The notes beneath the pieces were generated by a model. The model worked only from the letters and a program-made list of their open reading frames with translations. It searched no databases and was not told where the DNA came from. The position numbers and the translations under genes were made by a program. Positions 1 through 64,000 of a stretch of DNA of 64,000 bases are shown piece by piece. Where the stretch lies: positions 1 to 64,000 of the IMG/VR virus record IMGVR_UViG_3300040801_001819, one strand, 5' to 3'. The number at the start of each line of letters is the position of its first letter. Position 1 is the first letter of the stretch. This DNA comes from a virus.

Positions 1-3000
1 ATAAGATTCTATGTTTCTAGACCCTATTCCTGCATAATTAGGAGTAAGAGTTGGAGTAGGTATTTCTACCCATTTACCATCCATGGCCTTATACCATTTT
101 TTAGATTTAAGATCCCATAAGTGTACAGGTTTATTCATTTTTTGCGCAAGTGTAACAGCAGTATTAGTTCCACCATAAACAGCGGCGTTAAATAAATCTG
201 TATCCATCTCTGCAATAGCAAATACACTATCAGAATTAGCTACTTGATAATAGTTTCTAACTTGTAGATTACCTTTTAAGTCATCTGCATATTTTATACC
301 AGTAAGTCTTTCAACCTCTTTTCTAGCAAGATCCATCTCTTCTTTAGAAAGAACAGTAGCAGAAGATGTTTTTTTAATCCCAGATGCAACTCTTGCATTA
401 TTAGCATCTTTATAGTGTTTATGATTTACAACACCAAATTCTCTACCTATTTGATCCCAAAATGAATCAGCACCATAAGCTCCACCTGAATGATTTGTAA
501 AATTAGAAGGATTTATTTCAGAAACAGCTTTATCTATGTTTACCTCTGTATATTGTAATCCAGTTTCAAGGTCAACATTAGCAATAACAATTTCACCAGA
601 TTCTTGATCAATCATATCGTATCTATCACCTGAATTTTTAACCCAAATATGATTATCAGGCATATTATCTCTGCCTTCAGTCTTTCCATTTGTAAATTCA
701 GAAAATAAAGTATAAAAAGTAAAGAATTCATTAGGCAACTTTCCTTGTGAAGATGCTATATATTTCTTAAAAGAAGCTATATCTTCATCAAATATAATCT
801 TTTTTGAAACTTCTCGAACATTCTCACTTGGAGTATTTTCTTGAACACTCACACCTGTTCTTTCTTCAACAAATCCAGGATCAGATCTAAGTTGTTTCAT
901 TATATCTCTAATCTCACCCTTAATCTTAGTAGGAACATTATTTCCTTCAACAACAGACTTAGTAGGAGCTTCTTTTTCATTATATTCGAAGATACTACCT
1001 TTACTAGATTTGTGTCCAAGCTTATGTGTACGAGTATATACAGGATTTCCATTAACTTCTCCTCTTAATATGAATAAACCATAATTTGGAATAGCACCTT
1101 TATCATATACTTCTTTTTGATTAAGCATTACTTTTGTAAATTTAGGGAATGTTTTATTACCCATAAAATCTACATCAACTGCAACAGAATATTTTTCTTC
1201 GTCACTGATAAATCCAGTTCCAAGACTAAATAAACTTCCGAAACCTTTTATTTTATCAGCTCTAAGCTCAGGAACTAATTTAGAACCCAATGTTTTATTA
1301 TCCCATTGATGTCTTAGCATTTGATCTTTAAAGTCTTCACCTGCAACCATATTGTCAACAGTTCTAAACATCTCATCAATCTCAAATGCAATACCTTGTT
1401 CTGCAAAGAAATTATGTGGGATATGTGAAAAGAATTGATTTAAATTATTATTAAATCCAGATTGTGAGTACGCGTATCTTATTAAATCTAGTCCAAGCTT
1501 TCTTTCGGCCGGATCAGAAGAATTAAGTAGTTGAGACCACGCTCTGTATATTCTATTGTTAAAACTTTTTGTAGCTGTTCTAGAATCTATTCCTAAAAAT
1601 TCGTATCCACCTGAAGTCTCTATTCTAAATTCTTGAATTAAGAAATTATCACTAGTTTCCTTAAGCGCAGAAATTTGTTCTGGTAAAACTTTAAATAAAT
1701 AATCATGATCTGAGTTGTTATCTTTAAAGACAGACAATCCAGACATAGAATAAGATCTAAAAGAATTTTCTAACACTCTTCCTAATTCAGGATCAGTTAA
1801 TAATCCTTTTCCCAAAGCTTCAGATACGCTGTCAAAAGCATGCAATACTTCTTGCTTACCAGCCAAGAATAAATCACTAGCTTGTAATACATCGCTAACC
1901 CATAACACTCCATTATGATAGTAATGACCCATCATGGTAGATGTAGCATGTGCATCAGTAAACCCTTTAGAAGCATATCCTAATATTTTCTTAGCATTAA
2001 GAACAGCATTCACTTTATTTTTAGCAATATGTAAAGGTAGAACTCCACCTCCATTACCTTTGGTATCAGCTTTAGCAGCAGAGACACTGGCGTTGAAAGC
2101 TCGTGCATGATCTTGAAAGAATTCAAATATATCCAGGATCTTGCCTTGTTCAATTTTCTCTTCAGTAGTAAGGGCGCCTTCTTTTTTAATTGCAGCCTCC
2201 ATATTAGATGGGTTTAAAGCAGCAACATCAGCTTCAGTAGCATCACCTTTCTTAACACCATATTGTAATCTAATATACTCCATTGGAGTTACAGTTTTGC
2301 CTGAGTCTCCAAAAGTTAATCTTCTTGCAGTTTTACCATCTGACATATTTATAACATCAACTAAATCTTTAAGAATAGGTTGACCTATAAATCTGTTAAC
2401 CCATGATACAGGAGCTCCTGCTCGTAATAACATAAATGTAATACCTGCTGTATGAACATTGTGGTTGCCACGAGAAATATAAGGATCTTTTGCAATATCA
2501 ACATACGCGTTTAAGAATGCAGATAGTACATCACTAATGCTATTCTTACCATCTGTGTCTGTAAGGTTATCAAACTTTGTATTACCTTTAGAGTCTTTAT
2601 GTCCAATACCTAAGTATCCGTTAAGCGTAATGTTTAAACTTTGGTTACTTACATGGTCCACTAACTGGTTTGCAGTCTGTGCCACACCGAACTTACCAGA
2701 CAAGTATTCAAACTTAGTCTTAATTTGTTGTATAGGGCTCATAAACTGTAAACTTCCTAACTCTTGTGGAGGAAATAAACCAATAATATCATTCTTTAAG
2801 AAACCAGCGTCAATTGATGTCATCATTTGGTCGTAAGTGTGAGGACTTGTAAGAACACTAGTATATAAATCTACTAGCATATTTTGCTTACCTTTTTTAG
2901 AGTCCATGTTACTTGGTACCTTTTGGATTTTTCCATCTCTCACTTCAAGGTGATGCGTCATAACATACATCTTGTCTATATCAAAGTCACTACCAGTCTT

Positions 3001-6000
3001 ACCAGGTACAGCATCGTAAGCAATAATACTATCTCCTAACTCAGGAGGAAGTATACCAACAATCTCTAACGGATCATTAGAAGACATCCCTTGGTTAGGT
3101 ATTCTATACGCAACCATTTGTAGTGCACTAGGATCTAAAATTTCCTTAAGCTTAGCAGCTGACATGTTCCATGGATTTATTCTCTGTGGATCATTCTCAT
3201 CTTTAAATTGTTTGTTATATTTATCAATAGTGCTTCTTATTGCACTATATGGTAACATTGCTTGACCAGGTAAAACTTTTCCAGTCTTTTTATCAATACG
3301 TGGTGGCTTTAATCCTTTTGGATCATAGTTATCAGATACTATTTTGATACCGGATCTAAGAATTTTAGTTGGGCCAGTATTTACACCCAATTCTTTTTGA
3401 GCAAGATTTAATCCTTCTAAAAAAGCTTTATCAATTAACTGATTTGTGTTGTGAGTAAATTCTTTATATTTAACTAATTTTTTAGCAGATTCAGAATTAC
3501 GATTTTGTTTAAAACTTTCTACAACTAGCGTTTTCATCAATCCTAAACTATCTGCATCCTTCATTTCAGCAATTGTTCCTTTTCCTCTTATTTTTTTTCC
3601 ATAACCTCCTATTTTATTATAAGCATCGTAAGTTTCTTTATCAAAATCTCCTGATTTGTTAGATTGATATGCATGCTCAACACTGCCGTATTCTTTACCT
3701 TTATATGTAAATCTTCTTTCTGCTAAATTAGATAAAACTTTTGTAGATTTACTTGATTCAGCTTGACCGTAATAAACATTTATAGTTCCTTCTGGAGCAT
3801 CTTCTTTTACTATTTCTTTTACAGACTCTAATCCAAAAGGAGAAACTTGAATAAAACTACCACCATTGGTTTTAACTTTAATAAGTTCTTTATTAAAAAT
3901 AGACATAAAGATACTTTGTACTCTTCCTGCTAATTGAGGAATAGCATCAAATGGCATCTCTTTTTCTAAGGCTGAAATAATATTTTCATCTCCACCTCTT
4001 GATTTAAATTCGTCAATAAGAGCCTCATAGACTGCCGTCATATTAGTAATCTTATTATCTTCTCCTATTCCGAACTTAGCACCAAGTGCTTCTCTTCCCT
4101 CTCCAACTAGTGATCCAATAGTATCATGAATCATTTGCATGATTTCTCTACCAGTTTTAGGTTCGCCATTAAGTTCATAGTTAGCTAATTTAGAAGATAA
4201 GTCAATACCAGCTAATATGTTCTTTTGGATTTGAGATCCAGTAAGAGTATCATGAATAAGCTTTGTAGGTAGATCTTGTTGTAACTTCCAGCCTGAATTA
4301 ATTAAAGGAGTTGAATTTAATTCAAATTCTGCTAATAACTCACCGTCTTTAGTGTGAATATCTGTTATTCCTTTTGCTCCAACTTTTACGCCGTCTCGAG
4401 TAATAACTTCATGAAGTTCATCTTTTTTATTAACATATGGCTCACCTGTTGCAGGATCTATTGTCATCTTATCGTATAGAGCTTGCATTGGAGTGTTTTT
4501 AACTAAACTAGGAACTAATACAGCCTGTGAATATTTTAAATATACAGGACGTCCGTTATTAATTTCGAAATATACACCTTTCAATGATTGAGCAGCAAGC
4601 TTAAGTTCTTTAGGCCCTAGCTCTTTGCCATCTATCATTTTCTTGAATACTTTCTCATGCTGAGCACCCCATTGGCCTAATCTCTCTTTAAGAAACTTCC
4701 ATCTATAAGGAGTTATCCATGCTTGAGCATCAGTGGTATTTATTCCTCCATTCACACCAGGTATTTTGTCATAAACTAAAGCTATACTTGCATTAGCTTG
4801 ACTTAGTCCATAATATTTAGAAGGGTAATTTACATCAGTGCCTGGAATTACAGATCCTTTTTTTATAATAGGATCTCCTTTTTTATTTCTTATTTTTAAA
4901 GAATTAATTATTTCATCTAAAAACTTAGAGGCAACCTCAACACCATTAACTGTTGCTTGATTAAAATACTTGTGATCATTCTCACTAAGTCTTAATTGTA
5001 ATCCATCAGTATATGTTGCAGGAATACGCTTAATTAAATCACTTTGATTTTTGTAGTAAGCAGGATCACCAGAAAATAACTTAGTATATTCAATAGTAGA
5101 AATAAGTCCATTAACCACATAATCACCAACCATTGTATGTACTGGTGAACTTTGAGATTCATATGAAGCCATTAAAGATTTATCAATAGTAAGGGCCTTT
5201 AATCCACCCTTTTCTTTTGGATCAACTTCTATAATTTTATTTTTTCTTAACTCCTGAAGAGTTTCTTTCATTCTATCCTTGATAGCTTGTACAACAAATG
5301 GTCTTAAAGCCTCTTTCTGAGTATTAGATAATCCAGAAATTGTAGATTTTTTAGGACGGTTATTATCATATAAGATAGCTCTAACTTCCTTAGAAGCTTC
5401 AGCAGGTGAGAATTCTGGAAACAATTGAGACTTAAGCGCATTCATACTCTTAGTATGATAGTGCTCTATCTTTTTTGAATCAGGAAGATTATCTATTTGA
5501 TCAGCTGCTTCAGCCATCCTGTTATATTCATCTTCAAAGTAGCCTATAAATATATCAGATGTAGCATCATCAACCTCTGTTCCTTTACCATTAGTATATA
5601 CTATACCTGTTTCAAACATTTCGAAACCTGCAAGATCCATTTTACGGGATTTATCAGCCGGAACAATAGTAGGAAATAATGACTTTTGGGCAGAAGCTTT
5701 CTTACCAAGAATTTTTACCATACTATCATTAATAGCATCAGCAATTGTTATATTAGTATTATCAACACCGTCATTTTTATTTTTGGATTTCATAGAGCTC
5801 GACAAGCCTATTTGAACATCCTGAATTCTTTCTAATGATTTAGCTTCGCGTTCACTATCATTAACAATGTCAGCAGCTAGTAAGTATTTTAACCATCTAG
5901 AATTCTTGTTATAAGTTAAGCTAGCTAAAGCTTGTATATCCATAGTATCATCTACTCCAGCTTGCTGTTTCCAGGAATTAAGCTTGTTATGTAAATAACT

Positions 6001-7677
6001 TAATGAAGAATAGGTCCAATATGTCTTACCTTCATTACCAACAATTGTATTCTCAGATAATTGAATAGCACTCAATCCTCTTGCAGTAGCTAATCTACCT
6101 AATACTAATTGATCATCAAATGGATTTTTAAATTCACCAGCTACAACAAATGGAGCTTTATCATCTTTTATGATAGCCATGGTTCTTTCCATACCTTCAT
6201 ATAAAGCTTTTACTTCACCATATCTTTTTTCCGGATCACTAACCTGAAGAATGAAGTTACGCATATCAAGGTTATTAACGTTGATACCAAGCACATTCAT
6301 TGCTCCCATTAAAATAGGAAGATTCTCACTAATACTTTTAATTTTAGACGCTAATGTTCCTCTTGTTCCTACTTGACCAATAAATTTTTTCTTTGACTCA
6401 GTAATCATGTCAGATATTTGTTCAATATCGACAGCTTTATTCATCTTACCCTTGCTGGTTAAGAATTTCTTTCTAAAATTACGGCCCCATTCAGCTTTAA
6501 GCTTACTAGATCTCGAGTTTGTAGAAGAAGCATTGATTACTTTTATATTACGACCGTTAACTTCAGTTACATAATAATCAAGTTGAGCTTTAGAGAAAGC
6601 TTGAAAAAATTCTGTAATTTTATTTCTTTCACTAATCTTCTCTGAAGTATTTAATTCTTTTAGTCTGTCTACTAATCCTTCTGTCCATGGCTTAACTAGT
6701 TTTAAGCCCTCAAGCTTCTCAACCATTAAGTCAAATACATCCTGAACATCTCCTCCTAAGTTAAAGTTAACTAAGTCAGATAGCATTGGCTCCAATGTAG
6801 TCCATACGTCATCAAATTCAACAAACTGTGGTTTACCTAAAAACCTACCAGGAACAGTAGAAATAACCATTTCATTTTTACCGTTCTCATTTACATATGG
6901 AGTTCCGTCAGGATTTTTCCTAAGCTCTCTTTTAGTATCTAATACAGTGGATAATAGTAACTTTACATTTACAGACGCAGTGTCTTTAGAATTCTTTGTA
7001 AAGCTTTCAGCGAAATTCATTCCAGTGGATTTGTCTTCTTCAGCCATTTCCACTTCTGGATTTCCATTCTCATCAGTTAAGTCAACAATTTGATCCTTTC
7101 TAGCACCTGCTTTAATACGCTTGCTTGATGTAAGACCCATGTCTTCAATTTGATTCCTTACCTCAATAACAAAATCATCTTTATATTTTTCAATAAGATC
7201 TGCACGCATTTGTGCATCAGGATCTCCTACATTTTCAGCTCTATAAGCATCAATGCTAGATTGAATAGACTCAGATATCTTTAGACCTTTTATATTCTCA
7301 ATGTTATTAAAATCAAATCCTTCCTTAGTTGAGAACAACTCATATCTAAGTTGATTAGTGATTTCAAATACGTCGTCTGGATCTATTTCTGGAAACTTAA
7401 TCTTGTTTAAGAAGTCTTTCTTGCCATTCTTAAGTTTATAGTAGAATTGGTTACCAGATTTAAATAATCTAGGATAACCATTATCATCTTGCCTTAATGC
7501 ACCTTGTTTGTCAGTCCATTTAGCATCTTTATTATTTTCCCAATCGCCGAATACTTGTTTGAATGAATCAGAAGCAATTCTTCGTGCTTCTGCATTAGCT
7601 AGTTCTTGAGTTCCCAAAATGGTAACTAGCTTTTCCTCAAACTTCATGGCGCCTATACAATTCGAATTCTTTCCCAT
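1..7677 (-). CDS. giant virion-packaged RNA polymerase (crAss-like vRNAP); N-terminus complete, C-terminus runs off the window; at least 2559 aa
   Basis: Absent from the ORF track because there is no stop inside the window. My manual minus-strand translation from ATG 7677 (or in-frame ATG 7647) is stop-free to nt 1 (7677 = 3 x 2559). The track lists no minus-strand ORF fragments in 1-7700. It has the RNAP beta-prime-like metal motif GSDFDIDKM (nt 2974-2988), preceded by AYRIPNQGMSS. It lies downstream of the ejection-protein block, as in crAss-like phages. Confidence 0.85.
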   Translation of the reverse strand, partial: MGKNSNCIGAMKFEEKLVTILGTQELANAEARRIASDSFKQVFGDWENNKDAKWTDKQGALRQDDNGYPRLFKSGNQFYYKLKNGKKDFLNKIKFPEIDPDDVFEITNQLRYELFSTKEGFDFNNIENIKGLKISESIQSSIDAYRAENVGDPDAQMRADLIEKYKDDFVIEVRNQIEDMGLTSSKRIKAGARKDQIVDLTDENGNPEVEMAEEDKSTGMNFAESFTKNSKDTASVNVKLLLSTVLDTKRELRKNPDGTPYVNENGKNEMVISTVPGRFLGKPQFVEFDDVWTTLEPMLSDLVNFNLGGDVQDVFDLMVEKLEGLKLVKPWTEGLVDRLKELNTSEKISERNKITEFFQAFSKAQLDYYVTEVNGRNIKVINASSTNSRSSKLKAEWGRNFRKKFLTSKGKMNKAVDIEQISDMITESKKKFIGQVGTRGTLASKIKSISENLPILMGAMNVLGINVNNLDMRNFILQVSDPEKRYGEVKALYEGMERTMAIIKDDKAPFVVAGEFKNPFDDQLVLGRLATARGLSAIQLSENTIVGNEGKTYWTYSSLSYLHNKLNSWKQQAGVDDTMDIQALASLTYNKNSRWLKYLLAADIVNDSEREAKSLERIQDVQIGLSSSMKSKNKNDGVDNTNITIADAINDSMVKILGKKASAQKSLFPTIVPADKSRKMDLAGFEMFETGIVYTNGKGTEVDDATSDIFIGYFEDEYNRMAEAADQIDNLPDSKKIEHYHTKSMNALKSQLFPEFSPAEASKEVRAILYDNNRPKKSTISGLSNTQKEALRPFVVQAIKDRMKETLQELRKNKIIEVDPKEKGGLKALTIDKSLMASYESQSSPVHTMVGDYVVNGLISTIEYTKLFSGDPAYYKNQSDLIKRIPATYTDGLQLRLSENDHKYFNQATVNGVEVASKFLDEIINSLKIRNKKGDPIIKKGSVIPGTDVNYPSKYYGLSQANASIALVYDKIPGVNGGINTTDAQAWITPYRWKFLKERLGQWGAQHEKVFKKMIDGKELGPKELKLAAQSLKGVYFEINNGRPVYLKYSQAVLVPSLVKNTPMQALYDKMTIDPATGEPYVNKKDELHEVITRDGVKVGAKGITDIHTKDGELLAEFELNSTPLINSGWKLQQDLPTKLIHDTLTGSQIQKNILAGIDLSSKLANYELNGEPKTGREIMQMIHDTIGSLVGEGREALGAKFGIGEDNKITNMTAVYEALIDEFKSRGGDENIISALEKEMPFDAIPQLAGRVQSIFMSIFNKELIKVKTNGGSFIQVSPFGLESVKEIVKEDAPEGTINVYYGQAESSKSTKVLSNLAERRFTYKGKEYGSVEHAYQSNKSGDFDKETYDAYNKIGGYGKKIRGKGTIAEMKDADSLGLMKTLVVESFKQNRNSESAKKLVKYKEFTHNTNQLIDKAFLEGLNLAQKELGVNTGPTKILRSGIKIVSDNYDPKGLKPPRIDKKTGKVLPGQAMLPYSAIRSTIDKYNKQFKDENDPQRINPWNMSAAKLKEILDPSALQMVAYRIPNQGMSSNDPLEIVGILPPELGDSIIAYDAVPGKTGSDFDIDKMYVMTHHLEVRDGKIQKVPSNMDSKKGKQNMLVDLYTSVLTSPHTYDQMMTSIDAGFLKNDIIGLFPPQELGSLQFMSPIQQIKTKFEYLSGKFGVAQTANQLVDHVSNQSLNITLNGYLGIGHKDSKGNTKFDNLTDTDGKNSISDVLSAFLNAYVDIAKDPYISRGNHNVHTAGITFMLLRAGAPVSWVNRFIGQPILKDLVDVINMSDGKTARRLTFGDSGKTVTPMEYIRLQYGVKKGDATEADVAALNPSNMEAAIKKEGALTTEEKIEQGKILDIFEFFQDHARAFNASVSAAKADTKGNGGGVLPLHIAKNKVNAVLNAKKILGYASKGFTDAHATSTMMGHYYHNGVLWVSDVLQASDLFLAGKQEVLHAFDSVSEALGKGLLTDPELGRVLENSFRSYSMSGLSVFKDNNSDHDYLFKVLPEQISALKETSDNFLIQEFRIETSGGYEFLGIDSRTATKSFNNRIYRAWSQLLNSSDPAERKLGLDLIRYAYSQSGFNNNLNQFFSHIPHNFFAEQGIAFEIDEMFRTVDNMVAGEDFKDQMLRHQWDNKTLGSKLVPELRADKIKGFGSLFSLGTGFISDEEKYSVAVDVDFMGNKTFPKFTKVMLNQKEVYDKGAIPNYGLFILRGEVNGNPVYTRTHKLGHKSSKGSIFEYNEKEAPTKSVVEGNNVPTKIKGEIRDIMKQLRSDPGFVEERTGVSVQENTPSENVREVSKKIIFDEDIASFKKYIASSQGKLPNEFFTFYTLFSEFTNGKTEGRDNMPDNHIWVKNSGDRYDMIDQESGEIVIANVDLETGLQYTEVNIDKAVSEINPSNFTNHSGGAYGADSFWDQIGREFGVVNHKHYKDANNARVASGIKKTSSATVLSKEEMDLARKEVERLTGIKYADDLKGNLQVRNYYQVANSDSVFAIAEMDTDLFNAAVYGGTNTAVTLAQKMNKPVHLWDLKSKKWYKAMDGKWVEIPTPTLTPNYAGIGSRNIESY

Positions 7678-7702
7678 TTGCTTTATAGCGTTTTAAAATT
7701 TA

Positions 7703-10700
7703 TTATATTATACAATCCCAGTCTCCCTGTTCTTCAGTTTTAATTACATTAGGATCTATTTCTTTTGTTTTTTGTTTCTTATCAATCTTTTCAGCATCTT
7801 TTGCTTCTTCAGAAGATTCTACTTCTACATTCTTATTAGCTTTTAGTTCTCTTTGTGCCATTTTGTTTCTAGCTTTAACTTCTTCTGAATCATTTAAATC
7901 TACAAGAATTTCATTTATTTCAGAAGTCTTATCTGTAAATATAGCGTTTTCTCTCATAGAAAGCAAATTATTTTCAGCAATTTTTTTAGCAATCTTATTT
8001 AATTGCATTTTAGATATATCACCTTTATCAACAAACTTTTTCCAAATACCATCAGAAATAGTTTCATTTAAAGAATCTTCAACAGTAATATTACCTAAAG
8101 CAGCTAATTCTGCATCGTATTTAGCATTGATTTTATCTTTTATAAATTGATCTACTTCTCCTAAATTTAAACCTTTTGGATTATAAATTTCCCCTTTTGT
8201 ATAATTATAAGGAGAATACTTTTTATCTTTAAACTCAGCTTTATTATGTATCTCTATTCTATTAAACTCTTGTAATTCTTTTTGTCTTCTTCTTTCTATA
8301 TCAGCTTTTTGTGCATCTATTGATTTACTTGATGGATCTATTGTTGTTTTTTGAATAGGAACTTCCTTAATAACAGTAGATGCTTTTTGAGCAGGTTGAG
8401 CTAATCTTTCAGCATCATATCTTTCTTTTATTAGCTTACGAACCATGTCAGCATTTTTACCGTATACTGGAATTCTTTTTCTATTTTTATCAAAGAATAC
8501 GCCGGCAAAGCCTTTCTCTCTTTCATCAACAACACCAGCATTATCAGAAGCTGCTTGTCTAGAATCAATATCTTTGTTAGCCTTAGTTGCTTCCTTAGGG
8601 CTCACTTCAGTAACTTCAGGAGTATCTTCAGGCACAGCAAATCCTATATCAAACTTAAATGGAGGTAATCCATTATCACGGCCAAGAGTTTTATTCTCAT
8701 TAAATAATGGCTTCTCAGTACCAACAACAGCGTCAGTAGACATTACGCCATTAGTCATCATTTCTCTATATTTAGGACCTATTACAGCATCATTCCATTG
8801 TTTAAGATTAAGTTGACGTCTCTTGAAATCTTGTATAAACCCAATAAGAGCATCTCTATTATCACCTACATTCTTAGGTGTAACAATAGCTTTAACATCT
8901 GTACCATAATGGATCCATTCACCTGTTAGGTGTAAATGAGTTTCTTTACCAGCTGTTTCAGCCGTCATGTGTACAAACAATTTAGCCACATCCATTGTTT
9001 TAGCATCTTTACCTAATACAGCAAATTCAGAAGGATGATCTTCTTTAAATCTTTTAAATAACTCAGGATGTTCACTTAATCTAGCCTCTTTACCAAGCTT
9101 CTTGGTAATAACAGCTATAAGTAAGTCTGCAACAAATGTAGCTTCTACTGTTGTTGGGCGTCTTAGGTTAAGCTTTAAAGGAAATGGATCTCCATTAGCC
9201 TTAGGAACATTTAAAAATACACCACCTTTGTAAGGTACTGGATTTCCTTTGTCATCTTGTGTTCTTAATACATCTATTTGTAATCCTTCAAAGTCAGGAT
9301 GATCTGTTTTATCACTAGCCTTAACTAAAGTGCCATTCTCATTAGTAACCATTAAGTCTACTTTACCCATATTACCATCAATAAATGGGAAATCCATTAT
9401 ATTGTTTTCAGGCACAGTGTTATCCTCAGTTTCTTCAACATGTAAGTTTCCTCCAAATTGATAAGTAACTTGAGTTTTAGTGTTTCCTTTAAACATCTGT
9501 CTAATAATAGCCTCTCTTTTTGGCAATTCATTAGTTTTAAAGAATGTATTTGATGGAGAGAATGCAGGTATATATGACCAAATCTCTTCAGTAAGCTGAA
9601 TCTTTATAGGAAGATGATTAAATAAAATATCTTTTTCCTCAGATGTAAGCTTATTTTTAGGATTAGCCTTAGCTCTGTTGTAAATATTAATTGCCTGTTG
9701 GGCTAATTGCAAATATTTTCCACTAGGATCACCTATCACAAAATCTAAAAGGACTGGTTTGCCATCCTTCATTCCAGTTTTGTCCTTACCATTAAACACC
9801 CAGTCTTTCCAACCAGGACCATTAAGATTAGCATACATAGGAACCTTTATGTTCTTATACGCTTTAGTGTTAATAGCTCTATCTTGTGACTTCTCTTTGC
9901 TTTTAGTAATCTTAGAGACAGTAGTTTGCTCCTCAGCGAACTCATCTTCTACGTTATCATTAACCTTAGCGTTGTTAGCATTGGTTATAGTCTTAGTATC
10001 TTTCTTAGCTTCATTAACGGCAGCTAACTTCTCAGCTTCTCTAGCCTCATCGTTCTTATATTCTTGAGCAAGAGCAGCCTCATTAGCTAATTCCTCTATA
10101 TTCTCATTAACAGTAGCAAGTTCAGCAGCTTTTTCATCTTTAGTTAAGAATGGAGCATTTTCAATTTCCTTCTTAATAGCTTCACCTTGCTCTTCATTCT
10201 CTATTTTAGAGTTGATCTTTTCTTTTAAAGCTTCTTTTTTAAGACCATTTCTATAACTTTCACTGCGAATAGCGTCATTCTCTAATTGATTAAGCATTAT
10301 CTCTGCGTTATTACGCTCCTTAACCATATTAGCTTGAACAAGCTCATTAGTGATATCTTCTGTAAAACCTTGAGCTATCCTAGAATCTTCCCTTTTTTTG
10401 TCAGCATCTCTTGGATCATCTTTGTTTTCAGCATCATATTGTTTAGTTAGTTTAGATATTCTAGCCTCATTTTCTTTTATGATTTTTTCAATATGTGGTT
10501 TTCTTAACTCACTTACTTTACCTGATTTAAGTTGATCTTTGAATGCTTGATTCATTTCAGCTAAAGCTCTTAACTTAATTACTCCTTCAACTTTATTAAG
10601 TTGAGTTGTAGACATAGCATTAATATTCGGAATAGAATAAGTAGTAGATTGGATTTTTTCATCCATCTTCTTTGAGTTCTCAACAAATCTTTTAGTTCTG

Positions 10701-12412
10701 TAATTATTCTGGGCCATTTTAGCCGCAATATTACCTTCGTATTTATTAGAGAACTTCAAATAATCTAATCTCATCTCTTCAGACTTTTTGATTACTTCAG
10801 GAATACTCTTTTTAGCTAATTCTAGATTAAATTCACCACCACCTTGTTCTTGTAAAGCTTTAGCTTCTTCTTTAGTCATATTAGCAATACCTTGAAGAGC
10901 TTCAATATGCTGATCAAATTTACCACGATTCAATGCATCAGTAGTCATCATCAACATCATTTCATCTAATACCATCTCTCTGGCTTCAATGTTATCGTTG
11001 TTGTCAGCATCAGATAGCCTTTGTTGCATAGACATAAAGTTCTTAGCACGATCATTAAGTGTAGCTCTATAAGTCTCTTCGTAATTGCTTTCGAATTCTC
11101 TTCTTTTCTTTCCTTTTCCGAGCTCATTTAAGCCCTTACCTGCCATTTGAAATAAATTACCACCTAATCCACCAAAGAATGCAGATGTCATCATCTCGTC
11201 AGAGCCAATGGCGTCAGACATGATCTCATTATACTTATCTCTTGTGATTAATCCAGCATTTAGGTCAGCAAGTGCCTTACCTTGTTCAGCAATATAATAT
11301 TGATAAGATTCTTCAGCACCTTCAGATAAGAATGTACCAATTCCACCACCAACTTTTTGTTGCCATGGTTTTAATTTTAATTGTTTACCTTTTTGAGAAG
11401 CTTTAGATAAGGCATTCTCCATTCTTCCAGTATGAGGATTGAAGATTTTACCTAATGCTAAGTATTGTGGTATATCTTGAAGTAACATAGCCCAACCTTT
11501 ATTGTAGTTAGAAGCAGCGGCCTCAGAGGCTAACTTAGTTGCTTCTTCTTCAGTAAATGGTAAGCCTGTTTCTTTATTTGTTCTTTTTAAGTAATCAGCT
11601 TTTGCACTTTCGAATGTGCCACTAGCTTCCATAGAATTTTCTATATGTCTAGATACGATAGCTTGAGAAATACCTTCTGTCATCCATGTAGCTTGTTTAC
11701 CCATGTTTCCAGCAACATCAAGTATACGCGAAAACTTACCACCAAGCTTAGAAGCTCCTCTACCTAAGAAGCCTAATGCTTTAGTAGCAGCCATAGAAGG
11801 AATAAGCATGCTTAGTGTAGAAGCTACACTAACACCATTACTAAACCACCATCCTGGATCTCCCGGATCAAATTTACCAGGATTCTCAGTATAAATAGCC
11901 ATTTTATCTTGACTCCATGTTCTAAGACCTTTACCAGCTTCAGTCATGAAGTTACCCCAGTCTTTTTCGTCACCAGTCATATAATCCAGTGCACTACCAA
12001 GATCTAAGATATAACCTAAACCTTCAGTAGTACCAGCTACAATTTGACCAACAACAGCTTGACCAAGCATATTACCTGCTTGCTCCCAACCGGATTGATT
12101 CATAGCGCGTTGTTTATTTAAAGCGTCAACACCACCAGTAGGCATAAATATGCTAGATCCAAGATAGTCTGTATAATCTTCGATGTCTAATCCTTTATAC
12201 ATTTTATCTTGAACAACCTGTGGTCCTCCACCACCAAACTTAGCTTTACCTTTATTTGGATCTTCAGCAGGAACATCTTCATCACTACCACCAAACTTAG
12301 CCTTAGGTTTTGACTTTTCGTCAGTCTTAGGCTCAGTATTCATTAGTGTTTCATCTGTGGATGGATTCTCTACAATGCTTAAGTCTAAAGCTTCATTATT
12401 CTCCTGTACCAT
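7703..12412 (-). CDS. large virion ejection/cargo-like protein (1569 aa)
   Basis: Track ORF located between the tail genes and vRNAP. It has a duplicated KAKFGG motif at the N-terminus and a long charged coiled-coil-like centre. Function is inferred from size and position only. Confidence 0.5.
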   Translation of the reverse strand: MVQENNEALDLSIVENPSTDETLMNTEPKTDEKSKPKAKFGGSDEDVPAEDPNKGKAKFGGGGPQVVQDKMYKGLDIEDYTDYLGSSIFMPTGGVDALNKQRAMNQSGWEQAGNMLGQAVVGQIVAGTTEGLGYILDLGSALDYMTGDEKDWGNFMTEAGKGLRTWSQDKMAIYTENPGKFDPGDPGWWFSNGVSVASTLSMLIPSMAATKALGFLGRGASKLGGKFSRILDVAGNMGKQATWMTEGISQAIVSRHIENSMEASGTFESAKADYLKRTNKETGLPFTEEEATKLASEAAASNYNKGWAMLLQDIPQYLALGKIFNPHTGRMENALSKASQKGKQLKLKPWQQKVGGGIGTFLSEGAEESYQYYIAEQGKALADLNAGLITRDKYNEIMSDAIGSDEMMTSAFFGGLGGNLFQMAGKGLNELGKGKKRREFESNYEETYRATLNDRAKNFMSMQQRLSDADNNDNIEAREMVLDEMMLMMTTDALNRGKFDQHIEALQGIANMTKEEAKALQEQGGGEFNLELAKKSIPEVIKKSEEMRLDYLKFSNKYEGNIAAKMAQNNYRTKRFVENSKKMDEKIQSTTYSIPNINAMSTTQLNKVEGVIKLRALAEMNQAFKDQLKSGKVSELRKPHIEKIIKENEARISKLTKQYDAENKDDPRDADKKREDSRIAQGFTEDITNELVQANMVKERNNAEIMLNQLENDAIRSESYRNGLKKEALKEKINSKIENEEQGEAIKKEIENAPFLTKDEKAAELATVNENIEELANEAALAQEYKNDEAREAEKLAAVNEAKKDTKTITNANNAKVNDNVEDEFAEEQTTVSKITKSKEKSQDRAINTKAYKNIKVPMYANLNGPGWKDWVFNGKDKTGMKDGKPVLLDFVIGDPSGKYLQLAQQAINIYNRAKANPKNKLTSEEKDILFNHLPIKIQLTEEIWSYIPAFSPSNTFFKTNELPKREAIIRQMFKGNTKTQVTYQFGGNLHVEETEDNTVPENNIMDFPFIDGNMGKVDLMVTNENGTLVKASDKTDHPDFEGLQIDVLRTQDDKGNPVPYKGGVFLNVPKANGDPFPLKLNLRRPTTVEATFVADLLIAVITKKLGKEARLSEHPELFKRFKEDHPSEFAVLGKDAKTMDVAKLFVHMTAETAGKETHLHLTGEWIHYGTDVKAIVTPKNVGDNRDALIGFIQDFKRRQLNLKQWNDAVIGPKYREMMTNGVMSTDAVVGTEKPLFNENKTLGRDNGLPPFKFDIGFAVPEDTPEVTEVSPKEATKANKDIDSRQAASDNAGVVDEREKGFAGVFFDKNRKRIPVYGKNADMVRKLIKERYDAERLAQPAQKASTVIKEVPIQKTTIDPSSKSIDAQKADIERRRQKELQEFNRIEIHNKAEFKDKKYSPYNYTKGEIYNPKGLNLGEVDQFIKDKINAKYDAELAALGNITVEDSLNETISDGIWKKFVDKGDISKMQLNKIAKKIAENNLLSMRENAIFTDKTSEINEILVDLNDSEEVKARNKMAQRELKANKNVEVESSEEAKDAEKIDKKQKTKEIDPNVIKTEEQGDWDCII

Positions 12413-14660
12413 ATTTATCTATTTGTGACAATAATTCATTTGCAAGATATGAAGCCATATCTGATTCACCGTGTATTTCTCTTGATGTAAATCCACCAAC
12501 ATGTATTTTCCAAATTTCTTGATCACCTATTGTTTCTTTTTTCCAAACTATTGGAACTTCATTTCCATCTAAAACAACAGTGCTATTTTTTCCAGTAAAT
12601 TTACCTTCAGTAGCCCCTGTTCTTAAACCTCCATTTTGTTTAATCATTGGTAACATTTCATAATTGGCCAGCATTCTTTTACCTTTATCTTGTAAACCAG
12701 GATCAGTAGATTTCATTAATTCAATAGCAACTTCTCTTTGCTCTTTTCTACCAGCTTCACCTCTTGTAACACTTTTAACTTCCATTACAGATCCATTTTT
12801 ATCTTTAATAACTAAATGCTCAATTGGATAACCCATAGCATCTAGTCCATCTGTAACTCTTATTTCAAATTTATATTTTGCTTCAGGTGAACTAGGATCA
12901 GTTGGGTAGTTTTCCTGTATATATTGATTTATAGACATTCCTGTATAAGCTTCTGAATAACCAGCTCCTAAGAAGTTTTCTGAAAGGTTTTGATTAATAG
13001 CTCCAATTTTACTAGAATATTTACCAGAGTTTAATGCTCCAAATTCAGTATATGACTCAGAATAAGGATTCTGTTCAAGATATTTTTTAGATTTATCTTT
13101 AAGGGCTCTTGATCCATCTTTCATTTTATCTACTATATCATCATCGTAAGCTAAGTCTTCACTTCCTACCCAGTTAAATATACTTCTATTTGCTATAGAA
13201 TTTTTATTTACCTTCTCACCAGTCATTTCTAAGTACTTTGAAAGTAAGAAATTTTCCATTTCATCACTTCCTGTTCCAATCTCACTTAAAGTACCATTTT
13301 TTCCAACAACTTCAACTCCGCCAGGTAATTTTCTAATAGCTTCAGTTAAAGAAGTAATAGCTTCATCTTGATTTTTAGCTTGATCATATCCAGGAACACC
13401 TTTTCTAACCTTATCATATAGTTTTTTACCTTCTTGTTCTTGAGGAGTAAGTTCCTTGAATGTTTCTTTCTCAATAGAGTCAATTCTATTCTTAAGATTA
13501 AAGTATTTAACCTTAGAATCATTAAGACTCTTTTGAGCTAAAGCATACGCATCAGGATTAGCCTTTATTCTCTCTGGAGTCCAGTTAGCAGCTAAAGCAC
13601 CAGTTTGTCTATCAATTTCTTTTAAAGCTAAATCTTTATTTTCTCTAATCCGATCAATACTATCAGGAGTAATAGTCTTCCATACACCATCAGCAGCTCT
13701 AACTAATTCATTAGCTTCTTTTTCTTCAAGGCCAGCGTCAAATAAAGCTTTAGCAACAGTGTCAGTTTGATAATGATACTTATATGTTTGTTCTTTTGAT
13801 TGTCCACCTAATGCGGCACCATATAATTGTCTACCAAATTCATTACCAGGAGTAAATACGTCAACCTTTGAACCATCATCTCTATATTTAACAGACCATG
13901 TTCCTATATTTTTGGGATCACCTGCATTGGGGTCAAAAAATTGTTGTTGTTTTAAAGACGCTTGTAAATCTGGATCATTAGATGCCATAATGGTTAAGGA
14001 AGACATAATCTTATTGAAATCTTTTTCTGTAACCAAACCAGAAGAATATGCTTTATTGAATTGATCTAGATTGCCAGCATATTTCATCATTTCTTGATTA
14101 GTATCAGAAGCAATAAGTTTTAGATTTTTATTAATCCAATCATTAGTATCTACTTTTGAAGACATTCCTGAACCTTGAAACTGTTTAAAATTACCTAATT
14201 CATCAAATGAACTACCAAAGTTTTTTACCTGTGTTGTAGCCCATAATTTAGCTTGTTGTGGTGACCAACCTGCTTGTTGTTCTTTCTTAGTAGCAAGATC
14301 ATTAATATATGCTTGTGCAGCTTTATAATTAGCTTCAGCTTGACCAACAACTCCAGAAGCACCAAAGGATTTCTTTTGAGATGATCTTAATTGTCTAAGT
14401 TTATTAGATAAATTTCTATCTACACCTCTTTCCATTAAGTCTTTTGAAATCTGCTCTGATTCCTTTCTAATTCTTTCTAATTCTGCATCAACGACAGGAG
14501 CATCACTCTCAAGTCTTTTAGCTTCAAGCGCTTGTAGTTCATCAGTTGCAGCCAATGAAGCATCCTGACGAGTTTGTTTAGCTAATGGAATAGCCATTAT
14601 CTCATCTAAGGAAAGACCCTTAAATCCTGCTGTTGTAGTTTGTGAAAATCTATTTGCCAT
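12396..14660 (-). CDS. virion/ejection-block protein (754 aa), function unknown
   Basis: Track ORF; overlaps the downstream gene by 17 nt, suggesting translational coupling. No motif recognised. Confidence 0.5.
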   Translation of the reverse strand: MANRFSQTTTAGFKGLSLDEIMAIPLAKQTRQDASLAATDELQALEAKRLESDAPVVDAELERIRKESEQISKDLMERGVDRNLSNKLRQLRSSQKKSFGASGVVGQAEANYKAAQAYINDLATKKEQQAGWSPQQAKLWATTQVKNFGSSFDELGNFKQFQGSGMSSKVDTNDWINKNLKLIASDTNQEMMKYAGNLDQFNKAYSSGLVTEKDFNKIMSSLTIMASNDPDLQASLKQQQFFDPNAGDPKNIGTWSVKYRDDGSKVDVFTPGNEFGRQLYGAALGGQSKEQTYKYHYQTDTVAKALFDAGLEEKEANELVRAADGVWKTITPDSIDRIRENKDLALKEIDRQTGALAANWTPERIKANPDAYALAQKSLNDSKVKYFNLKNRIDSIEKETFKELTPQEQEGKKLYDKVRKGVPGYDQAKNQDEAITSLTEAIRKLPGGVEVVGKNGTLSEIGTGSDEMENFLLSKYLEMTGEKVNKNSIANRSIFNWVGSEDLAYDDDIVDKMKDGSRALKDKSKKYLEQNPYSESYTEFGALNSGKYSSKIGAINQNLSENFLGAGYSEAYTGMSINQYIQENYPTDPSSPEAKYKFEIRVTDGLDAMGYPIEHLVIKDKNGSVMEVKSVTRGEAGRKEQREVAIELMKSTDPGLQDKGKRMLANYEMLPMIKQNGGLRTGATEGKFTGKNSTVVLDGNEVPIVWKKETIGDQEIWKIHVGGFTSREIHGESDMASYLANELLSQIDKYGTGE

Positions 14661-14661
14661 A

Positions 14662-14853
14662 TTATTTGTCGTTAAGCTTTGCTAACAGCGCATCCTTATC
14701 ATTCATAAATATAGTGATAAAATCCTTAACATCCTCACGTTTAATGATAATTCTTTCATTATTGTAAGTAATTATGAATCTGTTTAACCTATGATCAATA
14801 TAAATATCATCATTGTCAACTACATTTAGTAATAATAAATACGCTCTAGTCAT
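14662..14853 (-). CDS. small hypothetical protein (63 aa)
   Basis: Track ORF that fills the gap between co-oriented neighbours with 1-4 nt junctions. Confidence 0.45.
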   Translation of the reverse strand: MTRAYLLLLNVVDNDDIYIDHRLNRFIITYNNERIIIKREDVKDFITIFMNDKDALLAKLNDK

Positions 14854-16352
14854 CTTGTTTTTTTCTTTTTTTTCTTGCCGTTAATATACTTGCCAGTAGC
14901 GTCAAAGTCCATTCCCATTAGCTCTGGGTATTTTTTGAATAACTGTTCTTTTCCTATTTCTCCAAGGTTGGATCCTAATTGAGAAATCAATTGACTCTTC
15001 TGAATATCATAAGCGCCTTGATTTTGTTCATTAGCTAACTTCTCTGCATTTGATTGTTGTAAATTAGTTTGATCAACACCTAAGTTAAACTGTTGTCCAG
15101 TTCTATTATCTTGTCTATTAGCCTCGCCAGCTGATTGCATAGCGCTAGATAAAGCTTTTGTTCCCTGAAGACTTAATCCCAATAAGTTAGCTCGAGCAGC
15201 TGCTCCAGAACCACCAGATGATCCTAATATAGCATCTCTATTACTACTGATTCCTTCTTGAACACCTTGAACCAAACTTCTTTCATCTACTTGTTGTGAT
15301 TGATACTTGTTCCCAAGTCTACCTCTTGATACTTCATCAGGCTTCTTAAGAGTAGCCAATTGATAAGCATCAGTAACAGCAGGCGCATATCTAAGTAATG
15401 TTGATGGATCATATTTAGATTGAAGATCTTCTCCTTCTCCTTCTCCTTCTTCGTCTTCTTCGTCTTCTTCTTCTTCTTCTTCTTCTTCTTGTTGTTGTTG
15501 TTGTTGTTGTTGTTGTTTTAACCAATCACCTATCTGATTGTTTTCTTGTATTTGTTCAATTATTGCTTGTTCATCTAAACTAGCATCATCAAGACCCATA
15601 GCCTTGAATTTAGCATCATTAGAATTAGCTTGCGCATTAACACCTGCGCTATATGGATTTACACCAGGAGTATGATAATCTGCGCTAGTTCCTGTCATTT
15701 GAGGAATTTGAAGAGTTTGTATCATTTTGATTAATTCATTAGGATCTATATTATTCATAAATCCTCCACCGAAATATTTATTATTATATTGTCTAGCTTG
15801 AGTAGCAGTATTATTTACCTCCATATCTAGTGCCTTTTTTTCAGCAGCACCATTCCCTATGAAACTTCCTGCTATATCAAGAATTGGAGAAGCTATTGCG
15901 CCTACACCAGGTATCATACTAGCAGCTCCACTCGCGGCACTCATAATTCCTTTAGCAGCATTACCTTCTTTAAAATGACTAATAGCTTCTGGAGCTTTAG
16001 CTAGAGCTCCTAGTCCAGGTATTGCAGACGATGCTGCTCCACCTAATAAACCTGCTGCTCCTCCTGCACCACCTAGAATACTCATTATTCCTCCTAAGAA
16101 GTGATCATTAGTAGGCCCCATTGCAGGACCTTGTGGTTGTGGTTGCTCAGTTGGCTGAGATTGCTTTTTAATGTACTCTTGTGCTTGCTGTAATCTTCCT
16201 TGCAAATCCTGAAGAGTATCAACAGATTCTTTATCTGTTCTGCCCTCAAATTTCTTAGCAATGAGTTTACTAGCTTCAGCAAAAGTTTTACCTTTTGTAT
16301 ACGAAGGTAAATTGAACATATCCATTATGCTATTGCTTTCTTTCTTTTTCAT
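14850..16352 (-). CDS. Gly/Ala-rich ejection-block protein with polyQ-polyE tract and C-terminal K6
   Basis: Track ORF. The N-terminal third is a hydrophobic G/A-rich segment (GGAGGAAGLLGGAASSAIPGLGAL...). It contains Q8 followed by an E/D run. Confidence 0.55.
   Translation of the reverse strand: MKKKESNSIMDMFNLPSYTKGKTFAEASKLIAKKFEGRTDKESVDTLQDLQGRLQQAQEYIKKQSQPTEQPQPQGPAMGPTNDHFLGGIMSILGGAGGAAGLLGGAASSAIPGLGALAKAPEAISHFKEGNAAKGIMSAASGAASMIPGVGAIASPILDIAGSFIGNGAAEKKALDMEVNNTATQARQYNNKYFGGGFMNNIDPNELIKMIQTLQIPQMTGTSADYHTPGVNPYSAGVNAQANSNDAKFKAMGLDDASLDEQAIIEQIQENNQIGDWLKQQQQQQQQQEEEEEEEEDEEDEEGEGEGEDLQSKYDPSTLLRYAPAVTDAYQLATLKKPDEVSRGRLGNKYQSQQVDERSLVQGVQEGISSNRDAILGSSGGSGAAARANLLGLSLQGTKALSSAMQSAGEANRQDNRTGQQFNLGVDQTNLQQSNAEKLANEQNQGAYDIQKSQLISQLGSNLGEIGKEQLFKKYPELMGMDFDATGKYINGKKKKKKTR
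15428..15517. repeat. in-frame trinucleotide microsatellite: CTT/CTC run followed by (GTT)9
   Basis: Read directly: cttcttcttcttcttcttcttctt then gtt x9. It encodes the polyE/polyQ tract of the 500-aa protein on the minus strand. Confidence 0.9.
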
Positions 16353-18262
16353 TATGCTATTCTATATTCGTCCATTGTAGGTTTTGTATCTACTTTGGCA
16401 ATTGTGTTTAATGCTTCTACTACTTTACTATCATCGAAAACTCTAATAAAGTTTTCATTTGTAAGACCTTTTGCTTTTATTCTTTTATTTAGTTCTTTTT
16501 CATCAATTTGCTCACCAGGTTTTAATCCTAGTTTTTCTCTGAATTCTACAAAGTTACCATATGCTTCATGTGGCTTCTTAAGGTAACGAACAGTTTCGGG
16601 AGAATGCTTTTTCATGAAGCTTCTAGTTTCCTGTTGGAAAGGATTACCTAATATCTTCATTAAGTTTTCTCCCTGAGCTGCATCAAATAAACTAGCATGA
16701 ACTCTTTCATGGGTCTCAACACCTGATGTACCATCAAATTCAGAACCAATATTAATTTTATTTTTTGATGCATCATAAGATGCTTTAGATCCAGGAACTT
16801 CTCCGCCAATTTCTTTCTTAACGTTAAGTCCTTTTAGTATCATGTTATCTATATCCTCAGGTTTTAATCCAGCTTGCTCAGCTAATTTTTGTCTTGACCA
16901 TGGATTGTTATATCTGTTTAGAAACTCTAGCGCATTCTTATCATTAATAGCTAAGTCAAAGTTAACCTTATCACTCTTCTGGGTAGTGACATAATTATCT
17001 ATCATATAGTCCTCTCTAACATCAGGAACTTTAAATGTCTCGTCAACTTTTACTAATCCTCCATATGGAGTTGTCTGATATTCACTCTTAGTGAACTCTA
17101 AATCTTTTTCAGCAGGAATAGGTCCAAATACCGGATCAATAACAGGATTAGCATTCTTCTTGGACTCCTTTTTCTTTGGATCTGTTAAGTCTCCTCCGTC
17201 AGCAAATGTATTTTCTTTTGTTCCTAATTGAGTAATTGGCCCACCAAGTGATAATCTATTTGAAAAAACGTAATCCCCAAATTTAACTTCACCTTCTTCA
17301 ACAGTGTTCATCTTGCCATTAGTGCCAATACCCATAGGTACGCCACCATAAGGATTCTCTTCATGTGTACCACCATTCTCAATAGGTATGATATCTTGAG
17401 CATCATGTTGATTTAAGAAACCTCCCATTGCAAGAGTGTTTAATAAACCTAAATGCTCATCCATTGGTTTGCCTGCAAGCTCACCTGATACATGTAATAT
17501 TTTTTTAGGATCCTCTGCTAATACAGTACCTTCACCTGGTTGTGAACCAGTTTGTGTCGGAGCTTCTGTCGGAGCTTCATCTGTATTTTCAACTGCTTCA
17601 ATAGTACCTTGAGCTTCAACAGGAGCTTTATCATATAACTCTCCGCTATTGAGATAGTCTATATACTCTCTTCCTGAGTTTTGAAAATCAAATTTCTGCT
17701 CTTTAATAACTTTAGGAGCAACAGCTGTCTTGTCTTGAACTTTTACATTTAATCCTGCTTCAGCAGGAGCATTTTTATATGTTTCTATACTTTTAACAGT
17801 TTCGTCTGGAACAAAAGCTTTTCTAAATTTGTTTATATATTGTAATACGCTTGCATTCTTACCTGGAACAACAAATCCATCAGGATTAGATAGGTACTTT
17901 CTAGCACCACCCTTACCTAAGAAATGTGTTAGTGCAGCAATATCATGTAATCCTAACTCTGTTTTGTACTTACTTTTTAGTTCTTTCGCGTATTCTTTAT
18001 ACGAAGGAAATCCAGGAAGAGTACCATCTATGGCCATATCCATTACTTGCTCTTGAAGCTCAGGCCTGTTAATAAACTCACGTTTAGTTACGCCGCGCAA
18101 TAAAGGAATGTCCTGAATATATCTATACAAGAAATGATACTTACCGGCGGCAGAACTAGTTGAATTTTCTAGAAACTTACCTCCACTAGATTCAACATGA
18201 GCAATAGCCTTCTTAAAGGCTTCTCTATCAAAATCTTTCTTTATATTCTTCTTATCCGACAT
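16352..18262 (-). CDS. virion-associated lytic transglycosylase (N-terminal) + zincin HExxH metallopeptidase-like (C-terminal) fusion protein
   Basis: The N-terminus reads AIAHVESSGG...SSAAGKYHFL, which is SLT-like (catalytic E-S, then an A-G-x-x motif). The C-terminus reads GVETHERVHAS, an HExxH motif at nt 16697-16711. Confidence 0.65.
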   Translation of the reverse strand: MSDKKNIKKDFDREAFKKAIAHVESSGGKFLENSTSSAAGKYHFLYRYIQDIPLLRGVTKREFINRPELQEQVMDMAIDGTLPGFPSYKEYAKELKSKYKTELGLHDIAALTHFLGKGGARKYLSNPDGFVVPGKNASVLQYINKFRKAFVPDETVKSIETYKNAPAEAGLNVKVQDKTAVAPKVIKEQKFDFQNSGREYIDYLNSGELYDKAPVEAQGTIEAVENTDEAPTEAPTQTGSQPGEGTVLAEDPKKILHVSGELAGKPMDEHLGLLNTLAMGGFLNQHDAQDIIPIENGGTHEENPYGGVPMGIGTNGKMNTVEEGEVKFGDYVFSNRLSLGGPITQLGTKENTFADGGDLTDPKKKESKKNANPVIDPVFGPIPAEKDLEFTKSEYQTTPYGGLVKVDETFKVPDVREDYMIDNYVTTQKSDKVNFDLAINDKNALEFLNRYNNPWSRQKLAEQAGLKPEDIDNMILKGLNVKKEIGGEVPGSKASYDASKNKINIGSEFDGTSGVETHERVHASLFDAAQGENLMKILGNPFQQETRSFMKKHSPETVRYLKKPHEAYGNFVEFREKLGLKPGEQIDEKELNKRIKAKGLTNENFIRVFDDSKVVEALNTIAKVDTKPTMDEYRIA

Positions 18263-18978
18263 TATTTCCAGGGTTTAATTTTCTGGTGTTTAAAGTTCAA
18301 ACCAATAGTTTTTCCTGTTGATTGAGCTATTGTTCTCCATCCTTTCCATATTGTAATGCCGAATATTTTGTATTCAACAATCTTACACTCAGAGTATCTG
18401 AAATACAACAAATCAGAACCATGTACCTTATACCATATTAATCCTTCTCCAATTATAGAAGTCTCTTTTGATATTTCGTCACCTTGCATTACTTGCCAGA
18501 TGTCTTCTGAAGGATCTTGAGGAATATACTTTAATCCAGCCTTTATTACCCAAGCTCCATTTTGTCTTAACTTTGTACCATCATACTTATGAAGGTTGTC
18601 TATTTCAATTTCTAATGGAATGATGTTATTATTTCCAACATGATTAGGAAAAGAAGTATCTAATCCTCCACCAAGTCTTTCTTTAAAATTCCAACAAGCA
18701 TTTCTTTTGTGCCATTTGTAAGCAACCCAGATATCTTCTTTAGTCTTCTTGTATCTCAATAAGAAAGAATAATAGTCCATTGAATATCCATGTGATGTAT
18801 TATCATCAAGTCTTGAATCATCCATCCATCCCCAGAACATACTCCTATCACCTCTTTTCCTGCTCCACCACGCTGGGAAGAACATAAACCAAGATGTTAA
18901 AAATCCTAATGCTCCTAGCCAAAAGAAACCTTTAAACCATCTCTTTTTTGCTTCCTTTTTTTCTTTATCTGTTACCAT
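18262..18978 (-). CDS. N-terminally membrane-anchored Trp-rich protein, unknown function
   Basis: Track ORF with a hydrophobic segment (FFWLGALGFLTSWFMFFPAWW) and its own promoter-like boxes upstream. Confidence 0.5.
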   Translation of the reverse strand: MVTDKEKKEAKKRWFKGFFWLGALGFLTSWFMFFPAWWSRKRGDRSMFWGWMDDSRLDDNTSHGYSMDYYSFLLRYKKTKEDIWVAYKWHKRNACWNFKERLGGGLDTSFPNHVGNNNIIPLEIEIDNLHKYDGTKLRQNGAWVIKAGLKYIPQDPSEDIWQVMQGDEISKETSIIGEGLIWYKVHGSDLLYFRYSECKIVEYKIFGITIWKGWRTIAQSTGKTIGLNFKHQKIKPWK

Positions 18979-18987
18979 TATACTGTA

Positions 18988-19016
18988 AATATATGAAATA
19001 AGACGTTAATTGTCAA
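18988..19016 (-). promoter_or_regulatory. TTGACA-N17-TATATT(TACA) promoter, nearly leaderless, overlapping the palindrome GTCAATATTGAC
   Basis: The minus strand reads TTGACA ATTAACGTCTTATTTCA TATATT TACAGTATA ATG. The same architecture recurs at 27079-27107 and 48388-48416. Confidence 0.55.
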
Positions 19017-19035
19017 TATTGACTATCATACAAAG

Positions 19036-22000
19036 TTAATACTCTGTATAATGAATGGTCATGTCATGCAAGACCATATTGTTTCCTGACGTGTTATCAA
19101 ATGTAAATTCTATGAAACTCCATGGGTTACGCATTCTGTCTCGAGACCCAGCATGTCTAGGTAAATTAACCTTCCAATGTCTGAATTTCTTGAACATGTT
19201 GTCACGAAGAGTTAACGTAACTTCACCAGAATCTTGATAGTCATTGTATACTCTTACTTTTGTTAAACCTACTGAAGGTAGGTCTGTTCCTGAAGTATTA
19301 GTCATCTCCATCTTATATGATGCATTGTTAAACACAACATCTCTTCCTCCTTGAGGAGCTACATTAAATTCTATTGTAGAAGGATAATGTACACCATAGA
19401 AGTGATTCTTCTTACCTTTGAAGTGTTCCCATACTTGAGTAGTATTTGGATTTGTAGTGATCATTCGGGCCCCTTTATTTATATACCAGGCGGGAATATA
19501 ATCATAATAAGAAACAAAACTGCCGGTAGCTTCATTGAAAGCAATTGTAAAACTTCCCTGTGACATTTTCAAAGAAAAGTAAACATCATTGTTTACACTA
19601 TTGTATCCTGATGACACTCCGAAGGCTGATACGACATTATCTTGAACAAGATCATTATATATCATTGAATTGTTAAATTCAGCATGGAATCCTTCTTGAT
19701 CAGATAATCCTTTAATTTGTCCATTAAATTGTATAATACCTTTGTTTAATATATCTGCGTAATAGAATCCATTTTGAGTTGATACTACTCCCCATTTATT
19801 TAAACATCCTGATTTAGTTGTTACATATTGGTAATCATGAAGAATACCACCTGTACCTAATTCTATTGCTACTCCATCAGCCCCTGTTGTTTGAACTCTA
19901 GGGTTGATTGATATATGAGCAACACCTGAATCTTGTAAGCAATATATTTCATCACCAGAATTTGTTACAGCGTTAATTGGACCGTATTGACCATCTAGGT
20001 CCATAATTTCATTTTGTAAGAAATCTGTCCATGAATCCACACTCTCACCTGGTATCTTCTCTTTTGAAGCCATAATTCTAGTGTCAAATTCTTTAATCTT
20101 TTTAAACTTGAATCCTGTTTCTGAATTCTGAACTAATGTAGGCTGTTGAGAATAAACTCTATTGTACTTTTGGTAATCCTCATATTTTGGTTGATACTTG
20201 TTATCCCATTCAGATAATGATAAATCACTTCTGTTTTTAAGATCAACAGTAGTCTCTACTTTAACAGAAACTATTTCACACCATCTATTATATTGTTGAG
20301 ATGTTTCTTCAATATCTGTTTTAGCAGTTTTAGTAAATGTAAATGTATTTACAAATGTATCTCCAGGTGAAGTTATAAGAACTCCATTTGTTTCAATTGG
20401 GTTATATGTTCCAATTCCAATATAGGAACTAATTGATTTAGCCTCATAAGTCATTCCTCCGTAAATAGAACCTATGTATTTAGTATTTGCATCTTTAACA
20501 AATTCACAAAGTAATACTCCATTTGTTTCTTCTATTGCAGCTTCTGTGTGAATATCTTCAATTGGCTTTCTACTAGCTAATGGATAAGAATTATCATCAG
20601 GCCCTTGCATAAATGTAATACACTTGGCTCCTTCAGATGAAAGACCAAGTATTTGAACTTCACAATCTTTATTTACAGCATCACTTCTATTCCAGTCATC
20701 AATAAGCATTGATCTATAATGATTACAATATCTTACCTTTGCATCATTATTGTAAGTAGTAAAGTCAGCTCCTCTTTCAGTTACTTCTGGTGTTCCGTAC
20801 AACTCATTTCTTCTAACTGAATCACTAGCTGTTGCTTTATGGAATGTTCCTGTAAATTCTCTATAAACTTGATGGGTTGCTATATCATGATCACTATTTG
20901 TTGGGCCAAAGAAGCTATTATCCATTAAAAAGTTAGCATTTCTTTCAATTGGGCTTATTGTTACACCTGCTGTTCCTGGTGAAATTCCATTTAAGAATTT
21001 TGCTGCAACAGTATGAACACCTGAAGTGGGGTTAGTTTCTGTTGACCAGTTGGCCGAATAGCTTTCTTTCATTAACCCAACCGTATATAGCTCATAAGAT
21101 GAATCAATACTAATAGGATCAAATAATATCTCAGGTGAGAACATCTGCATAAGTCTACTATGTTGAAAGTTTTGAGCACGCCAATCCTTAGAAGATGGAG
21201 CTTTAAATCCTTCTGACTTATTACCTCTTCCTAATTGACTAAATGTAGAATCGTTATCTCCAGACCAAGAGGTCTCAGCATAATCTATGCATTTAATAAA
21301 AGGATGTAATGTTTGAAATTTCCTTACAGGACAAGGCATCTTGTCAGACTTATTTGTATTTACAGCATCTTTTCTTTTAGCTAGTGCAACAATCTTATCT
21401 CTATGTTGATAATTAGCAATCATAGGATTTACAAAACCTTGTGTAAGTATTGTTTTATCAGTGGCTGTTCTATCTGCTCTTAATACTTTATATCCAATAG
21501 GTTTTGAATCCGGAGTAGGAAAGTTAGAACTATCATTTAGCCAAACATAGAATTCTGGCTTAAGAGTAACTTTAAGTTTATTGTAGTTTCCTTCTAAGTT
21601 TCCTTCAGGCATTTGTAAGTCACACATCCAGCTAGGATTGCTTTTTTGACCCCTTCTGTTATACAATTCAATTCCTATTCTATATATCTCTCTATCTTTA
21701 AGAAATTGCTTATTAGCAGCTTCTGAGTCAGTAAGTGTAGATCTATCTATTTCTACTTTAAAATACTTACCTTCTGCTCCTAATGTACTTCCATTAGCTT
21801 GATACTTATAAGTATTATAATCTCTGTTTATTGCATCATGTCTCTCTGGAACATTAGAATAAGTTACATTAACTGTTAATTGATTACCAGCAAGAACCTG
21901 TGCAGTATTTAAATAAACATTCTCCCATATAACAGCAGTTCCTCCTGAATTATGACCATAACATCTTGTATCAAGATCAAAATCAAAAGAACCTTCTTTT

Positions 22001-23109
22001 ATATTAATAGGAAATAACCTGTTGTCTTTTGTAGCTATATGTTTAGGTATAATAGGATCAGAACCTAAAAATACAAACGCAGCTAATCCAACAGATTCTA
22101 TTTGTGATCCGTCATCATAATAAGTAAATTCTGAGAAATTATCTATTTCCTTATCCGCAATAAGAGAAACCTCAGGCTCTTCATTAAATGAAGTGTATTT
22201 GATTCCATATATTCTAATGTGAGTAAATGATGTATCAATGTTTGGAACATTAACAATAACAGCTCGTCCAACATTTTCATTTACATCTCCTCCACCAAGA
22301 CCCGTTCCTTTGTCAAGAGACACAAGTTCAGATAACGGAGAAATGGTGGTTTGAGACCCATTCAATACGTACAATCCATATGCATATTGAATCATTCCTG
22401 CTGTGTGATTACCACCAGACACTACGCTATTAACGGTAGGTTGTGATAATTCAAATGTTGATACAGTATCAATAGAAGTAGAAGGAACGTCAATTAAATT
22501 CTTAGAGTCACCATTAGCAATACTCTGACGTATATTCATTGTTCTTATTTGATTCTTGCCATCTACAAAGTATATTTTTTGTATAACAGAATTTTCGTAG
22601 TTATATTCTATCTGAACAAGGTTATTTGTGCTTAAGCCAAGATCATTCATGTAAAGCAAGTTCAAGTCAAATTGACCTGAATTAACATTTACTAGTTCCC
22701 AAAAGCAATCAAATCCTGCATTATCAGTTGATACTATAATAGCTGAATCTCTAAGGGCTTTAACACCAGTTATAGTTTGCGTTCCTGATTCTTTAACTGG
22801 TCCAGCAGAACCATAATAATTAGATTCTAAATCACATCTAGGTATAACAGATGTTACTGTTGTATATTCTAAACTCTTAGTTGTACTTCCAACAGTATAA
22901 TCAATCTGTGTATCAGTAATATTAAATACCGGAATAGGAATAGTAAATACCTGCTGATTACCATGCTCATTTGTTACAGAGAATGATGATTGCTGGTCCG
23001 TAGCTAATATCCTTATGTTTTTGGCATCAAAGTATTTGTCAGACTGCTTGTTTTTAGCAAGGTCTTTTGACATACCACGATATCCTAAAAGTTGTTGTTT
23101 AATTGGCAT
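19036..23109 (-). CDS. large tail protein (1357 aa; muzzle / tail-tubular-B-like by position)
   Basis: Size and position just upstream of the ejection/cargo block mirror the crAss-like tail muzzle gene. No motif-level support. Confidence 0.45.
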   Translation of the reverse strand: MPIKQQLLGYRGMSKDLAKNKQSDKYFDAKNIRILATDQQSSFSVTNEHGNQQVFTIPIPVFNITDTQIDYTVGSTTKSLEYTTVTSVIPRCDLESNYYGSAGPVKESGTQTITGVKALRDSAIIVSTDNAGFDCFWELVNVNSGQFDLNLLYMNDLGLSTNNLVQIEYNYENSVIQKIYFVDGKNQIRTMNIRQSIANGDSKNLIDVPSTSIDTVSTFELSQPTVNSVVSGGNHTAGMIQYAYGLYVLNGSQTTISPLSELVSLDKGTGLGGGDVNENVGRAVIVNVPNIDTSFTHIRIYGIKYTSFNEEPEVSLIADKEIDNFSEFTYYDDGSQIESVGLAAFVFLGSDPIIPKHIATKDNRLFPINIKEGSFDFDLDTRCYGHNSGGTAVIWENVYLNTAQVLAGNQLTVNVTYSNVPERHDAINRDYNTYKYQANGSTLGAEGKYFKVEIDRSTLTDSEAANKQFLKDREIYRIGIELYNRRGQKSNPSWMCDLQMPEGNLEGNYNKLKVTLKPEFYVWLNDSSNFPTPDSKPIGYKVLRADRTATDKTILTQGFVNPMIANYQHRDKIVALAKRKDAVNTNKSDKMPCPVRKFQTLHPFIKCIDYAETSWSGDNDSTFSQLGRGNKSEGFKAPSSKDWRAQNFQHSRLMQMFSPEILFDPISIDSSYELYTVGLMKESYSANWSTETNPTSGVHTVAAKFLNGISPGTAGVTISPIERNANFLMDNSFFGPTNSDHDIATHQVYREFTGTFHKATASDSVRRNELYGTPEVTERGADFTTYNNDAKVRYCNHYRSMLIDDWNRSDAVNKDCEVQILGLSSEGAKCITFMQGPDDNSYPLASRKPIEDIHTEAAIEETNGVLLCEFVKDANTKYIGSIYGGMTYEAKSISSYIGIGTYNPIETNGVLITSPGDTFVNTFTFTKTAKTDIEETSQQYNRWCEIVSVKVETTVDLKNRSDLSLSEWDNKYQPKYEDYQKYNRVYSQQPTLVQNSETGFKFKKIKEFDTRIMASKEKIPGESVDSWTDFLQNEIMDLDGQYGPINAVTNSGDEIYCLQDSGVAHISINPRVQTTGADGVAIELGTGGILHDYQYVTTKSGCLNKWGVVSTQNGFYYADILNKGIIQFNGQIKGLSDQEGFHAEFNNSMIYNDLVQDNVVSAFGVSSGYNSVNNDVYFSLKMSQGSFTIAFNEATGSFVSYYDYIPAWYINKGARMITTNPNTTQVWEHFKGKKNHFYGVHYPSTIEFNVAPQGGRDVVFNNASYKMEMTNTSGTDLPSVGLTKVRVYNDYQDSGEVTLTLRDNMFKKFRHWKVNLPRHAGSRDRMRNPWSFIEFTFDNTSGNNMVLHDMTIHYTEY

Positions 23110-23671
23110 ATCTCAAATGTGTTTTTGTTTTTGAACTTCCATTAAGTCTATTCTTTAAAGTAGAGTAAGGTATTCCTTCTTCCTTTGCTGCGTATTTAGC
23201 ACAATCATATATTTTTCCAGTAATTGTATTAATTACTTTTTTTGCATTTGGATGCTTATGGCTTTTTATATCTTTAAATGATCCAACTTTTCCATACATT
23301 GAATTCTTTTTTCCAAGCTTAGCTTTTCTTTGCTTAACTTTTGTTTCCATAGTATGTTTTTTTCCAGTCCATAATCCATTACAATGCAATGTAGGGTTCC
23401 CAAATCCTCCAACATTTAGATTATAATTATCTCCTTTTTTTACCCATTCTTCATCAACTATAAATGCTTCCTCCTCATAAGCCTCCTTAGAAGTATTAAA
23501 GAAACTAAGTACAGTGCATACAAAGTTTCTTCTGCCATATTTTGCAATAGCTTTCTTAAGAGCAATACCACTACCTATATAACTGTCATTTAAGTTGCTT
23601 GTGGAATGAACTCCAACGTAGGTCTTGTCATTTATAAGGCATTTAGTTTGATATGTAAAATGGTATCTCAT
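23099..23671 (-). CDS. GIY-YIG homing endonuclease with NUMOD3-like and HTH C-terminal DNA-binding region
   Basis: N-terminus reads HFTYQTKCLINDKTYVGVHS...SYIGSG...R...E...N (GIY-YIG core). A KHTMETKVKQRKAKLGKKNSMYGK segment is NUMOD3-like. IPYSTLKNRLNG is HTH-like. Confidence 0.8.
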   Translation of the reverse strand: MRYHFTYQTKCLINDKTYVGVHSTSNLNDSYIGSGIALKKAIAKYGRRNFVCTVLSFFNTSKEAYEEEAFIVDEEWVKKGDNYNLNVGGFGNPTLHCNGLWTGKKHTMETKVKQRKAKLGKKNSMYGKVGSFKDIKSHKHPNAKKVINTITGKIYDCAKYAAKEEGIPYSTLKNRLNGSSKTKTHLRYAN

Positions 23672-24477
23672 TATTGTATTCTTAAATGTTCCTGCGCTCC
23701 TAGAAACGCAAATCTATCTTGGAATTGAGTTCTAGAAGGTATTAGTTGAGTTATTTGATTGACTAACGTCTCCATTTCATCATCAGAAGGTAATTTTAAA
23801 TTAGCATCTGCTTGAGCAACGTTTGCGTAATAGTCTACTTCAGCCTTATTGAATTTTCTATCAGAGATCTGATCCATATCATTTAAGATATCAAACCATC
23901 TGTATTTTATATAACTTTCAATACATCTAAGTAATGACGCATTGTTTGCTATTAATGGATAACATTCTTCATCAGTTGCAATAGCCTTGTAAACTATAAC
24001 CACTGTTCCTGATTCGAAATTAGTAAAGATGTTATTGCTATTCAATGAATATGTTTGCCCTCCAGTTGATCCAGTAGAAGCAGACTTAAACTTTCCATAG
24101 TGATCGTGAAGAGTATCAGTTCCTGTTCTTAATGGTATTAATGTGTATCCTGAATTAGAAGACGTTGATGTTGATGATGTAGCGGCGCTTGTTGAATAAT
24201 TATTATCTAGGCCTGTTGATGATGCTGTTCCTGTTAGAACTGAACTAACTTTAAATACCTGGTTAACATGCATAACATCAGCCGGAAGCTTACCCTTATG
24301 ATTTACTATCTTTATATTATCTTCTTTAGAGATATACAATGCAGGAGCGTCAAGTAAACTCATAACCTCAACAGCTTTGTCTACAATAAACTCCCAACTA
24401 AGATCCTTAAGAACTGGATTTTGCATTAGCCTATCAGCTACTATTTTTAAACTTACTACTCTACCTGTTTGTGCCAT
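23671..24477 (-). CDS. virion-module protein with Ser/Thr-rich linker, unknown function
   Basis: Track ORF with a STSAATSSTSTSSNSG tract. Its stop overlaps the GIY-YIG start (TAATG). Confidence 0.5.
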   Translation of the reverse strand: MAQTGRVVSLKIVADRLMQNPVLKDLSWEFIVDKAVEVMSLLDAPALYISKEDNIKIVNHKGKLPADVMHVNQVFKVSSVLTGTASSTGLDNNYSTSAATSSTSTSSNSGYTLIPLRTGTDTLHDHYGKFKSASTGSTGGQTYSLNSNNIFTNFESGTVVIVYKAIATDEECYPLIANNASLLRCIESYIKYRWFDILNDMDQISDRKFNKAEVDYYANVAQADANLKLPSDDEMETLVNQITQLIPSRTQFQDRFAFLGAQEHLRIQ

Positions 24478-24483
24478 GTCTTG

Positions 24484-25014
24484 TTATTTTAAGAATGCGT
24501 CAATACGACCCTGAAATATAGATTTAGAAAGATCCCTCTTCATTGTTCTATTAAATCTCATCTTATATACGCTTTTATTTTTATATGTTGCTTTTGATCT
24601 TAAGTAAACAATTCTAAACATATGACCGTCAGTATGCTCATTGGTAAACTTAATTTTCACTCTTTTTTCTCTTGCCTTTGGGTTTTCACTCCAAAGTTTT
24701 CTTGTTTCTTTCCAGTTGGTTGGAAGGTGGTTTATAATAGAACCGTCGTCATCAATCTTAACTTCAGTTTTCATCTTACGTAGTTCTATCTTTCCTAATC
24801 CGTTAGGAATAATATACCCTGCTCCTTTTCTAGATAACCTGTCTCTTGTGTGCTCATTAAACTCTCTTATGATTTTACCATAAATAAGCCTAGACACATC
24901 TGTTCTATATTTCTTTTTATAGAATCTATAATAATCATTTGTTCCGTAGTCAGCCTTTACTATGTGACTTCTATTGTCCTTTTCTTTCTCCATCTGCGTC
25001 ATTAGTACTATCAT
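24484..25014 (-). CDS. HU/IHF-like DNA-binding protein (candidate)
   Basis: IYGKIIREFNEHTRDRLSRKGAGYIIPNGLGKIELRK follows the HU/IHF pattern F..I...L..G..V.L.G.G.F...R, followed by a beta-arm-like segment. An IHF-like gene is conserved in crAss-like structural modules. Confidence 0.4.
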   Translation of the reverse strand: MIVLMTQMEKEKDNRSHIVKADYGTNDYYRFYKKKYRTDVSRLIYGKIIREFNEHTRDRLSRKGAGYIIPNGLGKIELRKMKTEVKIDDDGSIINHLPTNWKETRKLWSENPKAREKRVKIKFTNEHTDGHMFRIVYLRSKATYKNKSVYKMRFNRTMKRDLSKSIFQGRIDAFLK

Positions 25015-25654
25015 CAGGAATACTTAAAGTTCTTGATAAATCTTGTACAACTAGTTTTACAATGTCATCAACCATTGATAATTCTACCGGATATGCTCTA
25101 TCCCATGCTTCACATTCTGTTTCATCAGCAGTTGTGCATTTCAATGCATGAGCATCATCAGGATTCTCAAATATGTCAGCAATCTTAATTTCAGTCATAA
25201 GCTTTAGCTTATTTGATCCTGATACTAAATAGAATCTATTATCATAATCAACAGTTCCGTATATCATCTGAGCTGTAAAGTGATTATGCCCAATGAAAGG
25301 TATTCTTTCTAATGGGATTATATTTACATGTATAGCTGAACTGTCATATTTTCTAACAGTCATTGGGCCATCTTTTCCTTTAATCTTAATACTAGAAGGT
25401 AAAGCTTCAGTAGTCCTTAAAATTCTTCCAAAGCAAGGATATCCATTAATAACAGAAGCTACTTCAAGACTTAAGCATAACTCTTGTTTAGTTTCAACCG
25501 GCATAGCCCAAGGCTTGGTATCAAATCTTTGTTTAAGCAACATTGCTCTTTTGCTATCTATAAGGAAGGAAACAAATTCTTCAGTGATATCCATATCATC
25601 ACTGTTAATTTTAAGTTTCTCAAAAACTGTATATATTAATTCTCTTTTTGTCAT
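24971..25654 (-). CDS. virion-module hypothetical protein (227 aa)
   Basis: Track ORF, co-oriented and tightly packed with neighbours. Confidence 0.5.
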   Translation of the reverse strand: MTKRELIYTVFEKLKINSDDMDITEEFVSFLIDSKRAMLLKQRFDTKPWAMPVETKQELCLSLEVASVINGYPCFGRILRTTEALPSSIKIKGKDGPMTVRKYDSSAIHVNIIPLERIPFIGHNHFTAQMIYGTVDYDNRFYLVSGSNKLKLMTEIKIADIFENPDDAHALKCTTADETECEAWDRAYPVELSMVDDIVKLVVQDLSRTLSIPDDSTNDADGERKGQ

Positions 25655-25953
25655 TATCTTCTTATTTCATTTAGTAATTTGTCAGCTTCTTCATCATACA
25701 AGAACCTAGCAATAGTTCCATTAGGAGCGTAAAATTCATTACCGCCAATATAGATCCATCTCTTGCATTCCATTAAATATTTCATAGAATCTGATATATC
25801 ATCCTCTTTTATAAATATAAGCTCAACTATACGTCTACATAGCAAACCCTCAGATGAAGCATATACCCAATCCTCTAACCACAAAAGCCTCTCATTATTT
25901 GAGAGGCTATATGGTATTGTTATTGACCCTATTATTACGTCATTATTGTCCAT
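25654..25953 (-). CDS. hypothetical protein (99 aa)
   Basis: Track ORF with a 1-nt junction on both sides. Confidence 0.5.
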   Translation of the reverse strand: MDNNDVIIGSITIPYSLSNNERLLWLEDWVYASSEGLLCRRIVELIFIKEDDISDSMKYLMECKRWIYIGGNEFYAPNGTIARFLYDEEADKLLNEIRR

Positions 25954-27054
25954 TTAATATTTCTTTCCACCAAAGAAAAATCCTCCGTTTTGACATATGA
26001 TTTGAGTTGTGTGATAAGTTCCGTCTGAATCTATCATTACTATCGAGAAACCATTTTGCCATTGTGACTTCATTGCTCTACTGGCATAATTAAAAGCTTT
26101 ACTATTAAAATCAGCGCAAGCGCCAATATTAAAACTACCAGTATTACCTTCTATGTAGGTCTGAATTCTATGAGTGTGTACAAACATACAACTTCCTCTT
26201 AGTTTATCCATGTGAGCTTTAGCGCAATGAACATTGAAATATATTCCGTGGAATATGTCTAAATGTTTTCCAAGCGTAAAGTAATCTTGTTGCCAAGACT
26301 CTTTCACATTAAACCCTCTTTCCCATAATCTTAAGGCTTCAGTAGGTGAATCTAATGGTGTCTTAGCGTTGTCCATATTTTTCATCCATCTGTTATACCT
26401 ATCCTCATGGTTACCATAAAGGTAAGTTTTCCACACTTTCTTTGGAAGTATAGCCTCATATTCATCTAATATGTCATTGCCAACTTCGTATTCATCGTCA
26501 AGTGTTAAACCCGGTACTGCGGTGAATCTTCCTTTATCATAAGAAGACAGAGTATTCATATCCAAAAAATCACCAATTAAATGTAACCCTTTTATTTCAC
26601 TTCTGTAATCAGCTAATAATTCCTTAATGCCTTCATGCATTCTGACATTATGGAAAGGTACGTGATTACATCCTAATACAATGTGCATTCCAACCTGATT
26701 TGCCAATGGCGGTGTTTGCACTGCATGTAAATTAACTTTCTTTTTTAATAAAGTAGTTGGCGCATTATTTGCGACAACTGGGCTTAAAGTCAAACCCATT
26801 TTTTGCGCCATCTCTTCAAGTTGCTTTTTCAATTCACTCTCTTGAGATTGACTTAATGTTTTTAGAGGTTTAATCTCAGGAGCTGCCTGATGCTTTTTAA
26901 CCTCTTTTTTTGCTTTTTTAATATCTTCTAAGGTAAAGGTTCCGAAACCTCCGTATTCAACGTCTAATGCATCAGAAATCCTTTGATTGCCACATTTTAA
27001 ATACCCGTTTCTTCTCCCTAAAAAATCCTTAATTTTATTGATATCTGAACTCAT
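25954..27054 (-). CDS. calcineurin-like metallophosphoesterase
   Basis: Ordered MPP motifs are present: GCNHVPFH, GDFLD, GNHED, HGIYF, VHTHR. It has its own promoter upstream. Confidence 0.65.
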   Translation of the reverse strand: MSSDINKIKDFLGRRNGYLKCGNQRISDALDVEYGGFGTFTLEDIKKAKKEVKKHQAAPEIKPLKTLSQSQESELKKQLEEMAQKMGLTLSPVVANNAPTTLLKKKVNLHAVQTPPLANQVGMHIVLGCNHVPFHNVRMHEGIKELLADYRSEIKGLHLIGDFLDMNTLSSYDKGRFTAVPGLTLDDEYEVGNDILDEYEAILPKKVWKTYLYGNHEDRYNRWMKNMDNAKTPLDSPTEALRLWERGFNVKESWQQDYFTLGKHLDIFHGIYFNVHCAKAHMDKLRGSCMFVHTHRIQTYIEGNTGSFNIGACADFNSKAFNYASRAMKSQWQNGFSIVMIDSDGTYHTTQIICQNGGFFFGGKKY

Positions 27055-27078
27055 AAAATATATATATTGATTTTTGTA

Positions 27079-27107
27079 AATATACGCATTTTATGTATAT
27101 AAGTCAA
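27079..27107 (-). promoter_or_regulatory. TTGACT-N17-TATATT(TACA) promoter upstream of the phosphoesterase gene
   Basis: The minus strand reads TTGACT TATATACATAAAATGCG TATATT TACAAAAATC, within a 99-nt intergenic gap. Confidence 0.5.
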
Positions 27108-27153
27108 GAAATAGTATCATAAACTATTGATACATAGAATTAGTTATAAACAA

Positions 27154-27897
27154 TTATGATGAATATTGCAATGAACCAGAGTCAGCAATTGCAAAATCAA
27201 ATGTTAAATTTTGTACAGTTGTTATAGCCACATTAGGAGCATAAGTAAAAAGTCCGCTATCAATAGAGCTAAATGGCACAACTTGATTTACAGTACAGTT
27301 TACTGCACTTAATTTCAAATTTCCAGTTGCAGGTAAAGATAATATTTTTAAATTCAATGCGGGATCTCCCTCTGGATCAACATAAGCTGGTGTTGTTTCT
27401 GTTGTAAAATTAGCTCTTGTAAATACATGGAACTCACCGTAAACAAGGTTTATTGTAAGATTTCCTATTGAACTTGGAGGAAGATTAACCTCTGCTTCAG
27501 CTGTAAATGTAACTACTCCTGGAGTTATTGCTCCATATGAACCAGATCCATCATCAGCTATATTAAATGTCATTGCTGAATCAGTATATCCAGCCGTTTG
27601 TGCTACATCGGCAACATACGTTAAGTTTCCACCTGTTATGTCAGCTAAAGCTATTTCTTGACCAACAGTAACCGCAACAGCAGATAATAATAATCCTCCA
27701 ACAGCTGGAAGAGTTAATATCTTAACTGATTGTACGCTGTCTCCTTCCGGGTCAGAATAAACTGGAGTGGTTAGAGTTGTGAAATCAGCTATTGTAAATA
27801 CGTAAGTCTCATTGAACGTTAAGTCAATAGTTATATCACCTACTTGTGTTGGAGGTAGGTTTACACTTCCTCCTGTTGTTACATTAAATATTGCCAT
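27154..27897 (-). CDS. virion protein with two cadherin-like/VCBS-type repeats (DPEGD motif)
   Basis: Internal duplication of about 110 aa: NLPP..G...I.L.....VFT.A.FTT.TTP.Y.DPEGD......KIL.LPA.G.L.LS.V. Paralogs lie at 28387..29343 and 41542..42279. Confidence 0.6.
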   Translation of the reverse strand: MAIFNVTTGGSVNLPPTQVGDITIDLTFNETYVFTIADFTTLTTPVYSDPEGDSVQSVKILTLPAVGGLLLSAVAVTVGQEIALADITGGNLTYVADVAQTAGYTDSAMTFNIADDGSGSYGAITPGVVTFTAEAEVNLPPSSIGNLTINLVYGEFHVFTRANFTTETTPAYVDPEGDPALNLKILSLPATGNLKLSAVNCTVNQVVPFSSIDSGLFTYAPNVAITTVQNLTFDFAIADSGSLQYSS

Positions 27898-27906
27898 TTT
27901 TTTATT

Positions 27907-28203
27907 TTATGCTTCACAGCGTAAAGCTACCATTATTCCAGAAGCATCTGTTTTTAAATACTCGAGATTTCCCATTTGAAGATGACTATCATTGAATACG
28001 CCTCCAATACTAACTGCCTTTGTTGCGCCAGTACTAGTTGTATAAATAATATCACCTATTACAGGATATGAACCAAACCCATTGTGCCATAACGACGCAC
28101 TGTATGGAGAAAGATCAGCTAAAGCACAGCCATTACCAGTTATAGCGCTTACACTAAATTCTGTAAGATTACCTCCGTTATTTGTTATTGTAAATAATGC
28201 CAT
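27907..28203 (-). CDS. hypothetical protein (98 aa)
   Basis: Track ORF, co-oriented with neighbours. Confidence 0.45.
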   Translation of the reverse strand: MALFTITNNGGNLTEFSVSAITGNGCALADLSPYSASLWHNGFGSYPVIGDIIYTTSTGATKAVSIGGVFNDSHLQMGNLEYLKTDASGIMVALRCEA

Positions 28204-28399
28204 TATTCTTTTTCTTTAAAGCGTCAGATACTGCTTGGCCACCTATTGCTGCCATCCATAATCCTCCTACAATTGCTACTACATTTCCAATAGAGCTTTC
28301 AGGAGTTATTACTACTAATATCATTATGCAGGCGCTCCCTATTAGAGCGCCCCATAATTTTCTACTTGTTATTAATCTACTAAACATTATTGAACCCAA
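28178..28399 (-). CDS. small two-TM membrane protein
   Basis: Two hydrophobic spans are present: WGALIGSACIMILVVI and VVAIVGGLWMAAIGG. Confidence 0.45.
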   Translation of the reverse strand: MGSIMFSRLITSRKLWGALIGSACIMILVVITPESSIGNVVAIVGGLWMAAIGGQAVSDALKKKNNGIIYNNK

Positions 28400-29343
28400 G
28401 TTAAAGAACCTTCATCCCTTGCAGAGTAAGCAAATACATCTGAGTTAACTGAATCTTGATCAGGACCCTCATGAGTAAAATCTCCTGCTGAAAGTTGTGC
28501 TCTTGTTATTATATCACCAACTACTATTGGTGTTCCTGCTATCTTAAATACTCCAACATTCTCTAATGAAATATCATCTATTCTAATTGCGGCAAGTAAA
28601 TCACCTTCTGCGTCAGAATAAGGATCAGTTGTGTCAGTTGTGAACATAGCTAATGTAAGAGTTGTTATTGCCCTGTTTGCAGGATAGATGGTATTATCAC
28701 CTATCACAGGAGTAGCATTCTCTGTATTAGATAGAACTGTGACTGTCATTGTAGCTGGAGAAGATTGCATAGGATTCTGATTGTTGTCATATACACTCCA
28801 AGTGAATGAAGTTCCATAAGCTGTATCTACGTTTCTTGTATACGTTAAGTTTGGAATATTAGCCTGTGTTATCACCTGGCCAGCAGTAACTGCAACTCCA
28901 CTTAATTTTAATGTACCAGCCCCTGGTAAAGTTTTTATAACTATATTTCCACTACCATCACCATCAGCATCAGCGAATCCAACTAAGAATTCTGAAGCAG
29001 CAAATGTGTATATGGTCTCAGACAATGTAATAGTATTCGCACTTACTGTTGGAGCTGTATTACTTGAGTTATCAGGTATATCAACTACCGGTGAATCTTC
29101 TGGGAAGAAGCCTGATCCTGTCACATTAAGTGTATTCATACAGATATCTGGATCTTTTTGTTGAAGAAGACTAACCATTACGTCTAGCTTTTGAAGGGTA
29201 ACATACGTATCAGAATAGCAAGCGTATTTATATATCATTTTAAGTAATGAAATGTTGGCTATTGAGCCAGCTCCATAAAACTTAAATCTTTTGTCTATTC
29301 GTAGCATTGATGATACGAATACATTTGCATTATTATCTGTCAT
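28387..29343 (-). CDS. virion protein with two cadherin-like repeats (paralog)
   Basis: Repeats contain DADGDGSGNIVIKTLPGAGTLKLSGVAVTAGQ and SDAEGDLLAAIRIDD. Confidence 0.55.
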   Translation of the reverse strand: MTDNNANVFVSSMLRIDKRFKFYGAGSIANISLLKMIYKYACYSDTYVTLQKLDVMVSLLQQKDPDICMNTLNVTGSGFFPEDSPVVDIPDNSSNTAPTVSANTITLSETIYTFAASEFLVGFADADGDGSGNIVIKTLPGAGTLKLSGVAVTAGQVITQANIPNLTYTRNVDTAYGTSFTWSVYDNNQNPMQSSPATMTVTVLSNTENATPVIGDNTIYPANRAITTLTLAMFTTDTTDPYSDAEGDLLAAIRIDDISLENVGVFKIAGTPIVVGDIITRAQLSAGDFTHEGPDQDSVNSDVFAYSARDEGSLTWVQ

Positions 29344-29347
29344 ATTA

Positions 29348-29920
29348 TTAAACTGTTAAGACACAATCAATAACACCTATTGAAACTATACTTCCGGCAG
29401 ATGAAACCACTGGATTTATACTATCGCAAGAATCACATGATGTTGATGTGTATAGGTTAACTCTATCTAGAAATGTAATTGCATCTTGAAATCTACCTAA
29501 TTGTAAGGCATTCTTCATTGATTCAACATATAAATCTAATAAGAGCGCGTTTTGAAAATTCTCATTACAATTCAAGCATGATAGGTCAACCTCAGCCAAT
29601 AGCTTAGCCATTACAGCATAGTATTTGGCCATAGGAGCCGTAGCAACAATAGCTGCATCTGGTTCATTTGATGTGAATTCTCCGAAGTAAATACCTTCGA
29701 AACTATCAACACCTGCAATTGCAGTGGTAATAGTAAATGATTCATTATTATCAATCCCTGACAACAATGAAGATAAATCAACTCCATTATTAGGATCTTT
29801 ATATGTAGCTTCTGTCCACAGAGTAGCTCCTGTAATTAAATTACCGACACCTGCATCAAGTACAACTGTTATTGTTGTCTTGTCATTAGAAACTAAAAAT
29901 GTATTAACTGTTATAGCCAT
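29348..29920 (-). CDS. virion-module hypothetical protein (190 aa)
   Basis: Track ORF that starts right after a terminator. Cys pairs are present (CLNC, CDSCDS). Confidence 0.5.
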   Translation of the reverse strand: MAITVNTFLVSNDKTTITVVLDAGVGNLITGATLWTEATYKDPNNGVDLSSLLSGIDNNESFTITTAIAGVDSFEGIYFGEFTSNEPDAAIVATAPMAKYYAVMAKLLAEVDLSCLNCNENFQNALLLDLYVESMKNALQLGRFQDAITFLDRVNLYTSTSCDSCDSINPVVSSAGSIVSIGVIDCVLTV

Positions 29921-29930
29921 TTCTTTGTAT

Positions 29931-29966
29931 TAAAAAAGGGATAAAGAGATTAACTCCTTACCCCTT
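29931..29966 (-). terminator. rho-independent terminator after the 321-aa gene
   Basis: The minus-strand RNA reads AAGGGGTAAGGAG-TTAAT-CTCTTTATCCCTT (13 bp including 2 G-U pairs), followed by TTTTTTA. Confidence 0.7.
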
Positions 29967-29993
29967 TTGGTTATTTGATTTTTTAGTCAGTAA

Positions 29994-30959
29994 TTATATT
30001 ACTGGAAATACTGTCATTCCTGCGCTTAAAGCTGTGTTTAAGTCATTAATCAACACGTTTGTAGCGGCTTGGCCAGCTAGGTTAGTGTAAGGAATAGCGA
30101 TAGTAATTTGTTTCTTACTTTTCTTAGCTTCATCACGTCCTTCATCAAAGTACGCAAGTTCGATAATATTGTAAGTTCCAGTCTTACTAGTTTCATAAGT
30201 ATTCTCAAAGTTGTGTGGATATCCAGCCTCACGGTAGAAATCATTTCTTTCACCTTTTAAATACCATTCCATAGAAGCTACTGTTTTACCTGATCCAATT
30301 CCAGGGTCAGATGCAACAACATTCTTAGCAGGTAAAGTTGTCATCTTTAAATCAGCAGAGAAATCAATGTTTGTTTTCTCTTTCTTGCCAACAACATAGT
30401 TGTCAACTTGATCTTTCTCAGTAATTACTAAATTGACATTAGTTGTAGCTCCTGTCTTAGTAAAAGTAAAGTAAGGATTTGTAGAAGCAGTTGCTCCAAC
30501 CTCACGTGAGAAATTACGATTTAATGACGTAATAAGTCCATCTACAACAGCTTCCTGATCATCACCAGTAACTACTTTGTAAAAAGCTTTCTTTACATAT
30601 TCATCTTCAGGAGAATAAGAGCCAAACCCTTTGATTACTATTTCTACTGTTACTAGTTCACCAACAACCGGAGCTGCTAATTCACTAAATGTTACGACAC
30701 CTAAAGTAGGAGCCACATACTCTATTGCTTTTGCATAGATTAAGTTTCCTGGTTTGATTGTGTCTGATGCAACAATGTTACCTGCTGCGTTTTTCTTGTA
30801 AATCTTACAAGCTGTGTTTGCTGCAACGTCAGTTCCATCAGCAGATAATACTACGATGTCTCCAACAGTTCCAGCTTTTAAAGCTGTAATACTTGTGTGT
30901 CCAGGAGTGGCTAATCCTGAATAAAAATGTCTAACTTGGTTTTGCCCAGCTAATCCCAT
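29994..30959 (-). CDS. abundant virion protein candidate (321 aa; auxiliary capsid or other major structural)
   Basis: Track ORF in the capsid module, followed by a strong terminator. No motif recognised. Confidence 0.45.
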   Translation of the reverse strand: MGLAGQNQVRHFYSGLATPGHTSITALKAGTVGDIVVLSADGTDVAANTACKIYKKNAAGNIVASDTIKPGNLIYAKAIEYVAPTLGVVTFSELAAPVVGELVTVEIVIKGFGSYSPEDEYVKKAFYKVVTGDDQEAVVDGLITSLNRNFSREVGATASTNPYFTFTKTGATTNVNLVITEKDQVDNYVVGKKEKTNIDFSADLKMTTLPAKNVVASDPGIGSGKTVASMEWYLKGERNDFYREAGYPHNFENTYETSKTGTYNIIELAYFDEGRDEAKKSKKQITIAIPYTNLAGQAATNVLINDLNTALSAGMTVFPVI

Positions 30960-30979
30960 AATGTTTAATTGTTTTTAAT

Positions 30980-31720
30980 TTATACTCTATTATTTGTTTG
31001 TATTCTAGTTTGTAGTGTGTTTTCTCTGTAATCTCTTACAGCTAATTCCACTGCTCTATTTACAATCTCACGGTGAAGATACGAATTTAATTCGGATCCT
31101 GCAACACTTGTTGCACCATTTATTGTTAAACCTAATCCTCCAACTTGCGTATCAGTAGTTAAATTACTGAGGATGATTGGGTTAGGGTACTTTACGTACC
31201 TTATATTATATTGACTTAAATTTTCAGAAGACACTAATTCAACAGTATTTGAGCTATTTTCTTTAGAAATATCAACTCTAAATACCTTATTTGCGTTAGG
31301 CTTTCTGAAAGGGTTTTTGTAGCTTACCATAAACTCGTCGTGAGTTATAGGCTTTACTACTACTACTTTTCCGTTCAAGCATGATACTGAACTAGATATT
31401 GTAGCTGTTTCAGCAACAATGAACATAATGTCGTTTGGTAGAGAAAACATCTTAGAGTCTTCCACTAAACCTCTAGTTGAGGCAACAACATCAGTTGCTT
31501 TGTAATCTTTCACTAACTCATTAAGAGCTCTTCTCTGGTGTTCAGAATCCTCAAAACTTTGTCTTGAAGGGTTGCCTCCTGTATATAATGACTTTACCAA
31601 CTCTTCTTGAGCTGTGGTTAGATACACGGATCTTTCATAATTGTCAAGACCCGGTGCACCTTCCCCTAATGTGTTATTATATAGTAAGTCAAATTCTGAT
31701 CTGAATTCTGCCACTGTCAT
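30980..31720 (-). CDS. capsid/connector-module hypothetical protein (246 aa)
   Basis: Track ORF, co-oriented with neighbours. Confidence 0.5.
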   Translation of the reverse strand: MTVAEFRSEFDLLYNNTLGEGAPGLDNYERSVYLTTAQEELVKSLYTGGNPSRQSFEDSEHQRRALNELVKDYKATDVVASTRGLVEDSKMFSLPNDIMFIVAETATISSSVSCLNGKVVVVKPITHDEFMVSYKNPFRKPNANKVFRVDISKENSSNTVELVSSENLSQYNIRYVKYPNPIILSNLTTDTQVGGLGLTINGATSVAGSELNSYLHREIVNRAVELAVRDYRENTLQTRIQTNNRV

Positions 31721-31724
31721 TTAA

Positions 31725-32621
31725 TTACTCTCTAGTATTCTTTAATTTTGCTTCTAAAGTCAACCTCATCTCTTGTCCTAGTGGACTTGCAAGATATGCC
31801 GCTGCTACTTCTAACGTTGGAGTATCTCCCTCAGAGAGTGGCTCTCCTTCTTTAGTATAGAACTTCTTGTCTTTCTTATCAATCACATTGTGCTCATGGC
31901 ACTCTTCAATAAGAACCTTAGTTGTGATGAATTTGTCATTCGTAATTGCTACGAACAAGTTAGGATCTGCTTCAATCATCTTAGCAGTTTCAATCTGTAA
32001 GAAATCTAATTTCTGATTCTTAGCAGTGTATCTACCTAAGTTTCTCAAGATGTATCTCAATACAGCTTTGTTGTTCTTGTATTCAACATATTTTTCAAAT
32101 GCTAATACTTTGTTTCCAACAGCAGCTTTGTCTTTTAAAGTTTGCTCTCCTTCTGCAACTAATACAAACCTATAAGTAGCTTTGTCTCTAATTTCGTCAA
32201 GGCTACCAGCCACTAAAGGACTAACTTTTAATACTTTATATCTGATATAATCATACGGATCAGAAAGATCCAATACCATATCATCTTTTCCTAAGTAAAT
32301 TGGGAAAATACCATTCTCCTTATTACTTTCTTTCCAGAAGTCTGAATAAATAGATAGATTAACTCCACCTAATACGAATTCTAATCCTTCTTTCTCTTTG
32401 TTGGTAAGAACATTTTTCATCTTCTTATTGTCCAACGTCGGAGCAGGTATTGCTATCTCTGTTCCGTTAAATAATCCTCCATAGCCAACATGCTTTGGAT
32501 CCTTGATGTTAGTACTAGTCTTTACTAAATACTTAACAGTCACTGTTTCATTCCTTAAAAAATCTGTTACAGGAGTTGTATCCTTAACAGTATCTTCTGA
32601 TACTTTTGCTTTCGCGCTCAT
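31725..32621 (-). CDS. capsid-module hypothetical protein (298 aa)
   Basis: Track ORF downstream of the MCP terminator. Confidence 0.5.
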   Translation of the reverse strand: MSAKAKVSEDTVKDTTPVTDFLRNETVTVKYLVKTSTNIKDPKHVGYGGLFNGTEIAIPAPTLDNKKMKNVLTNKEKEGLEFVLGGVNLSIYSDFWKESNKENGIFPIYLGKDDMVLDLSDPYDYIRYKVLKVSPLVAGSLDEIRDKATYRFVLVAEGEQTLKDKAAVGNKVLAFEKYVEYKNNKAVLRYILRNLGRYTAKNQKLDFLQIETAKMIEADPNLFVAITNDKFITTKVLIEECHEHNVIDKKDKKFYTKEGEPLSEGDTPTLEVAAAYLASPLGQEMRLTLEAKLKNTRE

Positions 32622-32704
32622 TTCTTCCTAAATTTAATATAAATAATTCTTCCTAATTCTCCTTATAATAATGTGGATTTGATAAAGTTCAATATTCCAC
32701 TAAA

Positions 32705-32737
32705 ACTTAAATAATTCCCTCTCCGAAGAGAGGGATT
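32705..32737 (-). terminator. rho-independent terminator after the major capsid gene
   Basis: The minus-strand RNA reads TCCCTCTC-TTCG-GAGAGGGA (8-bp GC-rich stem with a UUCG loop), followed by ATTATTTAAGTTTT. Confidence 0.75.
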
Positions 32738-32749
32738 ATTATAAAACTA

Positions 32750-34249
32750 TTACGCTAATACGTAAGGTATCAATTGTGCTGTTCTAGTTGGATCGTAAAC
32801 TACGACACCTAGCTGACAGAACTTAGTGATTGTACCAGCATCCTCTAAAGTACCCATGTTACCATTATTGATAGCTCCGGTGAAAGGATTTCTGAAGCCC
32901 CATTGGTAACCTCTGATTTCTTCTTTACCTCTAACTTTCACAGTTTGGATATTTGGCTCTTCTGGAGTTCCGATGTAGAATATATCGAATCTATAAGATT
33001 CAGCTACACCATTACTTCCTGGGATACGTATTGTGTTACGTACTTTGTCATCATAGAAGTCATCAACCTCTAATTTAACTGTTACACCATTTGGAGCCAT
33101 GTATTCAGTGAACTGGAATCCAGCCTTCATAGCATTACTATGTAATGGAGAAGTAGTTGAACTTACAGTTTGAGCATTGGTTCCTGGAGTAGATACGTTA
33201 GTGGCCCATCCTGAAGTTGTCTGTAAGACAGCTTTGTGGAATTCAGCAGCACCTCTTTCACCTGTTCTCAAGATGAATACACGTTGGTCAAATCCTAATT
33301 TACCTTCAGATAATCCAAAAAGGATTTCTTCTAACATCTCGATAGAGAAGTCATTGTAGTAGTAAGTATTTGATTGCTCCATTTGCTCACGGATACCAGA
33401 TCCAATTTTGATAGATCTTCCAGATACATCTTTGTTGTGGTATTCACCATCAGCAGTTCTGTTAGATTTACCATAAAGCAAATATTTGTTTTTGTACATT
33501 GAGAATTCTTGCTCAACCAACCAGTCTTCGTAAAGAGCTAATGTTGGGAAAACTTTTTTCTCACCAGACTTAGTAAGTACAGGAATACCCATAACTACTT
33601 TCTTGCCTGTTGCATCACCTGGTAATTTGTGGTCAATTCTAATAGTGGTTAACTCACCTCTCATAGAAACAGGAGTAACTCTACGAACCCCACCTACTTC
33701 TCTGGAAAGACCTTTTCCAACTGGAGCGAACTCTTCATTGAATCTTTTACCTGATACTAATTCTTCACCTGGGATACCATCTCTGCTTGATCCAGCTGTT
33801 TCACAAGTGTAAACCCAAAGGTTACCTTCTGCTTGGCCATCATCAATTACTCGGATAGGATATACCTCATTTTTCTCACCTACGATTATCTCACCTTTGA
33901 AGAACCATTGTTCTGGGAAAGCTAATTCGAAAGTTGTTCCACCTTCACCAACATTGTTGGTTGCTAATGTTACTGCTGCACCTTTATAGCGTGCTTCGAA
34001 CAATGGAATATTTCTACGAGAGCTACCTATAAGTTCCCAATAGAATTCATTGTCATTTTCTACATACTTAGTCTCAAACATGTTTAGCATATTCTCAAGA
34101 GATTTACCTCTATGGATAGCTAAAAGTTTGATCATAGCGTCATTGATCTTTTGAGGAGCTGCTTTCCAAATTGCACCTAAAGTGTTCTCTGGATTTATCA
34201 TTCCTGCAAAAGCTTTTGCGTCAGTTACCTGAAATCTACCTAATTGCAT
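32750..34249 (-). CDS. major capsid protein (candidate, 499 aa)
   Basis: The size is typical of crAss-like MCPs. It lies directly downstream of an acidic scaffold-like gene and is followed by a strong terminator. Not verified by homology. Confidence 0.6.
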   Translation of the reverse strand: MQLGRFQVTDAKAFAGMINPENTLGAIWKAAPQKINDAMIKLLAIHRGKSLENMLNMFETKYVENDNEFYWELIGSSRRNIPLFEARYKGAAVTLATNNVGEGGTTFELAFPEQWFFKGEIIVGEKNEVYPIRVIDDGQAEGNLWVYTCETAGSSRDGIPGEELVSGKRFNEEFAPVGKGLSREVGGVRRVTPVSMRGELTTIRIDHKLPGDATGKKVVMGIPVLTKSGEKKVFPTLALYEDWLVEQEFSMYKNKYLLYGKSNRTADGEYHNKDVSGRSIKIGSGIREQMEQSNTYYYNDFSIEMLEEILFGLSEGKLGFDQRVFILRTGERGAAEFHKAVLQTTSGWATNVSTPGTNAQTVSSTTSPLHSNAMKAGFQFTEYMAPNGVTVKLEVDDFYDDKVRNTIRIPGSNGVAESYRFDIFYIGTPEEPNIQTVKVRGKEEIRGYQWGFRNPFTGAINNGNMGTLEDAGTITKFCQLGVVVYDPTRTAQLIPYVLA

Positions 34250-34275
34250 TTATTAATTGTTTAAAAAAGTTGTTA

Positions 34276-35373
34276 CTATTCTATTTGTAAATCTTTAAGA
34301 TCAGCTAATGTAAAAGTTCCATCATCATCCGGTACATCTGTGTTGATGCGTCCATTTTCAGTGAAATCAGCTCCTCTTAAGAGAGTTTCAATATTTTTAG
34401 AGATATCTGTTTCTTTAGCATTACCAAATACTGAGAAATCAGTTAATCCCTTTGTTACAAAGAAAATGGCTTCTAACTTAATACGAGATCCAATAGGATC
34501 TTGTTTTTGAGCTTTAATGAAAGCATTTTCCTTATTCCCTAAATCAGTAGTCATCTGTTTGTATAACTCATCTCTTTGTTCTTTGTTGAGTTTAATACCA
34601 GGAACTATTTCTTCAGTTTTTTCAAGATGAGACTTAATATCATTTATAGATTCTTTTTCTTCATCTTTAGCTGCTTGGATTGCATCAGCTATTTTCTTTT
34701 CTTCTATTCCGATAATAGATGATAATGCTAATTTAGCATCTTCTATGTCAGATCCGGAATCAATACTTCTTTGAGCTAATATTTCAGCTCTTTCTTTATT
34801 GTATCCTCTACTCAAGAAGTCTTGAGCAATAACTCCTTTACGGAATTCTAAGTTTGCATCAGATTCAATGTATTCATCTGAAACTCCTTTTAATTTCTCT
34901 ACAAGGTTAAGTTGTTTTGAAACTGCGCCGGCATCTAAGCCAGCCTCTGAAGCTTCTTTGATTGTTCTCTGTGTAACAGTCAATCTTGAATCCACTTCTT
35001 TTTGAATTGCAGCATTTAAATCTTCTAATGATTTAATACTTGCTGTATCTTCAAGTCCAGGTAAAACTCCGCTAGTTTTGAATTGGTTAGCTAGGTTTGA
35101 ATAAAGCTGTTCAGTATCATTCGGTTTAGGAGAGGAAGAATTGCTTCCCGCATCATCACCTGAAGTTTTACCTCCCTGAACTTGTGTTTCTTTTCCCTTA
35201 GCTACGCTCTCTGAATCATCTTGATCCTCACCAGTGGGTTTATTTTTTTCTTTTGAGTCTTGGGCCTTGCCTAAGTCTTCTAATTCTTTGTCACTTGCAG
35301 TTGTAAACTCTTCAAACAGTCTGTCTGTACTGTTGTCATCAAAAGCAAGATCATTTAATGTTAATCCTTCCAT
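34276..35373 (-). CDS. scaffolding protein (candidate)
   Basis: Acidic, low-complexity N-terminus and a helical, charged remainder. It lies immediately upstream of the MCP. Confidence 0.5.
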   Translation of the reverse strand: MEGLTLNDLAFDDNSTDRLFEEFTTASDKELEDLGKAQDSKEKNKPTGEDQDDSESVAKGKETQVQGGKTSGDDAGSNSSSPKPNDTEQLYSNLANQFKTSGVLPGLEDTASIKSLEDLNAAIQKEVDSRLTVTQRTIKEASEAGLDAGAVSKQLNLVEKLKGVSDEYIESDANLEFRKGVIAQDFLSRGYNKERAEILAQRSIDSGSDIEDAKLALSSIIGIEEKKIADAIQAAKDEEKESINDIKSHLEKTEEIVPGIKLNKEQRDELYKQMTTDLGNKENAFIKAQKQDPIGSRIKLEAIFFVTKGLTDFSVFGNAKETDISKNIETLLRGADFTENGRINTDVPDDDGTFTLADLKDLQIE

Positions 35374-35460
35374 TGTTTATTATATATAATAATTCTCCTT
35401 ACATGCGAAAATACGCAATCAATCACTGTTTTTCTAGCACGCATTATAGCTAAAACGTTA

Positions 35461-36105
35461 CTATTTTAGTATTGTCCATGACTTTTTAAAGCCAATATAC
35501 TTGTTTCCTTGAGTATCTATACCTCCTCCCCAAGCGTTTCCATTCTGTGTTTGAAAGTATAAATCAAACTTAACATCAGGCTGACTTGTTCCTGTTGGCG
35601 GTAAAACTAACTCTAATCCAGTTAGCACTGTCATCTTTGGTCTAACATGCATTACTTCTGGAGTGTATGTAAATTTCTTCTCTTTAATATCATAATTAAC
35701 ACGGTAGGCTAATAATGACCCGCGTGTCTTAGCGTACAAGTCAACCTTGATAGTGTCGTTATCAATAGCAACCTCATTGTACTCTTTAATTTGAATAGAT
35801 TCTAAGTATATATTACGAGCCTCAATACTATCTTTCTCCTTTATAGCTTTTTCGTACTTATCCTTGTATTCTTGATCAACTATAATCTCAGTGTCTCCTT
35901 TTATATATACAGGAACCTTTTTAAATTCAGGATCAGGAATTGAATCATTATCGTTATCAACTATAACATCTCCACTAGATCCTGATGATCCTGATATTGT
36001 GATAGTAACATCATCTGGAATTGGCTCTGGCCTAGTATTAATATAAATCATTACCGCTAAAGAAATACTCAATCCTAATATTACATAATTTTTTATCTTC
36101 TCCAT
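35461..36105 (-). CDS. N-terminally membrane-anchored protein downstream of the endolysin (lysis accessory / spanin-like candidate)
   Basis: A single N-terminal TM (YVILGLSISLAVMIYI) and a 1-nt junction to the endolysin gene. Confidence 0.35.
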   Translation of the reverse strand: MEKIKNYVILGLSISLAVMIYINTRPEPIPDDVTITISGSSGSSGDVIVDNDNDSIPDPEFKKVPVYIKGDTEIIVDQEYKDKYEKAIKEKDSIEARNIYLESIQIKEYNEVAIDNDTIKVDLYAKTRGSLLAYRVNYDIKEKKFTYTPEVMHVRPKMTVLTGLELVLPPTGTSQPDVKFDLYFQTQNGNAWGGGIDTQGNKYIGFKKSWTILK

Positions 36106-36106
36106 T

Positions 36107-36670
36107 TTATTTTATTTCAAAATGTGGCATATCATCCAAACTCTGATCAAATATAATTATACCATCTGAATCCCAATTTCCTCCCCATCTTATGTTATGT
36201 GTAATTTCTCCCTTATCTTTTAATTCTCTTGCGCAAGAATCTATAATTCCTGCAACATATGCTAAGTGCATTCCATCGTATGATATTTTCTTTCTAGTAT
36301 CAGCATCATCGTGCCATACATAAATATCAACCGCTTGTGATGGATTGTAATTGTGTTTTCCTTTCTTAACAATACCATCTACATTAGTTATTGTTCCTTT
36401 ATGTAGTTGTATTGTTCTTCCTATTGCGTAATATGATTGCTGAGTCTCAACAGTCCTATATCCTTCTGCTATTCCGAAGTCTACGTTACTTCTAGATATT
36501 GCAAGGTTTAAAACCTTTTGTATATCTACATGACATGTTGCTAATTTTTTAGCGCTATTATTACTAAACTTAAATCCCATATCTTTATTATCTTTCTTCA
36601 GGGGTGGACTTATCGTCTCCGTTTGGTTTTTCTTGAATAATTTTATTAATATTAACAGAAGTTTCAACAT
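36107..36670 (-). CDS. endolysin, peptidase M15 (L-alanyl-D-glutamate / D-Ala-D-Ala peptidase type)
   Basis: Zinc-ligand pattern GKHNYNPSQAVDI ... DDMPHFE. The true start is probably Met31 at nt 36580, just after the holin stop, rather than 36670. Confidence 0.75.
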   Translation of the reverse strand: MLKLLLILIKLFKKNQTETISPPLKKDNKDMGFKFSNNSAKKLATCHVDIQKVLNLAISRSNVDFGIAEGYRTVETQQSYYAIGRTIQLHKGTITNVDGIVKKGKHNYNPSQAVDIYVWHDDADTRKKISYDGMHLAYVAGIIDSCARELKDKGEITHNIRWGGNWDSDGIIIFDQSLDDMPHFEIK

Positions 36671-37172
36671 TTATTTCAGGTGTATTTTTTAGTAGTTTCT
36701 TTAACCAATCAGGAAAAAGAAACTGCACCTTCTTTAGCATATTCCTCCCGCTGACAGCTTCCATGTTTTCAAACACAGAATATATTTCGACTAATGTTGC
36801 AGCAACAACGGCTAGTTCAGATAGTGTAAAAATAGCATTTCCTAATGATATTGGAGATATTTTAAGTATCATTGTTTCGAAAATTATAAATACTAATATT
36901 CCAATTCCATATTCATAGGTTTTTCTCCATGTGTTTCTCATACCTTTTGAATGCAATGTACTCCAAAAATATTTTTTAAAAGGGTTAAACTTAAGATTTT
37001 TCTGGTGTAGACTTTTACGAATTCCAGTTAATAGGTCTAATAGGATAAGCATGGCTAGTCCAATTAGCATAGGGCCGAGGTTTAGCAAAACAGTTAAGAT
37101 TGGGGTTAAGGTTAATATTAAAGCCTTTTTCTCTAAAGTCAGTTTGCCAAAGAATAAAGATATTGAACTCAT
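36588..37172 (-). CDS. holin (Phage_holin_4_1-like)
   Basis: Multiple TMs, LILLDLLTGIRKS and EIYSVFENMEAVSG motifs, and position adjacent to the endolysin. Confidence 0.7.
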   Translation of the reverse strand: MSSISLFFGKLTLEKKALILTLTPILTVLLNLGPMLIGLAMLILLDLLTGIRKSLHQKNLKFNPFKKYFWSTLHSKGMRNTWRKTYEYGIGILVFIIFETMILKISPISLGNAIFTLSELAVVAATLVEIYSVFENMEAVSGRNMLKKVQFLFPDWLKKLLKNTPEINVETSVNINKIIQEKPNGDDKSTPEER

Positions 37173-37372
37173 TTTTATTTTTAAGACAGTTTATTATTGT
37201 GTAAGTTGCAAAAGTACAAAAAACATCAACCATTATTTAATGTCTATTATTGCTATAACGTTATTTATTAATATTTTATATACAGAATGTAAGACTAGAT
37301 ATTTCTCCAGTACTGACATTCACAAAATTAACAGTACCAGCACCAATTCTGTGTTCATTTATGTTTTTATTA

Positions 37373-38122
37373 TTATAATTCTCCTGATTGACTTTGCGTA
37401 ACATTTAATCCAGATGATTGATTTGATTCATTACCTGAACCATCAATTGCACTTACTGTCCAACTAGATGTAGTACCTGCTAATTGCCCTGTAACACTAA
37501 GTAAAGTTACATTACCTGTTGTTGCAAATAATAATCCATTTTTAAAAATTCTATATCCTGTAACTGCAACATTATCTGTTGAAGCTGTCCAATTTAATGT
37601 AAAAGTAGTTTCAGTTATAAAACTAGCTGATAAATTAGTAGGTACTGTTGGTGCTTGAGTATCTGAACCTGAACAAGCCTGAAACTCTGAAACTATACCT
37701 AATGTACTTATTTTAAAAACATATCTAATTAAATTAAATTCAGAATCTTCAATTTGTATTGAATAGTATCTATTATTTCCATTTAATACTGTAACTCCCC
37801 CAGAATCCAAATAGATAGTGTCTCCATTTTGAATGATAGCAGTTCCAGTTGTATTTATATACCTAGTTGCTGGGCCATATAAAGCACTACAACTATCACT
37901 TAAAATAATATTACCATTTTTAGAAATTACAATACTTGAATAATTAGTTACATTACCGTAATTTCTAAACTCTAATAAACTTGTAGCAGGTGATGTATAA
38001 TAATTTGTATCATAAGCATTATTATCTGCATCAGATATACAGTCAACTAAATCATTTGTAGTTGGATTAACTTCATTAACCACATCTTGTAAACTAAATG
38101 TATTTGTATCTGGTACTGCCAT
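37373..38122 (-). CDS. tail-fibre-cluster protein with C-terminal fibronectin type III domain
   Basis: APTVPTNLSASFITETTFTLNWTASTDNVAVTGYRIFKNG...SAIDGSGNES is a classic FN3 pattern. Confidence 0.6.
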   Translation of the reverse strand: MAVPDTNTFSLQDVVNEVNPTTNDLVDCISDADNNAYDTNYYTSPATSLLEFRNYGNVTNYSSIVISKNGNIILSDSCSALYGPATRYINTTGTAIIQNGDTIYLDSGGVTVLNGNNRYYSIQIEDSEFNLIRYVFKISTLGIVSEFQACSGSDTQAPTVPTNLSASFITETTFTLNWTASTDNVAVTGYRIFKNGLLFATTGNVTLLSVTGQLAGTTSSWTVSAIDGSGNESNQSSGLNVTQSQSGEL

Positions 38123-39804
38123 TATATTCCTGCTTTTTCTAATCTAGCTTCTAACTCGGCTATCTTAGCAATTAATAAATCTATATATGCTACGGATTTA
38201 ATACCTTCTTTATCTGTTCTCACAAACTCCGGATGGTTTTCTTCAAGCTCTTGAGCTACTACACCGTAACGTTTTTGACCTTCTTCCTCTTTTAATTCAA
38301 AAGTTTTCCAATCTACAACTATAACCTCTTTAGTATCAACATCTTTTATATTCTTCTTTAATCTCTTATCAGAAGATAATATAAAGTTAGTGGCTGTTAC
38401 TGTACTTGTAAACCTACCTGTACCACTAACATCTAGTTTAAATGTATTATTTGTGTTACCTATTGAAACATTACCGGTAGGATTTATCATCATCGCTTGT
38501 GCACCCGAAGCCATAAAGAATCTTGTGTTAGTAGATGTTATACTTGTTCTAGGAGCTAGTAATAAATCACCTGCTATAAATCCACCTGCACCACCACTAT
38601 CAGCTGCTGCTATTTGACAGTTTACAGCACTTGTATCAATACTAGCTAGTGCAGAGTGAAAAGTAATACCTAAATTTGATGTTGATGAACCTAAATAAAA
38701 CCGTGTTTGAGCTGTCAAGTCATCTACAAATCTACCTGTACCATTAACGTCTAGTTTGTAATTTGGACTAGTAGTCCCGATACCTACATTTCCTGAGCAT
38801 TTGAATGTAGCCACTACTGTATCATAAGTATTATCTGTAATAAAATTACCACCGCCAGAAACAATAGTAACGCTATCTGCTTCATCATTATCTCTAATAC
38901 CTATTAATAAATGTCCAGCTTGTGCACCTTGTATTAAACCGCCAAATGTGCTTCCAGTTATTAAATTATTAGTGTTTATACCTAATGTTTCCGCTTCATT
39001 AAATCCACCAAGTCTAATAGTATTGTTAGCTACTTTAATAGCTGAATGATCATTACCATTAGTTCCTACATCTAACAATGATTGTGGGTTAGTATTCCCA
39101 ATACCTACGTTGCCAGTTGACCTAAACGTTGCTATTGTTGTAGGTACATTAAAACCAGCTTCACCTATAATTTTAAAACCTGTTCGATTTACAGTACCTT
39201 CTTTAAAAGCAGTTATTCTTGCTGCAACGTGATCGTTCCATCCAAACAATATACCTGTTTCTCCTGCTGTATTTGTGCTGTCATATTTTGAGTTTATTAA
39301 CTCAATCATATTATCAGCACTATTTGAATCACCGTAGATATCTAACTTAGCAGAAGGACTAGTAGTCCCGATACCAACGTTGCCACCCAATCCTGCTAAA
39401 ATTAAATTTTGAGTTCCGTTACTACTAAATGTAGAATTAACATAAGCTCCATTTATATCTGCTCCAATTATTATTCTATTATTTCTAATAGAGTTGTTAT
39501 CATATAAAGTTATTGTAGAGCCTGAACCTAAAGTGTTAGATAAATTACCACTAAAACTATCATTTATATCACTTCTTAAATACTTAGGGTCTGTTTGAGA
39601 AGTAATATCAAATGAAGATATGTAACCTGCGCCATTGGTAAGTTGATTGTTGTTTGTAGGTATATTTGAGGCTAGTGCATAAGAATTTGGGTCTAAAGTA
39701 CCATCACCTTTTAGAAATTGAGAAGAATTTCCCCCTTTAGTTCTAAAAAAATTTGATGAAATATAACCATCTATGTCTATATCAAATAATTTTTTTAATG
39801 CCAT
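38122..39804 (-). CDS. tail fibre/spike with C-terminal intramolecular chaperone (peptidase S74) domain
   Basis: Four GNVGIG(T/N)T.P..KLDV.G repeats. The C-terminus reads SSDKRLKKNI...YGVVAQELEENHPEFV...VAYIDLLIAKIAELEARL. Confidence 0.8.
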   Translation of the reverse strand: MALKKLFDIDIDGYISSNFFRTKGGNSSQFLKGDGTLDPNSYALASNIPTNNNQLTNGAGYISSFDITSQTDPKYLRSDINDSFSGNLSNTLGSGSTITLYDNNSIRNNRIIIGADINGAYVNSTFSSNGTQNLILAGLGGNVGIGTTSPSAKLDIYGDSNSADNMIELINSKYDSTNTAGETGILFGWNDHVAARITAFKEGTVNRTGFKIIGEAGFNVPTTIATFRSTGNVGIGNTNPQSLLDVGTNGNDHSAIKVANNTIRLGGFNEAETLGINTNNLITGSTFGGLIQGAQAGHLLIGIRDNDEADSVTIVSGGGNFITDNTYDTVVATFKCSGNVGIGTTSPNYKLDVNGTGRFVDDLTAQTRFYLGSSTSNLGITFHSALASIDTSAVNCQIAAADSGGAGGFIAGDLLLAPRTSITSTNTRFFMASGAQAMMINPTGNVSIGNTNNTFKLDVSGTGRFTSTVTATNFILSSDKRLKKNIKDVDTKEVIVVDWKTFELKEEEGQKRYGVVAQELEENHPEFVRTDKEGIKSVAYIDLLIAKIAELEARLEKAGI

Positions 39805-39810
39805 TTTAGT

Positions 39811-40836
39811 TTACCCTATAGTTATAACTTTATATTGATTTGTTGTAGGTGCTGTATTAAATGATATTCTAATACTATTTGCATTTATTTTTTCTACTTG
39901 AGCTTCTACTTCTGCAAATGGACTAGAGTTTTGATAAATTTGGACTATTACATCAGTGTTAAAATTATGTACTATAGTATAAACTGTAGCAGAACCATTT
40001 CCTATAGTATTAATTAATTTTTTTAAACCATTAACAGTTACATAATTAGCAACAAAAGTTTGTAATGTAGCAGGTGTAACAGCTCTGTCAGTGTCTGTTC
40101 CAGTATTTACTTCTGCCTGAGTGGCTATTTCTATAATTCCTCTTTCTTCTGTAGAAGCATTTACAATATCAGGTATATTTTTATTAACTACTGTCCAATC
40201 AGATAATGAAGCAGGGTTGTTTACTTCTGCTATTAACATATCACCTATTTGGACTGCTTCTGTATAAAAATTACCTGCTACAGTTACAGTGTAAGTATAT
40301 CCTACTAATATTCCAGAAGGAGTAGTATCTAGATTTGGAACATTTGTAGAAGCATTATATCCTCCTATGTATTTTAAAGCTCCTGCTACAGAACTATTAA
40401 CATAATTTCTAACTTCAATTAGTGCATTTTGCACATTAGTTGAAGTATAATCATTACCTGATGAATTAAATGGAACTTCTGATGCATTTTGATCTGCTGT
40501 AGCTCCTGCTTCAATTCCATCTAATTTAGATTTATCAGAGGGACTCATTAAACCTACTAAGGTTGTTGTAGCTATTGGTAGTATCGCATCTGTACCAGTA
40601 TCTGAAAATACAGTTAAAGTAGTTCCATTTCTTGTAAAACTCAAATTTGTAGAACCTGATTCACCTAAATCCAACCATGTTGAAGATAATCTTATATACA
40701 AGGTTTGTTCTGTTGAGTTATAATATATTTGTCCTTCTGATGGAGAAGATGGTGCAGTTGCTAAAACTTGTATTACTGCATTTAATAATTGATTCTTTAC
40801 TAAGTCTATATCTATTAAATAATCTTTTTTTGCCAT
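39811..40836 (-). CDS. tail fibre protein
   Basis: LVGLMSPSDKSKLDGIEAGA and ASTEERGIIEIATQAEVNTGTDTDRAVTPATL are common phage tail-fibre motifs. Confidence 0.6.
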   Translation of the reverse strand: MAKKDYLIDIDLVKNQLLNAVIQVLATAPSSPSEGQIYYNSTEQTLYIRLSSTWLDLGESGSTNLSFTRNGTTLTVFSDTGTDAILPIATTTLVGLMSPSDKSKLDGIEAGATADQNASEVPFNSSGNDYTSTNVQNALIEVRNYVNSSVAGALKYIGGYNASTNVPNLDTTPSGILVGYTYTVTVAGNFYTEAVQIGDMLIAEVNNPASLSDWTVVNKNIPDIVNASTEERGIIEIATQAEVNTGTDTDRAVTPATLQTFVANYVTVNGLKKLINTIGNGSATVYTIVHNFNTDVIVQIYQNSSPFAEVEAQVEKINANSIRISFNTAPTTNQYKVITIG

Positions 40837-40841
40837 TTTGT

Positions 40842-41531
40842 TTAATTTAAATATGCTTTACCTGAAAATGAAGCACTAAATGTTATTATTGTGTTATTAT
40901 TATCTGTATGTTTTATATTTCCTTCTACTTCATCTCCACTAGAACTTACTATAGAAACTGAAGGGAATTTTGATAAATTATGATTAATACTCCAAACTGT
41001 TGCAGGTGTATTTTGTGTAAATTCAAAACTTTTATCATTGCCAATTATATCTACATATTCATGTGTTAATTCGTCTTCAGAAACGACTATATATTTACCT
41101 GCTTGTCCAACCTTACTATTAGGAGTATCACCTAACTCATCATAAGTTAGTGTTCCTGATGCACATTTAGTTCCATCATTATCTCTTTCTACTGTAAAGC
41201 TAAATGTATCAATAGTTTCCGATGTAGTTCCATTTACTACATTTACGTCACAACTATAAAATACACCTGGATTTCCAGAATTTTCTATTGAAAATGAAAA
41301 TGTAAGAGATGTATCAAAAACAATTACCTGAGGTGATACTAATGGAGATGTAACTCCATTTAATGTGTATGTAGCATTGTCATAATCACCTATTAAAGTA
41401 ACAGTTATTGATTCTCCCGCTAATGCTTCTACATTATACTTGTATATTGTAGCACATTCAGTGCTAGTTTCATTAGTTTTTGTGACTTTGTATGTACTAT
41501 CACTTCCTATTGTAATATTAAAATCTGCCAT
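40842..41531 (-). CDS. tail-cluster hypothetical protein (229 aa)
   Basis: Track ORF, co-oriented with neighbours. Confidence 0.5.
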   Translation of the reverse strand: MADFNITIGSDSTYKVTKTNETSTECATIYKYNVEALAGESITVTLIGDYDNATYTLNGVTSPLVSPQVIVFDTSLTFSFSIENSGNPGVFYSCDVNVVNGTTSETIDTFSFTVERDNDGTKCASGTLTYDELGDTPNSKVGQAGKYIVVSEDELTHEYVDIIGNDKSFEFTQNTPATVWSINHNLSKFPSVSIVSSSGDEVEGNIKHTDNNNTIITFSASFSGKAYLN

Positions 41532-41541
41532 TTTATCTTTT

Positions 41542-42279
41542 TTATCCTACAAATATTCCAGAAATATCTGCTATTTGAAATGTAAATCCTTGTAAATCTC
41601 CATCAGTATCTGTTAAATCTGGAACATATGTTAAGAAACCTGCGTCTATATCATCAAAATCAATTACCTCATCAGTTGCTACCTCAATTCCGTTTATAAA
41701 AATCTCTCCAAGAGCAGGCAAGCTAGTTATCTTTAAGTATAATGCTGGATCACCCTCCGGATCAGAAAAAGCAGGAGTTGTAGCTGAAGTAAACATGGCT
41801 CTTGTAAATACCAATGTCTCTCCGTAACCAATAGTTGCTGATCCAGTTCCGACAGTTGATGGTGGTAAATTACTAATTTGATCAGCAACTACCACAGCAA
41901 CAGTTCCAGAAAAAGGACTATATGTACTTGATCCAACATCTGATGTAGTATAAGTGAAATTTTCATTATATCCATCAGTATCTGCTGCATCACATTGATA
42001 TTCCAATTGTCCTGCTATAATCTGTGCTTCAGTAACAATATCATTAGGAGCTGCCGCAATAGAATTTATTGTGAGAGCCCCTTGAGTTGGTAATGTTAGT
42101 ATTTTTACATTCTGAAAAGCATCACCTTCAGGATCTGAATACGCAGGGCTAGCAAGTGTTGTAAAATCAGCAACTGTAAATGTATATAATTCATTATATG
42201 CAAGATTTACAGAAACAGTACCTGGTTGATTAGGTGGTTGATTAGACTCAGCTGCTATACTTAGTGTTATTGTGCCCAT
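41542..42279 (-). CDS. virion protein with two cadherin-like repeats (paralog of 27154..27897)
   Basis: Same two-repeat layout, with SDPEGDAFQNVKILTLPTQG and SDPEGDPALYLKITSLPALG. Confidence 0.6.
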   Translation of the reverse strand: MGTITLSIAAESNQPPNQPGTVSVNLAYNELYTFTVADFTTLASPAYSDPEGDAFQNVKILTLPTQGALTINSIAAAPNDIVTEAQIIAGQLEYQCDAADTDGYNENFTYTTSDVGSSTYSPFSGTVAVVVADQISNLPPSTVGTGSATIGYGETLVFTRAMFTSATTPAFSDPEGDPALYLKITSLPALGEIFINGIEVATDEVIDFDDIDAGFLTYVPDLTDTDGDLQGFTFQIADISGIFVG

Positions 42280-44693
42280 TATTTCTTCGCGCTTGAAGGA
42301 GCTGGTTTATTAGCTACCTTGTTCTTAATTGCTATCTCTTTATCTTTACGAGCCATTTGATCATTATGCTTCTTCATATCCTGAGTTAAAGCCTTCTCTT
42401 TAAGGCCTAGTTCAGCTTGAAACTTCTCGTAATCATCATCATTATCTTCAGGCATTTCTACACCGTTCTCTTCATTAGCCATCTTAATTCTTTCAGTCTC
42501 TTCTTTAAGCTCAGCTATATATCTCTTAGTTTCATCTTCTCTATCAAACTCATAAGCAGATCTTTCTTCATCTCTAAGCTCTTTGGCAGCTTGTTGCTCC
42601 ATTTGAGCTTGAAGTTGTTTTTGTTCCATTTCTCCTTGCTTAGCTTTTTGCTCTTTCATTGATTGCTCATCTTTCTCAATCATTCGTTGTACTTCACGTA
42701 AAGATGGTGAGTTATACATTTTCATAGCAGCAGAGAATGTAATCATTTGGTTTTGTAAACCTAATTGAATCATTCCGTCTAATTTTTGTTGGATTTGATT
42801 TATTCCATCTTCATTAGATACAGCAAGACCATATTCTTCTTCAGCAAATTCATCGCCGTCAATTTCCATGATCTGTCTAGTCATGTCATCAGCAATGTAA
42901 GAGAATTTTAATTCTTGGCCCTTCAGTGCAATCTTAGCTGTCTCAATTAATATTTCGAAACATCTTTTCTTACAGTAATCATGAAGAGTAAATAATTCCT
43001 CAGTAATGTGATTGGACTGAGATACGGCCCTTTCTATACCGCCCATAGTCTCTCTGTTCTCAGTCTGACCTAATCTTTGCCTAGATACGCCCGTGATCTC
43101 GTCCATCTTAGCTGAGGCAAATTCCATCATTTCCATATGGACTTGAATGAAATCTCCAACTCTTTGTTCTAAAACCTTACCAGTTGTATTTCCTACTGAC
43201 CCGGCAAGTTTTCCTTTTGCCATACCTTTCTGTCCTTCTTTAAAACTGTCAACAACAGATATACCAGATTTACGTGCAAAATATAACCATTTTGTTACAT
43301 TCCACCCGGTTGGTATTTTAGCTAGATCTAATTCAACAATAGCACCTAAGTATTTAGATAGCGCTTCATTCACTCTATACCATGATATGTCAAACAGGTA
43401 TTGGAATGGTTTAGCTCTATCAACCATAGACACGGCTTCTTGCTCATTTGTACTATATATCTGGCCAACTATTCCACATGAATTGAATGAAGGCTCATTT
43501 ATTTTATTGTATTGTATTTCTCTTGGTTTGATCTGAACATAAGTATCTTTACCAATCTTAGCGCCTTTCCACCATTGAGTTACCCAGAACTTTTCTGAGG
43601 TCTCACCTTTAGCTTCATCTAAAATATAATCTTCAGATCTAAATTTAATTTGTTTTTTACCTAATGTGTCAAAGTAAGTTATCTTCTGTATTTGCTTCAT
43701 TGACCTCCAGAACATTCTAAGAACTCTTATGTTTCCTGCTCCGTCTGTGTACGTGTTTCTTCCTTGAGATCCACTTCCTGCGAATATCCCAGATGACTCT
43801 ATAAATGAATTTATTGTTTCTCTCTCGTATATTTCCCATCCTTCTTTATCATCAATTGCTAAATTCTCTCCATCTAAATCTGTTCCGTCTCCTTTAAATT
43901 CTCCGTTGTCTAATTTCTTAACATCAGCGTCTTTAAGATCCTCGTAGAATGTATCTTGTATTTTACCAGGGCTCCAGAAGTCATCAATTACAATAACATC
44001 TGCATCTTCTATTTTATTAGAGTATCCTGATCTTAATGTATGTACTTTAAGTGGGTTTAATTTTTCAAATGTAACTTTACCATTTACAATGTCGAACATG
44101 TAAATTTCTTCACCCATAATAAGAGCATCCTTAAAGCCTTGCTGAAACTTAATCTTCATGTTTAGCTTCTCAATGTAGCTACGCATAAGTAAGTTGGCAC
44201 GCTTTTCTCTTAAATCTTGGTAATCAAAGTTTATGTAGTCGCCATATGCTTGAAGTTCCTTGTCTAGTTCTTCATCTGATAAGTCAGACCCAATGAATTC
44301 CTTAATCTTTGCTTGGATCAAGGCCATCTTATCTTTCTTAATTTTAGATACAGTATCTGGATTAGTTATTTGTACAGTCCAATCAAACTTACGCCTTTTC
44401 TCCTCACCAACAAGTACATTAACTCGTGGTGCTATAATTGGATAATGCTGAATAGCATCAGGAATAAAATGTTGTTCCAATCCACCTGGATTAAGAACTA
44501 ACTTCATATCGCGTAAGTCCACCTTACCATTGTAAAGGTCAAGGTTTATTTTCTTTCCTTTAAATTTTCTACGTATAATAGTATTGTTTAAGTAACTGTT
44601 ATGATCGGCCCAGTCTAAGTGGGATTGTCTCCATTTAGGTCCTTTTTGCTTAAAGGACAACTTTTGTCTTGGAAAACTTTTATCTGTTGACAT
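42279..44693 (-). CDS. portal protein (candidate, 804 aa)
   Basis: Lies immediately downstream of the large terminase. The size and the charged helical C-terminus (EQKAKQGEMEQKQLQAQMEQQ) fit a crAss-like portal. Confidence 0.65.
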   Translation of the reverse strand: MSTDKSFPRQKLSFKQKGPKWRQSHLDWADHNSYLNNTIIRRKFKGKKINLDLYNGKVDLRDMKLVLNPGGLEQHFIPDAIQHYPIIAPRVNVLVGEEKRRKFDWTVQITNPDTVSKIKKDKMALIQAKIKEFIGSDLSDEELDKELQAYGDYINFDYQDLREKRANLLMRSYIEKLNMKIKFQQGFKDALIMGEEIYMFDIVNGKVTFEKLNPLKVHTLRSGYSNKIEDADVIVIDDFWSPGKIQDTFYEDLKDADVKKLDNGEFKGDGTDLDGENLAIDDKEGWEIYERETINSFIESSGIFAGSGSQGRNTYTDGAGNIRVLRMFWRSMKQIQKITYFDTLGKKQIKFRSEDYILDEAKGETSEKFWVTQWWKGAKIGKDTYVQIKPREIQYNKINEPSFNSCGIVGQIYSTNEQEAVSMVDRAKPFQYLFDISWYRVNEALSKYLGAIVELDLAKIPTGWNVTKWLYFARKSGISVVDSFKEGQKGMAKGKLAGSVGNTTGKVLEQRVGDFIQVHMEMMEFASAKMDEITGVSRQRLGQTENRETMGGIERAVSQSNHITEELFTLHDYCKKRCFEILIETAKIALKGQELKFSYIADDMTRQIMEIDGDEFAEEEYGLAVSNEDGINQIQQKLDGMIQLGLQNQMITFSAAMKMYNSPSLREVQRMIEKDEQSMKEQKAKQGEMEQKQLQAQMEQQAAKELRDEERSAYEFDREDETKRYIAELKEETERIKMANEENGVEMPEDNDDDYEKFQAELGLKEKALTQDMKKHNDQMARKDKEIAIKNKVANKPAPSSAKK

Positions 44694-44751
44694 ATTTCAT
44701 GTTTTTGTAAAAATAACTCATTTTACTCTTATTGTTGTTGTATTATTATAG

Positions 44752-47100
44752 CTATATCGTACCGCTCTTTTCCCATCCTGCTTTTCTCATTGCTTTGTTC
44801 CAATTTTCATCTAAAAATGGATCATCATGGAAGTGATTAATAGGATCTTCTATCTTATTCTCTTCAAATTTATCTACGTACCTTTTTCTATCCTCTCTAA
44901 GAATCATAACCATATCCATTGCTGAAACTCTATCCGTATTTATATCAGGATTCCAAGCAATAGCTTCTTTTATATAGCCAATACTTCTTATTCTTCTGAG
45001 GTTAGGTACGCTAACAAGGTCAGTATCACCAGTTTCTTCATTAAAAACCTCAAGTTCGTATTGGGATAACATCCATTGTCTTTGTAAGGTTTTACCAAGC
45101 TTGATGACTTCAGCAGTTGTTCTAGTACCTTTAGATCTATTACCATATAATGTTGATTTAATAATTTCCATATCCCTAAGTATCTCCGGACTATCAGCTA
45201 ATAAATGCAATGCATTCTTATTTGAAAAGTAAGTAAATAAACCCTTAAGGTTATTCTCATAATTAGCTTGGGCATTGTAGAACTGCGTAAGTCTTAAGCA
45301 CTGCTCGTAAAAACTGTCTGCTAATACTGGTCTGCCAGTATATTCTGCTACAATCTTATCTGTCCACAAATCAAATACAAATATACTTGCCAAGGATCCA
45401 CCAATTGTATAATCATTATCAATAGGGTCAATTCCTGCTATGTATCTGTTTTGAAATACTCTGCCATCTCTATCTTTTTGTGGCATCTCAAATATCTCAA
45501 CTGCTCCATCAGATGTAGCTCCTTTTACTTTATAAGGATATTCTCTAATTGGGATTAAGTCTTGATCAACTTCCCATTTTACAAATCCCTTTTCATCATA
45601 TGTTAAATTACCAACCCAATGTTCATCAACGAAGCTTTGTAATCTTGGTAATATATCTTCTAAGTAATCTCTTAAGTCTGCAACAGGAAATGCTGTACCC
45701 TGTGTACGCATAATTGCTTCCTGTGGTGTTATAGGTTCCTCAGCTTTCTTTTGTATAATTGCATTAGGATCACTAGATCCGTACTTAACAATTGCTCTTG
45801 CTTTATTGATTTCAATTAAGGCGCCTATTACATCGCTATTTCCATTCTTATCATACTTACCCGTATAGTTTAAATATGTTCCAAAGAAAAATGCGCATTC
45901 ACCTTTTCCAAAAGCATTTCTATCAAACACGTTAGGCATTGAATAGATGTTATGTCCTGCTGAGTTATAGAATATTTCTTCTAATCCCTCAAAGGCTCCA
46001 CCTTCAACACCACCGGTACCACCTGCCATCATGAATCCAAACGCATATCCGGATTCTTCAACTGAAGGTCTAGCAATACCCCAAGCAGTAAGGAAGTCAT
46101 CAAATTTACCTGCTTCTTCCCAGAGTACTAACGCACCCCTTTTACCCCTGGCCTTTTGTGCATCATTCTTTAATGTAACACCGAGAACTTCATTTAGAAC
46201 CCCTACCTCAGTACCAGTTCTTGTGTCTTTGCGCCCCATTCTCCAGTGCATGTCATTTAAGGAATCTTTTAATGAGCGTATACGAGGAAATGGAGTGTGT
46301 GAGGCGCAGAAATCTATTGTTGAGACAAACTTATTTAGTATCCCATCCTTAGTTAAGTATTCCTTTTCATTTGCTATTGCAAAAGACTTAACTTTACTTC
46401 TTGATTTAGTTCTGTCACCTAAGATAAAATTCTTAGCTAACATGGTGCTTGCCTTTACAGAATATCCACAACCCCTTCTTTTTAGATTGGCCCCATGCAT
46501 ACCATGTGCTCTTGCTATTTCTACGTAATGATAGAACCAGTAATCTGCATCATACACAAAAGGAAACGCTTCAACTCTGTCTGATTGTTTTGTTCCGTCA
46601 ACAACTTCTGCTCTTAATAATGGCGCGTAGTTTAACTGAAAATAATAATTACCAGGTATCCATTCACCATCGCTTTCTCTTATATATCCTTCTCTGCAAC
46701 GTCTAGCTTCTTCAGCCCAGAACTTATAATACTCAGAGTTTGGATTCTGATTTGGAAACAACTTTGTATAACATCCGTGTTTCTCAAAATGAATAGCAGC
46801 AGGTCTAAAATACTCCATGTCTTCTAAGACATGCGGATTAGTAAGATCAACAGCTATCCTTCCATTAGGATCTAATTTTCTTACAGACATATTTGGATCA
46901 TCAGACTTTAATGGCAAGAGAGGATTCTCCCATCTTTCTAGATCCTTAAGCCTAGGCCTTGTAGGGCTGGCTAAGTTTTGAATAAACTGAATTGAATCTA
47001 TATCAGCTAAGAGGTCATCTCTTTCTTCCCTCTTCATTCCAATAAGCAACTCCTCAGTTAACTCTGTCTGTGTTTCATTAAATTCCCTCATTGGTATCAA
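44752..47100 (-). CDS. terL: terminase large subunit
   Basis: 782 aa. It has a Walker-B-like LVLWEEAGKF and a nuclease Asp cluster (IAGIDPIDND), and lies upstream of the portal. Confidence 0.75.
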   Translation of the reverse strand: MIPMREFNETQTELTEELLIGMKREERDDLLADIDSIQFIQNLASPTRPRLKDLERWENPLLPLKSDDPNMSVRKLDPNGRIAVDLTNPHVLEDMEYFRPAAIHFEKHGCYTKLFPNQNPNSEYYKFWAEEARRCREGYIRESDGEWIPGNYYFQLNYAPLLRAEVVDGTKQSDRVEAFPFVYDADYWFYHYVEIARAHGMHGANLKRRGCGYSVKASTMLAKNFILGDRTKSRSKVKSFAIANEKEYLTKDGILNKFVSTIDFCASHTPFPRIRSLKDSLNDMHWRMGRKDTRTGTEVGVLNEVLGVTLKNDAQKARGKRGALVLWEEAGKFDDFLTAWGIARPSVEESGYAFGFMMAGGTGGVEGGAFEGLEEIFYNSAGHNIYSMPNVFDRNAFGKGECAFFFGTYLNYTGKYDKNGNSDVIGALIEINKARAIVKYGSSDPNAIIQKKAEEPITPQEAIMRTQGTAFPVADLRDYLEDILPRLQSFVDEHWVGNLTYDEKGFVKWEVDQDLIPIREYPYKVKGATSDGAVEIFEMPQKDRDGRVFQNRYIAGIDPIDNDYTIGGSLASIFVFDLWTDKIVAEYTGRPVLADSFYEQCLRLTQFYNAQANYENNLKGLFTYFSNKNALHLLADSPEILRDMEIIKSTLYGNRSKGTRTTAEVIKLGKTLQRQWMLSQYELEVFNEETGDTDLVSVPNLRRIRSIGYIKEAIAWNPDINTDRVSAMDMVMILREDRKRYVDKFEENKIEDPINHFHDDPFLDENWNKAMRKAGWEKSGTI

Positions 47101-47632
47101 ATATTCCTACAATCTTATTGCCAGATTGGGCTTTTAATTCTTTTTCCTTTATAATCTCCTTTTCAATTTCATTAAGAGCTTTAATTAGCTTTGGTATTTT
47201 TTCAACAGAAGCTGTTATCTTGTTAATGTCATGAATAGGTTTATTTGTTCTTAAATCTCTCTCATTGATATCAATAGTATCTAAGAAAGATGATATTTTT
47301 TCAATTACACCACGAGTACTTTCTAATAATTTAGTGCTAGTTGTCTCAGACAATCTCTTGTAATAAACTATTGCTTCATCTATATACTTAGGCTTTATCC
47401 AATCTTCTCCTAAGTCTATATCTAAGCAGACCTGATCATGTCTTTCTTCTTCATCAAGTATATACATATAATCAGATCTTTCATCTGCCATATAATACAC
47501 ATAAGACAACTCTTGAGTTGCCTGAAACTTGTCTTTGGATTTATCACAATCCCATATTTCCCTAAAAGGCTTAATCATTAACGCTTGTGGCGAAAATGTA
47601 ACCTTATTGTTTACAATTTCAAATACATTCAT
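47078..47632 (-). CDS. hypothetical protein upstream of terL (possible small terminase subunit)
   Basis: Position only; it overlaps the terL start by 23 nt. Confidence 0.3.
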   Translation of the reverse strand: MNVFEIVNNKVTFSPQALMIKPFREIWDCDKSKDKFQATQELSYVYYMADERSDYMYILDEEERHDQVCLDIDLGEDWIKPKYIDEAIVYYKRLSETTSTKLLESTRGVIEKISSFLDTIDINERDLRTNKPIHDINKITASVEKIPKLIKALNEIEKEIIKEKELKAQSGNKIVGIFDTNEGI

Positions 47633-47653
47633 TTCTTTCCTCTCTTTTTATTG

Positions 47654-47727
47654 TGGTATTAAATGGAATCGAACCATTGACACCCCACGGCTTCAACATG
47701 GTGCTCTACCTACTGAGCTATAATACC
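47654..47727 (-). tRNA. tRNA-Phe (anticodon GAA)
   Basis: Hand-folded cloverleaf on the minus strand. Acceptor GGTATTA/TAATACC; D arm GCTC-AGTAGGTA-GAGC; anticodon arm CCATG-TTGAAGC-CGTGG; T arm AATGG-TTCGATT-CCATT. No encoded CCA. Confidence 0.8.
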
Positions 47728-47944
47728 AAATAACAGTGGGCGAGGAGTATTTTTTGACAACTTTGCCTCCCCGCGAATCACTGTTGATGTTACACAGGCG
47801 CCGCATCTTAACCATATTTTACAACTATAGCTTGCGGCATTCTGTGTTGATTTTAATACTGTTGCAGGTTACAATCCGACTGTAACGCACAATGCTTTCA
47901 CATTAGCTCTGCCACCTGAGACTTACTGCATTAGATTTTATTAG

Positions 47945-48017
47945 TAGCGTGTCTCAGATTTGAACTGAGGATCTCTGGGATATGAACCCAGCGAGATGGC
48001 CGCTTCTCTAACACGCA
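47945..48017 (-). tRNA. tRNA-Met (anticodon CAT), initiator-like
   Basis: Hand-folded. D stem GAGA/TCTC; anticodon arm CTGGG-TTCATAT-CCCAG; T arm CTCAG-TTCAAAT-CTGAG. Acceptor positions 2-7 pair, while 1:72 is U-U. It abuts the HNH stop codon. Confidence 0.75.
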
Positions 48018-48377
48018 TTATTTTATTATATCTTTATACCAACCAAATTGTTCTGCTGTCTTTAATAAATGGCAATTAGCACATAATACTTGACATTTCT
48101 CTATTTCTTCTTGTATTACTATTAACTTACAACTAGAATGCATTAGTTTAGTTATATTTTTTTCTTTATCTCTTAAATGATCAAACTGCAATACAATTGG
48201 ATTAGATTCACCACATTTAACACAGTTATTTTCTTTCAAATAATCCCAGCAATATTGCCTTAATATTAGATTCTGTTTCCTTTTACGAATACTATTTCTA
48301 AGTTTTATTGCTTTTTTATTTTTCTGATAATGCTTTCTTGCAGCAGAATTTTGATCTTCCTTATTCTTATAACCCAT
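48018..48377 (-). CDS. HNH endonuclease
   Basis: CVKCGESNPIVLQFDHLRDKEKNI...LCANCHLLKT shows the CxxC...DH...N...CxxCH pattern. Confidence 0.8.
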   Translation of the reverse strand: MGYKNKEDQNSAARKHYQKNKKAIKLRNSIRKRKQNLILRQYCWDYLKENNCVKCGESNPIVLQFDHLRDKEKNITKLMHSSCKLIVIQEEIEKCQVLCANCHLLKTAEQFGWYKDIIK

Positions 48378-48387
48378 AGTTCATGTA

Positions 48388-48416
48388 AATATATGAAAAA
48401 AAAGGCCCACTGTCAA
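48388..48416 (-). promoter_or_regulatory. TTGACA-N17-TATATT(TACA) promoter upstream of the HNH gene, overlapping a weak terminator hairpin
   Basis: The minus strand reads TTGACA GTGGGCCTTTTTTTTCA TATATT TACATGAACT ATG. Confidence 0.5.
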
Positions 48417-48541
48417 GTAGGCCTATCATCATCTTTTGTGATGTTTATTAATCTTCGTCGCCTTTAACAGTTTCCGGATCAATAACTTCTATCTCTTTTT
48501 CAGATTCATCCTCTAAACCTAATGGAGGAATTTTTCCTAAA

Positions 48542-49114
48542 TTATTTTTCATTTTTTAACCCTTTTGTGTCTACGATATAATCTACATCTCTTTCTGAGA
48601 TCCTTATATACTCAACATCATTAATAACTACTACTGGCATTTCGTATGCAAACTTAGCATCAACCTGCCTATTCATTCCTCCCTCAATTCTTCTTTTAAA
48701 GTTTTCAACATTGATTTTAATTTCCATTCCTTTACACACTTGTTGACAGTGTGGACCAACTTCCATAACTTTCTGTATTGTAGAAAAGTCTTGTTCTAAG
48801 TCTGTACTACCATCAGCACCGAAAGATGCTGTTGGTAAATACAAACCTGATTCATTGGTTAGTTTGTTTCTTCGCGCTGTCAAAAACATGGTATTGAACA
48901 TTGGCTCAGTACCTTCTGGTAAAGGATATTCTTTAAGAGATGCTTCATATAACACCTGCTTAACTTGAGCTTCAGCTGATAATATCTCAGAAGAGTCTTC
49001 TACAAGACCAGCAGTTCCTCTTTTAGATTTATCACGCGTAGTGAAAAAATCTTTATGAACCTCCTGACTATGAGCTTTTTGCTTTTGTAATTCTACATCC
49101 TTTTTTACATCCAT
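48542..49114 (-). CDS. GroES/gp31-like co-chaperonin candidate with an N-terminal extension of about 70 aa
   Basis: Residues ~75-185 track the GroES layout. [22 protein letters not shown] resembles [32 protein letters not shown] resembles [17 protein letters not shown] resembles [24 protein letters not shown] resembles EEVLIMSESDILAIV. Confidence 0.45.
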   Translation of the reverse strand: [190 protein letters not shown]

Positions 49115-49329
49115 TATTTTCCTGCTTTTGGCGTTACAACTTTCTTCTCAGGTTTACTTGCTTCCTTGTCTTGAGCTGCAATCTTTTCCTGAATTTCTTT
49201 TTGATTCTTCTCGTGCATTTCAACAATCATACCTAGTTGATCTAATTCCCTTAATATAACAGAAATTTCTTCTAATGTGTAGACTCCTTCTCTTTGGGCC
49301 TTGTCTATTGCCGTAATAAGTGTTTTCAT
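49114..49329 (-). CDS. hypothetical protein (71 aa)
   Basis: Track ORF with a 1-nt junction to the downstream gene. Confidence 0.5.
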   Translation of the reverse strand: MKTLITAIDKAQREGVYTLEEISVILRELDQLGMIVEMHEKNQKEIQEKIAAQDKEASKPEKKVVTPKAGK

Positions 49330-49379
49330 AATTTGTTTTAAATTTATTGTGTAAATATACTAATTAATTTTACTAATTC

Positions 49380-49646
49380 CTAATTTATTTCTTTTTTTTT
49401 ATTCTCTTGAATCTTATTATACAGAAAGTAGCTTGCGTATAGCTTCCCTAGCGCAGGAAATGTAAAGTTAGTCTTAAGCTTAGAGAACTCTTCTCTAGTT
49501 AAGTCATCTTTTATAGTAAGAGCATTATTAATAACTCTTACGAATTCAAACTGACTACGTACTATCTCTCTAACTTCAGATACGGTTAATCCATATTTAT
49601 CTGCAAGCTCTTTAAGCTTTAAAAGATCTGCTTTACTTTCCCTCAT
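49380..49646 (-). CDS. hypothetical protein (88 aa), possible HTH
   Basis: Track ORF with an HTH-like KYGLTVSEVREIV segment. Confidence 0.45.
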   Translation of the reverse strand: MRESKADLLKLKELADKYGLTVSEVREIVRSQFEFVRVINNALTIKDDLTREEFSKLKTNFTFPALGKLYASYFLYNKIQENKKKEIN

Positions 49647-50016
49647 CTATTTCAAAATTGAATATAAGTTTAAATCCATCCTCTGTCATATTTGGTATAA
49701 GCACTGGATTGATTATATTTCCTTTCATTATTACTCCCTTCTTCCTGAGTGATGTCAATAGATTATTAAATACCTTTTGACTCATTCCTCCTAAATCTCC
49801 TCTTATTTGATTTCTAGTGTCTGTTGCAAATAGCAATTTATTTACTAAATCTTTGTTCTTAACCTCTCTTGATAGTTCATATTTATAATACAACAGAAGT
49901 GCAAGTGCGTCAATTTCCTTTTGCCTTAGCTTATGGTAAGGTTTAAGGAACTCTAGCCAGTATTTAAATATCTCTCTCTTCGAGGTCTTTATTCTTTTTA
50001 CATTTATGTTGTTCAT
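49633..50016 (-). CDS. hypothetical protein (127 aa), possible winged-helix DNA binder
   Basis: MSQKVFNNLLTSLRKKGVI resembles a wHTH recognition region. Confidence 0.4.
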   Translation of the reverse strand: MNNINVKRIKTSKREIFKYWLEFLKPYHKLRQKEIDALALLLYYKYELSREVKNKDLVNKLLFATDTRNQIRGDLGGMSQKVFNNLLTSLRKKGVIMKGNIINPVLIPNMTEDGFKLIFNFEIDEGK

Positions 50017-50233
50017 TCATTTCTATTTGTATATGCAATGTAACTTCCGGTGAGTCATTTTCTCCAGTATAGTTCATAGAAACTTTATATCTATCCTCTA
50101 CTTTATTAATTGCATTTATTACTTTATAAATCCTATCAGCTTTATCTTCAAGATATTCCATATCAACTGAAGTGTAAGCGTATCTTAATACCCCATTACT
50201 ATCCCATTGGTTTAGTTCTAAAAGTTTTTTCAT
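49964..50233 (-). CDS. hypothetical protein (89 aa)
   Basis: Track ORF, co-oriented with neighbours. Confidence 0.45.
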   Translation of the reverse strand: MKKLLELNQWDSNGVLRYAYTSVDMEYLEDKADRIYKVINAINKVEDRYKVSMNYTGENDSPEVTLHIQIEMNEQHKCKKNKDLEERDI

Positions 50234-50235
50234 AA

Positions 50236-50628
50236 TTAGTCTTTTTTATCTAAAAACCTTTCTCCATACTTTTCTTCGTACATATCTTCCCACTCAGTAA
50301 TATGAGCTTCTGCTAGATCTGTGTTTCCACAATCTACACAGTATGGAACAACCGCTTTGTCCTTAGTGCTAATTGCTCCATCCTTTGGAAATGAAATTTC
50401 TTTAATGTGCAATTTTAGACAAGTCTTGCAATATGTCACTGGCACGTTGTTGTAATCCTGCTTTTTTGTTATCATGTTTAATAATTTTAAATCGTTAATA
50501 ATGTCAGTGTCATACACTGGAAATGGTGCCATCATATTGGCATGCTCTCTGCGTTCAATTTCTTTAGTTAGGTCTTTCATTGGTTTATAATTTAATAGCA
50601 CATCCTGTTGTAAGGATTGTTCCAGCAA
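50236..50628 (-). CDS. hypothetical Cys-pair protein (CKTC...CVDC)
   Basis: Track ORF. The likely true start is Met17 at nt 50580, just after the GroEL stop. Confidence 0.45.
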   Translation of the reverse strand: MLEQSLQQDVLLNYKPMKDLTKEIERREHANMMAPFPVYDTDIINDLKLLNMITKKQDYNNVPVTYCKTCLKLHIKEISFPKDGAISTKDKAVVPYCVDCGNTDLAEAHITEWEDMYEEKYGERFLDKKD

Positions 50629-52147
50629 CTGAAGCGGCGTTTTCTAATGCAACTCTTGTTACTTTCTTTGGATCAATAATACCAACAACTATCATGTCTT
50701 CGTATTTAGCATTTTTAGCATCATACCCAAGTCTTCCATTAGTTTTATGCCTATTGATACTTGAAGTAACAACGTCTCCATTGATTCCAGCATTTTCACA
50801 TATAGTAAGTATTGGAGCCTTGCAAGCTTCTTTAAGGATGTTAATTCCTTTTTGCTCTGTCTCATGCTTAACATCTTGAATAAAGTCAATAGCATTAAGC
50901 AGTGCAATTCCTCCGCCAGGTACAATACCTTCTTCTAGCGCAGATATGACAGCTTCTTTTGCGTCAATAACTCTATCCATTTTTTCTTTCATTTCAACTT
51001 CTGAATTTCCTCCAACATAAATTACAGCAATACCACCAGATAGTTTTGCAATTCTATTTGATAATTGAGTTTTATTAAACTCTGATTTCTCTAATTTTAT
51101 TTTACCTTGTAGTTCGGAGACTCTATCTTTGATTTCTTTCTCATCTCCTTTAGCACCAACTATAACTGTTGATCCTTGAGTTACTGTAACTGAATCTGCT
51201 TGACCTAAGTAGGTACCATCCAGTTGGTTTATAAATTCTGATTTACATACTATGCCTCCGGTTTGGTATGCCATATCTTGTAGTATTTCAGCTCTTTGGC
51301 TTCCGAATCCTGGAGTCTTAACGGCTACAACTTGCGCTCCTCCTCGTGTTTTGTTTATCACTAACGTTGCAAGTGCTTGTCCTTCAATGTCTTCCGCCAC
51401 TATTAGTAACGGTCTTCCTACCTTCGTTGTTTGTTCTAATGTAGGCATTACATCCTCAACAGTAGTTAACTTACCATCCACCAACATAATATATGGGTCC
51501 TTATAAGTCACTTCCATTGTATCCGGATTAGTAGAGAAATAAGGTGAGACCATACCTCTATCAAATTGCATTCCATCTACCACGTCTATATAAGTAGTTT
51601 GGCCTTGTCCAGCTTCTACGGATACTCCTCCTTCTCTGCCTACTTTTCCGAAGGCTTCTGCCACTAATTCTCCAATCTCAATATTGTTATTTGCAGATAC
51701 TGTGGCAACTTGTTTAATCATTTCTGAATCAGTATCAACAGGAATAGCAATCGAATTTATATATTCAACTGCCTGCTTTACACCGAAATCTATCCCCTGC
51801 TTTAATTCATTTGCATCATATCCACCTGCAACAAGTTTTAATCCATGATTAAGTATACACTGAGCTATCACAGTAGCAGTAGTAGTTCCATCACCTGATC
51901 CTTGTTCAGCCTGTTCAGCTACATCTTTCATTAACTGCACACCCATTGCTTCATACCTATTTTCAACTGTCACGTTTTTTGCGACAGTTACTCCATCCTT
52001 TGTTATGATAGGCAGCATGTCTGGCCCCCTATCTATGATAACATTCTGACCCTTAGGCCCTAATGTAATCTTTACTGCATTAGAGAGAGTATCCACACCT
52101 CTCTGTATACTCTCTCTTGCTTCTCTCCCGTATTTAATATTCTCCAT
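50585..52147 (-). CDS. groEL: chaperonin GroEL/Cpn60 homolog (phage-encoded, 520 aa, no C-terminal GGM tail)
   Basis: Contains YGREARESIQRGVDTLSNAVKITLGPKGQNVII, ITKDGVTVAK and the ATP-site motif GDGTTTATV. It is co-linear with GroEL over its full length. Confidence 0.92.
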   Translation of the reverse strand: MENIKYGREARESIQRGVDTLSNAVKITLGPKGQNVIIDRGPDMLPIITKDGVTVAKNVTVENRYEAMGVQLMKDVAEQAEQGSGDGTTTATVIAQCILNHGLKLVAGGYDANELKQGIDFGVKQAVEYINSIAIPVDTDSEMIKQVATVSANNNIEIGELVAEAFGKVGREGGVSVEAGQGQTTYIDVVDGMQFDRGMVSPYFSTNPDTMEVTYKDPYIMLVDGKLTTVEDVMPTLEQTTKVGRPLLIVAEDIEGQALATLVINKTRGGAQVVAVKTPGFGSQRAEILQDMAYQTGGIVCKSEFINQLDGTYLGQADSVTVTQGSTVIVGAKGDEKEIKDRVSELQGKIKLEKSEFNKTQLSNRIAKLSGGIAVIYVGGNSEVEMKEKMDRVIDAKEAVISALEEGIVPGGGIALLNAIDFIQDVKHETEQKGINILKEACKAPILTICENAGINGDVVTSSINRHKTNGRLGYDAKNAKYEDMIVVGIIDPKKVTRVALENAASVAGTILTTGCAIKL

Positions 52148-52388
52148 CTTGTATCTTTTCTTCTAGTTCGTTAATTGATGAGACTTCACCTTCGTATATT
52201 AATTTTCTTTCTGTTGCTTCAGTATATATGATCTGTACGTTTCCAGTATAGTAGTTCATTACTATTCTTAATTCACAGATGTTTCCTTCTCTATCTTCTC
52301 CTGTTGCCGAGTAACCACTTTGTTTTACTTTTTGATTTCTTCTGTCAGGCATAAAACCTAACATTACAATTTCTTCTGCTGTTACCAT
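52134..52388 (-). CDS. hypothetical protein (84 aa)
   Basis: Track ORF, co-oriented with neighbours. Confidence 0.45.
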   Translation of the reverse strand: MVTAEEIVMLGFMPDRRNQKVKQSGYSATGEDREGNICELRIVMNYYTGNVQIIYTEATERKLIYEGEVSSINELEEKIQDGEY

Positions 52389-52600
52389 TTATCTATTGGA
52401 CATGTACATTCATCACATTTTGTTTTCGCGGCCAGTATGCAACCACACTTGCCACATCTTCCTAGTGCTGTCTTGAACTCACATTCATTACATATATCCA
52501 TTCTAGATTGATTTCTCTCCATTATCTCCTTGGATAATAACCCTAGTTTGCTCTTCCCTAGGTTTGAGAACCCATTCGCTACTTCGTCTATCTTGCCCAT
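52382..52600 (-). CDS. small Cys-rich protein (CNEC...CGKCGC...CDECTCP)
   Basis: Track ORF with a zinc-ribbon-like Cys pattern. Its N-terminus overlaps the upstream ORF, so the start may be internal (MERNQ.. or MDICNEC). Confidence 0.45.
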   Translation of the reverse strand: MGKIDEVANGFSNLGKSKLGLLSKEIMERNQSRMDICNECEFKTALGRCGKCGCILAAKTKCDECTCPIDKW

Positions 52601-52835
52601 ACTCTATTCTTCTAACATTTATTTTACTATTTTCATCTACTTTGATTATACCCCTTATTGAGTCTAACACTATTCTATATTCTTCTGCTCTTGTTAAGAA
52701 CATTGGAAGATGTAGTACATGTCCAATTTCTTCATTATCTTCAAATAAAACATATTTAACTGATGCTCCTTGAGTATCAAGATCAAAGTACCTGTAAACA
52801 GGTATTCCATTTAAATATATTTTTTCTTTAGACAT
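52503..52835 (-). CDS. hypothetical protein (110 aa)
   Basis: Track ORF; overlaps the next ORF by 98 nt. Confidence 0.4.
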   Translation of the reverse strand: MSKEKIYLNGIPVYRYFDLDTQGASVKYVLFEDNEEIGHVLHLPMFLTRAEEYRIVLDSIRGIIKVDENSKINVRRIEYGQDRRSSEWVLKPREEQTRVIIQGDNGEKSI

Positions 52836-53067
52836 AGTAATCTACTATTTCAAATGTTATTCTCATGTGCTTGATCATGAAGACTGACTTGTCTTGTATA
52901 TCAAGAACACTTATTTCTTCTCTGTCCTGTAAGAATGATACCACTCTTGGTAAAGCATGTGCTTGTATCATGAATGTAACAGATAATTCTCCACGATCGT
53001 GAGCATTATGTAATGCTTCGTTGATCTTACCTTCAATATTACTTGTCTGTACTATCCCTACTTTCAT
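52828..53067 (-). CDS. hypothetical protein (79 aa)
   Basis: Track ORF. Confidence 0.45.
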   Translation of the reverse strand: MKVGIVQTSNIEGKINEALHNAHDRGELSVTFMIQAHALPRVVSFLQDREEISVLDIQDKSVFMIKHMRITFEIVDYYV

Positions 53068-53377
53068 CGTCGTATAATCCTAATTCTTGATCATTTTTAA
53101 CTATCTCTTGCAATAATTCTTCTTGAAGTTGCTTCTGTATAGCATTAGATAAGTCAGTTACTGCTTTCGCTACCTCATCATCCTTTATACTTCCATGATC
53201 AAGCTTACTTTGTAACACTTGCTGTAAAAATCTTCTTTGTGTAGAGCTTAAGCTACTTGCTTTATGAACTATTAAAGCATAATGAGCAAGTATTGTGTCA
53301 TTATCCATATCAAGTACGCGTCTAAGTGACGGCTTGATACTTAATGTCATTCTTTTTCTTTTATTATTTTGATTCAT
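53039..53377 (-). CDS. hypothetical protein (112 aa)
   Basis: Track ORF. Confidence 0.45.
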   Translation of the reverse strand: MNQNNKRKRMTLSIKPSLRRVLDMDNDTILAHYALIVHKASSLSSTQRRFLQQVLQSKLDHGSIKDDEVAKAVTDLSNAIQKQLQEELLQEIVKNDQELGLYDDESRDSTDK

Positions 53378-53573
53378 TGTTTATATCTTTTACTTCAAAC
53401 TTCAACTTTCTTCTTGAATGCATCATGAAAGGAACAACACCCTTCTTAGAGTCTATAAGACAAACTCCAGTTTGCATTGCTATCTCTAACCACTTACGCA
53501 CATCCATTCCATCAGGAATAGCATTAATATCACACACAATAGTTTCAGTTAGTACGTTGTTTTCTTCTTTCAT
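53364..53573 (-). CDS. hypothetical protein (69 aa)
   Basis: Track ORF preceded by TTGTCA-N17-TACTAA directly before the ATG. Confidence 0.45.
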   Translation of the reverse strand: MKEENNVLTETIVCDINAIPDGMDVRKWLEIAMQTGVCLIDSKKGVVPFMMHSRRKLKFEVKDINNESK

Positions 53574-53611
53574 TTAGTAAAAATAAGAAATAAAATTGAC
53601 AAATCCTAATT

Positions 53612-53644
53612 AAAACAAAAAATCCCCACATTTCTGTGAGGATT
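53612..53644 (-). terminator. rho-independent terminator after 53668..53880
   Basis: The minus-strand RNA reads AATCCTCACA-GAAA-TGTGGGGATT, followed by TTTTTGTTTT. Confidence 0.65.
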
Positions 53645-53667
53645 CTAACATAATAGATTTAAACAAT

Positions 53668-53880
53668 TTATAGCCTGATGCTTTTAACGTAGTCAACAAT
53701 AGCCTTAAAGTTTTTAAATATGAATGCGCCAAGTAACCCTGCGGCTATGTGACTCCACCCCAATAGTATCCATACGCCTAACGAACCAAGAAGCAAGCCT
53801 AAGCCATAGAATCCAAGTCCAGTGGTAAATTTAACTATAACACTAACAACACTTTTAATATAATCAATAACTTTTTTCAT
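53668..53880 (-). CDS. small two-TM membrane protein (70 aa)
   Basis: Hydrophobic spans TTGLGFYGLGLLLGSLGVWILLGW and IAAGLLGAFIF. Confidence 0.5.
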   Translation of the reverse strand: MKKVIDYIKSVVSVIVKFTTGLGFYGLGLLLGSLGVWILLGWSHIAAGLLGAFIFKNFKAIVDYVKSIRL

Positions 53881-54225
53881 AATTTATTTTTAGTTTTAAT
53901 AATTAGATAGAAAAATCCCTTGGCCTTGTTGGTATTTCAGAACCTGGAACAGTTTTCTTTACAATTTCAATAGAGCAGTGCTACTTTTGCCCAGGACTGA
54001 TAACATTTGTTAATTCAAAAGGATCCTACTTGTTCCGTATCCAGTCCAACTCTATTATTATATGTAAATGGTTTCCATCGAGTTACTATCTTTTTAACCT
54101 CCTTACACGCCTACGCCCCATAATATTCTTAACTTATTAGCTTTAGGCTGATGTAATTCTAACACCAGATAGTTTATTTATGCAAACATACGATATAAAA
54201 GTTCTATTTCCAAATAATAGTATCA

Positions 54226-54423
54226 CTATTTTTTGTTACACATATCCTTTTCTAATTTACGTAGTCTTTCCATCTCATTTCTATAAGCTATACTTGCTCT
54301 TCTAGCTATGTCAGACATCTTTTTTATGTCTCCAGATGCCTTAGCTTCTTCTAATTGTTCAGAAAAACTTCTCTCAGATTTTTTTTTAAGCATTTTATTT
54401 CGTATATTTAAATAAATATACAA
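54226..54423 (-). CDS. hypothetical basic protein (65 aa; probable start at Met11, nt 54393)
   Basis: Track ORF. Its first 10 codons overlap a plus-strand promoter-like TATATTTAAA box. Confidence 0.4.
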   Translation of the reverse strand: MYIYLNIRNKMLKKKSERSFSEQLEEAKASGDIKKMSDIARRASIAYRNEMERLRKLEKDMCNKK

Positions 54424-54450
54424 AAAATAATTTATAAAAACAAGATAAAA

Positions 54451-54684
54451 ATGGATTTAGATCAAGAAATTAAAAAATTAAATTACGCACTGAAGAGTTT
54501 TAAATGTGACTATCATGCTGATTATGAGGAAGATAAAAATACAGGAAGAGTTACTTTCTTTTTATTAGACTCTGGAGAATTGCCAATTATAACACATGAG
54601 ATACCTTTTGGCCCTGATTTCGAACAGAGTGTAACTAACTTTAAGAAGCAGGCTATAAATACATGCAGTCATGCAAAAGTTTAA
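54451..54684 (+). CDS. hypothetical acidic protein (77 aa), in an inverted mini-cassette
   Basis: Track ORF on the opposite strand to all neighbours. Confidence 0.45.
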   Translation: MDLDQEIKKLNYALKSFKCDYHADYEEDKNTGRVTFFLLDSGELPIITHEIPFGPDFEQSVTNFKKQAINTCSHAKV

Positions 54685-54814
54685 GTTTAAGAAAAAAAGA
54701 GAGATGCGTTATGATCCTGAGAAGTTTCTTAGGATGGAATATAAGGGTATGGAAATTTTAATACAACATGATCCTCTATATGATGGACCAAGAAAAAAGC
54801 CTACTGAGAAGTAG
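54671..54814 (+). CDS. hypothetical basic protein (47 aa), second gene of the inverted cassette
   Basis: Hand-found ORF: ATG 54671 overlaps the previous stop and the ORF ends at TAG 54812-54814 inside the terminator stem. It is below the 60-aa track cutoff. Confidence 0.35.
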   Translation: MQKFKFKKKREMRYDPEKFLRMEYKGMEILIQHDPLYDGPRKKPTEK

Positions 54815-54817
54815 GCT
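54798..54817. terminator. bidirectional rho-independent terminator
   Basis: AGCCTACT-GAGA-AGTAGGCT is flanked by A6 upstream and TTTTC downstream. It sits between convergent genes. Confidence 0.7.
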
Positions 54818-54820
54818 TTT

Positions 54821-55006
54821 CTAATTTAAGTTGTTTTCTTTTGTATTTCTTATCAGTTGCATTAACAGTTGATTATAATATTGTACTGGATTAATATCGT
54901 ATCTAATAGTAAAATTCTTCATGTCATGAACATGTATCATAGGACATGGCATTTTTTTATATACTGCATCTCTTAATGCTTTTAATAGTTCTTCAGGACT
55001 CATCAA
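54821..55006 (-). CDS. hypothetical protein (61 aa)
   Basis: Track ORF. Confidence 0.45.
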   Translation of the reverse strand: MMSPEELLKALRDAVYKKMPCPMIHVHDMKNFTIRYDINPVQYYNQLLMQLIRNTKENNLN

Positions 55007-55244
55007 ATTTTAATTTTTTCCTATTATATTTTTTAATATTCTTTCTGTACAATTCAGCTTGTCTATTGAATTCTTCTCTTATTGCAATATCAAGTTGCTT
55101 GTGAGCTTGTCTTCCTCCATGAAAGATAACTCTTCTATTACCACTTCCCGAAGAGTTTGTCTCCAAGTCCTTTAATAACTTTTCTAAGTCCTGTCTTGTT
55201 ATTCCTTTGTGCTTCGGATAGGAATCTTTGTCTTCTTCTTTCAT
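54993..55244 (-). CDS. hypothetical protein (83 aa)
   Basis: Track ORF; overlaps the upstream ORF by 107 nt. Confidence 0.45.
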   Translation of the reverse strand: MKEEDKDSYPKHKGITRQDLEKLLKDLETNSSGSGNRRVIFHGGRQAHKQLDIAIREEFNRQAELYRKNIKKYNRKKLKFDES

Positions 55245-55464
55245 GTTCTAGATTTACTTTATCTTTTATGGTTTGTCCGTGTATACTAGGAATTATTCTA
55301 GCATGTCTTGATGGATCTTGTATTGTAATATGTGGATCAAGTCCACCTATATAATTCTTACTTGTAAGATTAAGTGCTGGTCTATTTTGAGGGCCATCTA
55401 AGTTCCATTTCCATTCTTTTCTATTATCCCAATTAGGATCTTTTTCTTTTTTCTTTAAAAACAT
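55138..55464 (-). CDS. hypothetical protein (108 aa)
   Basis: Track ORF. The C-terminal 35 codons overlap the next ORF and look low-complexity basic. Confidence 0.4.
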   Translation of the reverse strand: MFLKKKEKDPNWDNRKEWKWNLDGPQNRPALNLTSKNYIGGLDPHITIQDPSRHARIIPSIHGQTIKDKVNLEHERRRQRFLSEAQRNNKTGLRKVIKGLGDKLFGKW

Positions 55465-55832
55465 TTTAATTTCTTTTTAGTTCCCTTCTCAGTTTCCTTT
55501 CCTGTTCCGTGTAGTTGCTCCCATAATCCAGGTCCAACTACATTAACAACTTGTATCCAGCCTTCTTTTGTATACACAAATCTATATCCTTGTTCATCTG
55601 TGTGTATTTCTCCTAATGCACCAATACCTTTCGGTTCAGTAGGGGAGATGAATGCTTGTGATTTCCAAACAGTATTACCAATAGTTGTAGTAGGTTGAAT
55701 GAATTGCCCAACCTCATCATACATAATATTAGTAGTTGTATGTCCAGTATTTGTTATTGAAGTTTGAGGCAAACTAACCGATGTTAAGTTTTCTTCTTTC
55801 ATATTTAAATTTTTTAATTTCATCTTCAGCAT
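55455..55832 (-). CDS. hypothetical protein (125 aa)
   Basis: Track ORF. Confidence 0.45.
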   Translation of the reverse strand: MLKMKLKNLNMKEENLTSVSLPQTSITNTGHTTTNIMYDEVGQFIQPTTTIGNTVWKSQAFISPTEPKGIGALGEIHTDEQGYRFVYTKEGWIQVVNVVGPGLWEQLHGTGKETEKGTKKKLKCF

Positions 55833-56064
55833 AATCTAATCTTGTTTCACAAACATTTACTAATGTTTTTAACGCAGTTATTTCAAGTTGCATCTTGTCA
55901 ATAAGTTCTATAATATCAGATGATATCTCTGATGTATTTCTTATTACACTATTTTTAGCTAAATCCCTTTCTTTAGGATCTATTGCAGCATTATCAAAAC
56001 AAGATAGATTAGCCTCTGCCATATTATTATATGCTTCTTGTCGTAATTGCCATATTTCTTTCAT
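55774..56064 (-). CDS. hypothetical protein (96 aa)
   Basis: Track ORF. Confidence 0.45.
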   Translation of the reverse strand: MKEIWQLRQEAYNNMAEANLSCFDNAAIDPKERDLAKNSVIRNTSEISSDIIELIDKMQLEITALKTLVNVCETRLDYAEDEIKKFKYERRKLNIG

Positions 56065-56079
56065 TTCTTTAGATTTTAT

Positions 56080-56304
56080 CTAAAGATACTTAAAAAATTT
56101 GTAAATCACAAGAATTAAATAAGAAATTTTGGAGTTTGGTAGAAATTTTATGAAAAAAATGATAGTCCATGGAAGAAATATACGGATTATCCACATAATC
56201 CACCCAAGAGTCCTCGGAATGTACATTATATTGGTTGGTGTTGTCATTCCGAAGGCTACAAAGGCAGTTGTGCCTAGAACTTTAGAGAAATTTATTCTTT
56301 GCAT
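56080..56304 (-). CDS. small hydrophobic membrane protein (74 aa)
   Basis: Track ORF with two or three hydrophobic spans. The antisense 56129..56350 ORF is judged a shadow. Confidence 0.4.
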   Translation of the reverse strand: MQRINFSKVLGTTAFVAFGMTTPTNIMYIPRTLGWIMWIIRIFLPWTIIFFIKFLPNSKISYLILVIYKFFKYL

Positions 56305-56385
56305 GTGTAAAGATAACTCATTTTTCTCTGAAATCCTGTCAACTTTATAGCTAAAGTATGTTTTTAGTTACGGTAAATCCGTAAT

Positions 56386-56601
56386 TTATCCGAAATTATT
56401 CCGAATTATTTCCGAAAACTCTCCGAAAGAATCTATATAATGATCATAGACTAGCTTGCCGTTCTTGTGAATGATAAAAAGATTCTTAAACATTACATCA
56501 ACAGTAGACTTCCTGCCAAATCCTCCCTTCTTAACCCAGATCTCTTCATTGTCATCCCACTTGAAGTCATATGCTTCTAATACTTCTCTCATAGTTTTCA
56601 T
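56386..56601 (-). CDS. hypothetical protein (71 aa), first gene of the minus-strand block
   Basis: Track ORF. Confidence 0.5.
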   Translation of the reverse strand: MKTMREVLEAYDFKWDDNEEIWVKKGGFGRKSTVDVMFKNLFIIHKNGKLVYDHYIDSFGEFSEIIRNNFG

Positions 56602-56687
56602 GGCTCTAATATACGAAATATTTATTTACCCTCCTAATTCACCCTCCGTGTATGCTTTCTCATTCATTAACACCCATATATGTATAT

Positions 56688-56730
56688 AATGATAGGATAC
56701 TCATGCATAATGATAGGATAATGATAGGTT
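56688..56730. repeat. three direct copies of AATGATAGG (iteron-like) next to the A/T tract AAAATTTTTTTTTAAAATTTTTTTT
   Basis: Read directly: TAATGATAGGAT at 56688 and 56708, AATGATAGGTT at 56720, and the A/T tract at 56731-56758. All lie in the divergent intergenic region. Confidence 0.85.
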
Positions 56731-56782
56731 AAAATTTTTTTTTAAAATTTTTTTTGAAGATGAAAATATAGTCGTACGCTAG

Positions 56783-56828
56783 ATAAACCCAAACTTTAGC
56801 CCCACTCTTTTTATATTTTGGGTATAGG
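56783..56828 (+). promoter_or_regulatory. early-promoter-like conserved motif, copy 1
   Basis: ATAAACCCAAACTTTAGCCCCACTCTTTTTATATTTTGGGTATAGG aligns with copies at 57312, 58033 and 58732. Confidence 0.55.
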
Positions 56829-56970
56829 GGTATCACTTTGTGACAGCTCACCTAATTTCAAGAACATGTGGTAGAGCCTGTGCGAAATTAACCCAAATTA
56901 CAGTCATCAGCCCTTTGTGGTTCTACGTAAATGATGTCTAACACCTATGGTAGTGCAGGTGTTTTTATTT
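56829..56970 (+). ncRNA. candidate ~140-nt early sRNA (motif copy 1 to terminator, no ORF)
   Basis: Bounded by the promoter-like motif and the hairpin+T-run at 56940-56970. It contains an 8-bp long-range stem, GTAGAGCC/GGTTCTAC. Only a 2-codon ORF and a 22-codon ATG-ORF are present. Confidence 0.35.
56940..56970 (+). terminator. rho-independent terminator
   Basis: AACACCT-ATGGTAGTGC-AGGTGTT followed by TTTATTT. Confidence 0.6.
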
Positions 56971-57014
56971 CAACTAAATCAATTGGGTATATTAATAATT
57001 AAAACAACTATATT

Positions 57015-57260
57015 ATGAAAACATTCTTTCAAGTAACAGCAATGCTATCACTCACGTTCATAACTATGATGATGAGTATTATTACATTCACAACCATGTT
57101 CAATGATACACCAATACGCCCTTGGAGTAATGAGTCATTGTTATGGAACATTAAAGCACAAACATTCTTATTAGCTGTATATTTTGTATGCAAGATTGGA
57201 ATATATATGTGTAACACTTATGAGTTTAAGGTAAACAAAAAGAGGAGTTATGTAAAATAA
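57015..57260 (+). CDS. small two-TM membrane protein (81 aa)
   Basis: Track ORF with hydrophobic spans AMLSLTFITMMMSIITFTTMF and TFLLAVYFVCKIGIYM. Confidence 0.5.
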   Translation: MKTFFQVTAMLSLTFITMMMSIITFTTMFNDTPIRPWSNESLLWNIKAQTFLLAVYFVCKIGIYMCNTYEFKVNKKRSYVK

Positions 57261-57271
57261 GTAGACATATT

Positions 57272-57300
57272 GGGAGTGTGACAACAGCACTCCCTTTAGC
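57272..57300 (+). terminator. terminator-like hairpin
   Basis: GGGAGTG-N9-CACTCCC followed by TTTAGC (a weak T run). Confidence 0.45.
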
Positions 57301-57311
57301 TTAAATTAATA

Positions 57312-57356
57312 AAAACCTAAACTTCACATATACTCTTATTATACATTGGTAGTTAA
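57312..57356 (+). promoter_or_regulatory. early-promoter-like conserved motif, copy 2
   Basis: AAAACCTAAACTTCACATATACTCTTATTATACATTGGTAGTTAA. Confidence 0.55.
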
Positions 57357-57509
57357 TAATAACTATCACAACTAAATCTCGTAAACTCGTGAAAAATCTT
57401 TATTACATCAATGGAAATGCCATAGTTGCTAGTTCATTACAGGAAGCTTTAATTATTAACAAAGAGGCACAGCAAGTAGCTGTTGCCTCTTAAAAACCAT
57501 AACTAAATC

Positions 57510-57986
57510 ATGGAAAATATAGTAAGATTGGCTTTGGGAACAAAGTTTAAACCAGAAGATATTGATAACATTCTTCTTATTTGTCAAAAGACTGATAACC
57601 TTGAGGTTGCAGTATCAATGTTATTAGGCTTGTATGTTGAGCCTACATTTAATCAATATGCTGAAGATGATAGCTATTATACAAACAAAGAGTTTGTATC
57701 TTATGACCCATTCAAGGATAAAGTGACATTTAAAGGTAACAGAGTTACTAAAGTGTATGCTTGGTTCAAGAAAGATGTTGAGGCTATTGAAGAGAATATT
57801 ATCTCTAACACTTCTTATGTTAATGACGCAATGAGTGAAACTAAATTTAAAGGCACAAGAGATGAATTTGAAGATATGTTTACTCGTAAAGAGTGGAAGA
57901 GAACTGTTAATGATAAAGCAGAAACATCAACTACTTATTCTTATAATTGGAAGAAAGAGGAGATATCTTATGCTTTAGCAGAGTAA
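57510..57986 (+). CDS. early hypothetical protein (158 aa)
   Basis: Track ORF within a monocistronic promoter-gene-terminator unit. Confidence 0.6.
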   Translation: MENIVRLALGTKFKPEDIDNILLICQKTDNLEVAVSMLLGLYVEPTFNQYAEDDSYYTNKEFVSYDPFKDKVTFKGNRVTKVYAWFKKDVEAIEENIISNTSYVNDAMSETKFKGTRDEFEDMFTRKEWKRTVNDKAETSTTYSYNWKKEEISYALAE

Positions 57987-57991
57987 TTAAA

Positions 57992-58030
57992 TTGGGAGAG
58001 GACTAATCATTCTCTTCCAATCTTTTCTTT
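57992..58030 (+). terminator. rho-independent terminator
   Basis: TTGGGAGAG-N11-CTCTTCCAA (9 bp, one G-U pair) followed by TCTTTTCTTT. Confidence 0.65.
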
Positions 58031-58032
58031 AA

Positions 58033-58078
58033 AAAACCCAAACTTTACTCTCAACTCTTTTTATATATTGGTAGTTAG
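58033..58078 (+). promoter_or_regulatory. early-promoter-like conserved motif, copy 3
   Basis: AAAACCCAAACTTTACTCTCAACTCTTTTTATATATTGGTAGTTAG. Confidence 0.55.
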
Positions 58079-58139
58079 TATTAACTATTAGGCTTCATGG
58101 AGTGCCTTTATTAAAACTCCTATAAAATCATTTGAAATC

Positions 58140-58607
58140 ATGAGCAAGAATGTTCTTTCAAATCAGCCTTTAGTTAAGGCACATCCCGTTACAGGATCAA
58201 TTGTAACATATTTTGAAAATTCCAAAGGAGAAACTTTTGGAAAAATACGTGTAGACCAGCGTGCACCAGTAATTAATAATGGCTTCATGTCCTTTGCCAA
58301 TCGTAGTGCTTTCATCACCTTAGATGAAGAAACTGCAAAGGAAATGGAAACAATCCTTGTGGAGGACAAACCTTATCCAATTCAGGGTAAAGTTGTTGTT
58401 ACTGAATCGTTAACACCATTCTACGAGGGGCAAGAGCCTAAGCGTAAAGGTGCAGACGGAGAGGTAATTACTCATTTAGGTGCACCTGTTTATCGTGACA
58501 CTAACTATGTCTTTGACCTTGAGGCTAAAGATACTTTGTTAGCAGGCGATAGAGACGGCGTGGAAACACCTGTTGCTCAAGAGGCATCCTCTGCAACCCC
58601 TGAATAA
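58140..58607 (+). CDS. early hypothetical protein (155 aa)
   Basis: Track ORF within a monocistronic unit. Confidence 0.6.
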   Translation: MSKNVLSNQPLVKAHPVTGSIVTYFENSKGETFGKIRVDQRAPVINNGFMSFANRSAFITLDEETAKEMETILVEDKPYPIQGKVVVTESLTPFYEGQEPKRKGADGEVITHLGAPVYRDTNYVFDLEAKDTLLAGDRDGVETPVAQEASSATPE

Positions 58608-58628
58608 TAGTAAGGGTTAACAGTATTG

Positions 58629-58664
58629 GCCACTCTCATTAATTTGAGAGTGGCTTTTATTATT
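58629..58664 (+). terminator. rho-independent terminator
   Basis: GCCACTCTCA-TTAATT-TGAGAGTGGC (10 bp) followed by TTTTATTATT. Confidence 0.8.
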
Positions 58665-58731
58665 GCGTGAAAAAAGGTTTGCAACAAGTTGCAGAGTTTA
58701 ATTTAATCAATGTAAAAACATTGATTAATAT

Positions 58732-58775
58732 AACCAAAACTTTAAATCCTCTCTTTTTATGCACGGCGGAGTTGC
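58732..58775 (+). promoter_or_regulatory. early-promoter-like conserved motif, copy 4
   Basis: AACCAAAACTTTAAATCCTCTCTTTTTATGCACGGCGGAGTTGC. The 3-prime half diverges from the other copies. Confidence 0.45.
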
Positions 58776-58812
58776 AATACGAACTTTCCCGCGAGATTTA
58801 AATACGAAAGAA

Positions 58813-59085
58813 ATGAAAGATATATCATATAGAGGAGATGATTATAAGGTTGTTGAGAATCCTTTAGGTAGAGTTAGCTGTGATTCTTGTGTATTCTATA
58901 AGACACATTCTAACTTCGGAGGATATAATCCATCTTGTAGAGTAAAACTAGATATGGACTACTACAAAGGCTTTGGGTATAATACTAATGAGCAGAGTAC
59001 AATGTTCTCAAAGTGTGCTATTGGTGTTATGGTGTTTGAAAGCAATAAAAAGTTTAAGAGAAGAGTGTTAACTTGCGTGGGATAA
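58813..59085 (+). CDS. early Cys-rich hypothetical protein (90 aa from Met19 of track ORF 58759..59085)
   Basis: The track ORF start at 58759 lies inside motif copy 4. The ATG at 58813 is preceded by TTAAATACGAAAGAA, as at other starts in this region. Confidence 0.5.
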   Translation: MKDISYRGDDYKVVENPLGRVSCDSCVFYKTHSNFGGYNPSCRVKLDMDYYKGFGYNTNEQSTMFSKCAIGVMVFESNKKFKRRVLTCVG

Positions 59086-59156
59086 CCCAAAACCACATCA
59101 TTTCACCACCTAATTCAAATACGAACATTAACTAACCTTATTAAATTATAGCTAAA

Positions 59157-59312
59157 ATGAGCAGAACATATAAAAAGGCATATACTAAATCTAAAGCTTT
59201 CGATAAAACTTGCAGATGTCATGGTGGTTGTCCTTATTGTGAAGGTAATAGAAAATATTCTACTAAAAAAAGAAAAGAGAAAACTAAAGATGAACTTAAA
59301 AACTTAGAATAA
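59157..59312 (+). CDS. small basic Cys-rich protein (51 aa; CRCHGGCPYCEGNR)
   Basis: Hand-found ORF below the track cutoff, with a zinc-ribbon-like CxC...CxxC pattern. Confidence 0.45.
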   Translation: MSRTYKKAYTKSKAFDKTCRCHGGCPYCEGNRKYSTKKRKEKTKDELKNLE

Positions 59313-60305
59313 TTAAAAATATTTATGAATATTACTGCTACATACGATGTCTTATAATCATCATGCAAGTTACTGACCGTAAGCTAACAGTCTACCTAGG
59401 AAAAGAAATGTTAACTCGGAGGAAATCTATAACCAACAAGCTTTAGAAGAGTAGTTGGGAAAATGAAAGTACAGAACCTTGATATTAATCATTGATAGGT
59501 AAAGTAGTGTAGCAGTAATATCTCATAATTAATTAAGCTCTTTGATTGAAGGTAAACAATAATATGAAGGGTATAGACAAGCGATGCTCTCGTTAAATCC
59601 ATAAGAGCCTTATTATAAATCATTATATCAGAAATGGTTGTGTTTATTGGAAATATAATTATTCAGCATCAGTAGTAACAGATGGGCAAATAGCCGGTTA
59701 CGATGCTTGTTTTAGTTATCCCATAACTGAATTGGGCAAAGAGTTTTTAATAAAAGCGAAGACATAACACACGCTATACTATGTGTTATAAATATAGTCC
59801 AAAACCCTTATGACTTTAAACTGTAACCTACTAGTAATGGTAAAGATTGTAATAAACAAAGGATTACTTGGTATTAATATTTGAAGTGAATAATAGTAAC
59901 TACAAAATAAACATTAATATTTCATAATATATAACAACTGAAAGCGAAACAGCAATTACAATTAGGAATAGATGCAACTGTATGAGATATGTTGCTTAGT
60001 GAATACGAAACAGATAATGCTGATTTAACTGACTAACTGGAAACAGGAAGGTTAAATAATATTCATACTATTGGGAGTTCTCAGCAAGTAGTTAAAGCAT
60101 TGGAGTGTTAGATTCCTCCACCAAAAGTGCGAGTCTTAGAGGCGTGTGTACACTTTAACTACATGACCCTACTCTTATTAAAGAATGGAGAAAGCCTATT
60201 TATAGGTACTTGCTAAAGTGATTAAACCTCGCTTTAATAATAAAGAGGGTGCTAAACCAATAATAAAATTAAAATAATTATAAACAACTTAAAATCATTT
60301 AAAAC

Positions 60306-60458
60306 ATGGCAAAAGGATTTGTATTCAGACCAGAATCATTCTGGGTAGGATTACATTACTCAGAATACAACAGACGTTATTGTCTTAATCTATTGCCATG
60401 TTGTACAATATGGTGGATTAAGAAAGGAGGCAAAGTACCAGAATTAGCTAAAGTATAA
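60306..60458 (+). CDS. small hypothetical protein (50 aa)
   Basis: Hand-found ORF MAKGFVFRPESFWVGLHYSEYNRRYCLNLLPCCTIWWIKKGGKVPELAKV, with an A-rich AAAATCATTTAAAAC leader. Confidence 0.4.
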   Translation: MAKGFVFRPESFWVGLHYSEYNRRYCLNLLPCCTIWWIKKGGKVPELAKV

Positions 60459-60476
60459 TTTAAAACCAATTAAATC

Positions 60477-60620
60477 ATGACACAAAATGAAAAAGATGTC
60501 TTAAAGATGTCGAAATTAAAGTGGCGCAACTACATGCGTAAGTCTTATCCTAATTTTAAGGTTAAGCAATGGGCTAGGACAAGTTATAGGCTTGCTCACC
60601 CACAAGTAATTAATAATTAA
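60477..60620 (+). CDS. small basic hypothetical protein (47 aa)
   Basis: Hand-found ORF preceded by TAAAACCAATTAAATC, the same context as other plus-strand starts. Confidence 0.4.
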   Translation: MTQNEKDVLKMSKLKWRNYMRKSYPNFKVKQWARTSYRLAHPQVINN

Positions 60621-60640
60621 CCCTAAAACCTTAAAATAAA

Positions 60641-61015
60641 ATGAAAAGATTTTATTATTTAATTGTCCTTTTAATAGGACTAACTATGGTGCAATCATGT
60701 GAAGATGACTGCACACAAGACGCATATTGCGCACTACTATCATCATCAGATTATAGTAAAACATCATTAACAAAAGGTGGAGAAAAAGTCTATGTGTGCC
60801 ACAATGGTGATACACTTTATATAAGCGTTAATGCACTACAAGCTCACCTAGATCATGGTGATACTGAGGGTGAGTGTAGCACATTATCTTCTACTGGACT
60901 AGAATTTAAAGACGGAGCGGTAGTTGAAATACCATGTGATTATGAGTTACCTTTTATACATGTTACAGATAATGGTACTCAATGGTGGTATGGTAAGACT
61001 AGTGATAGGCCTTAA
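60641..61015 (+). CDS. predicted lipoprotein (124 aa), possibly surface-exposed
   Basis: MKRFYYLIVLLIGLTMVQS-C is a signal peptide plus lipobox-like Cys, followed by the acidic EDD. It also has a VYVCHNGDTLYISVNALQAHLDHGD motif. Confidence 0.6.
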   Translation: MKRFYYLIVLLIGLTMVQSCEDDCTQDAYCALLSSSDYSKTSLTKGGEKVYVCHNGDTLYISVNALQAHLDHGDTEGECSTLSSTGLEFKDGAVVEIPCDYELPFIHVTDNGTQWWYGKTSDRP

Positions 61016-61019
61016 TAAT

Positions 61020-61923
61020 ATTTAAAGTATGGGAGGTAGAGTAATCTACACCAGGTCAAGTGGTTTACAGCTTGATATAATAGTCGTTGAATTCGACGTT
61101 ACATAGGAAAGTGCAGAACTAACTGCCGTAACAAATAGCATCATCATCTTTATAATTGGTTGGGTTCCTATCGTTTGGAGCCCAACAACAAAGCCCGCCT
61201 ACGGGGCATAGAATAAACCAGCAATGGTATAAAGTGATTGGAACTTAAGCATTCCAATTGCCATATAAGTTTATAACTTGTATGTCACTGATAGGTATTA
61301 CATTATTATATTGTGGAGCGTCTGTGGTCTAACGGCTGATGACGCAGCAATATAACTGTCCTTTGGTAAGGGAGAGTTGAGCAGAAATGCAATAAGATAT
61401 GTAATAGGCAATGATAGTAGTTCCCGCCAGGAATGAAGTTGTTGTTATTTGTACTCCTCATGCATGTTAAGAGAAATCTATGTGCGCGTTGGTTGCAAAA
61501 GTAAGTAGGGTTGGCACCTGAAAGCAGACAGAAGTTGATAACTAAACTATCCAAAAGATAGCATGTTATACAACTTAAGCAGACTTCTGTTATTTACTGG
61601 CCTAAATCTAAACTAGACAAAGGAAAAACAGCTTGAGACATTGAGAACACAATATTCTTATCCTACTGTAATATGTAGGTACCTACGAGCTCCCAAGGCT
61701 CATGGTAAATGAATAAAGTATTATTGCATTAACAGCGGCCGCGTTGTGAACACAGGGATGTGGATCAGTAAGAAATTGAAATTATAACTCTTAATGTAGT
61801 GGTGTCGAGCACCGTAACTCGTGAATATGTTGTCTACGTGCAGTAATGTACGTGTGTGTATAAATGTGAAAGCATTTACAATGACAATCTTTTAGGGCCA
61901 TCACTCAACCCTAGGTTTTTTTA
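61020..61923 (+). ncRNA. candidate large structured RNA (~900 nt), class unknown
   Basis: No plus-strand ATG-ORF longer than about 23 codons was found by eye, and all three stop codons occur in every frame checked. Local stems are dense, for example TTGGGTTCC/GGAGCCCAA, ATTGGAA/TTCCAAT, GCGTC/GACGC and GTAAATG/CATTTAC. It ends in a hairpin plus T8. Confidence 0.35.
61893..61923 (+). terminator. rho-independent terminator (T8)
   Basis: TAGGG-N11-CCCTA (extendable by G-U pairs) followed by TTTTTTTT. Confidence 0.55.
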
Positions 61924-61943
61924 TTACATTTTAAATACGAATC

Positions 61944-62195
61944 ATGATACCTTATAAAGAAATAAAGGCTGGTGACAAAGTACACTATAAGACTAAACAT
62001 GGTGAATGGCAGAACGGTATAGTAAAAACAATACCATCACATCCATTTATTGAAGTCTTTGTAGTGTATAATTGCGCAGGAGAATGGGATTATTATTACC
62101 AATACACAGCTCAATCCACTAGATTAACTGACTTACATAAAGGTTGGTTATTCAATAGAAAGAAATTAAATATCACTAAAAAACTTTTAAAATGA
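61944..62195 (+). CDS. early hypothetical protein (83 aa)
   Basis: Track ORF preceded by TTAAATACGAATC. Confidence 0.55.
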   Translation: MIPYKEIKAGDKVHYKTKHGEWQNGIVKTIPSHPFIEVFVVYNCAGEWDYYYQYTAQSTRLTDLHKGWLFNRKKLNITKKLLK

Positions 62196-62443
62196 AAGGA
62201 TTATTTATTACAATGATTATTTTTACTCTATTAATTGTATTTGCAAATAGAAATATTCATAGCAAAAAGCGTGAATTAGCAACTTATGAAGAAAGAGTAA
62301 TGTGGTTCTTAAAGAACTATTATGAATCAGGAATGGAGTATGATATATTACTCATATCTATGGAAGGTGCTGACCTAGATAATTTTGAATGGTATGATGA
62401 TATTATACACATACCAAAGTATAAAGACGAATTAGATGAGTGA
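62192..62443 (+). CDS. early hypothetical protein with an N-terminal TM (83 aa)
   Basis: Track ORF with an ATGA overlap to the previous gene and the hydrophobic segment LFITMIIFTLLIVFA. Confidence 0.55.
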   Translation: MKGLFITMIIFTLLIVFANRNIHSKKRELATYEERVMWFLKNYYESGMEYDILLISMEGADLDNFEWYDDIIHIPKYKDELDE

Positions 62444-62771
62444 TGAGTACTTTGAAGAACAAGCTAAAGAAGGCCGCAGGAGTGCTCATTTACATATGCA
62501 AGCTTCCATGGAGTCCATCGCGGATATGGTTCAGAGTAGCGCTAAATTCAGGCCGGGTGACAAGGTATGCATCAAAAAATCAGAATTCAAAGACCTCTCA
62601 TTAAGCACACAAGAGGAAATGAACTTTATATACACTATCAAAGGAGCTACTTGGAAAGGCTTTGAAATAATGTATACGATAGAATATAATGGTAAAGAAT
62701 TGAGAACTCCAATACATGAGGACTCATTACATTTAGCACCAATACATGAAAGAAGAAAATTAGATTTATAA
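62436..62771 (+). CDS. early hypothetical protein (111 aa)
   Basis: Track ORF with an 8-nt overlap to the previous gene. Confidence 0.55.
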   Translation: MSDEYFEEQAKEGRRSAHLHMQASMESIADMVQSSAKFRPGDKVCIKKSEFKDLSLSTQEEMNFIYTIKGATWKGFEIMYTIEYNGKELRTPIHEDSLHLAPIHERRKLDL

Positions 62772-62787
62772 CAAAACCCTTAAAACA

Positions 62788-62952
62788 ATGGCAAAATTAG
62801 AACAATATTTAGTAGAAACACCGGCAGGTGAAAAATTTAGAGTATTTGCAGCAAACACATATGATGCAGGTAAACAAGTGCTAGCTAAGATAGAATTTAG
62901 AAATTCACTTGTAATTAGCAACACGCTAGTGTCACATCCTGAAATGATGTGA
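62788..62952 (+). CDS. small hypothetical protein (54 aa)
   Basis: Hand-found ORF MAKLEQYLVETPAGEKFRVFAANTYDAGKQVLAKIEFRNSLVISNTLVSHPEMM, preceded by ACAAAACCCTTAAAACA. Confidence 0.4.
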   Translation: MAKLEQYLVETPAGEKFRVFAANTYDAGKQVLAKIEFRNSLVISNTLVSHPEMM

Positions 62953-63352
62953 CAAAAAGTTGCAGAGTAAGATCTTGCAAGTATTAATAACCCCTTGAAG
63001 GGTTAGCTGGTGTGCAAAACCAGTAATGCTTGCAGTATTAATGAGCAGGTGTATAGCTGTAATCAGCACACCGCTGATAAAGGTGGATATATTGAAAAAG
63101 GGTTTGTAGTAGATATATATGAAATCAAGCTGATCAGAAACCCCGAAAGACCCAACCTGCTCTTTTAATCTAGCATACCTGAATGCCGTACTATTTAATC
63201 AGGTGGCCTGTGTGATACAGGCCAAGATATAAACTTCTAGCAAGGAGTTAAAGTAGCATGAAGATGTGAGGATATATAGCCGATCCATTCACCTCTGTTG
63301 TCACAAATCATCGTGGACCATATAGAACCGGGCGTTACGGCTCCTTGAAGTT

Positions 63353-63395
63353 AAACCAAAGCTCAAAATAATATACAATATGGATAAAATAATTG
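63353..63395 (+). promoter_or_regulatory. degenerate early-promoter-like motif (copy 5)
   Basis: AAACCAAAGCTCAAAATAATATACAATATGGATAAAATAATTG shares AAACC.AA.CT.A and TATACA..TGG.TA.AATAAT with copy 2 but lacks the CTCTT box. Confidence 0.3.
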
Positions 63396-63442
63396 ATTAA
63401 CGTACATATTTTTGTTTTGAGCTTATTTAAAAACTAGAACAA

Positions 63443-63952
63443 ATGAAAACAAAATTTATTAAAGGAACTGATAAAAAGTATTCTATTAGAGAGGACGGTG
63501 TAGTATTTTCTAATTATTATTTTAATAGGAATGGAGACAAAGTAAAAAGAAAAAACCCTCTTAAAAGTAGAAAAGATAAAGATAGAATTATTGTTCAAAT
63601 TAATTACGGTGAAGCAAAAGGTCCTAAATGTACAAAAGCTCTAGTTAAAGAATACTTTGGTTTTTTCTATTGTAAAAAATGCAGTAAAAAAACTAAAGAT
63701 AATAATAATATTCAATACTTTTTTTGTAAAAAATGCACTAAAGAAAAAAGAAGATTAAATTCAGCTAAATTTAAAAGTAACAATCCTGAAAAAATTAAAT
63801 TAAGTAGAGATAAATACAGGAAGGATCTTAAAGATGGTTATATCTCAACAGTATTAAGATGTGCTACTCAAAATTTAACTCCTGAGATAATAGATGCTAA
63901 AAAAAACCATTTAAAATTATATAGAGAAATTAAAAAACAAAAAACAAAATGA
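63443..63952 (+). CDS. basic protein with two CxxC pairs and a NUMOD4-like N-terminus (possible DNA-binding or homing-endonuclease-related)
   Basis: KKYSIREDGVVFSN resembles the NUMOD4 Y.VS..G.V.S pattern. It also has CKKCSKK...CKKCTKE. Confidence 0.35.
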   Translation: MKTKFIKGTDKKYSIREDGVVFSNYYFNRNGDKVKRKNPLKSRKDKDRIIVQINYGEAKGPKCTKALVKEYFGFFYCKKCSKKTKDNNNIQYFFCKKCTKEKRRLNSAKFKSNNPEKIKLSRDKYRKDLKDGYISTVLRCATQNLTPEIIDAKKNHLKLYREIKKQKTK

Positions 63953-64000
63953 TACCAATTAAAAAACAAATGACAGTTATGAATAAACTTGCTGTCGGCT
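63949..64000 (+). CDS. start of a further plus-strand ORF (partial, runs off the window)
   Basis: ATGA start/stop overlap with the previous gene, and the frame is open to the window end (17 codons). Confidence 0.3.
   Translation, partial: MIPIKKQMTVMNKLAVG

Follow-up and report, generated by a model that had tools for sequence, protein, structure and literature searches.

A crAss-like virion RNA polymerase encoded in the 64,000-nucleotide stretch of viral DNA analyzed here (IMG/VR record IMGVR_UViG_3300040801_001819, positions 1 to 64,000; hereafter the window) carries a divergent NADAR domain inserted in a surface loop next to its catalytic barrel. NADARs are ADP-ribosyl N-glycohydrolases. 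We propose, with a probability of roughly 60%, that the ejected polymerase carries this domain as a cassette which would remove ADP-ribose from nucleic acids on arrival and so counter DarT1-like or other ADP-ribosyltransferase (ART) defenses.

A divergent NADAR domain in a phage polymerase

The domain core, supported by an AlphaFold2 (AF2) model, Foldseek, and hhalign, spans amino acids 1295-1431 of the polymerase (window 3385..3795, minus strand), in agreement with a preliminary description of this DNA that had placed a NADAR-like module at 3385-3785. Both peptides quoted there are present in the open reading frame 1..7677, INVYYGQAESSKSTKVLSNLAERRFTYKGKEYGSVEHAYQSNKSGDF from amino acid 1299 and SFKQNRNSESAKKLVKYKEFTH running to amino acid 1409. 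Taken as a single sequence, the module scores 15.2-15.8 bits (E 0.017-0.027) against PF08719 (NADAR, DUF1768, YbiA-like), where the gathering cut-off is 35.1, and 12.9-13.5 bits against PF08010 (Phage_30_3), where it is 36 bits. Neither phmmer with the module nor hmmsearch with its family profile found anything among PDB sequences, and tblastn of the module returned one weak match only, in Bacillus phage AgentSmith. The comparison with PF08719 that the preliminary description had suggested as a check falls short for the window sequence itself. A comparison between profiles succeeds: hhalign of the module profile A2 against an alignment of the annotated or characterized NADARs YbiA, PnNADAR, T4 AdfN, and the DUF1768 region of cr126_1 gives a probability of 97.6% and an E value of 3.3e-12.

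Intermediate sequences lead to the same superfamily. Twelve of 13 close family members have Pfam matches solely to NADAR (best E 1e-5) or Phage_30_3 (best E 3.2e-4), and ten second-tier homologs likewise match nothing else in Pfam. The second-tier homolog P0119 bridges the two levels directly, since it matches profile A2 at 7e-24, passes the PF08719 cut-off (36.1 vs 35.1 bits), and has 8BAU and 2B3W as its top two PDB matches.

The AF2 model of the module (pLDDT 90.8, pTM 0.87), with 6 helices and 4 short strands, has the fold of the NADAR superfamily. Searched against the PDB with Foldseek, its only specific matches are 2B3W (E. coli YbiA) and 8BAU (P. nicotianae NADAR), at probabilities of 0.98 and 0.91, a TMq of 0.56, and an E value of only 0.039. 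Against BFVD, about 40 viral proteins are recovered, mostly annotated as NADAR, and the top matches, nearly all with this annotation, reach a probability of 1.00 with TMq 0.53-0.67 and E 9e-4 at best. Although these structural matches are modest (TM about 0.56-0.67, RMSD 4-6 A), profile and structure evidence are both significant, and the objection anticipated in the preliminary description, that no NADAR profile or structure match would appear, does not hold. We conclude that the inserted core is a divergent NADAR domain and that the resemblance goes beyond chance.

The residues expected of a NADAR active site can be followed through an alignment of 159 module copies. An LSNL motif at amino acids 1315-1318 (3724..3735, minus strand), the equivalent of NADAR [LF]SNF, aligns with the FSNF of YbiA and the LSNF of T4 AdfN, its S and N being invariant in 151/151 domain copies. 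Glu1334 within SVEHAYQ (3676..3678, minus strand), the predicted catalytic Glu, is present in 153/153 copies and corresponds to E43 of PnNADAR, E88 of E. coli C7, and E36 of AdfN, while Lys1341 (3655..3657, minus strand), seven residues past it, is present in 153/156 and corresponds to K50, K95, and K43 of the same three proteins. The module thus has the full NADAR motif of [LF]SN[FL], S/T-x-E-h-x-[FY]-Q with its Glu, and, seven positions further on, a Lys, with the spacing of T4 AdfN (L to E 19, E to K 7). Roles of this Glu and Lys in NADAR active sites have been described (PMC11543638, PMC11257639), and E36 and K43 of T4 AdfN are required for function (PMC11257639).

The third active-site acid is replaced in phage fashion by His1409 in EFTHNT (3451..3453, minus strand; 148/150 copies), at the end of the last strand (model residues 110-114). 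This supplies the polar residue, Glu, Asp, or His, found on the last strand of NADARs, although the register is ambiguous by one, such that either Thr1408 or His1409 could align with the YbiA Glu. Phage NADARs carry histidine at this position (PMC11543638, PMC11125620; also PMC11257639), and the FTH of the module corresponds to the LKH of T4 AdfN, in which His likewise stands in for the last-strand Glu. In having this His the module resembles the phage AdfN/gp30.3 type, yet the subfamily to which it belongs is a distinct and divergent one. It stays below the PF08010 cut-off, and we do not file it under the AdfN/gp30.3 clade; nor is it a standalone protein. The subfamily of the module has at least 629 cluster representatives, and most of the 150 matches listed sit inside giant phage proteins. 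The segment is a complete NADAR-superfamily domain and probably an active one.

Insertion into a virion RNA polymerase

The protein that hosts the module is a gp66-type virion RNA polymerase, in line with the crAss-type polymerase named in the preliminary description, and it is encoded among crassvirus genes for structural and cargo proteins. Its gene (1..7677, minus strand) translates as one uninterrupted frame, 2559 codons long, which is cut off by the window start, leaving 2559 amino acids visible with the C-terminus beyond. A phmmer search against the PDB recovers 6VR4 (phi14:2 gp66) at E 3.2e-215, with gp66 homology in four collinear stretches covering amino acids 12-2153 and including both barrel regions, and the catalytic DFDID motif at amino acids 1564-1568 (2974..2988, minus strand) corresponds to gp66 residues 1361-1365 (bioRxiv 10.1101/2020.03.07.982082). 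Directly upstream lies the gene of a gp67-like virion protein (7703..12412, minus strand; blastp with phi14:2 gp67, E 1e-17), and farther on a homolog of crassvirus cargo protein 1 (16352..18262, minus strand; Pfam PF25725 crAss_CARG1, E 2.8e-21, 76.4 bits vs a cut-off of 27) marks a block of genes for ejected proteins. Crassvirus terminase, portal, and major capsid genes are present in the window by PHROG matches, and the polymerase gene follows the gp67-like gene within the cargo and transcription part of a crassvirus structural module. At the nucleotide level, megablast of window positions 1-8000 against 50,697 GenBank phages gave no match.

Packaging in the virion and translocation into the cell have been demonstrated for phi14:2 gp66 (bioRxiv 10.1101/2020.03.07.982082), and the RNAP proteins of crAss001 are capsid cargo (PMC10172136). 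By homology to these, the polymerase of the window would also be packaged and translocated.

In a pairwise MAFFT alignment, 161 residues of the window polymerase (amino acids 1284-1444; 3346..3828, minus strand) stand in place of gp66 residues 1246-1253, a 7-residue loop. The insertion consists of an N-terminal linker (ESVKEIVKEDA), the NADAR core, and a C-terminal linker (VNTGPTKILRSGI), and it is flanked by the conserved stretches KTNGGSFIQ.S.FGL (window 3847-3873) and LKPP.I (window 3295-3312). Placed against the domain limits of gp66 (Connector 1095-1238, DFDID 1361-1365; bioRxiv 10.1101/2020.03.07.982082), the module is an accessory cassette in a surface loop of the polymerase, between the Connector and the second, DFDID-bearing double-psi barrel. 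It starts about 265 amino acids before DFDID and ends 132 before it, so the earlier figure of 230 amino acids upstream is correct only as an approximation. The GC content of the insert (29.6%) shows no clear difference from that of the gene (33.1%), and no flanking direct repeats were seen on inspection of the insert.

Cassette-like distribution of the module

The module is absent from phi14:2 gp66 and from 11/11 junction-spanning relatives of the polymerase scaffold. The closest relative found (L008) has a polymerase 83-95% identical to that of the window and lacks exactly the NADAR module, with a 23-amino acid loop at the site. The segment is accordingly an insertion and not a general element of crAss virion polymerases devoid of active-site residues, which the preliminary description had named as the finding that would count against it, and the existence of near-identical polymerases without the module shows that the scaffold does not need it. 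At the same polymerase junction, another relative (L009) has a PIF1/UvrD-like helicase.

Where the module does occur, its position varies. Of 29 DFDxD-bearing proteins that contain the module, 23 have it C-terminal of the polymerase, 4 have it far upstream, and 2 have it at the window site. Individual loci have it at the C-terminus of gp66 (L010), on a gp67-like protein, again at the C-terminus (L011), as a standalone protein adjoining polymerase genes (L001, L003), or adjoining a SLOG-like region (L002). L002 and L003 contain many short co-directional gene calls, with frame changes inside the NADAR match, a pattern that resembles frameshift errors, and these two loci were therefore used only for gene order. 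For L001 we rejected the idea that the short homologs are pieces of polymerase genes that have been recoded or split, since its gene ends in a real TAA with the ATG of the next gene directly after it. Together, the varied positions (N-terminus, C-terminus, gp67-like protein, standalone), the absence from L008, and the helicase of L009 identify the module as a cassette that is accessory to the set of ejected proteins.

Module identity reaches 50-78% between proteins whose polymerase scaffolds are just 21-38% identical, and this excess of module over scaffold identity we count as an apparent sign of selection on the module. A search of 185,579 species genomes located the subfamily in only 2, both times on phage-like contigs binned into MAGs, and these offer no bacterial operon context from which a substrate could be inferred.

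A second accessory module, a DprA/SLOG-like domain, lies near the visible C-terminal end of the polymerase (amino acids 2386-2537; 67..522, minus strand). It matches phrog_768 ('DprA-like') at E 2.4e-10, with a weak match to Pfam cpYpsA SLOG (0.0071-0.16); its model has a pLDDT of 82.5 and only generic Rossmann-like Foldseek matches in the PDB (TM <0.4), and its profile found nothing among PDB sequences. Homology to the L008 polymerase stops at amino acid 2387, i.e., L008 is also without this domain, which adjoins the NADAR module in six other proteins (P0024, P0076, P0096, P0113, P0136, and P0145). The two domains probably belong to the same NAD/ADP-ribose counter-defense package.

Proposed function and alternatives

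If the window polymerase, like other gp66-type polymerases, is packed in the virion and enters the cell with the DNA, then its NADAR domain would reach the cytoplasm before any phage gene is expressed. There, it may remove ADP-ribose from guanine (or other) bases of the incoming phage DNA, of early transcripts, or of both, and DarT1-like or other ADP-ribosyltransferase defenses could be neutralized as a result. AdfN performs de-ADP-ribosylation in vitro (PMC11257639), and RNA carrying guanosine-ADPr is also a NADAR substrate (PMC11833690). In one study, T4 gp30.3 gave E. coli no protection from DarT1 (PMC11125620), which implies that the substrate range of NADARs is context-dependent. Because the polymerase partly unfolds for ejection (PMC10172136), the domain must refold to act.

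The same domain, delivered the same way, might instead act together with the SLOG-like domain on a soluble NAD or ADP-ribose derivative, a signaling or toxic compound made by TIR, sirtuin, or ART-type defenses, and we regard this as possible though doubtful. Iyer et al. make the case that soluble ADPr derivatives, and not DNA adducts, are what most NADAR, SLOG, Macro, and Nudix domains of phages target, and they point to recurrent SLOG and NADAR combinations (PMC9503650); here, the NADAR module and the DprA/SLOG-like domain share one protein, are jointly missing from L008, and have adjoining counterparts in L002 as well as in the six proteins named above. Yet every NADAR that has been tested experimentally, those from three unrelated clades of phages included, has base-linked ADP-ribose in DNA or RNA as its substrate (PMC11543638, PMC11257639, PMC11833690), activity on a defense signal is not reported in these papers or in the other NADAR literature consulted, and the SLOG assignment itself is weak. 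It is improbable that the module is an antidote paired with a phage-borne toxin, in which case the phage would co-inject an ADP-ribosyltransferase and the NADAR would shield phage nucleic acids or limit the toxin. NADARs do serve as antitoxins of DarT1 and YarT (PMC11543638, PMC11125620), and among the modifying enzymes of virion-delivered polyvalent proteins ARTs are the most common (PMC9503650, citing PMC5512222); however, the four large proteins encoded upstream showed neither an ART nor any other Pfam domain, and no ART was detected in the visible 2559 amino acids of the polymerase.

The location of the module in the catalytic core, near the DFDID barrel, invites the thought that it is a catalytically dead NADAR fold co-opted by the polymerase to bind nucleic acids, for regulation, or as a spacer for packaging or ejection, all the more as a self-inhibited state and accessory domains without an explanation are described for gp66 (bioRxiv 10.1101/2020.03.07.982082) and a non-enzymatic phage NADAR has been alluded to (PMC11257639). 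Such a role appears hardly likely for a module in which Glu, Lys, His, and other pocket residues are near-invariant over 159 copies in very different contexts, which is also found outside the polymerase, either on gp67-like proteins or standing alone, and without which 83-95% identical polymerases work. Activity on riboflavin-pathway intermediates, noted for the YbiA family (PMC11125620, PMC9503650), would agree with E. coli YbiA being the top PDB fold match, but a metabolic N-glycosidase of this type is very improbable indeed for an ejected phage protein in which the YbiA-defining last-strand Glu is replaced (Thr-His), and whose subfamily has so little presence in cellular genomes, the two contigs concerned being phage-like.

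Our preferred reading, removal of ADP-ribose from nucleic acids by a NADAR delivered with the polymerase, could be part of a wider arrangement, which we put forward as speculation and consider rather unlikely as a whole. The crassvirus ejected proteins (gp67-, gp66-, and gp65-like) might form a modular delivery chassis whose permissive loops and termini accept interchangeable counter-defense cassettes (NADAR, DprA/SLOG-like, SF1 helicase), swapped between near-identical phages; disulfides between terminal Cys residues might link the carriers head to tail in the virion until they are freed in the reducing cytoplasm, and the NADAR in the polymerase core might clear template DNA or nascent RNA of ADP-ribose at the onset of early transcription. 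As a separate observation belonging to this idea, the gp67-, gp66-, and gp65-like carriers are purged of cysteine, each exception being a single Cys at a terminus.

If the domain is active, a de-ADP-ribosylating enzyme would come in with the phage DNA, and ADP-ribosylation of incoming nucleic acids, or NAD-derived signals, could be countered before phage gene expression, a timing advantage over standalone NADARs which, like T4 AdfN, are synthesized after entry. Presence and absence of the module among polymerases 83-95% identical, together with the helicase of L009, provides natural, isogenic-like pairs for testing. The loop beside the catalytic barrel of this two-barrel RNAP tolerates inserts of 140-500 residues, which is useful for engineering, and the work defines a large, mostly unannotated NADAR subfamily that Pfam thresholds miss.

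Relation to known systems

Among the closest precedents are the phage NADARs T4 AdfN/gp30.3, Bas32, and Bas60, which counter DarTG1 (PMC11257639, PMC11125620). The module has in common with them the phage NADAR fold, LSN[FL], the same Glu/Lys spacing, a His where cellular NADARs have Glu or Asp, and a presumed counter-defense role. These proteins are small and standalone, whereas the module resides inside a virion-delivered polymerase of at least 2559 amino acids encoded in a structural gene block, and its sequence similarity to T4 AdfN/gp30.3 is very low (13 bits with Phage_30_3, no BLAST-level matches). Viral NADARs were described as typically standalone in a 2022 survey, and several T4-like phages express such genes early after entry (PMC9503650); standalone relatives of the module itself exist in other phages.

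The DarT1-NADAR (DarG1) antitoxins of the BC4488 family (PMC11543638) share the fold and the Glu/Lys pair with the module and likely also its chemistry, hydrolysis of guanine-N2-ADP-ribose. Their third residue is Asp and their genes lie beside DarT1, in contrast to the His and the phage structural gene context of the module, and neither the polymerase nor the four upstream proteins showed an ART domain.

With respect to delivery, the closest parallels are the polyvalent or virion-packaged NAD-ADPr effectors (PMC5512222, PMC9503650) and T4 Alt, enzymes that are packed in the virion and injected and so act before phage gene expression. Polyvalent effector proteins are multi-domain giant carriers like the window polymerase, while T4 Alt is a transferase and not a hydrolase. 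The 2017 paper on polyvalent proteins (PMC5512222) does not mention NADAR, SLOG, DPBB, or a crAss polymerase; NADAR proteins have been proposed to be packaged in virions (PMC9503650).

Within crassviruses, phi14:2 gp66 (6VR4) shares with the window polymerase the whole-length scaffold, the DFDID motif, and the gene order gp67-gp66-gp65, but it has 7 residues in the loop where the window has 161, and no DprA/SLOG-like domain. In our literature search, no paper connected NADAR with crAss-like phages or discussed the fusion in the window or in cr126_1 (Kolpuevirus hominis). The cr126_1 protein YP_010111697.1, a RefSeq 'DUF1768 domain-containing protein', is nevertheless a gp66 ortholog (blastp E 1.5e-30, DFDxD at residue 1509), and as it also has a NADAR domain, a crassvirus NADAR-polymerase fusion is already in RefSeq. 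Together with the anti-DarTG1 phage NADARs (PMC11257639) and the proposal of virion packaging (PMC9503650), this entry precedes the idea of an injected counter-defense cargo fused to a polymerase, the novelty of which the preliminary description had overestimated. The enzyme family, the anti-defense role in phages, and the fusion of NADAR with the polymerase are thus on record, and what is new is the internal insertion site: the NADAR of cr126_1 is N-terminal (about amino acids 52-203) and of the second-tier 'LTHxQD..W' type, whereas that of the window is internal, at the junction of the Connector and the DFDID barrel.

The polymerase and its inserted domain

Window positions 1..7677 (minus strand) form a single open frame of 2559 codons that continues past the window start, and in a phmmer search of the PDB its one strong match is 6VR4, the virion RNA polymerase gp66 of Cellulophaga phage phi14:2 (E 3.2e-215), with similarity in four collinear stretches (query 12-931, 978-1285, 1452-1581, and 1593-2153). 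gp66 is packaged in the virion and translocated with the DNA for early-gene transcription (bioRxiv 10.1101/2020.03.07.982082), and the RNAP proteins of crAss001 are capsid cargo (PMC10172136). A gp67-like gene lies directly upstream of the polymerase gene, and the ORF at 16352-18262 matches the Pfam crassvirus cargo protein 1 domain; together with terminase, portal, and major head protein, these make up a crassvirus structural block in the rest of the window. Because of the gp66 match and this cargo-block context, the preliminary description of the gene as an injected vRNAP is sound by homology. The window polymerase is missing gp66 residues 1379-1456 (78 residues) just after the DFDID motif (window ~2930-2975, minus strand) and has several insertions of 12-19 residues at other places relative to gp66. 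A phage-encoded GroEL-like chaperonin (50585-52147, minus strand; phrog_5725, E 1.3e-146) could be relevant to the folding of giant proteins.

The peptides originally quoted for a NADAR-like module are all present in this frame (INVYYGQ from aa 1299, SVEHAYQ from 1332, KEFTHNT from 1405, and the polymerase motif DFDID from 1564), and the interval 3385-3785 first proposed corresponds to the domain core, aa 1295-1431 (window 3385-3795). The module alone scores 15.2-15.8 bits on Pfam NADAR, below the cut-off of 35.1, and 13 bits on Phage_30_3, and the NADAR assignment is borne out by its family and its predicted fold. A search of 1.84 billion representatives with a profile of 13 family sequences yields 629 proteins at E<=1e-3, of which 329 reach E<=1e-10. 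Ten standalone second-tier matches hit NADAR or Phage_30_3 only, and one of these ten, P0119, passes the Pfam NADAR cut-off with 36.1 bits and has as its two best PDB matches 8BAU (P. nicotianae NADAR, PnNADAR) and 2B3W (E. coli YbiA). Comparison by hhalign of the family alignment with an alignment of YbiA, PnNADAR, T4 AdfN, and the DUF1768 domain of crassvirus cr126_1 gives 97.6% probability (E 3.3e-12). The AlphaFold model of the module (pLDDT 90.8, pTM 0.87) specifically matches only YbiA and PnNADAR in the PDB (probability 0.98 and 0.91; TMq 0.56), all remaining matches having TM below 0.3, and its top ~40 matches in BFVD are viral proteins, nearly all of them annotated as NADAR (probability 1.00, TMq 0.53-0.67), with large proteins of crAss-like phages cr131_1 and cr130_1 among the BFVD matches. 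Profile comparison and predicted structure together identify the module as a NADAR domain.

Glu43 and Lys50 of PnNADAR are essential and correspond to E88/K95 of E. coli C7 and E36/K43 of T4 AdfN, while the third position, in the last strand, is occupied by Glu in YbiA; NADARs linked to DarT1 have Asp there, and those of phages have His (PMC11543638, PMC11125620, PMC11257639). In the module we find LSNL (1315-1318), E1334, K1341, and H1409, with L-to-E and E-to-K spacings of 19 and 7, identical to those of AdfN. The 157 representatives contain 159 copies of the domain, among which the Glu is kept in 153/153, the Lys in 153/156, the His in 148/150, and the SN pair in 151/151. Judged by this conservation, the catalytic signature is intact, with the register of His1409 against the YbiA Glu uncertain by one residue: a gapless alignment places the His there, and hhalign and MAFFT place Thr1408.

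An accessory cassette at a variable loop

In pairwise alignment with gp66, window aa 1284-1444 stand in place of a 7-residue loop (gp66 1246-1253) between the well-conserved flanks KTNGGSFIQ.S.FGL and LKPP.I. Since the published limits of gp66 place the Connector at 1095-1238 and DFDID at 1361-1365 (bioRxiv 10.1101/2020.03.07.982082), the aligned insertion site is the junction of the Connector and the second double-psi barrel. The module, which had been described as cargo fused to the polymerase, is not general to crAss vRNAPs: it is absent from gp66 and from all 25 relatives returned by a search in which the two scaffold flanks were spliced together without the insert; the 11 of these that cover the junction have only about 8-15 residues at that point. 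The closest relative (L008, a 70-kb JGI contig) encodes a polymerase 83-95% identical that lacks exactly the module, reading ESVQEIVKDDSGKDPNKVLRSGI at the loop where the window has ESVKEIVKEDAPEG, the NADAR domain, and then VNTGPTKILRSGI; the polymerase therefore has no need of the module. At the same loop L009, whose polymerase flanks are 58% identical to the window's, carries a ~500-aa PIF1/AAA_30/UvrD_C-type SF1 helicase (7011-8516) and no NADAR. Because the loop holds NADAR in the window, a helicase in L009, and neither in L008, these alignments mark it as a hotspot for accessory inserts. The carrier is a gp66-type virion polymerase, and the module is an accessory insertion in it.

Of the 157 module-bearing proteins, 41 fall below 350 aa and 92 exceed 1000 aa. 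An exact DFD[IV]D motif is present in 29 of them; here the module lies downstream of the motif in 23, far upstream in 4, and at the site seen in the window in 2 (P0039 and P0047). Elsewhere it is C-terminal on a gp66-like protein (L010) or a gp67-like protein (L011), adjoins a SLOG-like region (L002), or is a separate small gene near polymerase genes (L001, L003). The module is 50-78% identical where the polymerase parts of the same proteins are only 21-38% identical, a contrast that would be expected if selection acts on the enzyme cassette in its own right as it moves among the ejected proteins. The subfamily occurs at only two loci among 185,579 species genomes and, because both are phage-like contigs in metagenome-assembled genomes (MAGs), is essentially viral. 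L010 (CAZNER010000035.1), binned as a Saccharibacteria MAG, encodes gp66/gp65-like crassvirus proteins, and L011 (NZ_JBNMNU010000001.1, 100 kb), binned as a Clostridium sp. MAG, encodes a gp67-like one; both are probably mis-binned phage contigs. The sole BLAST-level relative of the window module in 50,697 GenBank phage records is in Bacillus phage vB_BspM_AgentSmith (MW749006.1, 46259-46774), a 200-kb myovirus, within a "putative toprim domain-containing protein"; this match is 49% identical to second-tier member P0134.

Terminal cysteines of the ejected proteins

Module-bearing proteins are nearly cysteine-free (0.077% Cys), with medians of 1 Cys and 1559 aa per protein, yet in 80/157 a Cys lies among the final six residues, where 0.5% is expected per protein. 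In the 2559 residues of the window vRNAP the only Cys is Cys7 (7657-7659), and in the 1569 residues of its gp67-like neighbor it is Cys1567, third from the C-terminus (7712-7714); three neighboring cargo-block proteins contain no Cys. Of the phi14:2 proteins, gp67 ends in its only Cys, gp65 has just one, at residue 3, and gp66 has two, at residues 3 and 2179 of 2180. The same terminal pattern is seen in cr126_1, cr131_1, L010, and L011, and near-Cys-free ejected proteins with lone Cys residues at one or both termini are found at loci L005 (phi14:2), L006 (cr126_1), L007, L010, and L011. Disulfides are known in crAss001 tails, with none described in cargo proteins. This distribution suggests that the ejected proteins may be joined head to tail by disulfides, or that there may be a conserved signal for processing or packaging; either would explain it. 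The papers we consulted do not describe the pattern, and it is possibly more novel than the NADAR insertion itself.

What the domain may do on entry

The NADAR domain probably enters the cell together with the polymerase and would there strip ADP-ribose from the bases in phage DNA, early RNA, or both. This favored reading has precedents: DarTG1 is overcome by AdfN and by two further, unrelated NADARs from phages (PMC11257639), and on RNA, guanosine ADP-ribosylation is undone by NADARs (PMC11833690). The occurrence of the module on gp67-like proteins as well makes a role tied strictly to transcription less likely than a general one of arriving early.

The main rival, which we consider less likely, is that the module degrades soluble ADPr-derived signals jointly with a DprA/SLOG-like domain close to where the polymerase ORF leaves the window (aa 2386-2537, within window 1-522, minus strand). 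That domain matches phrog_768 (E 2.4e-10) and, weakly, Pfam cpYpsA; a fold search gave no clear assignment. In favor of joint action, it too is missing from L008, which runs on into a zincin (HEFAH) gp65-like region, and it adjoins the NADAR module in six other proteins; Iyer et al. also prefer a soluble-ADPr reading for phage NADAR and SLOG domains (PMC9503650). It is followed by an AGIGSR motif (region aa 2386-2559) that, by motif resemblance, might mark the beginning of another such domain past the window edge.

Relation to known systems

Our literature search found no paper on NADAR in crassviruses, and the 2017 polyvalent-protein paper does not mention it. In the human-gut crassvirus cr126_1 (NC_055884), the gp66 orthologue YP_010111697.1 (11848-19056) is labeled "DUF1768 domain-containing protein" in RefSeq; it is a gp66-type catalytic vRNAP with an N-terminal NADAR, and the label hides the polymerase. 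Anti-DarT phage NADAR enzymes are already published (PMC11257639), and for NADAR, Macro, Nudix, and ART proteins there is a published proposal that they are packaged in virions (PMC9503650). To these the window and its relatives add an internal insertion site in the catalytic core of the polymerase, cassette presence and absence between near-identical polymerases, an alternative helicase insert at the same junction, and the size of a divergent NADAR subfamily.

Follow-up and report, generated by a model that had tools for sequence, protein, structure and literature searches.

The 64,000-nt stretch of viral DNA analysed here (the window) carries on its minus strand a gene for a GroEL-like protein of 520 aa and, 1,470 nt downstream of it, an ORF of 190 aa that had been proposed, from its sequence, to encode a divergent co-chaperonin resembling GroES or T4 gp31. 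The locus raises the question of whether one phage encodes both halves of a group I chaperonin and, if so, whether the smaller protein serves the phage GroEL, the GroEL of the host or neither. Both ORFs were found at the coordinates of the original prediction, as were all the motifs quoted for the two proteins, including GDGTTTATV and TKDGVTVAK in the larger one, which has no GGM repeat. The features of the locus are collected in Table 1.

The chaperonin locus of a crAss-like phage

The phage can be assigned to the crAss-like phages because its large terminase (TerL) resembles theirs, with 42-45% identity to those of crAss001, IAS virus, cr111_1 and others. Its major capsid protein (MCP) shares 47% identity (E 1e-151) with that of Cellulophaga phage phi14:2, a major head protein verified by MS. 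The GroEL and co-chaperonin genes are separated by 1.5 kb because five conserved crAss core genes intervene, all co-directional and with tight or overlapping spacing, and the gene g184, ahead of TerL, is a conserved neighbour downstream of the co-chaperonin gene. A terminator-like hairpin 118 nt past the co-chaperonin stop codon is likely, as read from the sequence, to mark the end of a transcription unit running from GroEL to the co-chaperonin, and the two genes would be co-transcribed. When the 356 ORFs of the window were scanned with an HMM of the short relatives described below, no second GroES-like ORF was found, the 190-aa ORF being the only match. An 84-aa ORF occupying the canonical groES position was also considered as the co-chaperonin and rejected, as it is not conserved.

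Table 1. Position of the chaperonin genes, their sub-features and neighbouring genes in the window
Feature	Coordinates	Strand	Basis or remark
Phage GroEL (Cpn60, group I chaperonin), 520 aa	50585..52147	-	Pfam PF00118 and phrog_5725
Five small co-directional genes, GroEL-to-co-chaperonin interval	49114..50580	-	crAss core genes, not chaperone genes
g130/114 aa	50236..50580	-	interval gene
g89	49964..50233	-	interval gene
g127	49633..50016	-	matches crAss001 Gp13, E 2e-23
g88	49380..49646	-	matches crAss001 Gp14 ('protein HU'), E 5e-17
g71	49114..49329	-	interval gene
Divergent GroES/Cpn10-family co-chaperonin, 190 aa	48542..49114	-	fold, profile chain, crAss001 Gp15 orthology
N-terminal extension, residues 1-67, two predicted long helices	48914..49114	-	verified translation and model
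Mobile-loop region, residues 85-111	48782..48862	-	verified translation, hhalign insertion, low model confidence
G90-L91-Y92-L93-P94, candidate GroEL-binding motif	48833..48847	-	translation, conservation, hhalign
Terminator-like hairpin, 9-bp stem, T8	48403..48424	-	consensus scan and direct sequence reading
g184, crAss001 Gp16 homologue	47078..47632	-	BLASTP E 1e-30 vs Gp16; phrog_16390 at 3.3e-13
Large terminase (TerL)	44752..47100	-	42-45% identity to crAss-like TerLs
Major capsid protein (MCP), 499 aa	32750..34249	-	47% identity to phi14:2 major head protein

The identification of the larger protein as a true Cpn60 is well founded. It matches Pfam PF00118 (Cpn60_TCP1) at 1.4e-60 over residues 21-516 and phrog_5725 at 1.3e-146, and is 46.5% identical to E. 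coli GroEL, the reference sequence being one that agrees with the expected length and with 33 landmark residues. All of the ATP-binding and hydrolysis residues considered (D52, D87, T89-91 and D398) are kept, and the residues of the apical groove between helices H and I are either the same or conservative replacements (Y199M, Y203, F204, L234M, L237, L259, V263 and V264I). The inter-ring salt bridge R452-E461 is absent, these positions being taken by L447 and N456; in all five crAss-like phage GroELs included in the comparison, another residue takes the place of E461, and only one of them (L003) retains R452. The C-terminus ends in TTGCAIKL with no GGM repeat tail, which is likewise missing from all five. 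The best match among solved structures is an ancestral FCB-group GroEL (9rwr, 2.8e-146), with the E. coli and Thermus thermophilus GroEL chains at 1e-138, and none of the 49 PDB sequences matching at E<=1e-50 bears the name of a phage chaperonin. On sequence grounds, the larger protein belongs with the canonical group I GroELs, both its ATPase site and its apical groove being intact.

Fold and ancestry of the 190-aa protein

At E<=1e-30, 36 homologues of the 190-aa protein are found, with a mean column identity of 57% and lengths of 186-201 aa. Direct comparisons give it no clear place: neither the protein nor any of the 36 homologues matches PF00166 (Cpn10) at E<=1 in a Pfam scan, GroES is absent among the PDB sequences found by a profile search with the family, and E. 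coli GroES is matched only weakly in a direct hhalign comparison (E 0.013). That alignment nevertheless runs colinearly from residues 70-181 of the protein to residues 4-95 of GroES, and its C-terminal strand motif pairs with EVLIMSESDILAIV of E. coli GroES. An AlphaFold (AF2) model of moderate confidence (pLDDT 68) contains two helices, at residues 3-29 and 34-60, followed by a beta domain from residue 75; together with the alignment, it bears out the earlier claim that the GroES order of elements follows an extension of about 70 aa.

In a Foldseek search of the PDB with this model, the top 30 matches are all GroES/Cpn10 chains (E 1.1e-4 to 2.6e-2, target TM 0.58-0.73), far ahead of alcohol dehydrogenase (ADH) chains, whose E-values are at least 0.19. 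T4 gp31 (1g31_A) appears only at rank 34 (E 0.2, target TM 0.54), so that, of the proposed likeness to GroES or gp31, that to GroES proper (E 1e-4) is much the stronger in fold. Viral co-chaperonins also head the BFVD fold search, in which the second-best viral match is the predicted structure S0A2F3, an uncharacterised 129-aa protein of phi14:2, and the 'head assembly chaperone protein' of Aeromonas phage 65.2, taken from its name and phage to be a gp31 homologue, matches at E 1.7e-3.

The profile link to Cpn10 passes through intermediates. The 190-aa-family profile, searched against 1.84e9 proteins, finds the short relative P0054 at 3.3e-16 (99.1% probability in hhalign), and P0054 itself scores 32.7 bits against a Pfam Cpn10 gathering score of 21.1 bits. 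The short relatives, which align to positions ~69-185 of the profile only, match Cpn10 in 34 of 113 cases; their profile aligns with that of the 190-aa family at 99.8% probability (E 7.7e-30), and their HMM matches E. coli GroES at 27.5 bits. Within the 190-aa family itself, 10 of the 36 members match the PHROG GroES family. The refuting outcome set for the prediction, a lack of any Cpn10 or gp31 profile or structural match, did not occur: the direct Pfam Cpn10 comparison came out negative, but the fold and the profiles reached through intermediates came out positive. On this evidence, and on that of the loop motif described below, the 190-aa protein can be assigned to the GroES family as a divergent co-chaperonin candidate, its profile similarity to Cpn10 being established through intermediates.

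The short relatives also retrieve 51-52 crAss-like records annotated as 'putative 10kDa chaperonin'. A protein of this annotation, crAss001 Gp15 (AXQ62658, 136 aa), is borderline on Cpn10 (17.7 bits) and aligns over its residues 7-123 with residues 68-187 of the 190-aa protein (hhalign 95.8%, E 6.5e-9), and both lie in the same slot between homologues of Gp13/Gp14 and Gp16/TerL/portal. By position and sequence, the 190-aa protein is the orthologue of crAss001 Gp15. Both are devoid of a roof hairpin, but Gp15 lacks the 67-aa extension, its loop is shorter (GGII, where the 190-aa protein has GLYLP and a long conserved tail after it), and crAss001, unlike the present phage, has no GroEL of its own. 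More generally, the Crassvirales '10kDa chaperonin' measures ~115-140 aa and begins directly with the barrel, whereas the 190-aa family spans 186-201 aa.

The mobile loop is, as had been predicted, lengthened, by about 10 residues relative to GroES according to the hhalign insertion, and model confidence falls below 50 at residues 94-106. The beta-barrel and the Gly-hydrophobic tripeptide of the loop are common to the protein and E. coli GroES (PF00166; PDB 1AON chain O), G90-L91-Y92-L93 being aligned onto G24-I25-V26-L27. G90 is invariant among the 36 homologues, L93 is present in 33 and P94 in 34; position 91 is L in 31 and otherwise M, I or V, position 92 is Y in 29 and otherwise F, W or I, and positions 91-93 are hydrophobic in every homologue. 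A 9-residue gap opposite 'RILENGEVK' of GroES indicates that the roof hairpin is missing, as in gp31, and there is an insertion of ~15 residues relative to GroES around residues 139-155. T4 gp31 and RB49 CocO are phage analogues of GroES whose mobile loop is longer and whose roof hairpin is missing, features presumed to give the capsid protein a larger cage, and T4 relies on host GroEL.

The extension formed by residues 1-67 is absent from GroES, gp31 and crAss001 Gp15, and places this 190-aa protein, with its conserved extra domain, outside the single-domain ~10 kDa Cpn10 format. Eleven of its positions (K11, F24, K29, R32, G36, D40, E48, K52, L55, Y56 and S59) are conserved in at least 90% of the 36 homologues. 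It has no Pfam match at E<=1 and does not resemble the HU-like protein encoded upstream in crAss001. Two sub-threshold matches, to phrog_6290 (residues 11-29, E 0.44) and to the hVbeta chain 2ij0_E (profile positions 56-108, E 0.19), were taken as chance.

The probable GroEL partner of the 190-aa protein

We consider it probable that the window belongs to a marine Crassvirales phage with a two-part group I chaperonin, made up of a canonical GroEL and a Gp15-derived lid of 190 aa. The lid gene would descend from the crAss-like '10 kDa chaperonin' (Gp15) and still occupy the ancestral slot Gp13-Gp14-(Gp15)-Gp16-TerL-portal, while GroEL would have been gained in this lineage two genes further upstream, within the same co-directional unit, which would account for the two genes lying 1.5 kb apart instead of side by side. 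In the proposed ring, the C-terminal beta-barrels of seven 190-aa subunits would build a dome like that of GroES. Each subunit would insert its extended loop, by way of the G-L-Y-L-P motif, into the conserved hydrophobic groove between helices H and I of the phage GroEL in its ATP-bound state, so that the protein would bind the phage GroEL and not host GroEL alone. The missing roof hairpin and the longer loop would enlarge the cage, as in T4 gp31; a plausible, putative client is the 499-aa MCP, proposed by analogy with T4 gp23 and gp31.

GroEL lies within about 1.5 kb in 40 of the 41 informative related loci of the 190-aa family, and likewise within the same module in phi14:2 and Dulem virus 41; in one locus (L048), the co-chaperonin gene immediately precedes GroEL, which gives the classic groES-groEL order. 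GroEL co-varies with the 190-aa family no more strongly than it does with the portal. It is possible, though doubtful, that the 190-aa protein is a gp31-type partner mainly of the host (Bacteroidota) GroEL, in the ancestral role of Gp15, with the phage GroEL as a separate accessory that works with host GroES or without any lid. Consistent with this are the orthologues in crAss-like phages devoid of any GroEL (crAss001, L057, L058 and L061), the sole exception among the 41 loci (L014), which has no GroEL at the site and keeps both the extension and an intact loop motif, and the patchy occurrence of GroEL, whose position differs among L048, phi14:2 and Dulem virus 41. The groove of the phage GroEL is also close enough to canonical that host GroES could fit it. 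Such a role is, however, at odds with the presence of GroEL in the same unit at nearly all informative loci and with the finding that GroELs gained by crAss-like phages always lie 0-3.2 kb from the co-chaperonin gene, adjacent and in operon order in L048. One role does not preclude the other: given the orthologues in GroEL-less phages and L014, the 190-aa protein is not strictly dependent on the phage GroEL and may use that of the host.

It is unlikely that the GroES-like barrel has been repurposed and caps no GroEL, acting instead in head morphogenesis or scaffolding through its N-terminal helices, or in another non-chaperonin function. The protein is twice the size of Cpn10, 37 of the 113 short relatives match phrog_931 'head morphogenesis', and a sister subfamily (the P0058 group, L060) keeps the extension and has lost the Gly-plus-hydrophobic loop motif; GroES-like barrels also occur in unrelated enzymes, and ADH_N matches appear in the fold and short-relative searches. 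Against this stand the invariant or nearly invariant loop motif of the 190-aa family, aligned on IVL of GroES, the best fold matches, which are true Cpn10 chains well ahead of ADH, and the strong linkage to GroEL. That an unrelated small protein resembles GroES by chance, as the lack of significance in the direct comparisons (Pfam, PDB sequences and single-sequence hhalign) might suggest, is effectively refuted by the agreement of the fold search, profile chain, orthology to annotated co-chaperonins and synteny: the resemblance is more than chance because the homologues, the fold and the transitive Cpn10 profile links are significant.

Relation to known phage chaperonins

The original prediction had regarded a chaperonin pair in one phage as unusual, a view that is not borne out. 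GroEL is carried by 233 deposited phage records, and such pairs are common among marine viruses: in virioplankton, GroES, placed before or after GroEL, was present on 40% of the contigs that bear GroEL (Marine et al. 2017, ISME J, PMC5649160). In that study, the co-chaperonins were detected by BLAST and conserved-domain search and handled as operons with GroEL, some of the GroES proteins are without a roof hairpin, and the structural genes on the chaperonin contigs resemble those of Cellulophaga podoviruses (PMC5649160). Like the present marine phage, these viruses combine GroEL and a co-chaperonin in one genome, but the co-chaperonin described here differs from theirs in having no Pfam Cpn10 match, in lying five genes from GroEL and in its extra N-terminal domain.

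The same layout is found in the cultured marine phage phi14:2 (NC_021806), which is also crAss-like and where groEL (g105) is followed by small genes, g096 (129 aa), g095, TerL and portal. The two GroELs share 41% identity only, and g096, annotated as hypothetical and without the extension, is barely similar to the 190-aa protein (E 0.0045); from its length, it is taken to be S0A2F3. T4 uses host GroEL, whereas the present phage encodes its own. Pseudomonas phage EL gp146 is a co-chaperonin-independent GroEL homologue with no GGM tail (PMC7185714), a lack shared by the present GroEL, which, unlike the gp146 type, is near-canonical, keeps the GroES-binding groove and has a linked co-chaperonin gene.

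Phages of the present type may be among the contigs scored as 'GroEL only' in the virioplankton survey (PMC5649160). As phage chaperonin pairs were known before, what is new here is only the extra N-terminal domain of the lid.

The 190-aa protein and its GroEL neighbour

The original prediction paired a true Cpn60 with a smaller GroES- or gp31-like ORF, and both ORFs were confirmed on the minus strand, together with every motif quoted for them (see the table of features). The Cpn10 relationship suggested for the smaller, 190-aa protein did not emerge from direct searches but from its predicted fold, transitive profile links and anatomy. Pfam Cpn10 was matched neither by this protein nor by its 36 homologues, and GroES and gp31 were absent from the results when the family profile was compared with PDB sequences. 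The top PHROG match of the protein was 'co-chaperonin GroES', yet with an E-value of 0.14; the same PHROG was matched individually by 10 of the 36 close homologues, at best at 5e-4.

Features of the chaperonin region and its surroundings
Feature	Position	Strand	Length	Remarks
TerL	44752..47100			42-45% identity to crAss001, IAS virus and other crAss-like phages
tRNA-Phe	47653..47727	minus		between co-chaperonin and g184/TerL
tRNA-Met	47944..48017	minus		between co-chaperonin and g184/TerL
HNH endonuclease gene	48018..48377			phrog_2255 at 1.9e-23; between co-chaperonin and g184/TerL
Co-chaperonin ORF	48542..49114	minus	190 aa	divergent GroES family, from sequence and model
GroEL ORF	50585..52147	minus	520 aa	1,470 nt from co-chaperonin ORF
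84-aa ORF	52134..52388		84 aa	overlaps GroEL start
Zinc-ribbon protein	52382..52600		72 aa	CxxC...CxxC...C; conserved in 33 related loci

An AlphaFold2 model of the protein, built from the 36-sequence alignment (mean pLDDT 68), places two long N-terminal helices (residues 3-29 and 34-60) before a beta domain from residue 75, with a low-confidence loop (94-106). In a Foldseek search of the PDB, the best 30 matches of this model were GroES/Cpn10 chains only (E from 1.1e-4, target TM 0.58-0.73); T4 gp31 followed at rank 34 (E 0.2), with the GroES-like domains of alcohol dehydrogenases below it. Annotated co-chaperonins likewise headed the match list in a viral structure library.

The family profile retrieved 207 proteins from 1.84 billion representative proteins, most of them 110-150 aa long and covering only profile positions ~69-185. 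Among 113 of these short relatives, Pfam Cpn10 was matched by 34 (best 1.7e-11) and the PHROG GroES family by 33. One intermediate, P0054, links the two ends of the chain, matching the family profile at 3.3e-16 (hhalign 99.1%) and exceeding the Cpn10 gathering score (32.7 versus 21.1 bits). The family alignment and that of the short relatives were joined by hhalign at 99.8% (E 7.7e-30), E. coli GroES scored 27.5 bits with the short-relative HMM, and the sole match of this HMM among the window's 356 ORFs was the 190-aa ORF (E 4.8e-28).

Aligned with E. coli GroES alone, the family gave a weak, non-significant (E 0.013) but colinear hhalign match, with residues 70-181 on GroES 4-95. This alignment puts G90 and L91-Y92-L93 on GroES G24 and I25-V26-L27, the latter being the GroEL-binding tripeptide. 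G90 is present in 36 of 36 family members, positions 91-93 are hydrophobic in all, and a proline follows in 34. Ten extra residues succeed G90-L91-Y92-L93, a gap falls at the position of the roof hairpin, and a further insertion lies around residues 139-155. Modelled fold, transitive homology and anatomy concur that the 190-aa protein is a divergent member of the GroES family.

The 520-aa protein, judged by its sequence, is a canonical GroEL, as had been proposed. It matched Pfam Cpn60_TCP1 at 1.4e-60, the PHROG family 'chaperonin groEL' at 1.3e-146 and solved GroELs among PDB sequences at about 1e-138, the top PDB match being an ancestral Fibrobacteres-Chlorobi-Bacteroidetes GroEL (E 2.8e-146). 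Identity to E. coli GroEL was 46.5% in an alignment to a reference sequence whose length and 33 landmark residues were verified. Relative to this reference, D52, D87, T89-91 and D398 of the nucleotide site are all retained. The hydrophobic apical groove of GroEL is the grip for both GroES and substrates, and its positions are the same or conservatively replaced (Y199M, Y203, F204, L234M, L237, L259, V263, V264I). Chaperonins of the phage EL gp146 type are independent of a co-chaperonin; no phage-named chaperonin chain was found among the PDB matches of the 520-aa protein at E ≤ 1e-50. The protein ends in ...TTGCAIKL, lacking the GGM tail as the original prediction had noted, and the inter-ring pair R452/E461 is replaced by L/N.

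These last traits recur among relatives. Five crAss-like phage GroELs were compared, namely that of the window and those of the related loci L056 (44971..46443), L050 (3313..4809), L048 (1975..3567) and L003 (6936..8513). The GGM tail is missing from all five and E461 is replaced in all five, R452, the partner of E461 in the inter-ring salt bridge, is retained in L003 alone, and A109 and E434 are likewise variable. Such changes hint, at the level of sequence, that these GroELs may act as single rings or with ring-ring contacts altered in some other way, comparable to mitochondrial Hsp60. Pairwise identity among the GroELs of these crAss-like phages ranges from 31 to 52%.

Genomic setting in crAss-like phages

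The phage is assigned to the marine crAss-like phages because of the identities of its TerL and of its major head protein, a 499-aa ORF that shares 47% identity with its MS-verified counterpart in Cellulophaga phage phi14:2. Searches with short relatives of the 190-aa protein led to 51-52 crAss-like genomes where the gene bears the annotation 'putative 10kDa chaperonin', and the family profile matched one such protein, crAss001 Gp15, at 95.8% (E 6.5e-9). The neighbouring genes correspond as well: g127 to Gp13 (2e-23), g88 to Gp14 (5e-17) and g184, the gene before TerL, to Gp16 (1e-30), followed by TerL and portal. Because the Gp15 match and the neighbours agree, the 190-aa gene is, by position as well as by sequence, the orthologue of the conserved crAss co-chaperonin. 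On this comparison, the genes between GroEL and the co-chaperonin are ordinary crAss core genes; GroEL itself, two genes farther upstream, is an accessory gene.

At about 33% GC the window is AT-rich, and as far as about 56 kb nearly all of its genes are minus-strand. The genes from GroEL through the co-chaperonin run in the same direction and either overlap or are separated by tiny gaps, and a terminator-like hairpin (9-bp stem, T8) lies 118 nt past the co-chaperonin stop codon; the tight arrangement and the hairpin suggest a single transcription unit. The 84-aa ORF, located where groES canonically sits, was rejected as the true co-chaperonin, as it is not conserved: it occurs in five loci only, is absent from most GroEL-bearing relatives, matches no Pfam or PHROG family and evolves extremely fast, with 31% identity in the close relative L001, whose GroEL is 90% identical.

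On its upstream side, the GroEL insertion site is bordered by the zinc-ribbon gene. In L001 the spacer between co-chaperonin and g184/TerL measures only about 470 nt and lacks the HNH gene, and the window's HNH gene therefore looks like a recent mobile insertion beside the tRNAs. Both skews, GC and AT, reverse near 56 kb, at the cumulative GC skew minimum, where the long minus-strand run ends, probably marking a boundary of divergently transcribed modules. In the crAss-like contigs L057 (12379..15555) and L061 (11425..14703), TerL is matched in two blocks about 1 kb apart, which suggests, from sequence, that the gene is interrupted by an intron, an intein or a homing endonuclease; in crAss001, a group I intron endonuclease (Gp18) adjoins TerL.

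Linkage of GroEL and co-chaperonin among relatives

A member of the 190-aa family was found in 49 loci, eight of which end too early for GroEL presence to be judged. GroEL is present in 40 of the 49; in 39 it lies upstream of the co-chaperonin, between the zinc-ribbon gene and g130, at a distance of 1.5 kb in loci other than L048. In L048 (1388..3567), the most divergent member (TerL 67% identical), a 192-aa co-chaperonin is followed after an 8-nt gap by GroEL, the canonical groES-groEL order, which arose independently, by either rearrangement or acquisition. Annotated groEL genes also occur upstream of the equivalent co-chaperonin slot in the cultured relative phi14:2 (2.3 kb) and in Dulem virus 41 (3.2 kb).

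The co-chaperonin is present and GroEL absent in crAss001, L057, L058 and L061. Locus L014 (650..2721) is a clean empty site in which the zinc-ribbon gene directly adjoins the g130 homologue; no GroEL was found on its 9.4-kb contig, and in its co-chaperonin the N-terminal extension is still present and the ESGLWLPSASFG loop intact. The simplest reading of these sequences makes the lid the ancestral gene within one phage order, with GroEL gained or lost repeatedly, always within a few kb of the lid gene.

Distances between GroELs correlated with those of the 190-aa family (r = 0.93; partial r 0.69-0.73 given TerL; 0 of 2000 permutations reached the value), and controls were equally high (GroEL versus portal 0.69; g130 versus g88 0.69). 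Co-evolution was dropped as evidence of pairing, being no stronger than the GroEL-portal control.

Proposed role, N-terminal extension and significance

In the most likely model, the 190-aa protein would form a GroES-like heptameric dome that would cap the ATP-bound phage GroEL by means of its G-L-Y-L-P loop. By analogy with T4 gp31, the chamber would be made larger by the longer loop and the lack of a roof hairpin, with the 499-aa capsid protein as a plausible client. Fold, homology, motif and linkage come from the analysis itself; the oligomer, its binding partner, co-transcription and the client are inferences. A serious alternative is that the lid works with the host GroEL, either exclusively or as well, because orthologues function in phages without a GroEL of their own.

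The N-terminal extension (67 aa) has eleven positions conserved at ≥90%. It was absent from deposited phage genomes in a tblastn search with the 190-aa protein, whose sole match was Dulem virus 41 (24% identity), and megablast of the region against deposited phages returned nothing. Fusion of an HU-like gene, as crAss001 Gp14 ('protein HU') sits upstream of Gp15, was rejected when similarity was not found. It appears rather improbable that the helical domain defines a new architectural class of co-chaperonin, in which seven helical hairpins would replace the missing roof hairpins as a cap, or would act as adaptors recruiting the capsid protein or conferring specificity for the phage GroEL. Most of the model is also covered by some viral database entries of 146-200 aa with a co-chaperonin annotation, and long forms as such may therefore not be unique. 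If true, the adaptor version would give the phage a folding cage without cross-talk to host GroES/GroEL. The extended variant also offers a construct with which the tolerance of a GroES dome for a second domain can be probed.

A sister subfamily of 175-192 aa (L060 2827..3360, L052 1050..1628, P0058, P0062, P0068, P0079 and P0091) retains the helical extension and has lost the glycine-plus-three-hydrophobic motif of the mobile loop; by sequence, it may be a GroES-derived protein no longer binding GroEL, and under the new-class reading it would stand outside the chaperonin cycle. L060 also lacks GroEL at the site; the idea it suggested, that the loop motif tracks phage GroEL presence, is contradicted by L014.

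CrAss-like phages are among the most abundant in the human gut and also occur in the sea. The view that a phage with both chaperonin halves would be unusual is outdated: GroEL is encoded in 233 deposited phage records, and Marine et al. 2017 found GroES on 133 of 337 GroEL-bearing virioplankton contigs, in both gene orders (PMC5649160). The same study described co-chaperonins without roof hairpins, noted a resemblance to Cellulophaga podoviruses in the structural genes of its GroEL>GroES contigs and scored one whole clade as 'GroEL only' (PMC5649160). As far as the searchable literature shows, neither the N-terminally extended, Pfam-undetected lid subfamily nor a connection of phage-encoded GroEL with the crAss '10 kDa chaperonin' has been described, and no dedicated discussion of a crAss-like phage co-chaperonin or GroEL was found there. 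The finding does not overturn current knowledge and is of modest interest, joining two hitherto separate annotations, the '10 kDa chaperonin' of crAss-like phages and the GroELs of marine viromes. Since this lid family is missed by standard domain searches, 'GroEL only' surveys may overestimate the number of phage GroELs that are free of a co-chaperonin.

Follow-up and report, generated by a model that had tools for sequence, protein, structure and literature searches.

A nearly invariant bipartite motif followed by hairpin leaders: candidate early promoters of a marine crAss-like phage

The plus-strand region of the window (the whole 64-kb stretch of DNA that was analysed) opens with an array of a compact bipartite motif, AACCNAAACTTNA-N6-7-CTCTTNTTAT, in which two fixed boxes flank a variable spacer. 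We put at about 85% the probability that the four elements of this array are dedicated early promoters with 5' hairpin leaders, which would serve the first four early units of a marine crAss-like phage. This reading is well supported because the boxes do not change where spacers, leaders and the ORFs that follow do, because the motif stands at a fixed distance from a covarying RNA hairpin, because terminators lie upstream of copies 2–4, and because the motif departs from the sigma-A-type consensus of the minus-strand genes.

The bipartite pattern occurs exactly four times in 64 kb, always on the plus strand, at 56786, 57314, 58035 and 58732 (copies c1 to c4). Both pattern and matrix scans thereby recover the four plus-strand copies where the first-pass annotation had placed them, and the motif scan that it had proposed, run on the window, returns these four only, all at the start of the plus module. 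The scoring matrix was built from training instances in other genomes, with none from the window. Copies c1, c2, c3 and c4 score 38.8, 40.3, 42.8 and 30.0 bits, respectively, and elsewhere in the 64 kb no site rises above the scores of random sequence: the best further independent site reaches 8.1 bits and ten Markov-1 random windows peak at 12.8. The degenerate relatives that had been suggested near 59800 and 63353 are not members, the matrix giving −15 and −18 bits; box 1 alone with two mismatches occurs at chance frequency (15 sites, 16.6 expected). Over 41 distinct instances the two boxes carry approximately 22 and 18 bits, whereas the spacers are free. Box spacing is 5, 6 or 7 nt, and an A-tract lies immediately 5' of box 1.

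The array occupies the first ~2.3 kb of the plus-strand region, with all four copies within 2 kb. The proposal that it organises the plus-strand region into monocistronic units therefore holds for the four units and fails beyond that point. Similarly, the hairpin and T-run terminator said to precede each copy is present before copies 2–4, while c1 is preceded by a T-rich tract. In whole-collection scans the motif appeared only as one clustered array of ~1.2–2 kb per genome, in crAss-like relatives (94.5 and 109 kb), and all phage contexts of the motif are crAss-like genomes; in IMG/VR it is carried by 1 contig of 2.9 million. Neither the 5-kb region around the array nor the c1 region matched any GenBank phage at nucleotide level, and inspection of the early upstream region of crAss001 by eye disclosed no comparable element. 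Relatives L002, L005 and L008–L011 contain the four copies in synteny.

On the arrangement that we propose, AACCNAAACTTNA would span roughly −35 to −23 and CTCTTNTTAT roughly −15 to −6, with a free spacer of 6–7 nt between them; the start would fall 5–6 nt past box 2, where TTGG(G) has its G run, and the RNA would open with a 7–10 bp stem-loop of variable sequence. Copies 1–3 would drive short units, each closed by its own terminator, with a ~150-nt leader plus an 81-aa ORF, 34-aa plus 158-aa ORFs, and an SSB-like protein as their respective products, and copy 4 would open the long remainder of the plus (replication) module. The most likely reader would be the injected gp66-type virion RNA polymerase (vRNAP), firing on the first available DNA as the N4 vRNAP does. 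The features are as follows.

3–7677, minus strand: virion RNA polymerase gene, gp66 homologue, with a DFDID motif and a match to PDB 6VR4 (6VR4_A, E=3.1e-215); runs off the left window end
56735–56785, plus strand: c1 upstream block, a T9-A4-T8 tract then GAAGATGAAAATATAGTCGTACGCTAGATA, at the divergence point of the minus- and plus-strand modules
56786–56822, plus strand: c1, with box 1 AACCCAAACTTTA (56786–56798), spacer GCCCCA, box 2 CTCTTTTTAT (56805–56814), then ATT and TTGGG
56820–56972, plus strand: predicted c1 leader or short RNA, starting GGGTATAGGGG, with a small hairpin TCAC-TTT-GTGA (56833–56843)
57015–57260, plus strand: 81-aa ORF behind c1, without family match; other ORFs stand here in L008 and L009
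57272–57300, plus strand: unit 1 terminator-like hairpin GGGAGTG...CACTCCC (57272–57294) and T-run, conserved in relatives
57314–57367, plus strand: c2, with box 1 (57314–57326), box 2 (57333–57342), then ACA and TT
57389–57986, plus strand: coding part of unit 2, a GTG-started 34-aa ORF (57389–57493) and a 158-aa ORF (57510–57986)
57991–58030, plus strand: unit 2 terminator-like hairpin (12 pairs, 57991–58021) and T-run
58035–58091, plus strand: c3, with box 1 (58035–58047), box 2 (58055–58064), then ATA
58140–58607, plus strand: 155-aa ORF behind c3, a conserved early protein common to phage and chromosomal islands
58628–58728, plus strand: gap between c3 and c4, with a terminator-like hairpin (58628–58655) and T-run, and a short hairpin (58680–58693)
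58732–58792, plus strand: c4, with box 1 AACCAAAACTTTA (58732–58744), box 2 (58751–58760), then GCACG
58813–59085, plus strand: 90-aa ORF behind c4; unrelated ORFs stand here in L005 and L008, homology breaking at the start codon

The T-tract upstream of c1 and the ATAGTCG(T/A)AC block also precede the c1 element in relatives and islands and, more loosely, in phage phi14:2. The c1-type element itself is kept at the start of the L003 plus module and, in degenerate form, in islands. We infer from the sequence that c1 RNA starts near G56820. Its leader ends at a terminator-like hairpin, AACACCT...AGGTGTT (56940–56963), followed by a T-run, and the small hairpin within it has compensatory variants in relatives (GTGA/TCAC, GTCA/TGAC and CTTGCA/TGCAAG); the idea that the leader is an unusually stable structured RNA was not supported (overall fold z=+0.7). 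The 34-aa ORF of unit 2 is conserved in relatives; the 158-aa ORF is present in L105 and absent from L002, L005, L008, L009 and L121. Modelling weakly suggests an SSB/PriB-like OB fold with a disordered acidic tail for the 155-aa protein. Nothing was found for the early ORFs in PHROGs or Pfam, and between 54 and 64 kb the leaders and ORF-free stretches match no Rfam family. An A/T-rich hairpin, TTAATCAATGT-AAAA-ACATTGATTAA (58703–58728), lies directly upstream of c4, and in L005 no convincing plus-strand terminator follows c4 for ~10 kb. A triple repeat of ATGATAGGATA, considered as origin iterons, is not conserved in the closest relative and is not part of the feature.

The first-pass annotation had included a third box, TTGGTAGTTA(A/G)TA(A/T)TAAC, in the motif. 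This box is found in copies 2 and 3 only; relatives conserve TTGG alone, and the rest is one arm of a hairpin. Readings of it as a sequence motif or as a palindromic operator (TAGTTA-N4-TAACTA) were rejected, since unrelated stems occupy that place in relatives: at the c2 stem position L008, for example, has GGGAATA-TAT-TATTCTC. What persists is a stem-loop that begins 5–6 nt past box 2, has the supposed third box as its 5' arm, and is kept by compensatory changes. In c2 it is GGTAGTTA-ATAA-TAACTATC (57348–57367; −7.1 kcal/mol, z=−4.7), in c3 TTGGTAGTTA-GTAT-TAACTATTAG (58068–58091), and in c4 an imperfect stem-loop, GCGGAGTT...AACTTTCCCGC (58766–58792; −8.3 kcal/mol), which is without TTGG.

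A perfect stem of at least 6 bp starting from the G of TTGG is present in 18 of 23 distinct c2/c3 instances, compared to 3.6% of shuffles. The formal covariation test is positive: for the 15 distinct c3-type leaders entered into it, 92% of cells are paired, against 24–52% with the partner slid; 6 of the 10 pairs have changed on both sides, and none of 500 shuffles reached the observed score. The plus strand folds better than its complement (mean fold energy −5.4 against −3.7 kcal/mol) and has many G:U pairs, from which it follows that the hairpin is a structure in the sense RNA. Stabilisers of the ompA type place a stable stem-loop 0–2 nt from the 5' end of the RNA, and a stem-loop at the predicted RNA 5' end is probably such a 5' stabiliser here.

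Genes on the minus strand have Bacteroidetes sigma-A-type promoters, TTG(AC)-N~20-TATATTTA(CA), and comparison of the promoter patterns bears out the earlier suggestion that the plus-strand motif differs from these TTG boxes; a host sigma-A reading of the motif was rejected on its sequence. The sigma-A promoter of Bacteroidetes/Flavobacteriia is reportedly composed of TTG at −33 and TAnnTTTG at −7 (work by Bayley from 2000 and Chen from 2007). The regular expression TTG-N15-22-TAnnTTT(G/A) finds no plus-strand site between 56.7 and 64 kb. As a candidate −7 element, TAnnTTGG is present in copies 1–3 and nothing similar in copy 4; in this role it would move the start into the 5' stem arm, and the outer pairs of this stem are kept. 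A −33 TTG, sought 19–21 nt before −7, is in no copy: box 1 has its invariant AAC or CTT there. A scan for E. coli-type sigma-70 sites was uninformative (55 sites, 50 expected). The geometry resembles that of sigma-70-family promoters, with 17–18 bp from AACC (−35) to TNTTAT (~−11 to −6) and 17–18 nt from AAC to TCT.

This geometry, together with the bipartite layout, a spacer varying by 1 nt and the A-tract upstream, bears on a second reading, in which boxes, start and 5' hairpin are the same and the reader is host RNAP with a non-sigma-A factor (an alternative or ECF-type sigma, or a host activator), phage and chromosomal islands both exploiting this host promoter class. We regard this as a real possibility, at odds of roughly one to two. 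It has to contend with the lack of any match to the Bacteroidetes consensus used on the minus strand of the same genome, with a conservation of ~40 bits, far above that usual for sigma-dependent promoters, and with the fact that the motif was found in no other phage type in IMG/VR. When one representative genome of each of 185,579 species was searched with an exact 18-base pattern, 86 matches were obtained, all single and approximately the number expected by chance. Because only two of these are genuine (islands L026 and L075), no host regulon is visible, although the exact pattern is too strict for a degenerate one.

Few known phages are as abundant as the crAss-like ones, whose packaged polymerase is established. 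No promoter for it is defined in the literature searched, the one experimental study, of phi14:2, having found no common motif. The window contains the vRNAP gene that the first-pass annotation had recognised, and that this enzyme reads the motif is a proposal to which we lean tentatively, at a little under even odds. In phi14:2 gp66 transcribes the whole rightward (plus) module in a rifampicin-resistant manner, no common motif was detected upstream of the 5' ends of early gp66 transcripts, and in vitro gp66 did not transcribe native double-stranded DNA (bioRxiv 10.1101/2020.03.07.982082). A vRNAP reading is possible because its gene is present, because the phi14:2 plus module is rifampicin-resistant, an observation that counts against host RNAP, and because copy 1 is conserved in that phage. 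It is weakened because the same promoter is conserved in diversified islands where no vRNAP was found, because the distance between the boxes changes by 1 nt, a feature of sigma-type promoters, and because of the missing common motif at early phi14:2 5' ends.

The likeness to phi14:2 extends beyond a homologous vRNAP. Four small monocistronic genes (g111–g114) open its rightward module in the same layout, a c1-type element is kept upstream of g111, the first rightward gene, the early non-coding RNA region is homologous, and leftward genes use host-type promoters. However, phi14:2 is without copies 2–4 and the exact boxes (no box 1/box 2 copies were found in its first 50 kb); the motif has been multiplied, and is nearly invariant, in the present lineage. 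As a separate observation, there are just four copies for a plus module of tens of kb, which speaks against a dedicated vRNAP promoter.

Two other virion polymerases provide points of comparison. The N4 vRNAP uses three early promoters with a hairpin centred at −11, upstream of the start, in the template strand, GC-rich and with a 3-nt loop (PMC4496689). Like the present phage, N4 is a podovirus packaging a giant RNAP. In both, the promoters are few (N4 has three, this phage four candidates) and sit together where the early region begins, with a conserved sequence and an associated hairpin, short early transcripts and involvement of an SSB; an SSB-like protein would be among the first products here. 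The four copies, which open the plus module within a span of 2 kb, the terminators after units 1–3 and the vRNAP gene all parallel the N4 arrangement. In contrast to N4, the hairpin here is downstream of the boxes, specific to the sense strand (G:U pairs) and an RNA feature; copies 2–4 have no N4-type inverted repeat across their boxes or in the spacer, while c1 has C-run/G-run complementarity around box 2. Moreover, the N4 enzyme belongs with the T7-like polymerases and the crAss enzyme with the two-barrel ones, and the role of the latter as reader here is putative. Phage P23-45 has AT-rich pre-early promoters for a tape-measure-fused virion RNAP, with start sites mapped and ChIP-seq performed, and its motif is conserved only in relatives carrying the polymerase (bioRxiv 10.1101/2022.12.01.518664). 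The common ground is a single-polypeptide two-barrel virion RNAP with a conserved motif of at least 15 nt before a few pre-early genes. The motif sequences are unrelated and the host phylum is another, the present motif is also in elements where no such polymerase was found, and the P23-45 assignment, unlike the putative one here, came from mapped starts and ChIP-seq.

Those elements are chromosomal islands. Copy 3 and its SSB-like gene are also found in a diversified family of Flavobacteriaceae islands, among them Thalassobellus suaedae CP134536.1, Mariniflexile, Flavobacteriaceae S0862 and at least ten metagenome contexts. The islands have integrase and HTH genes, and in them the motif precedes the SSB-like gene and a replication module (SSB/Sak4/helicase). 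At least three island clades contain the c3 promoter, and the 16–20 kb of island examined revealed no vRNAP. In the linked-gene tree the island sequences are intermingled with those of phages, and the boxes are invariant although island AAA_24 proteins have diverged to 47–54% identity. That the motif is also in bacterial chromosomal islands argues for a real, undescribed promoter class; and because the islands conserve the c3 promoter with no vRNAP found, a host enzyme is the simpler explanation of the reader. To judge from N4 biology, an injected, probably tethered polymerase would be unlikely to act at a chromosomal promoter (PMC4496689).

Phage and islands share only one protein, the 155-aa product encoded immediately behind copy 3, and it is conceivable that the boxes are operators for such a shared DNA-binding protein, perhaps autoregulating, over a weak and unconserved core promoter. 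High information content and two blocks approximately two helical turns apart would suit an operator. We nevertheless consider this quite improbable: unlike most operators the boxes are neither palindromic nor directly repeated; the weak match of the 155-aa protein is to an SSB/PriB-like fold rather than to a regulator binding double-stranded DNA; and these are the first plus-strand units, yet phage-made proteins are absent at time zero. In addition, the boxes must themselves carry the promoter, since the instance alignment has no further conserved element of that kind from −40 to +1.

In the P2/P4 system, helper phage P2 and satellite P4 share late promoters activated by Ogr/Delta. The resemblance is in a distinctive promoter motif common to a phage and an integrated element, permitting cross-activation; the P2/P4 promoters, however, are late ones that host RNAP uses with the help of activators encoded by phage or satellite, while those here would precede all others of the phage, and apart from the SSB-like gene no activator gene common to phage and islands came to light. 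Islands as satellites are a conjecture, and it is unlikely that the crAss vRNAP has its cognate promoter in this motif and that the island replication module is switched on by the injected polymerase of an infecting phage. If true, this would be the first defined crAss-type vRNAP promoter, and the island a satellite or defence element sensing infection via the early transcription machinery of its helper. Islands with the same promoter may be wired to the transcription machinery of a phage or, alternatively, may reveal a non-canonical class of Flavobacteriia host promoter used for the first genes of phages. A compact, nearly invariant element of ~35 nt with a predicted start makes recognition by the crAss vRNAP testable in vitro.

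The surroundings of the four early promoters that we propose differ markedly between relatives. The ORFs behind c1, c2 and c4 differ among the window, L002/L005, L008/L009 and L105; homology breaks at the promoter/terminator cassettes and resumes there. (An extra minus-strand ORF of L001, considered as an HNH endonuclease, is without Pfam support.) These breaks, and the fact that the hairpin is an RNA feature, would fit elements that are not promoters at all, being instead sites where a read-through transcript is processed ahead of a hairpin that protects it, or mere recombination joints. This we judge highly improbable. In the phage no plus-strand gene or transcription unit lies upstream of c1, copies 2–4 sit behind strong terminators, and the boxes are invariant across lineages with diverged surroundings, a constancy that recombination alone does not require. 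The promoter cassettes are conserved and the intervening ORFs exchanged; accordingly, the cassettes also act as joints for shuffling. Arbiol et al. are said to have described, in Genome Biol Evol in 2010, promoter-early stem-loop (PeSL) regulatory cassettes in T4-type phages. In both cases a terminator stem-loop and early promoter repeats flank small variable early ORFs, and homology breakpoints coincide with the repeats. PeSL promoters, however, are ordinary sigma-70 early promoters, whereas the motif here is off the host consensus and far more conserved, and in this phage an RNA hairpin is added after the predicted start. The combination of terminator, promoter and 5' hairpin may provide a ready-made expression module for marine Bacteroidota.

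The window belongs to a crAss-like phage whose major capsid protein shares ~52% identity with the crAss001 and cr106_1 proteins; the minus strand carries portal, terminase, GroEL-like and tail genes. The virion RNA polymerase (vRNAP) that the first-pass annotation had placed in the window lies on the same strand:

3-7677, minus strand, gp66-type virion RNA polymerase gene, with a DFDID catalytic motif and a match to PDB 6VR4 (E=3e-215)

Plus-strand genes occupy the region from ~56.7 kb to the window end and are small ORFs without family matches. Homologues of one early plus-strand ORF occur in Tara and other marine samples, in Mariniflexile and in Thalassobellus, which makes a marine species of Flavobacteriaceae the probable host. 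The sole tRNAs found in the window, tRNA-Phe and tRNA-Met, are on the minus strand at 47653-48017.

The bipartite pattern AACCNAAACTTNA - 6-7 nt - CTCTTNTTAT (box 1, spacer, box 2) has exactly four matches in the window, all on the plus strand, and the array of four copies reported on first reading is thus borne out:

56786, plus strand, motif copy 1
57314, plus strand, motif copy 2
58035, plus strand, motif copy 3
58732, plus strand, motif copy 4

In an independent repeat search, these copies came out as the highest-ranking family of direct repeats in the region. A position matrix trained on instances from other genomes only gave copies 1 to 4 scores of 38.8, 40.3, 42.8 and 30.0 bits. No other independent site in the 64-kb window scored above 8.1 bits, and the maximum in ten random Markov-1 windows was 12.8. 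Because box 1 alone, with two mismatches allowed, occurs at chance frequency (15 found, 16.6 expected), it is the joint pattern that carries the signal.

Three details of the earlier description are to be corrected. With scores of -15 and -18 bits, the two sites listed there as degenerate relatives do not belong to the array. The array organises four units, not the plus-strand region as a whole. The third detail, a conserved third box, is treated with the hairpin below. Terminators had been proposed before every copy; terminator-like hairpins with T-runs do precede copies 2, 3 and 4, but copy 1 is preceded instead by a T9-A4-T8 tract, at the divergence point of the two gene modules. Just 5' of the T-tract is a triple ATGATAGGATA repeat (56697-56733, plus strand), missing in the closest relative, where there is an extra minus-strand ORF (L001, 337-1080) with no Pfam match. 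One related contig (L006; JGI 3300071328 Ga0612043_0429, 70,303 bp) starts almost exactly at the copy-1 position, which could mean that the genome physically ends beside the early promoters, or that the assembly broke at the T-tract.

A pattern scan of IMG/VR returned one contig with the motif, and many more were obtained by look-ups with the 155-aa protein encoded behind copy 3 and by a metagenome scan; among 2.9 million viral contigs, genuine copies were confined to the one crAss-like relative. Every close or mid-distance relative (L002, L005, L008-L011, L105, L121 and L126) has all four copies, and their order is unchanged. Across 41 distinct instances the boxes are nearly invariant (~22 and ~18 bits), and variation falls in the inter-box spacer, the three bases 3' of box 2 and the downstream leader. 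Within relatives of complete length (94.5 and 109 kb), matches to the pattern of copies 1-3 used in the scan were confined to this one cluster. The ORFs between copies are swapped among relatives: a 158-aa ORF is found in L105 and missing in five others, and relatives have unrelated ORFs where the window has an 81-aa ORF (behind copy 1) and a 90-aa ORF (behind copy 4). Homology picks up again at the cassettes, once exactly at a start codon. The PeSL elements of T4 have a similar cassette architecture. Our literature search turned up neither a report of this motif nor a promoter consensus for any crAss vRNAP; the cassette is real, strongly conserved, of promoter type and previously undescribed.

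The supposed third box (TTGGTAGTTA...) is present in copies 2 and 3 only, and it is the arm of a hairpin. In copies 1-3 the bases TTGG(G) stand 5-6 nt 3' of box 2 and mark the beginning of a stem-loop. Of 23 distinct instances of the copy-2 and copy-3 types, 18 have a perfect stem (≥6 bp) whose first base is exactly the G of TTGG, compared to 3.6% of shuffles, and there are 15 different 5' arms. When 15 distinct leaders of the copy-3 type are aligned, 92% of cells pair (24-52% with the partner slid by 1-3 columns), both partners vary in 6 of 10 pairs, and the observed covariation was matched in 0 of 500 shuffles. In copy 4 the stem that starts at the corresponding position is imperfect. Copy 1 carries an invariant GGGTATAGGGG and, behind it, a small hairpin whose variants are compensatory. 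G:U pairs make up about a quarter of the hairpin pairs, with G on the 5' arm, and folding is more favorable for the plus strand than for its complement (mean -5.4 and -3.7 kcal/mol, respectively); the structure is therefore one of the sense RNA and not of the template strand. Maintenance of the outermost G pairs means that these must be part of the RNA, which argues for a start at or just upstream of TTGG. Judged from sequence, such a start would put box 2 at roughly -15 to -6 and box 1 at roughly -35 to -23; for copies 1 to 4 the predicted primary 5' ends are 56820, 57348, 58070 and 58766 (± 2 nt).

Minus-strand genes are preceded by clear promoters of the Bacteroidetes (sigma-A-like) type:

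18993, 27084, 48393, 7943, 49359 and 54420, minus strand, host-type promoters TTG(AC)-N~20-TATATTTA(CA)

The promoter at 7943 lies within the 3' part of a 1569-aa ORF, upstream of the vRNAP gene. Their counterparts in the crAss-like Cellulophaga phage phi14:2 are its sigma-type middle and late promoters (bioRxiv 10.1101/2020.03.07.982082). No site of this pattern was found on the plus strand beyond 56.7 kb. The plus-strand motif fits neither their -33 nor their -7 element; the first-pass annotation had called it unlike the minus-strand boxes.

We put the probability that the four elements function as promoters at roughly 85%. If so, copies 1-3 would drive short units, each closed by its own terminator. 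Copy 1 would give a leader of ~150 nt ending in a terminator-like hairpin (56940-56972), the overall fold of which is not unusually stable, and copy 3 would express a conserved early protein:

58140-58607, plus strand, ORF of the conserved 155-aa early protein, behind copy 3

Structure prediction weakly suggests an OB fold resembling SSB/PriB, and the C-terminal tail is acidic and disordered (mean pLDDT 80; best Foldseek match E=0.008, TM-scores 0.35/0.53). Copy 4 would open into the long stretch of the plus-strand module; no convincing plus-strand terminator was found in the ~10 kb behind copy 4 in the relative L005, and four copies could thus be enough for a long module. By analogy with known 5' stabilisers, the 5' stem-loops would most likely protect the early RNAs.

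The cassette is also found in chromosomes. Integrated elements of Flavobacteriaceae carry a homologue of the 155-aa gene together with the T-tract, copy 1 in degenerate form and copy 3, fully conserved, with its hairpin; they include Thalassobellus suaedae CP134536.1 (L014; 1423634-1444131, reversed), Mariniflexile sp., Flavobacteriaceae bacterium S0862 and at least 10 metagenomic contexts (besides L014, the handles of the family are L015, L016, L026, L075, L104, L106, L117, L119 and L123-L125). The homologue sits between integrase/HTH genes and a replication module of AAA_24 (Sak4-like), DUF3871 and AAA_25 genes; the SSB-like gene is directly upstream of AAA_24, and it alone is common to islands and phage. 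The islands also carry defence-like cargo (GmrSD, Z1/HATPase). Their AAA_24 proteins have diverged to 47-54% identity, and in a tree of the linked gene island and phage versions interleave. Spacers and hairpin arms differ and the boxes are invariant; the islands, too, have therefore kept the promoter. P2 and P4 are a similar case, in which phage and integrated element have a promoter class in common. A scan of 185,579 species (one genome each) gave 86 matches, all single and about the number expected by chance, of which two were genuine, both in islands. Hosts in general thus do not use the motif as a promoter, but a degenerate regulon would escape the exact pattern.

The islands make the assignment of a polymerase both harder and more interesting. 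The vRNAP, which the first reading had favored, is our tentative first choice. The misfit to host-type elements, together with a length and conservation like those of promoters of phage-specific polymerases, speaks for a dedicated enzyme. In phi14:2 the entire rightward module is transcribed by gp66 and is rifampicin-resistant (bioRxiv 10.1101/2020.03.07.982082). The layout of that phage matches the window, with four small monocistronic genes (g111-g114) opening the module, and a copy-1-type element lies directly 5' of g111 (TTGGGG at NC_021806 ~98,030): a T-tract, TAACCTACAATCAT, CCCCCA, CTCTTTTTT and GGAATTGGGG, then immediately a GGGGA-GTA-TCCCC hairpin. The element also occurs in the more distant relative L003. 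A precedent is the P23-45 virion RNAP, a two-barrel enzyme with its own upstream motif (bioRxiv 10.1101/2022.12.01.518664). Among known systems the three early promoters of N4 come closest in function, although there the hairpin is upstream of the start and on the template strand (PMC4496689), and the polymerase is from another family than the crAss-like enzyme. Against the vRNAP, however, the promoter is conserved in islands in which no capsid or polymerase genes were found in the 16-20 kb examined; the spacer is variable (5-7 nt) and the geometry fits promoters of the sigma-70 family; and the authors of the phi14:2 study saw no common motif 5' of early 5' ends (bioRxiv 10.1101/2020.03.07.982082). 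Host RNAP with a specificity factor other than sigma-A is a possible reader that we place a close second, and operator, RNA-level or other readings take the rest.

An ORF-free plus-strand stretch (59320-60300) has no Rfam match; its core, especially 60075-60255, is homologous at 74-90% identity to phi14:2 NC_021806 3195-3359. This phi14:2 segment is the intergenic region between g004 and g005, from which a long non-coding RNA of unknown function is reported to be expressed early and at a high level (bioRxiv 10.1101/2020.03.07.982082). T-arm-like GGTTCGAATCC segments in non-coding early regions of phi14:2 (L127 1700-1900 and 4470-4500; NC_021806) suggest tRNA-like modules, and no equivalent was seen in the window. 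The early module has two more ORF-free plus-strand stretches, 61020-61940 and 62940-63440; L002, a close relative, lacks 62949-63213 and has ~765 bp of other sequence in place of 59300-61764. Finally, the heptamer ATACGAA recurs in the leaders of several plus-strand ORFs (~58803, 59127 and 61933), 3-25 nt 5' of the start-codon ATG, and is present also in the copy-4 hairpin loop; it may be a translation-initiation or leader signal.
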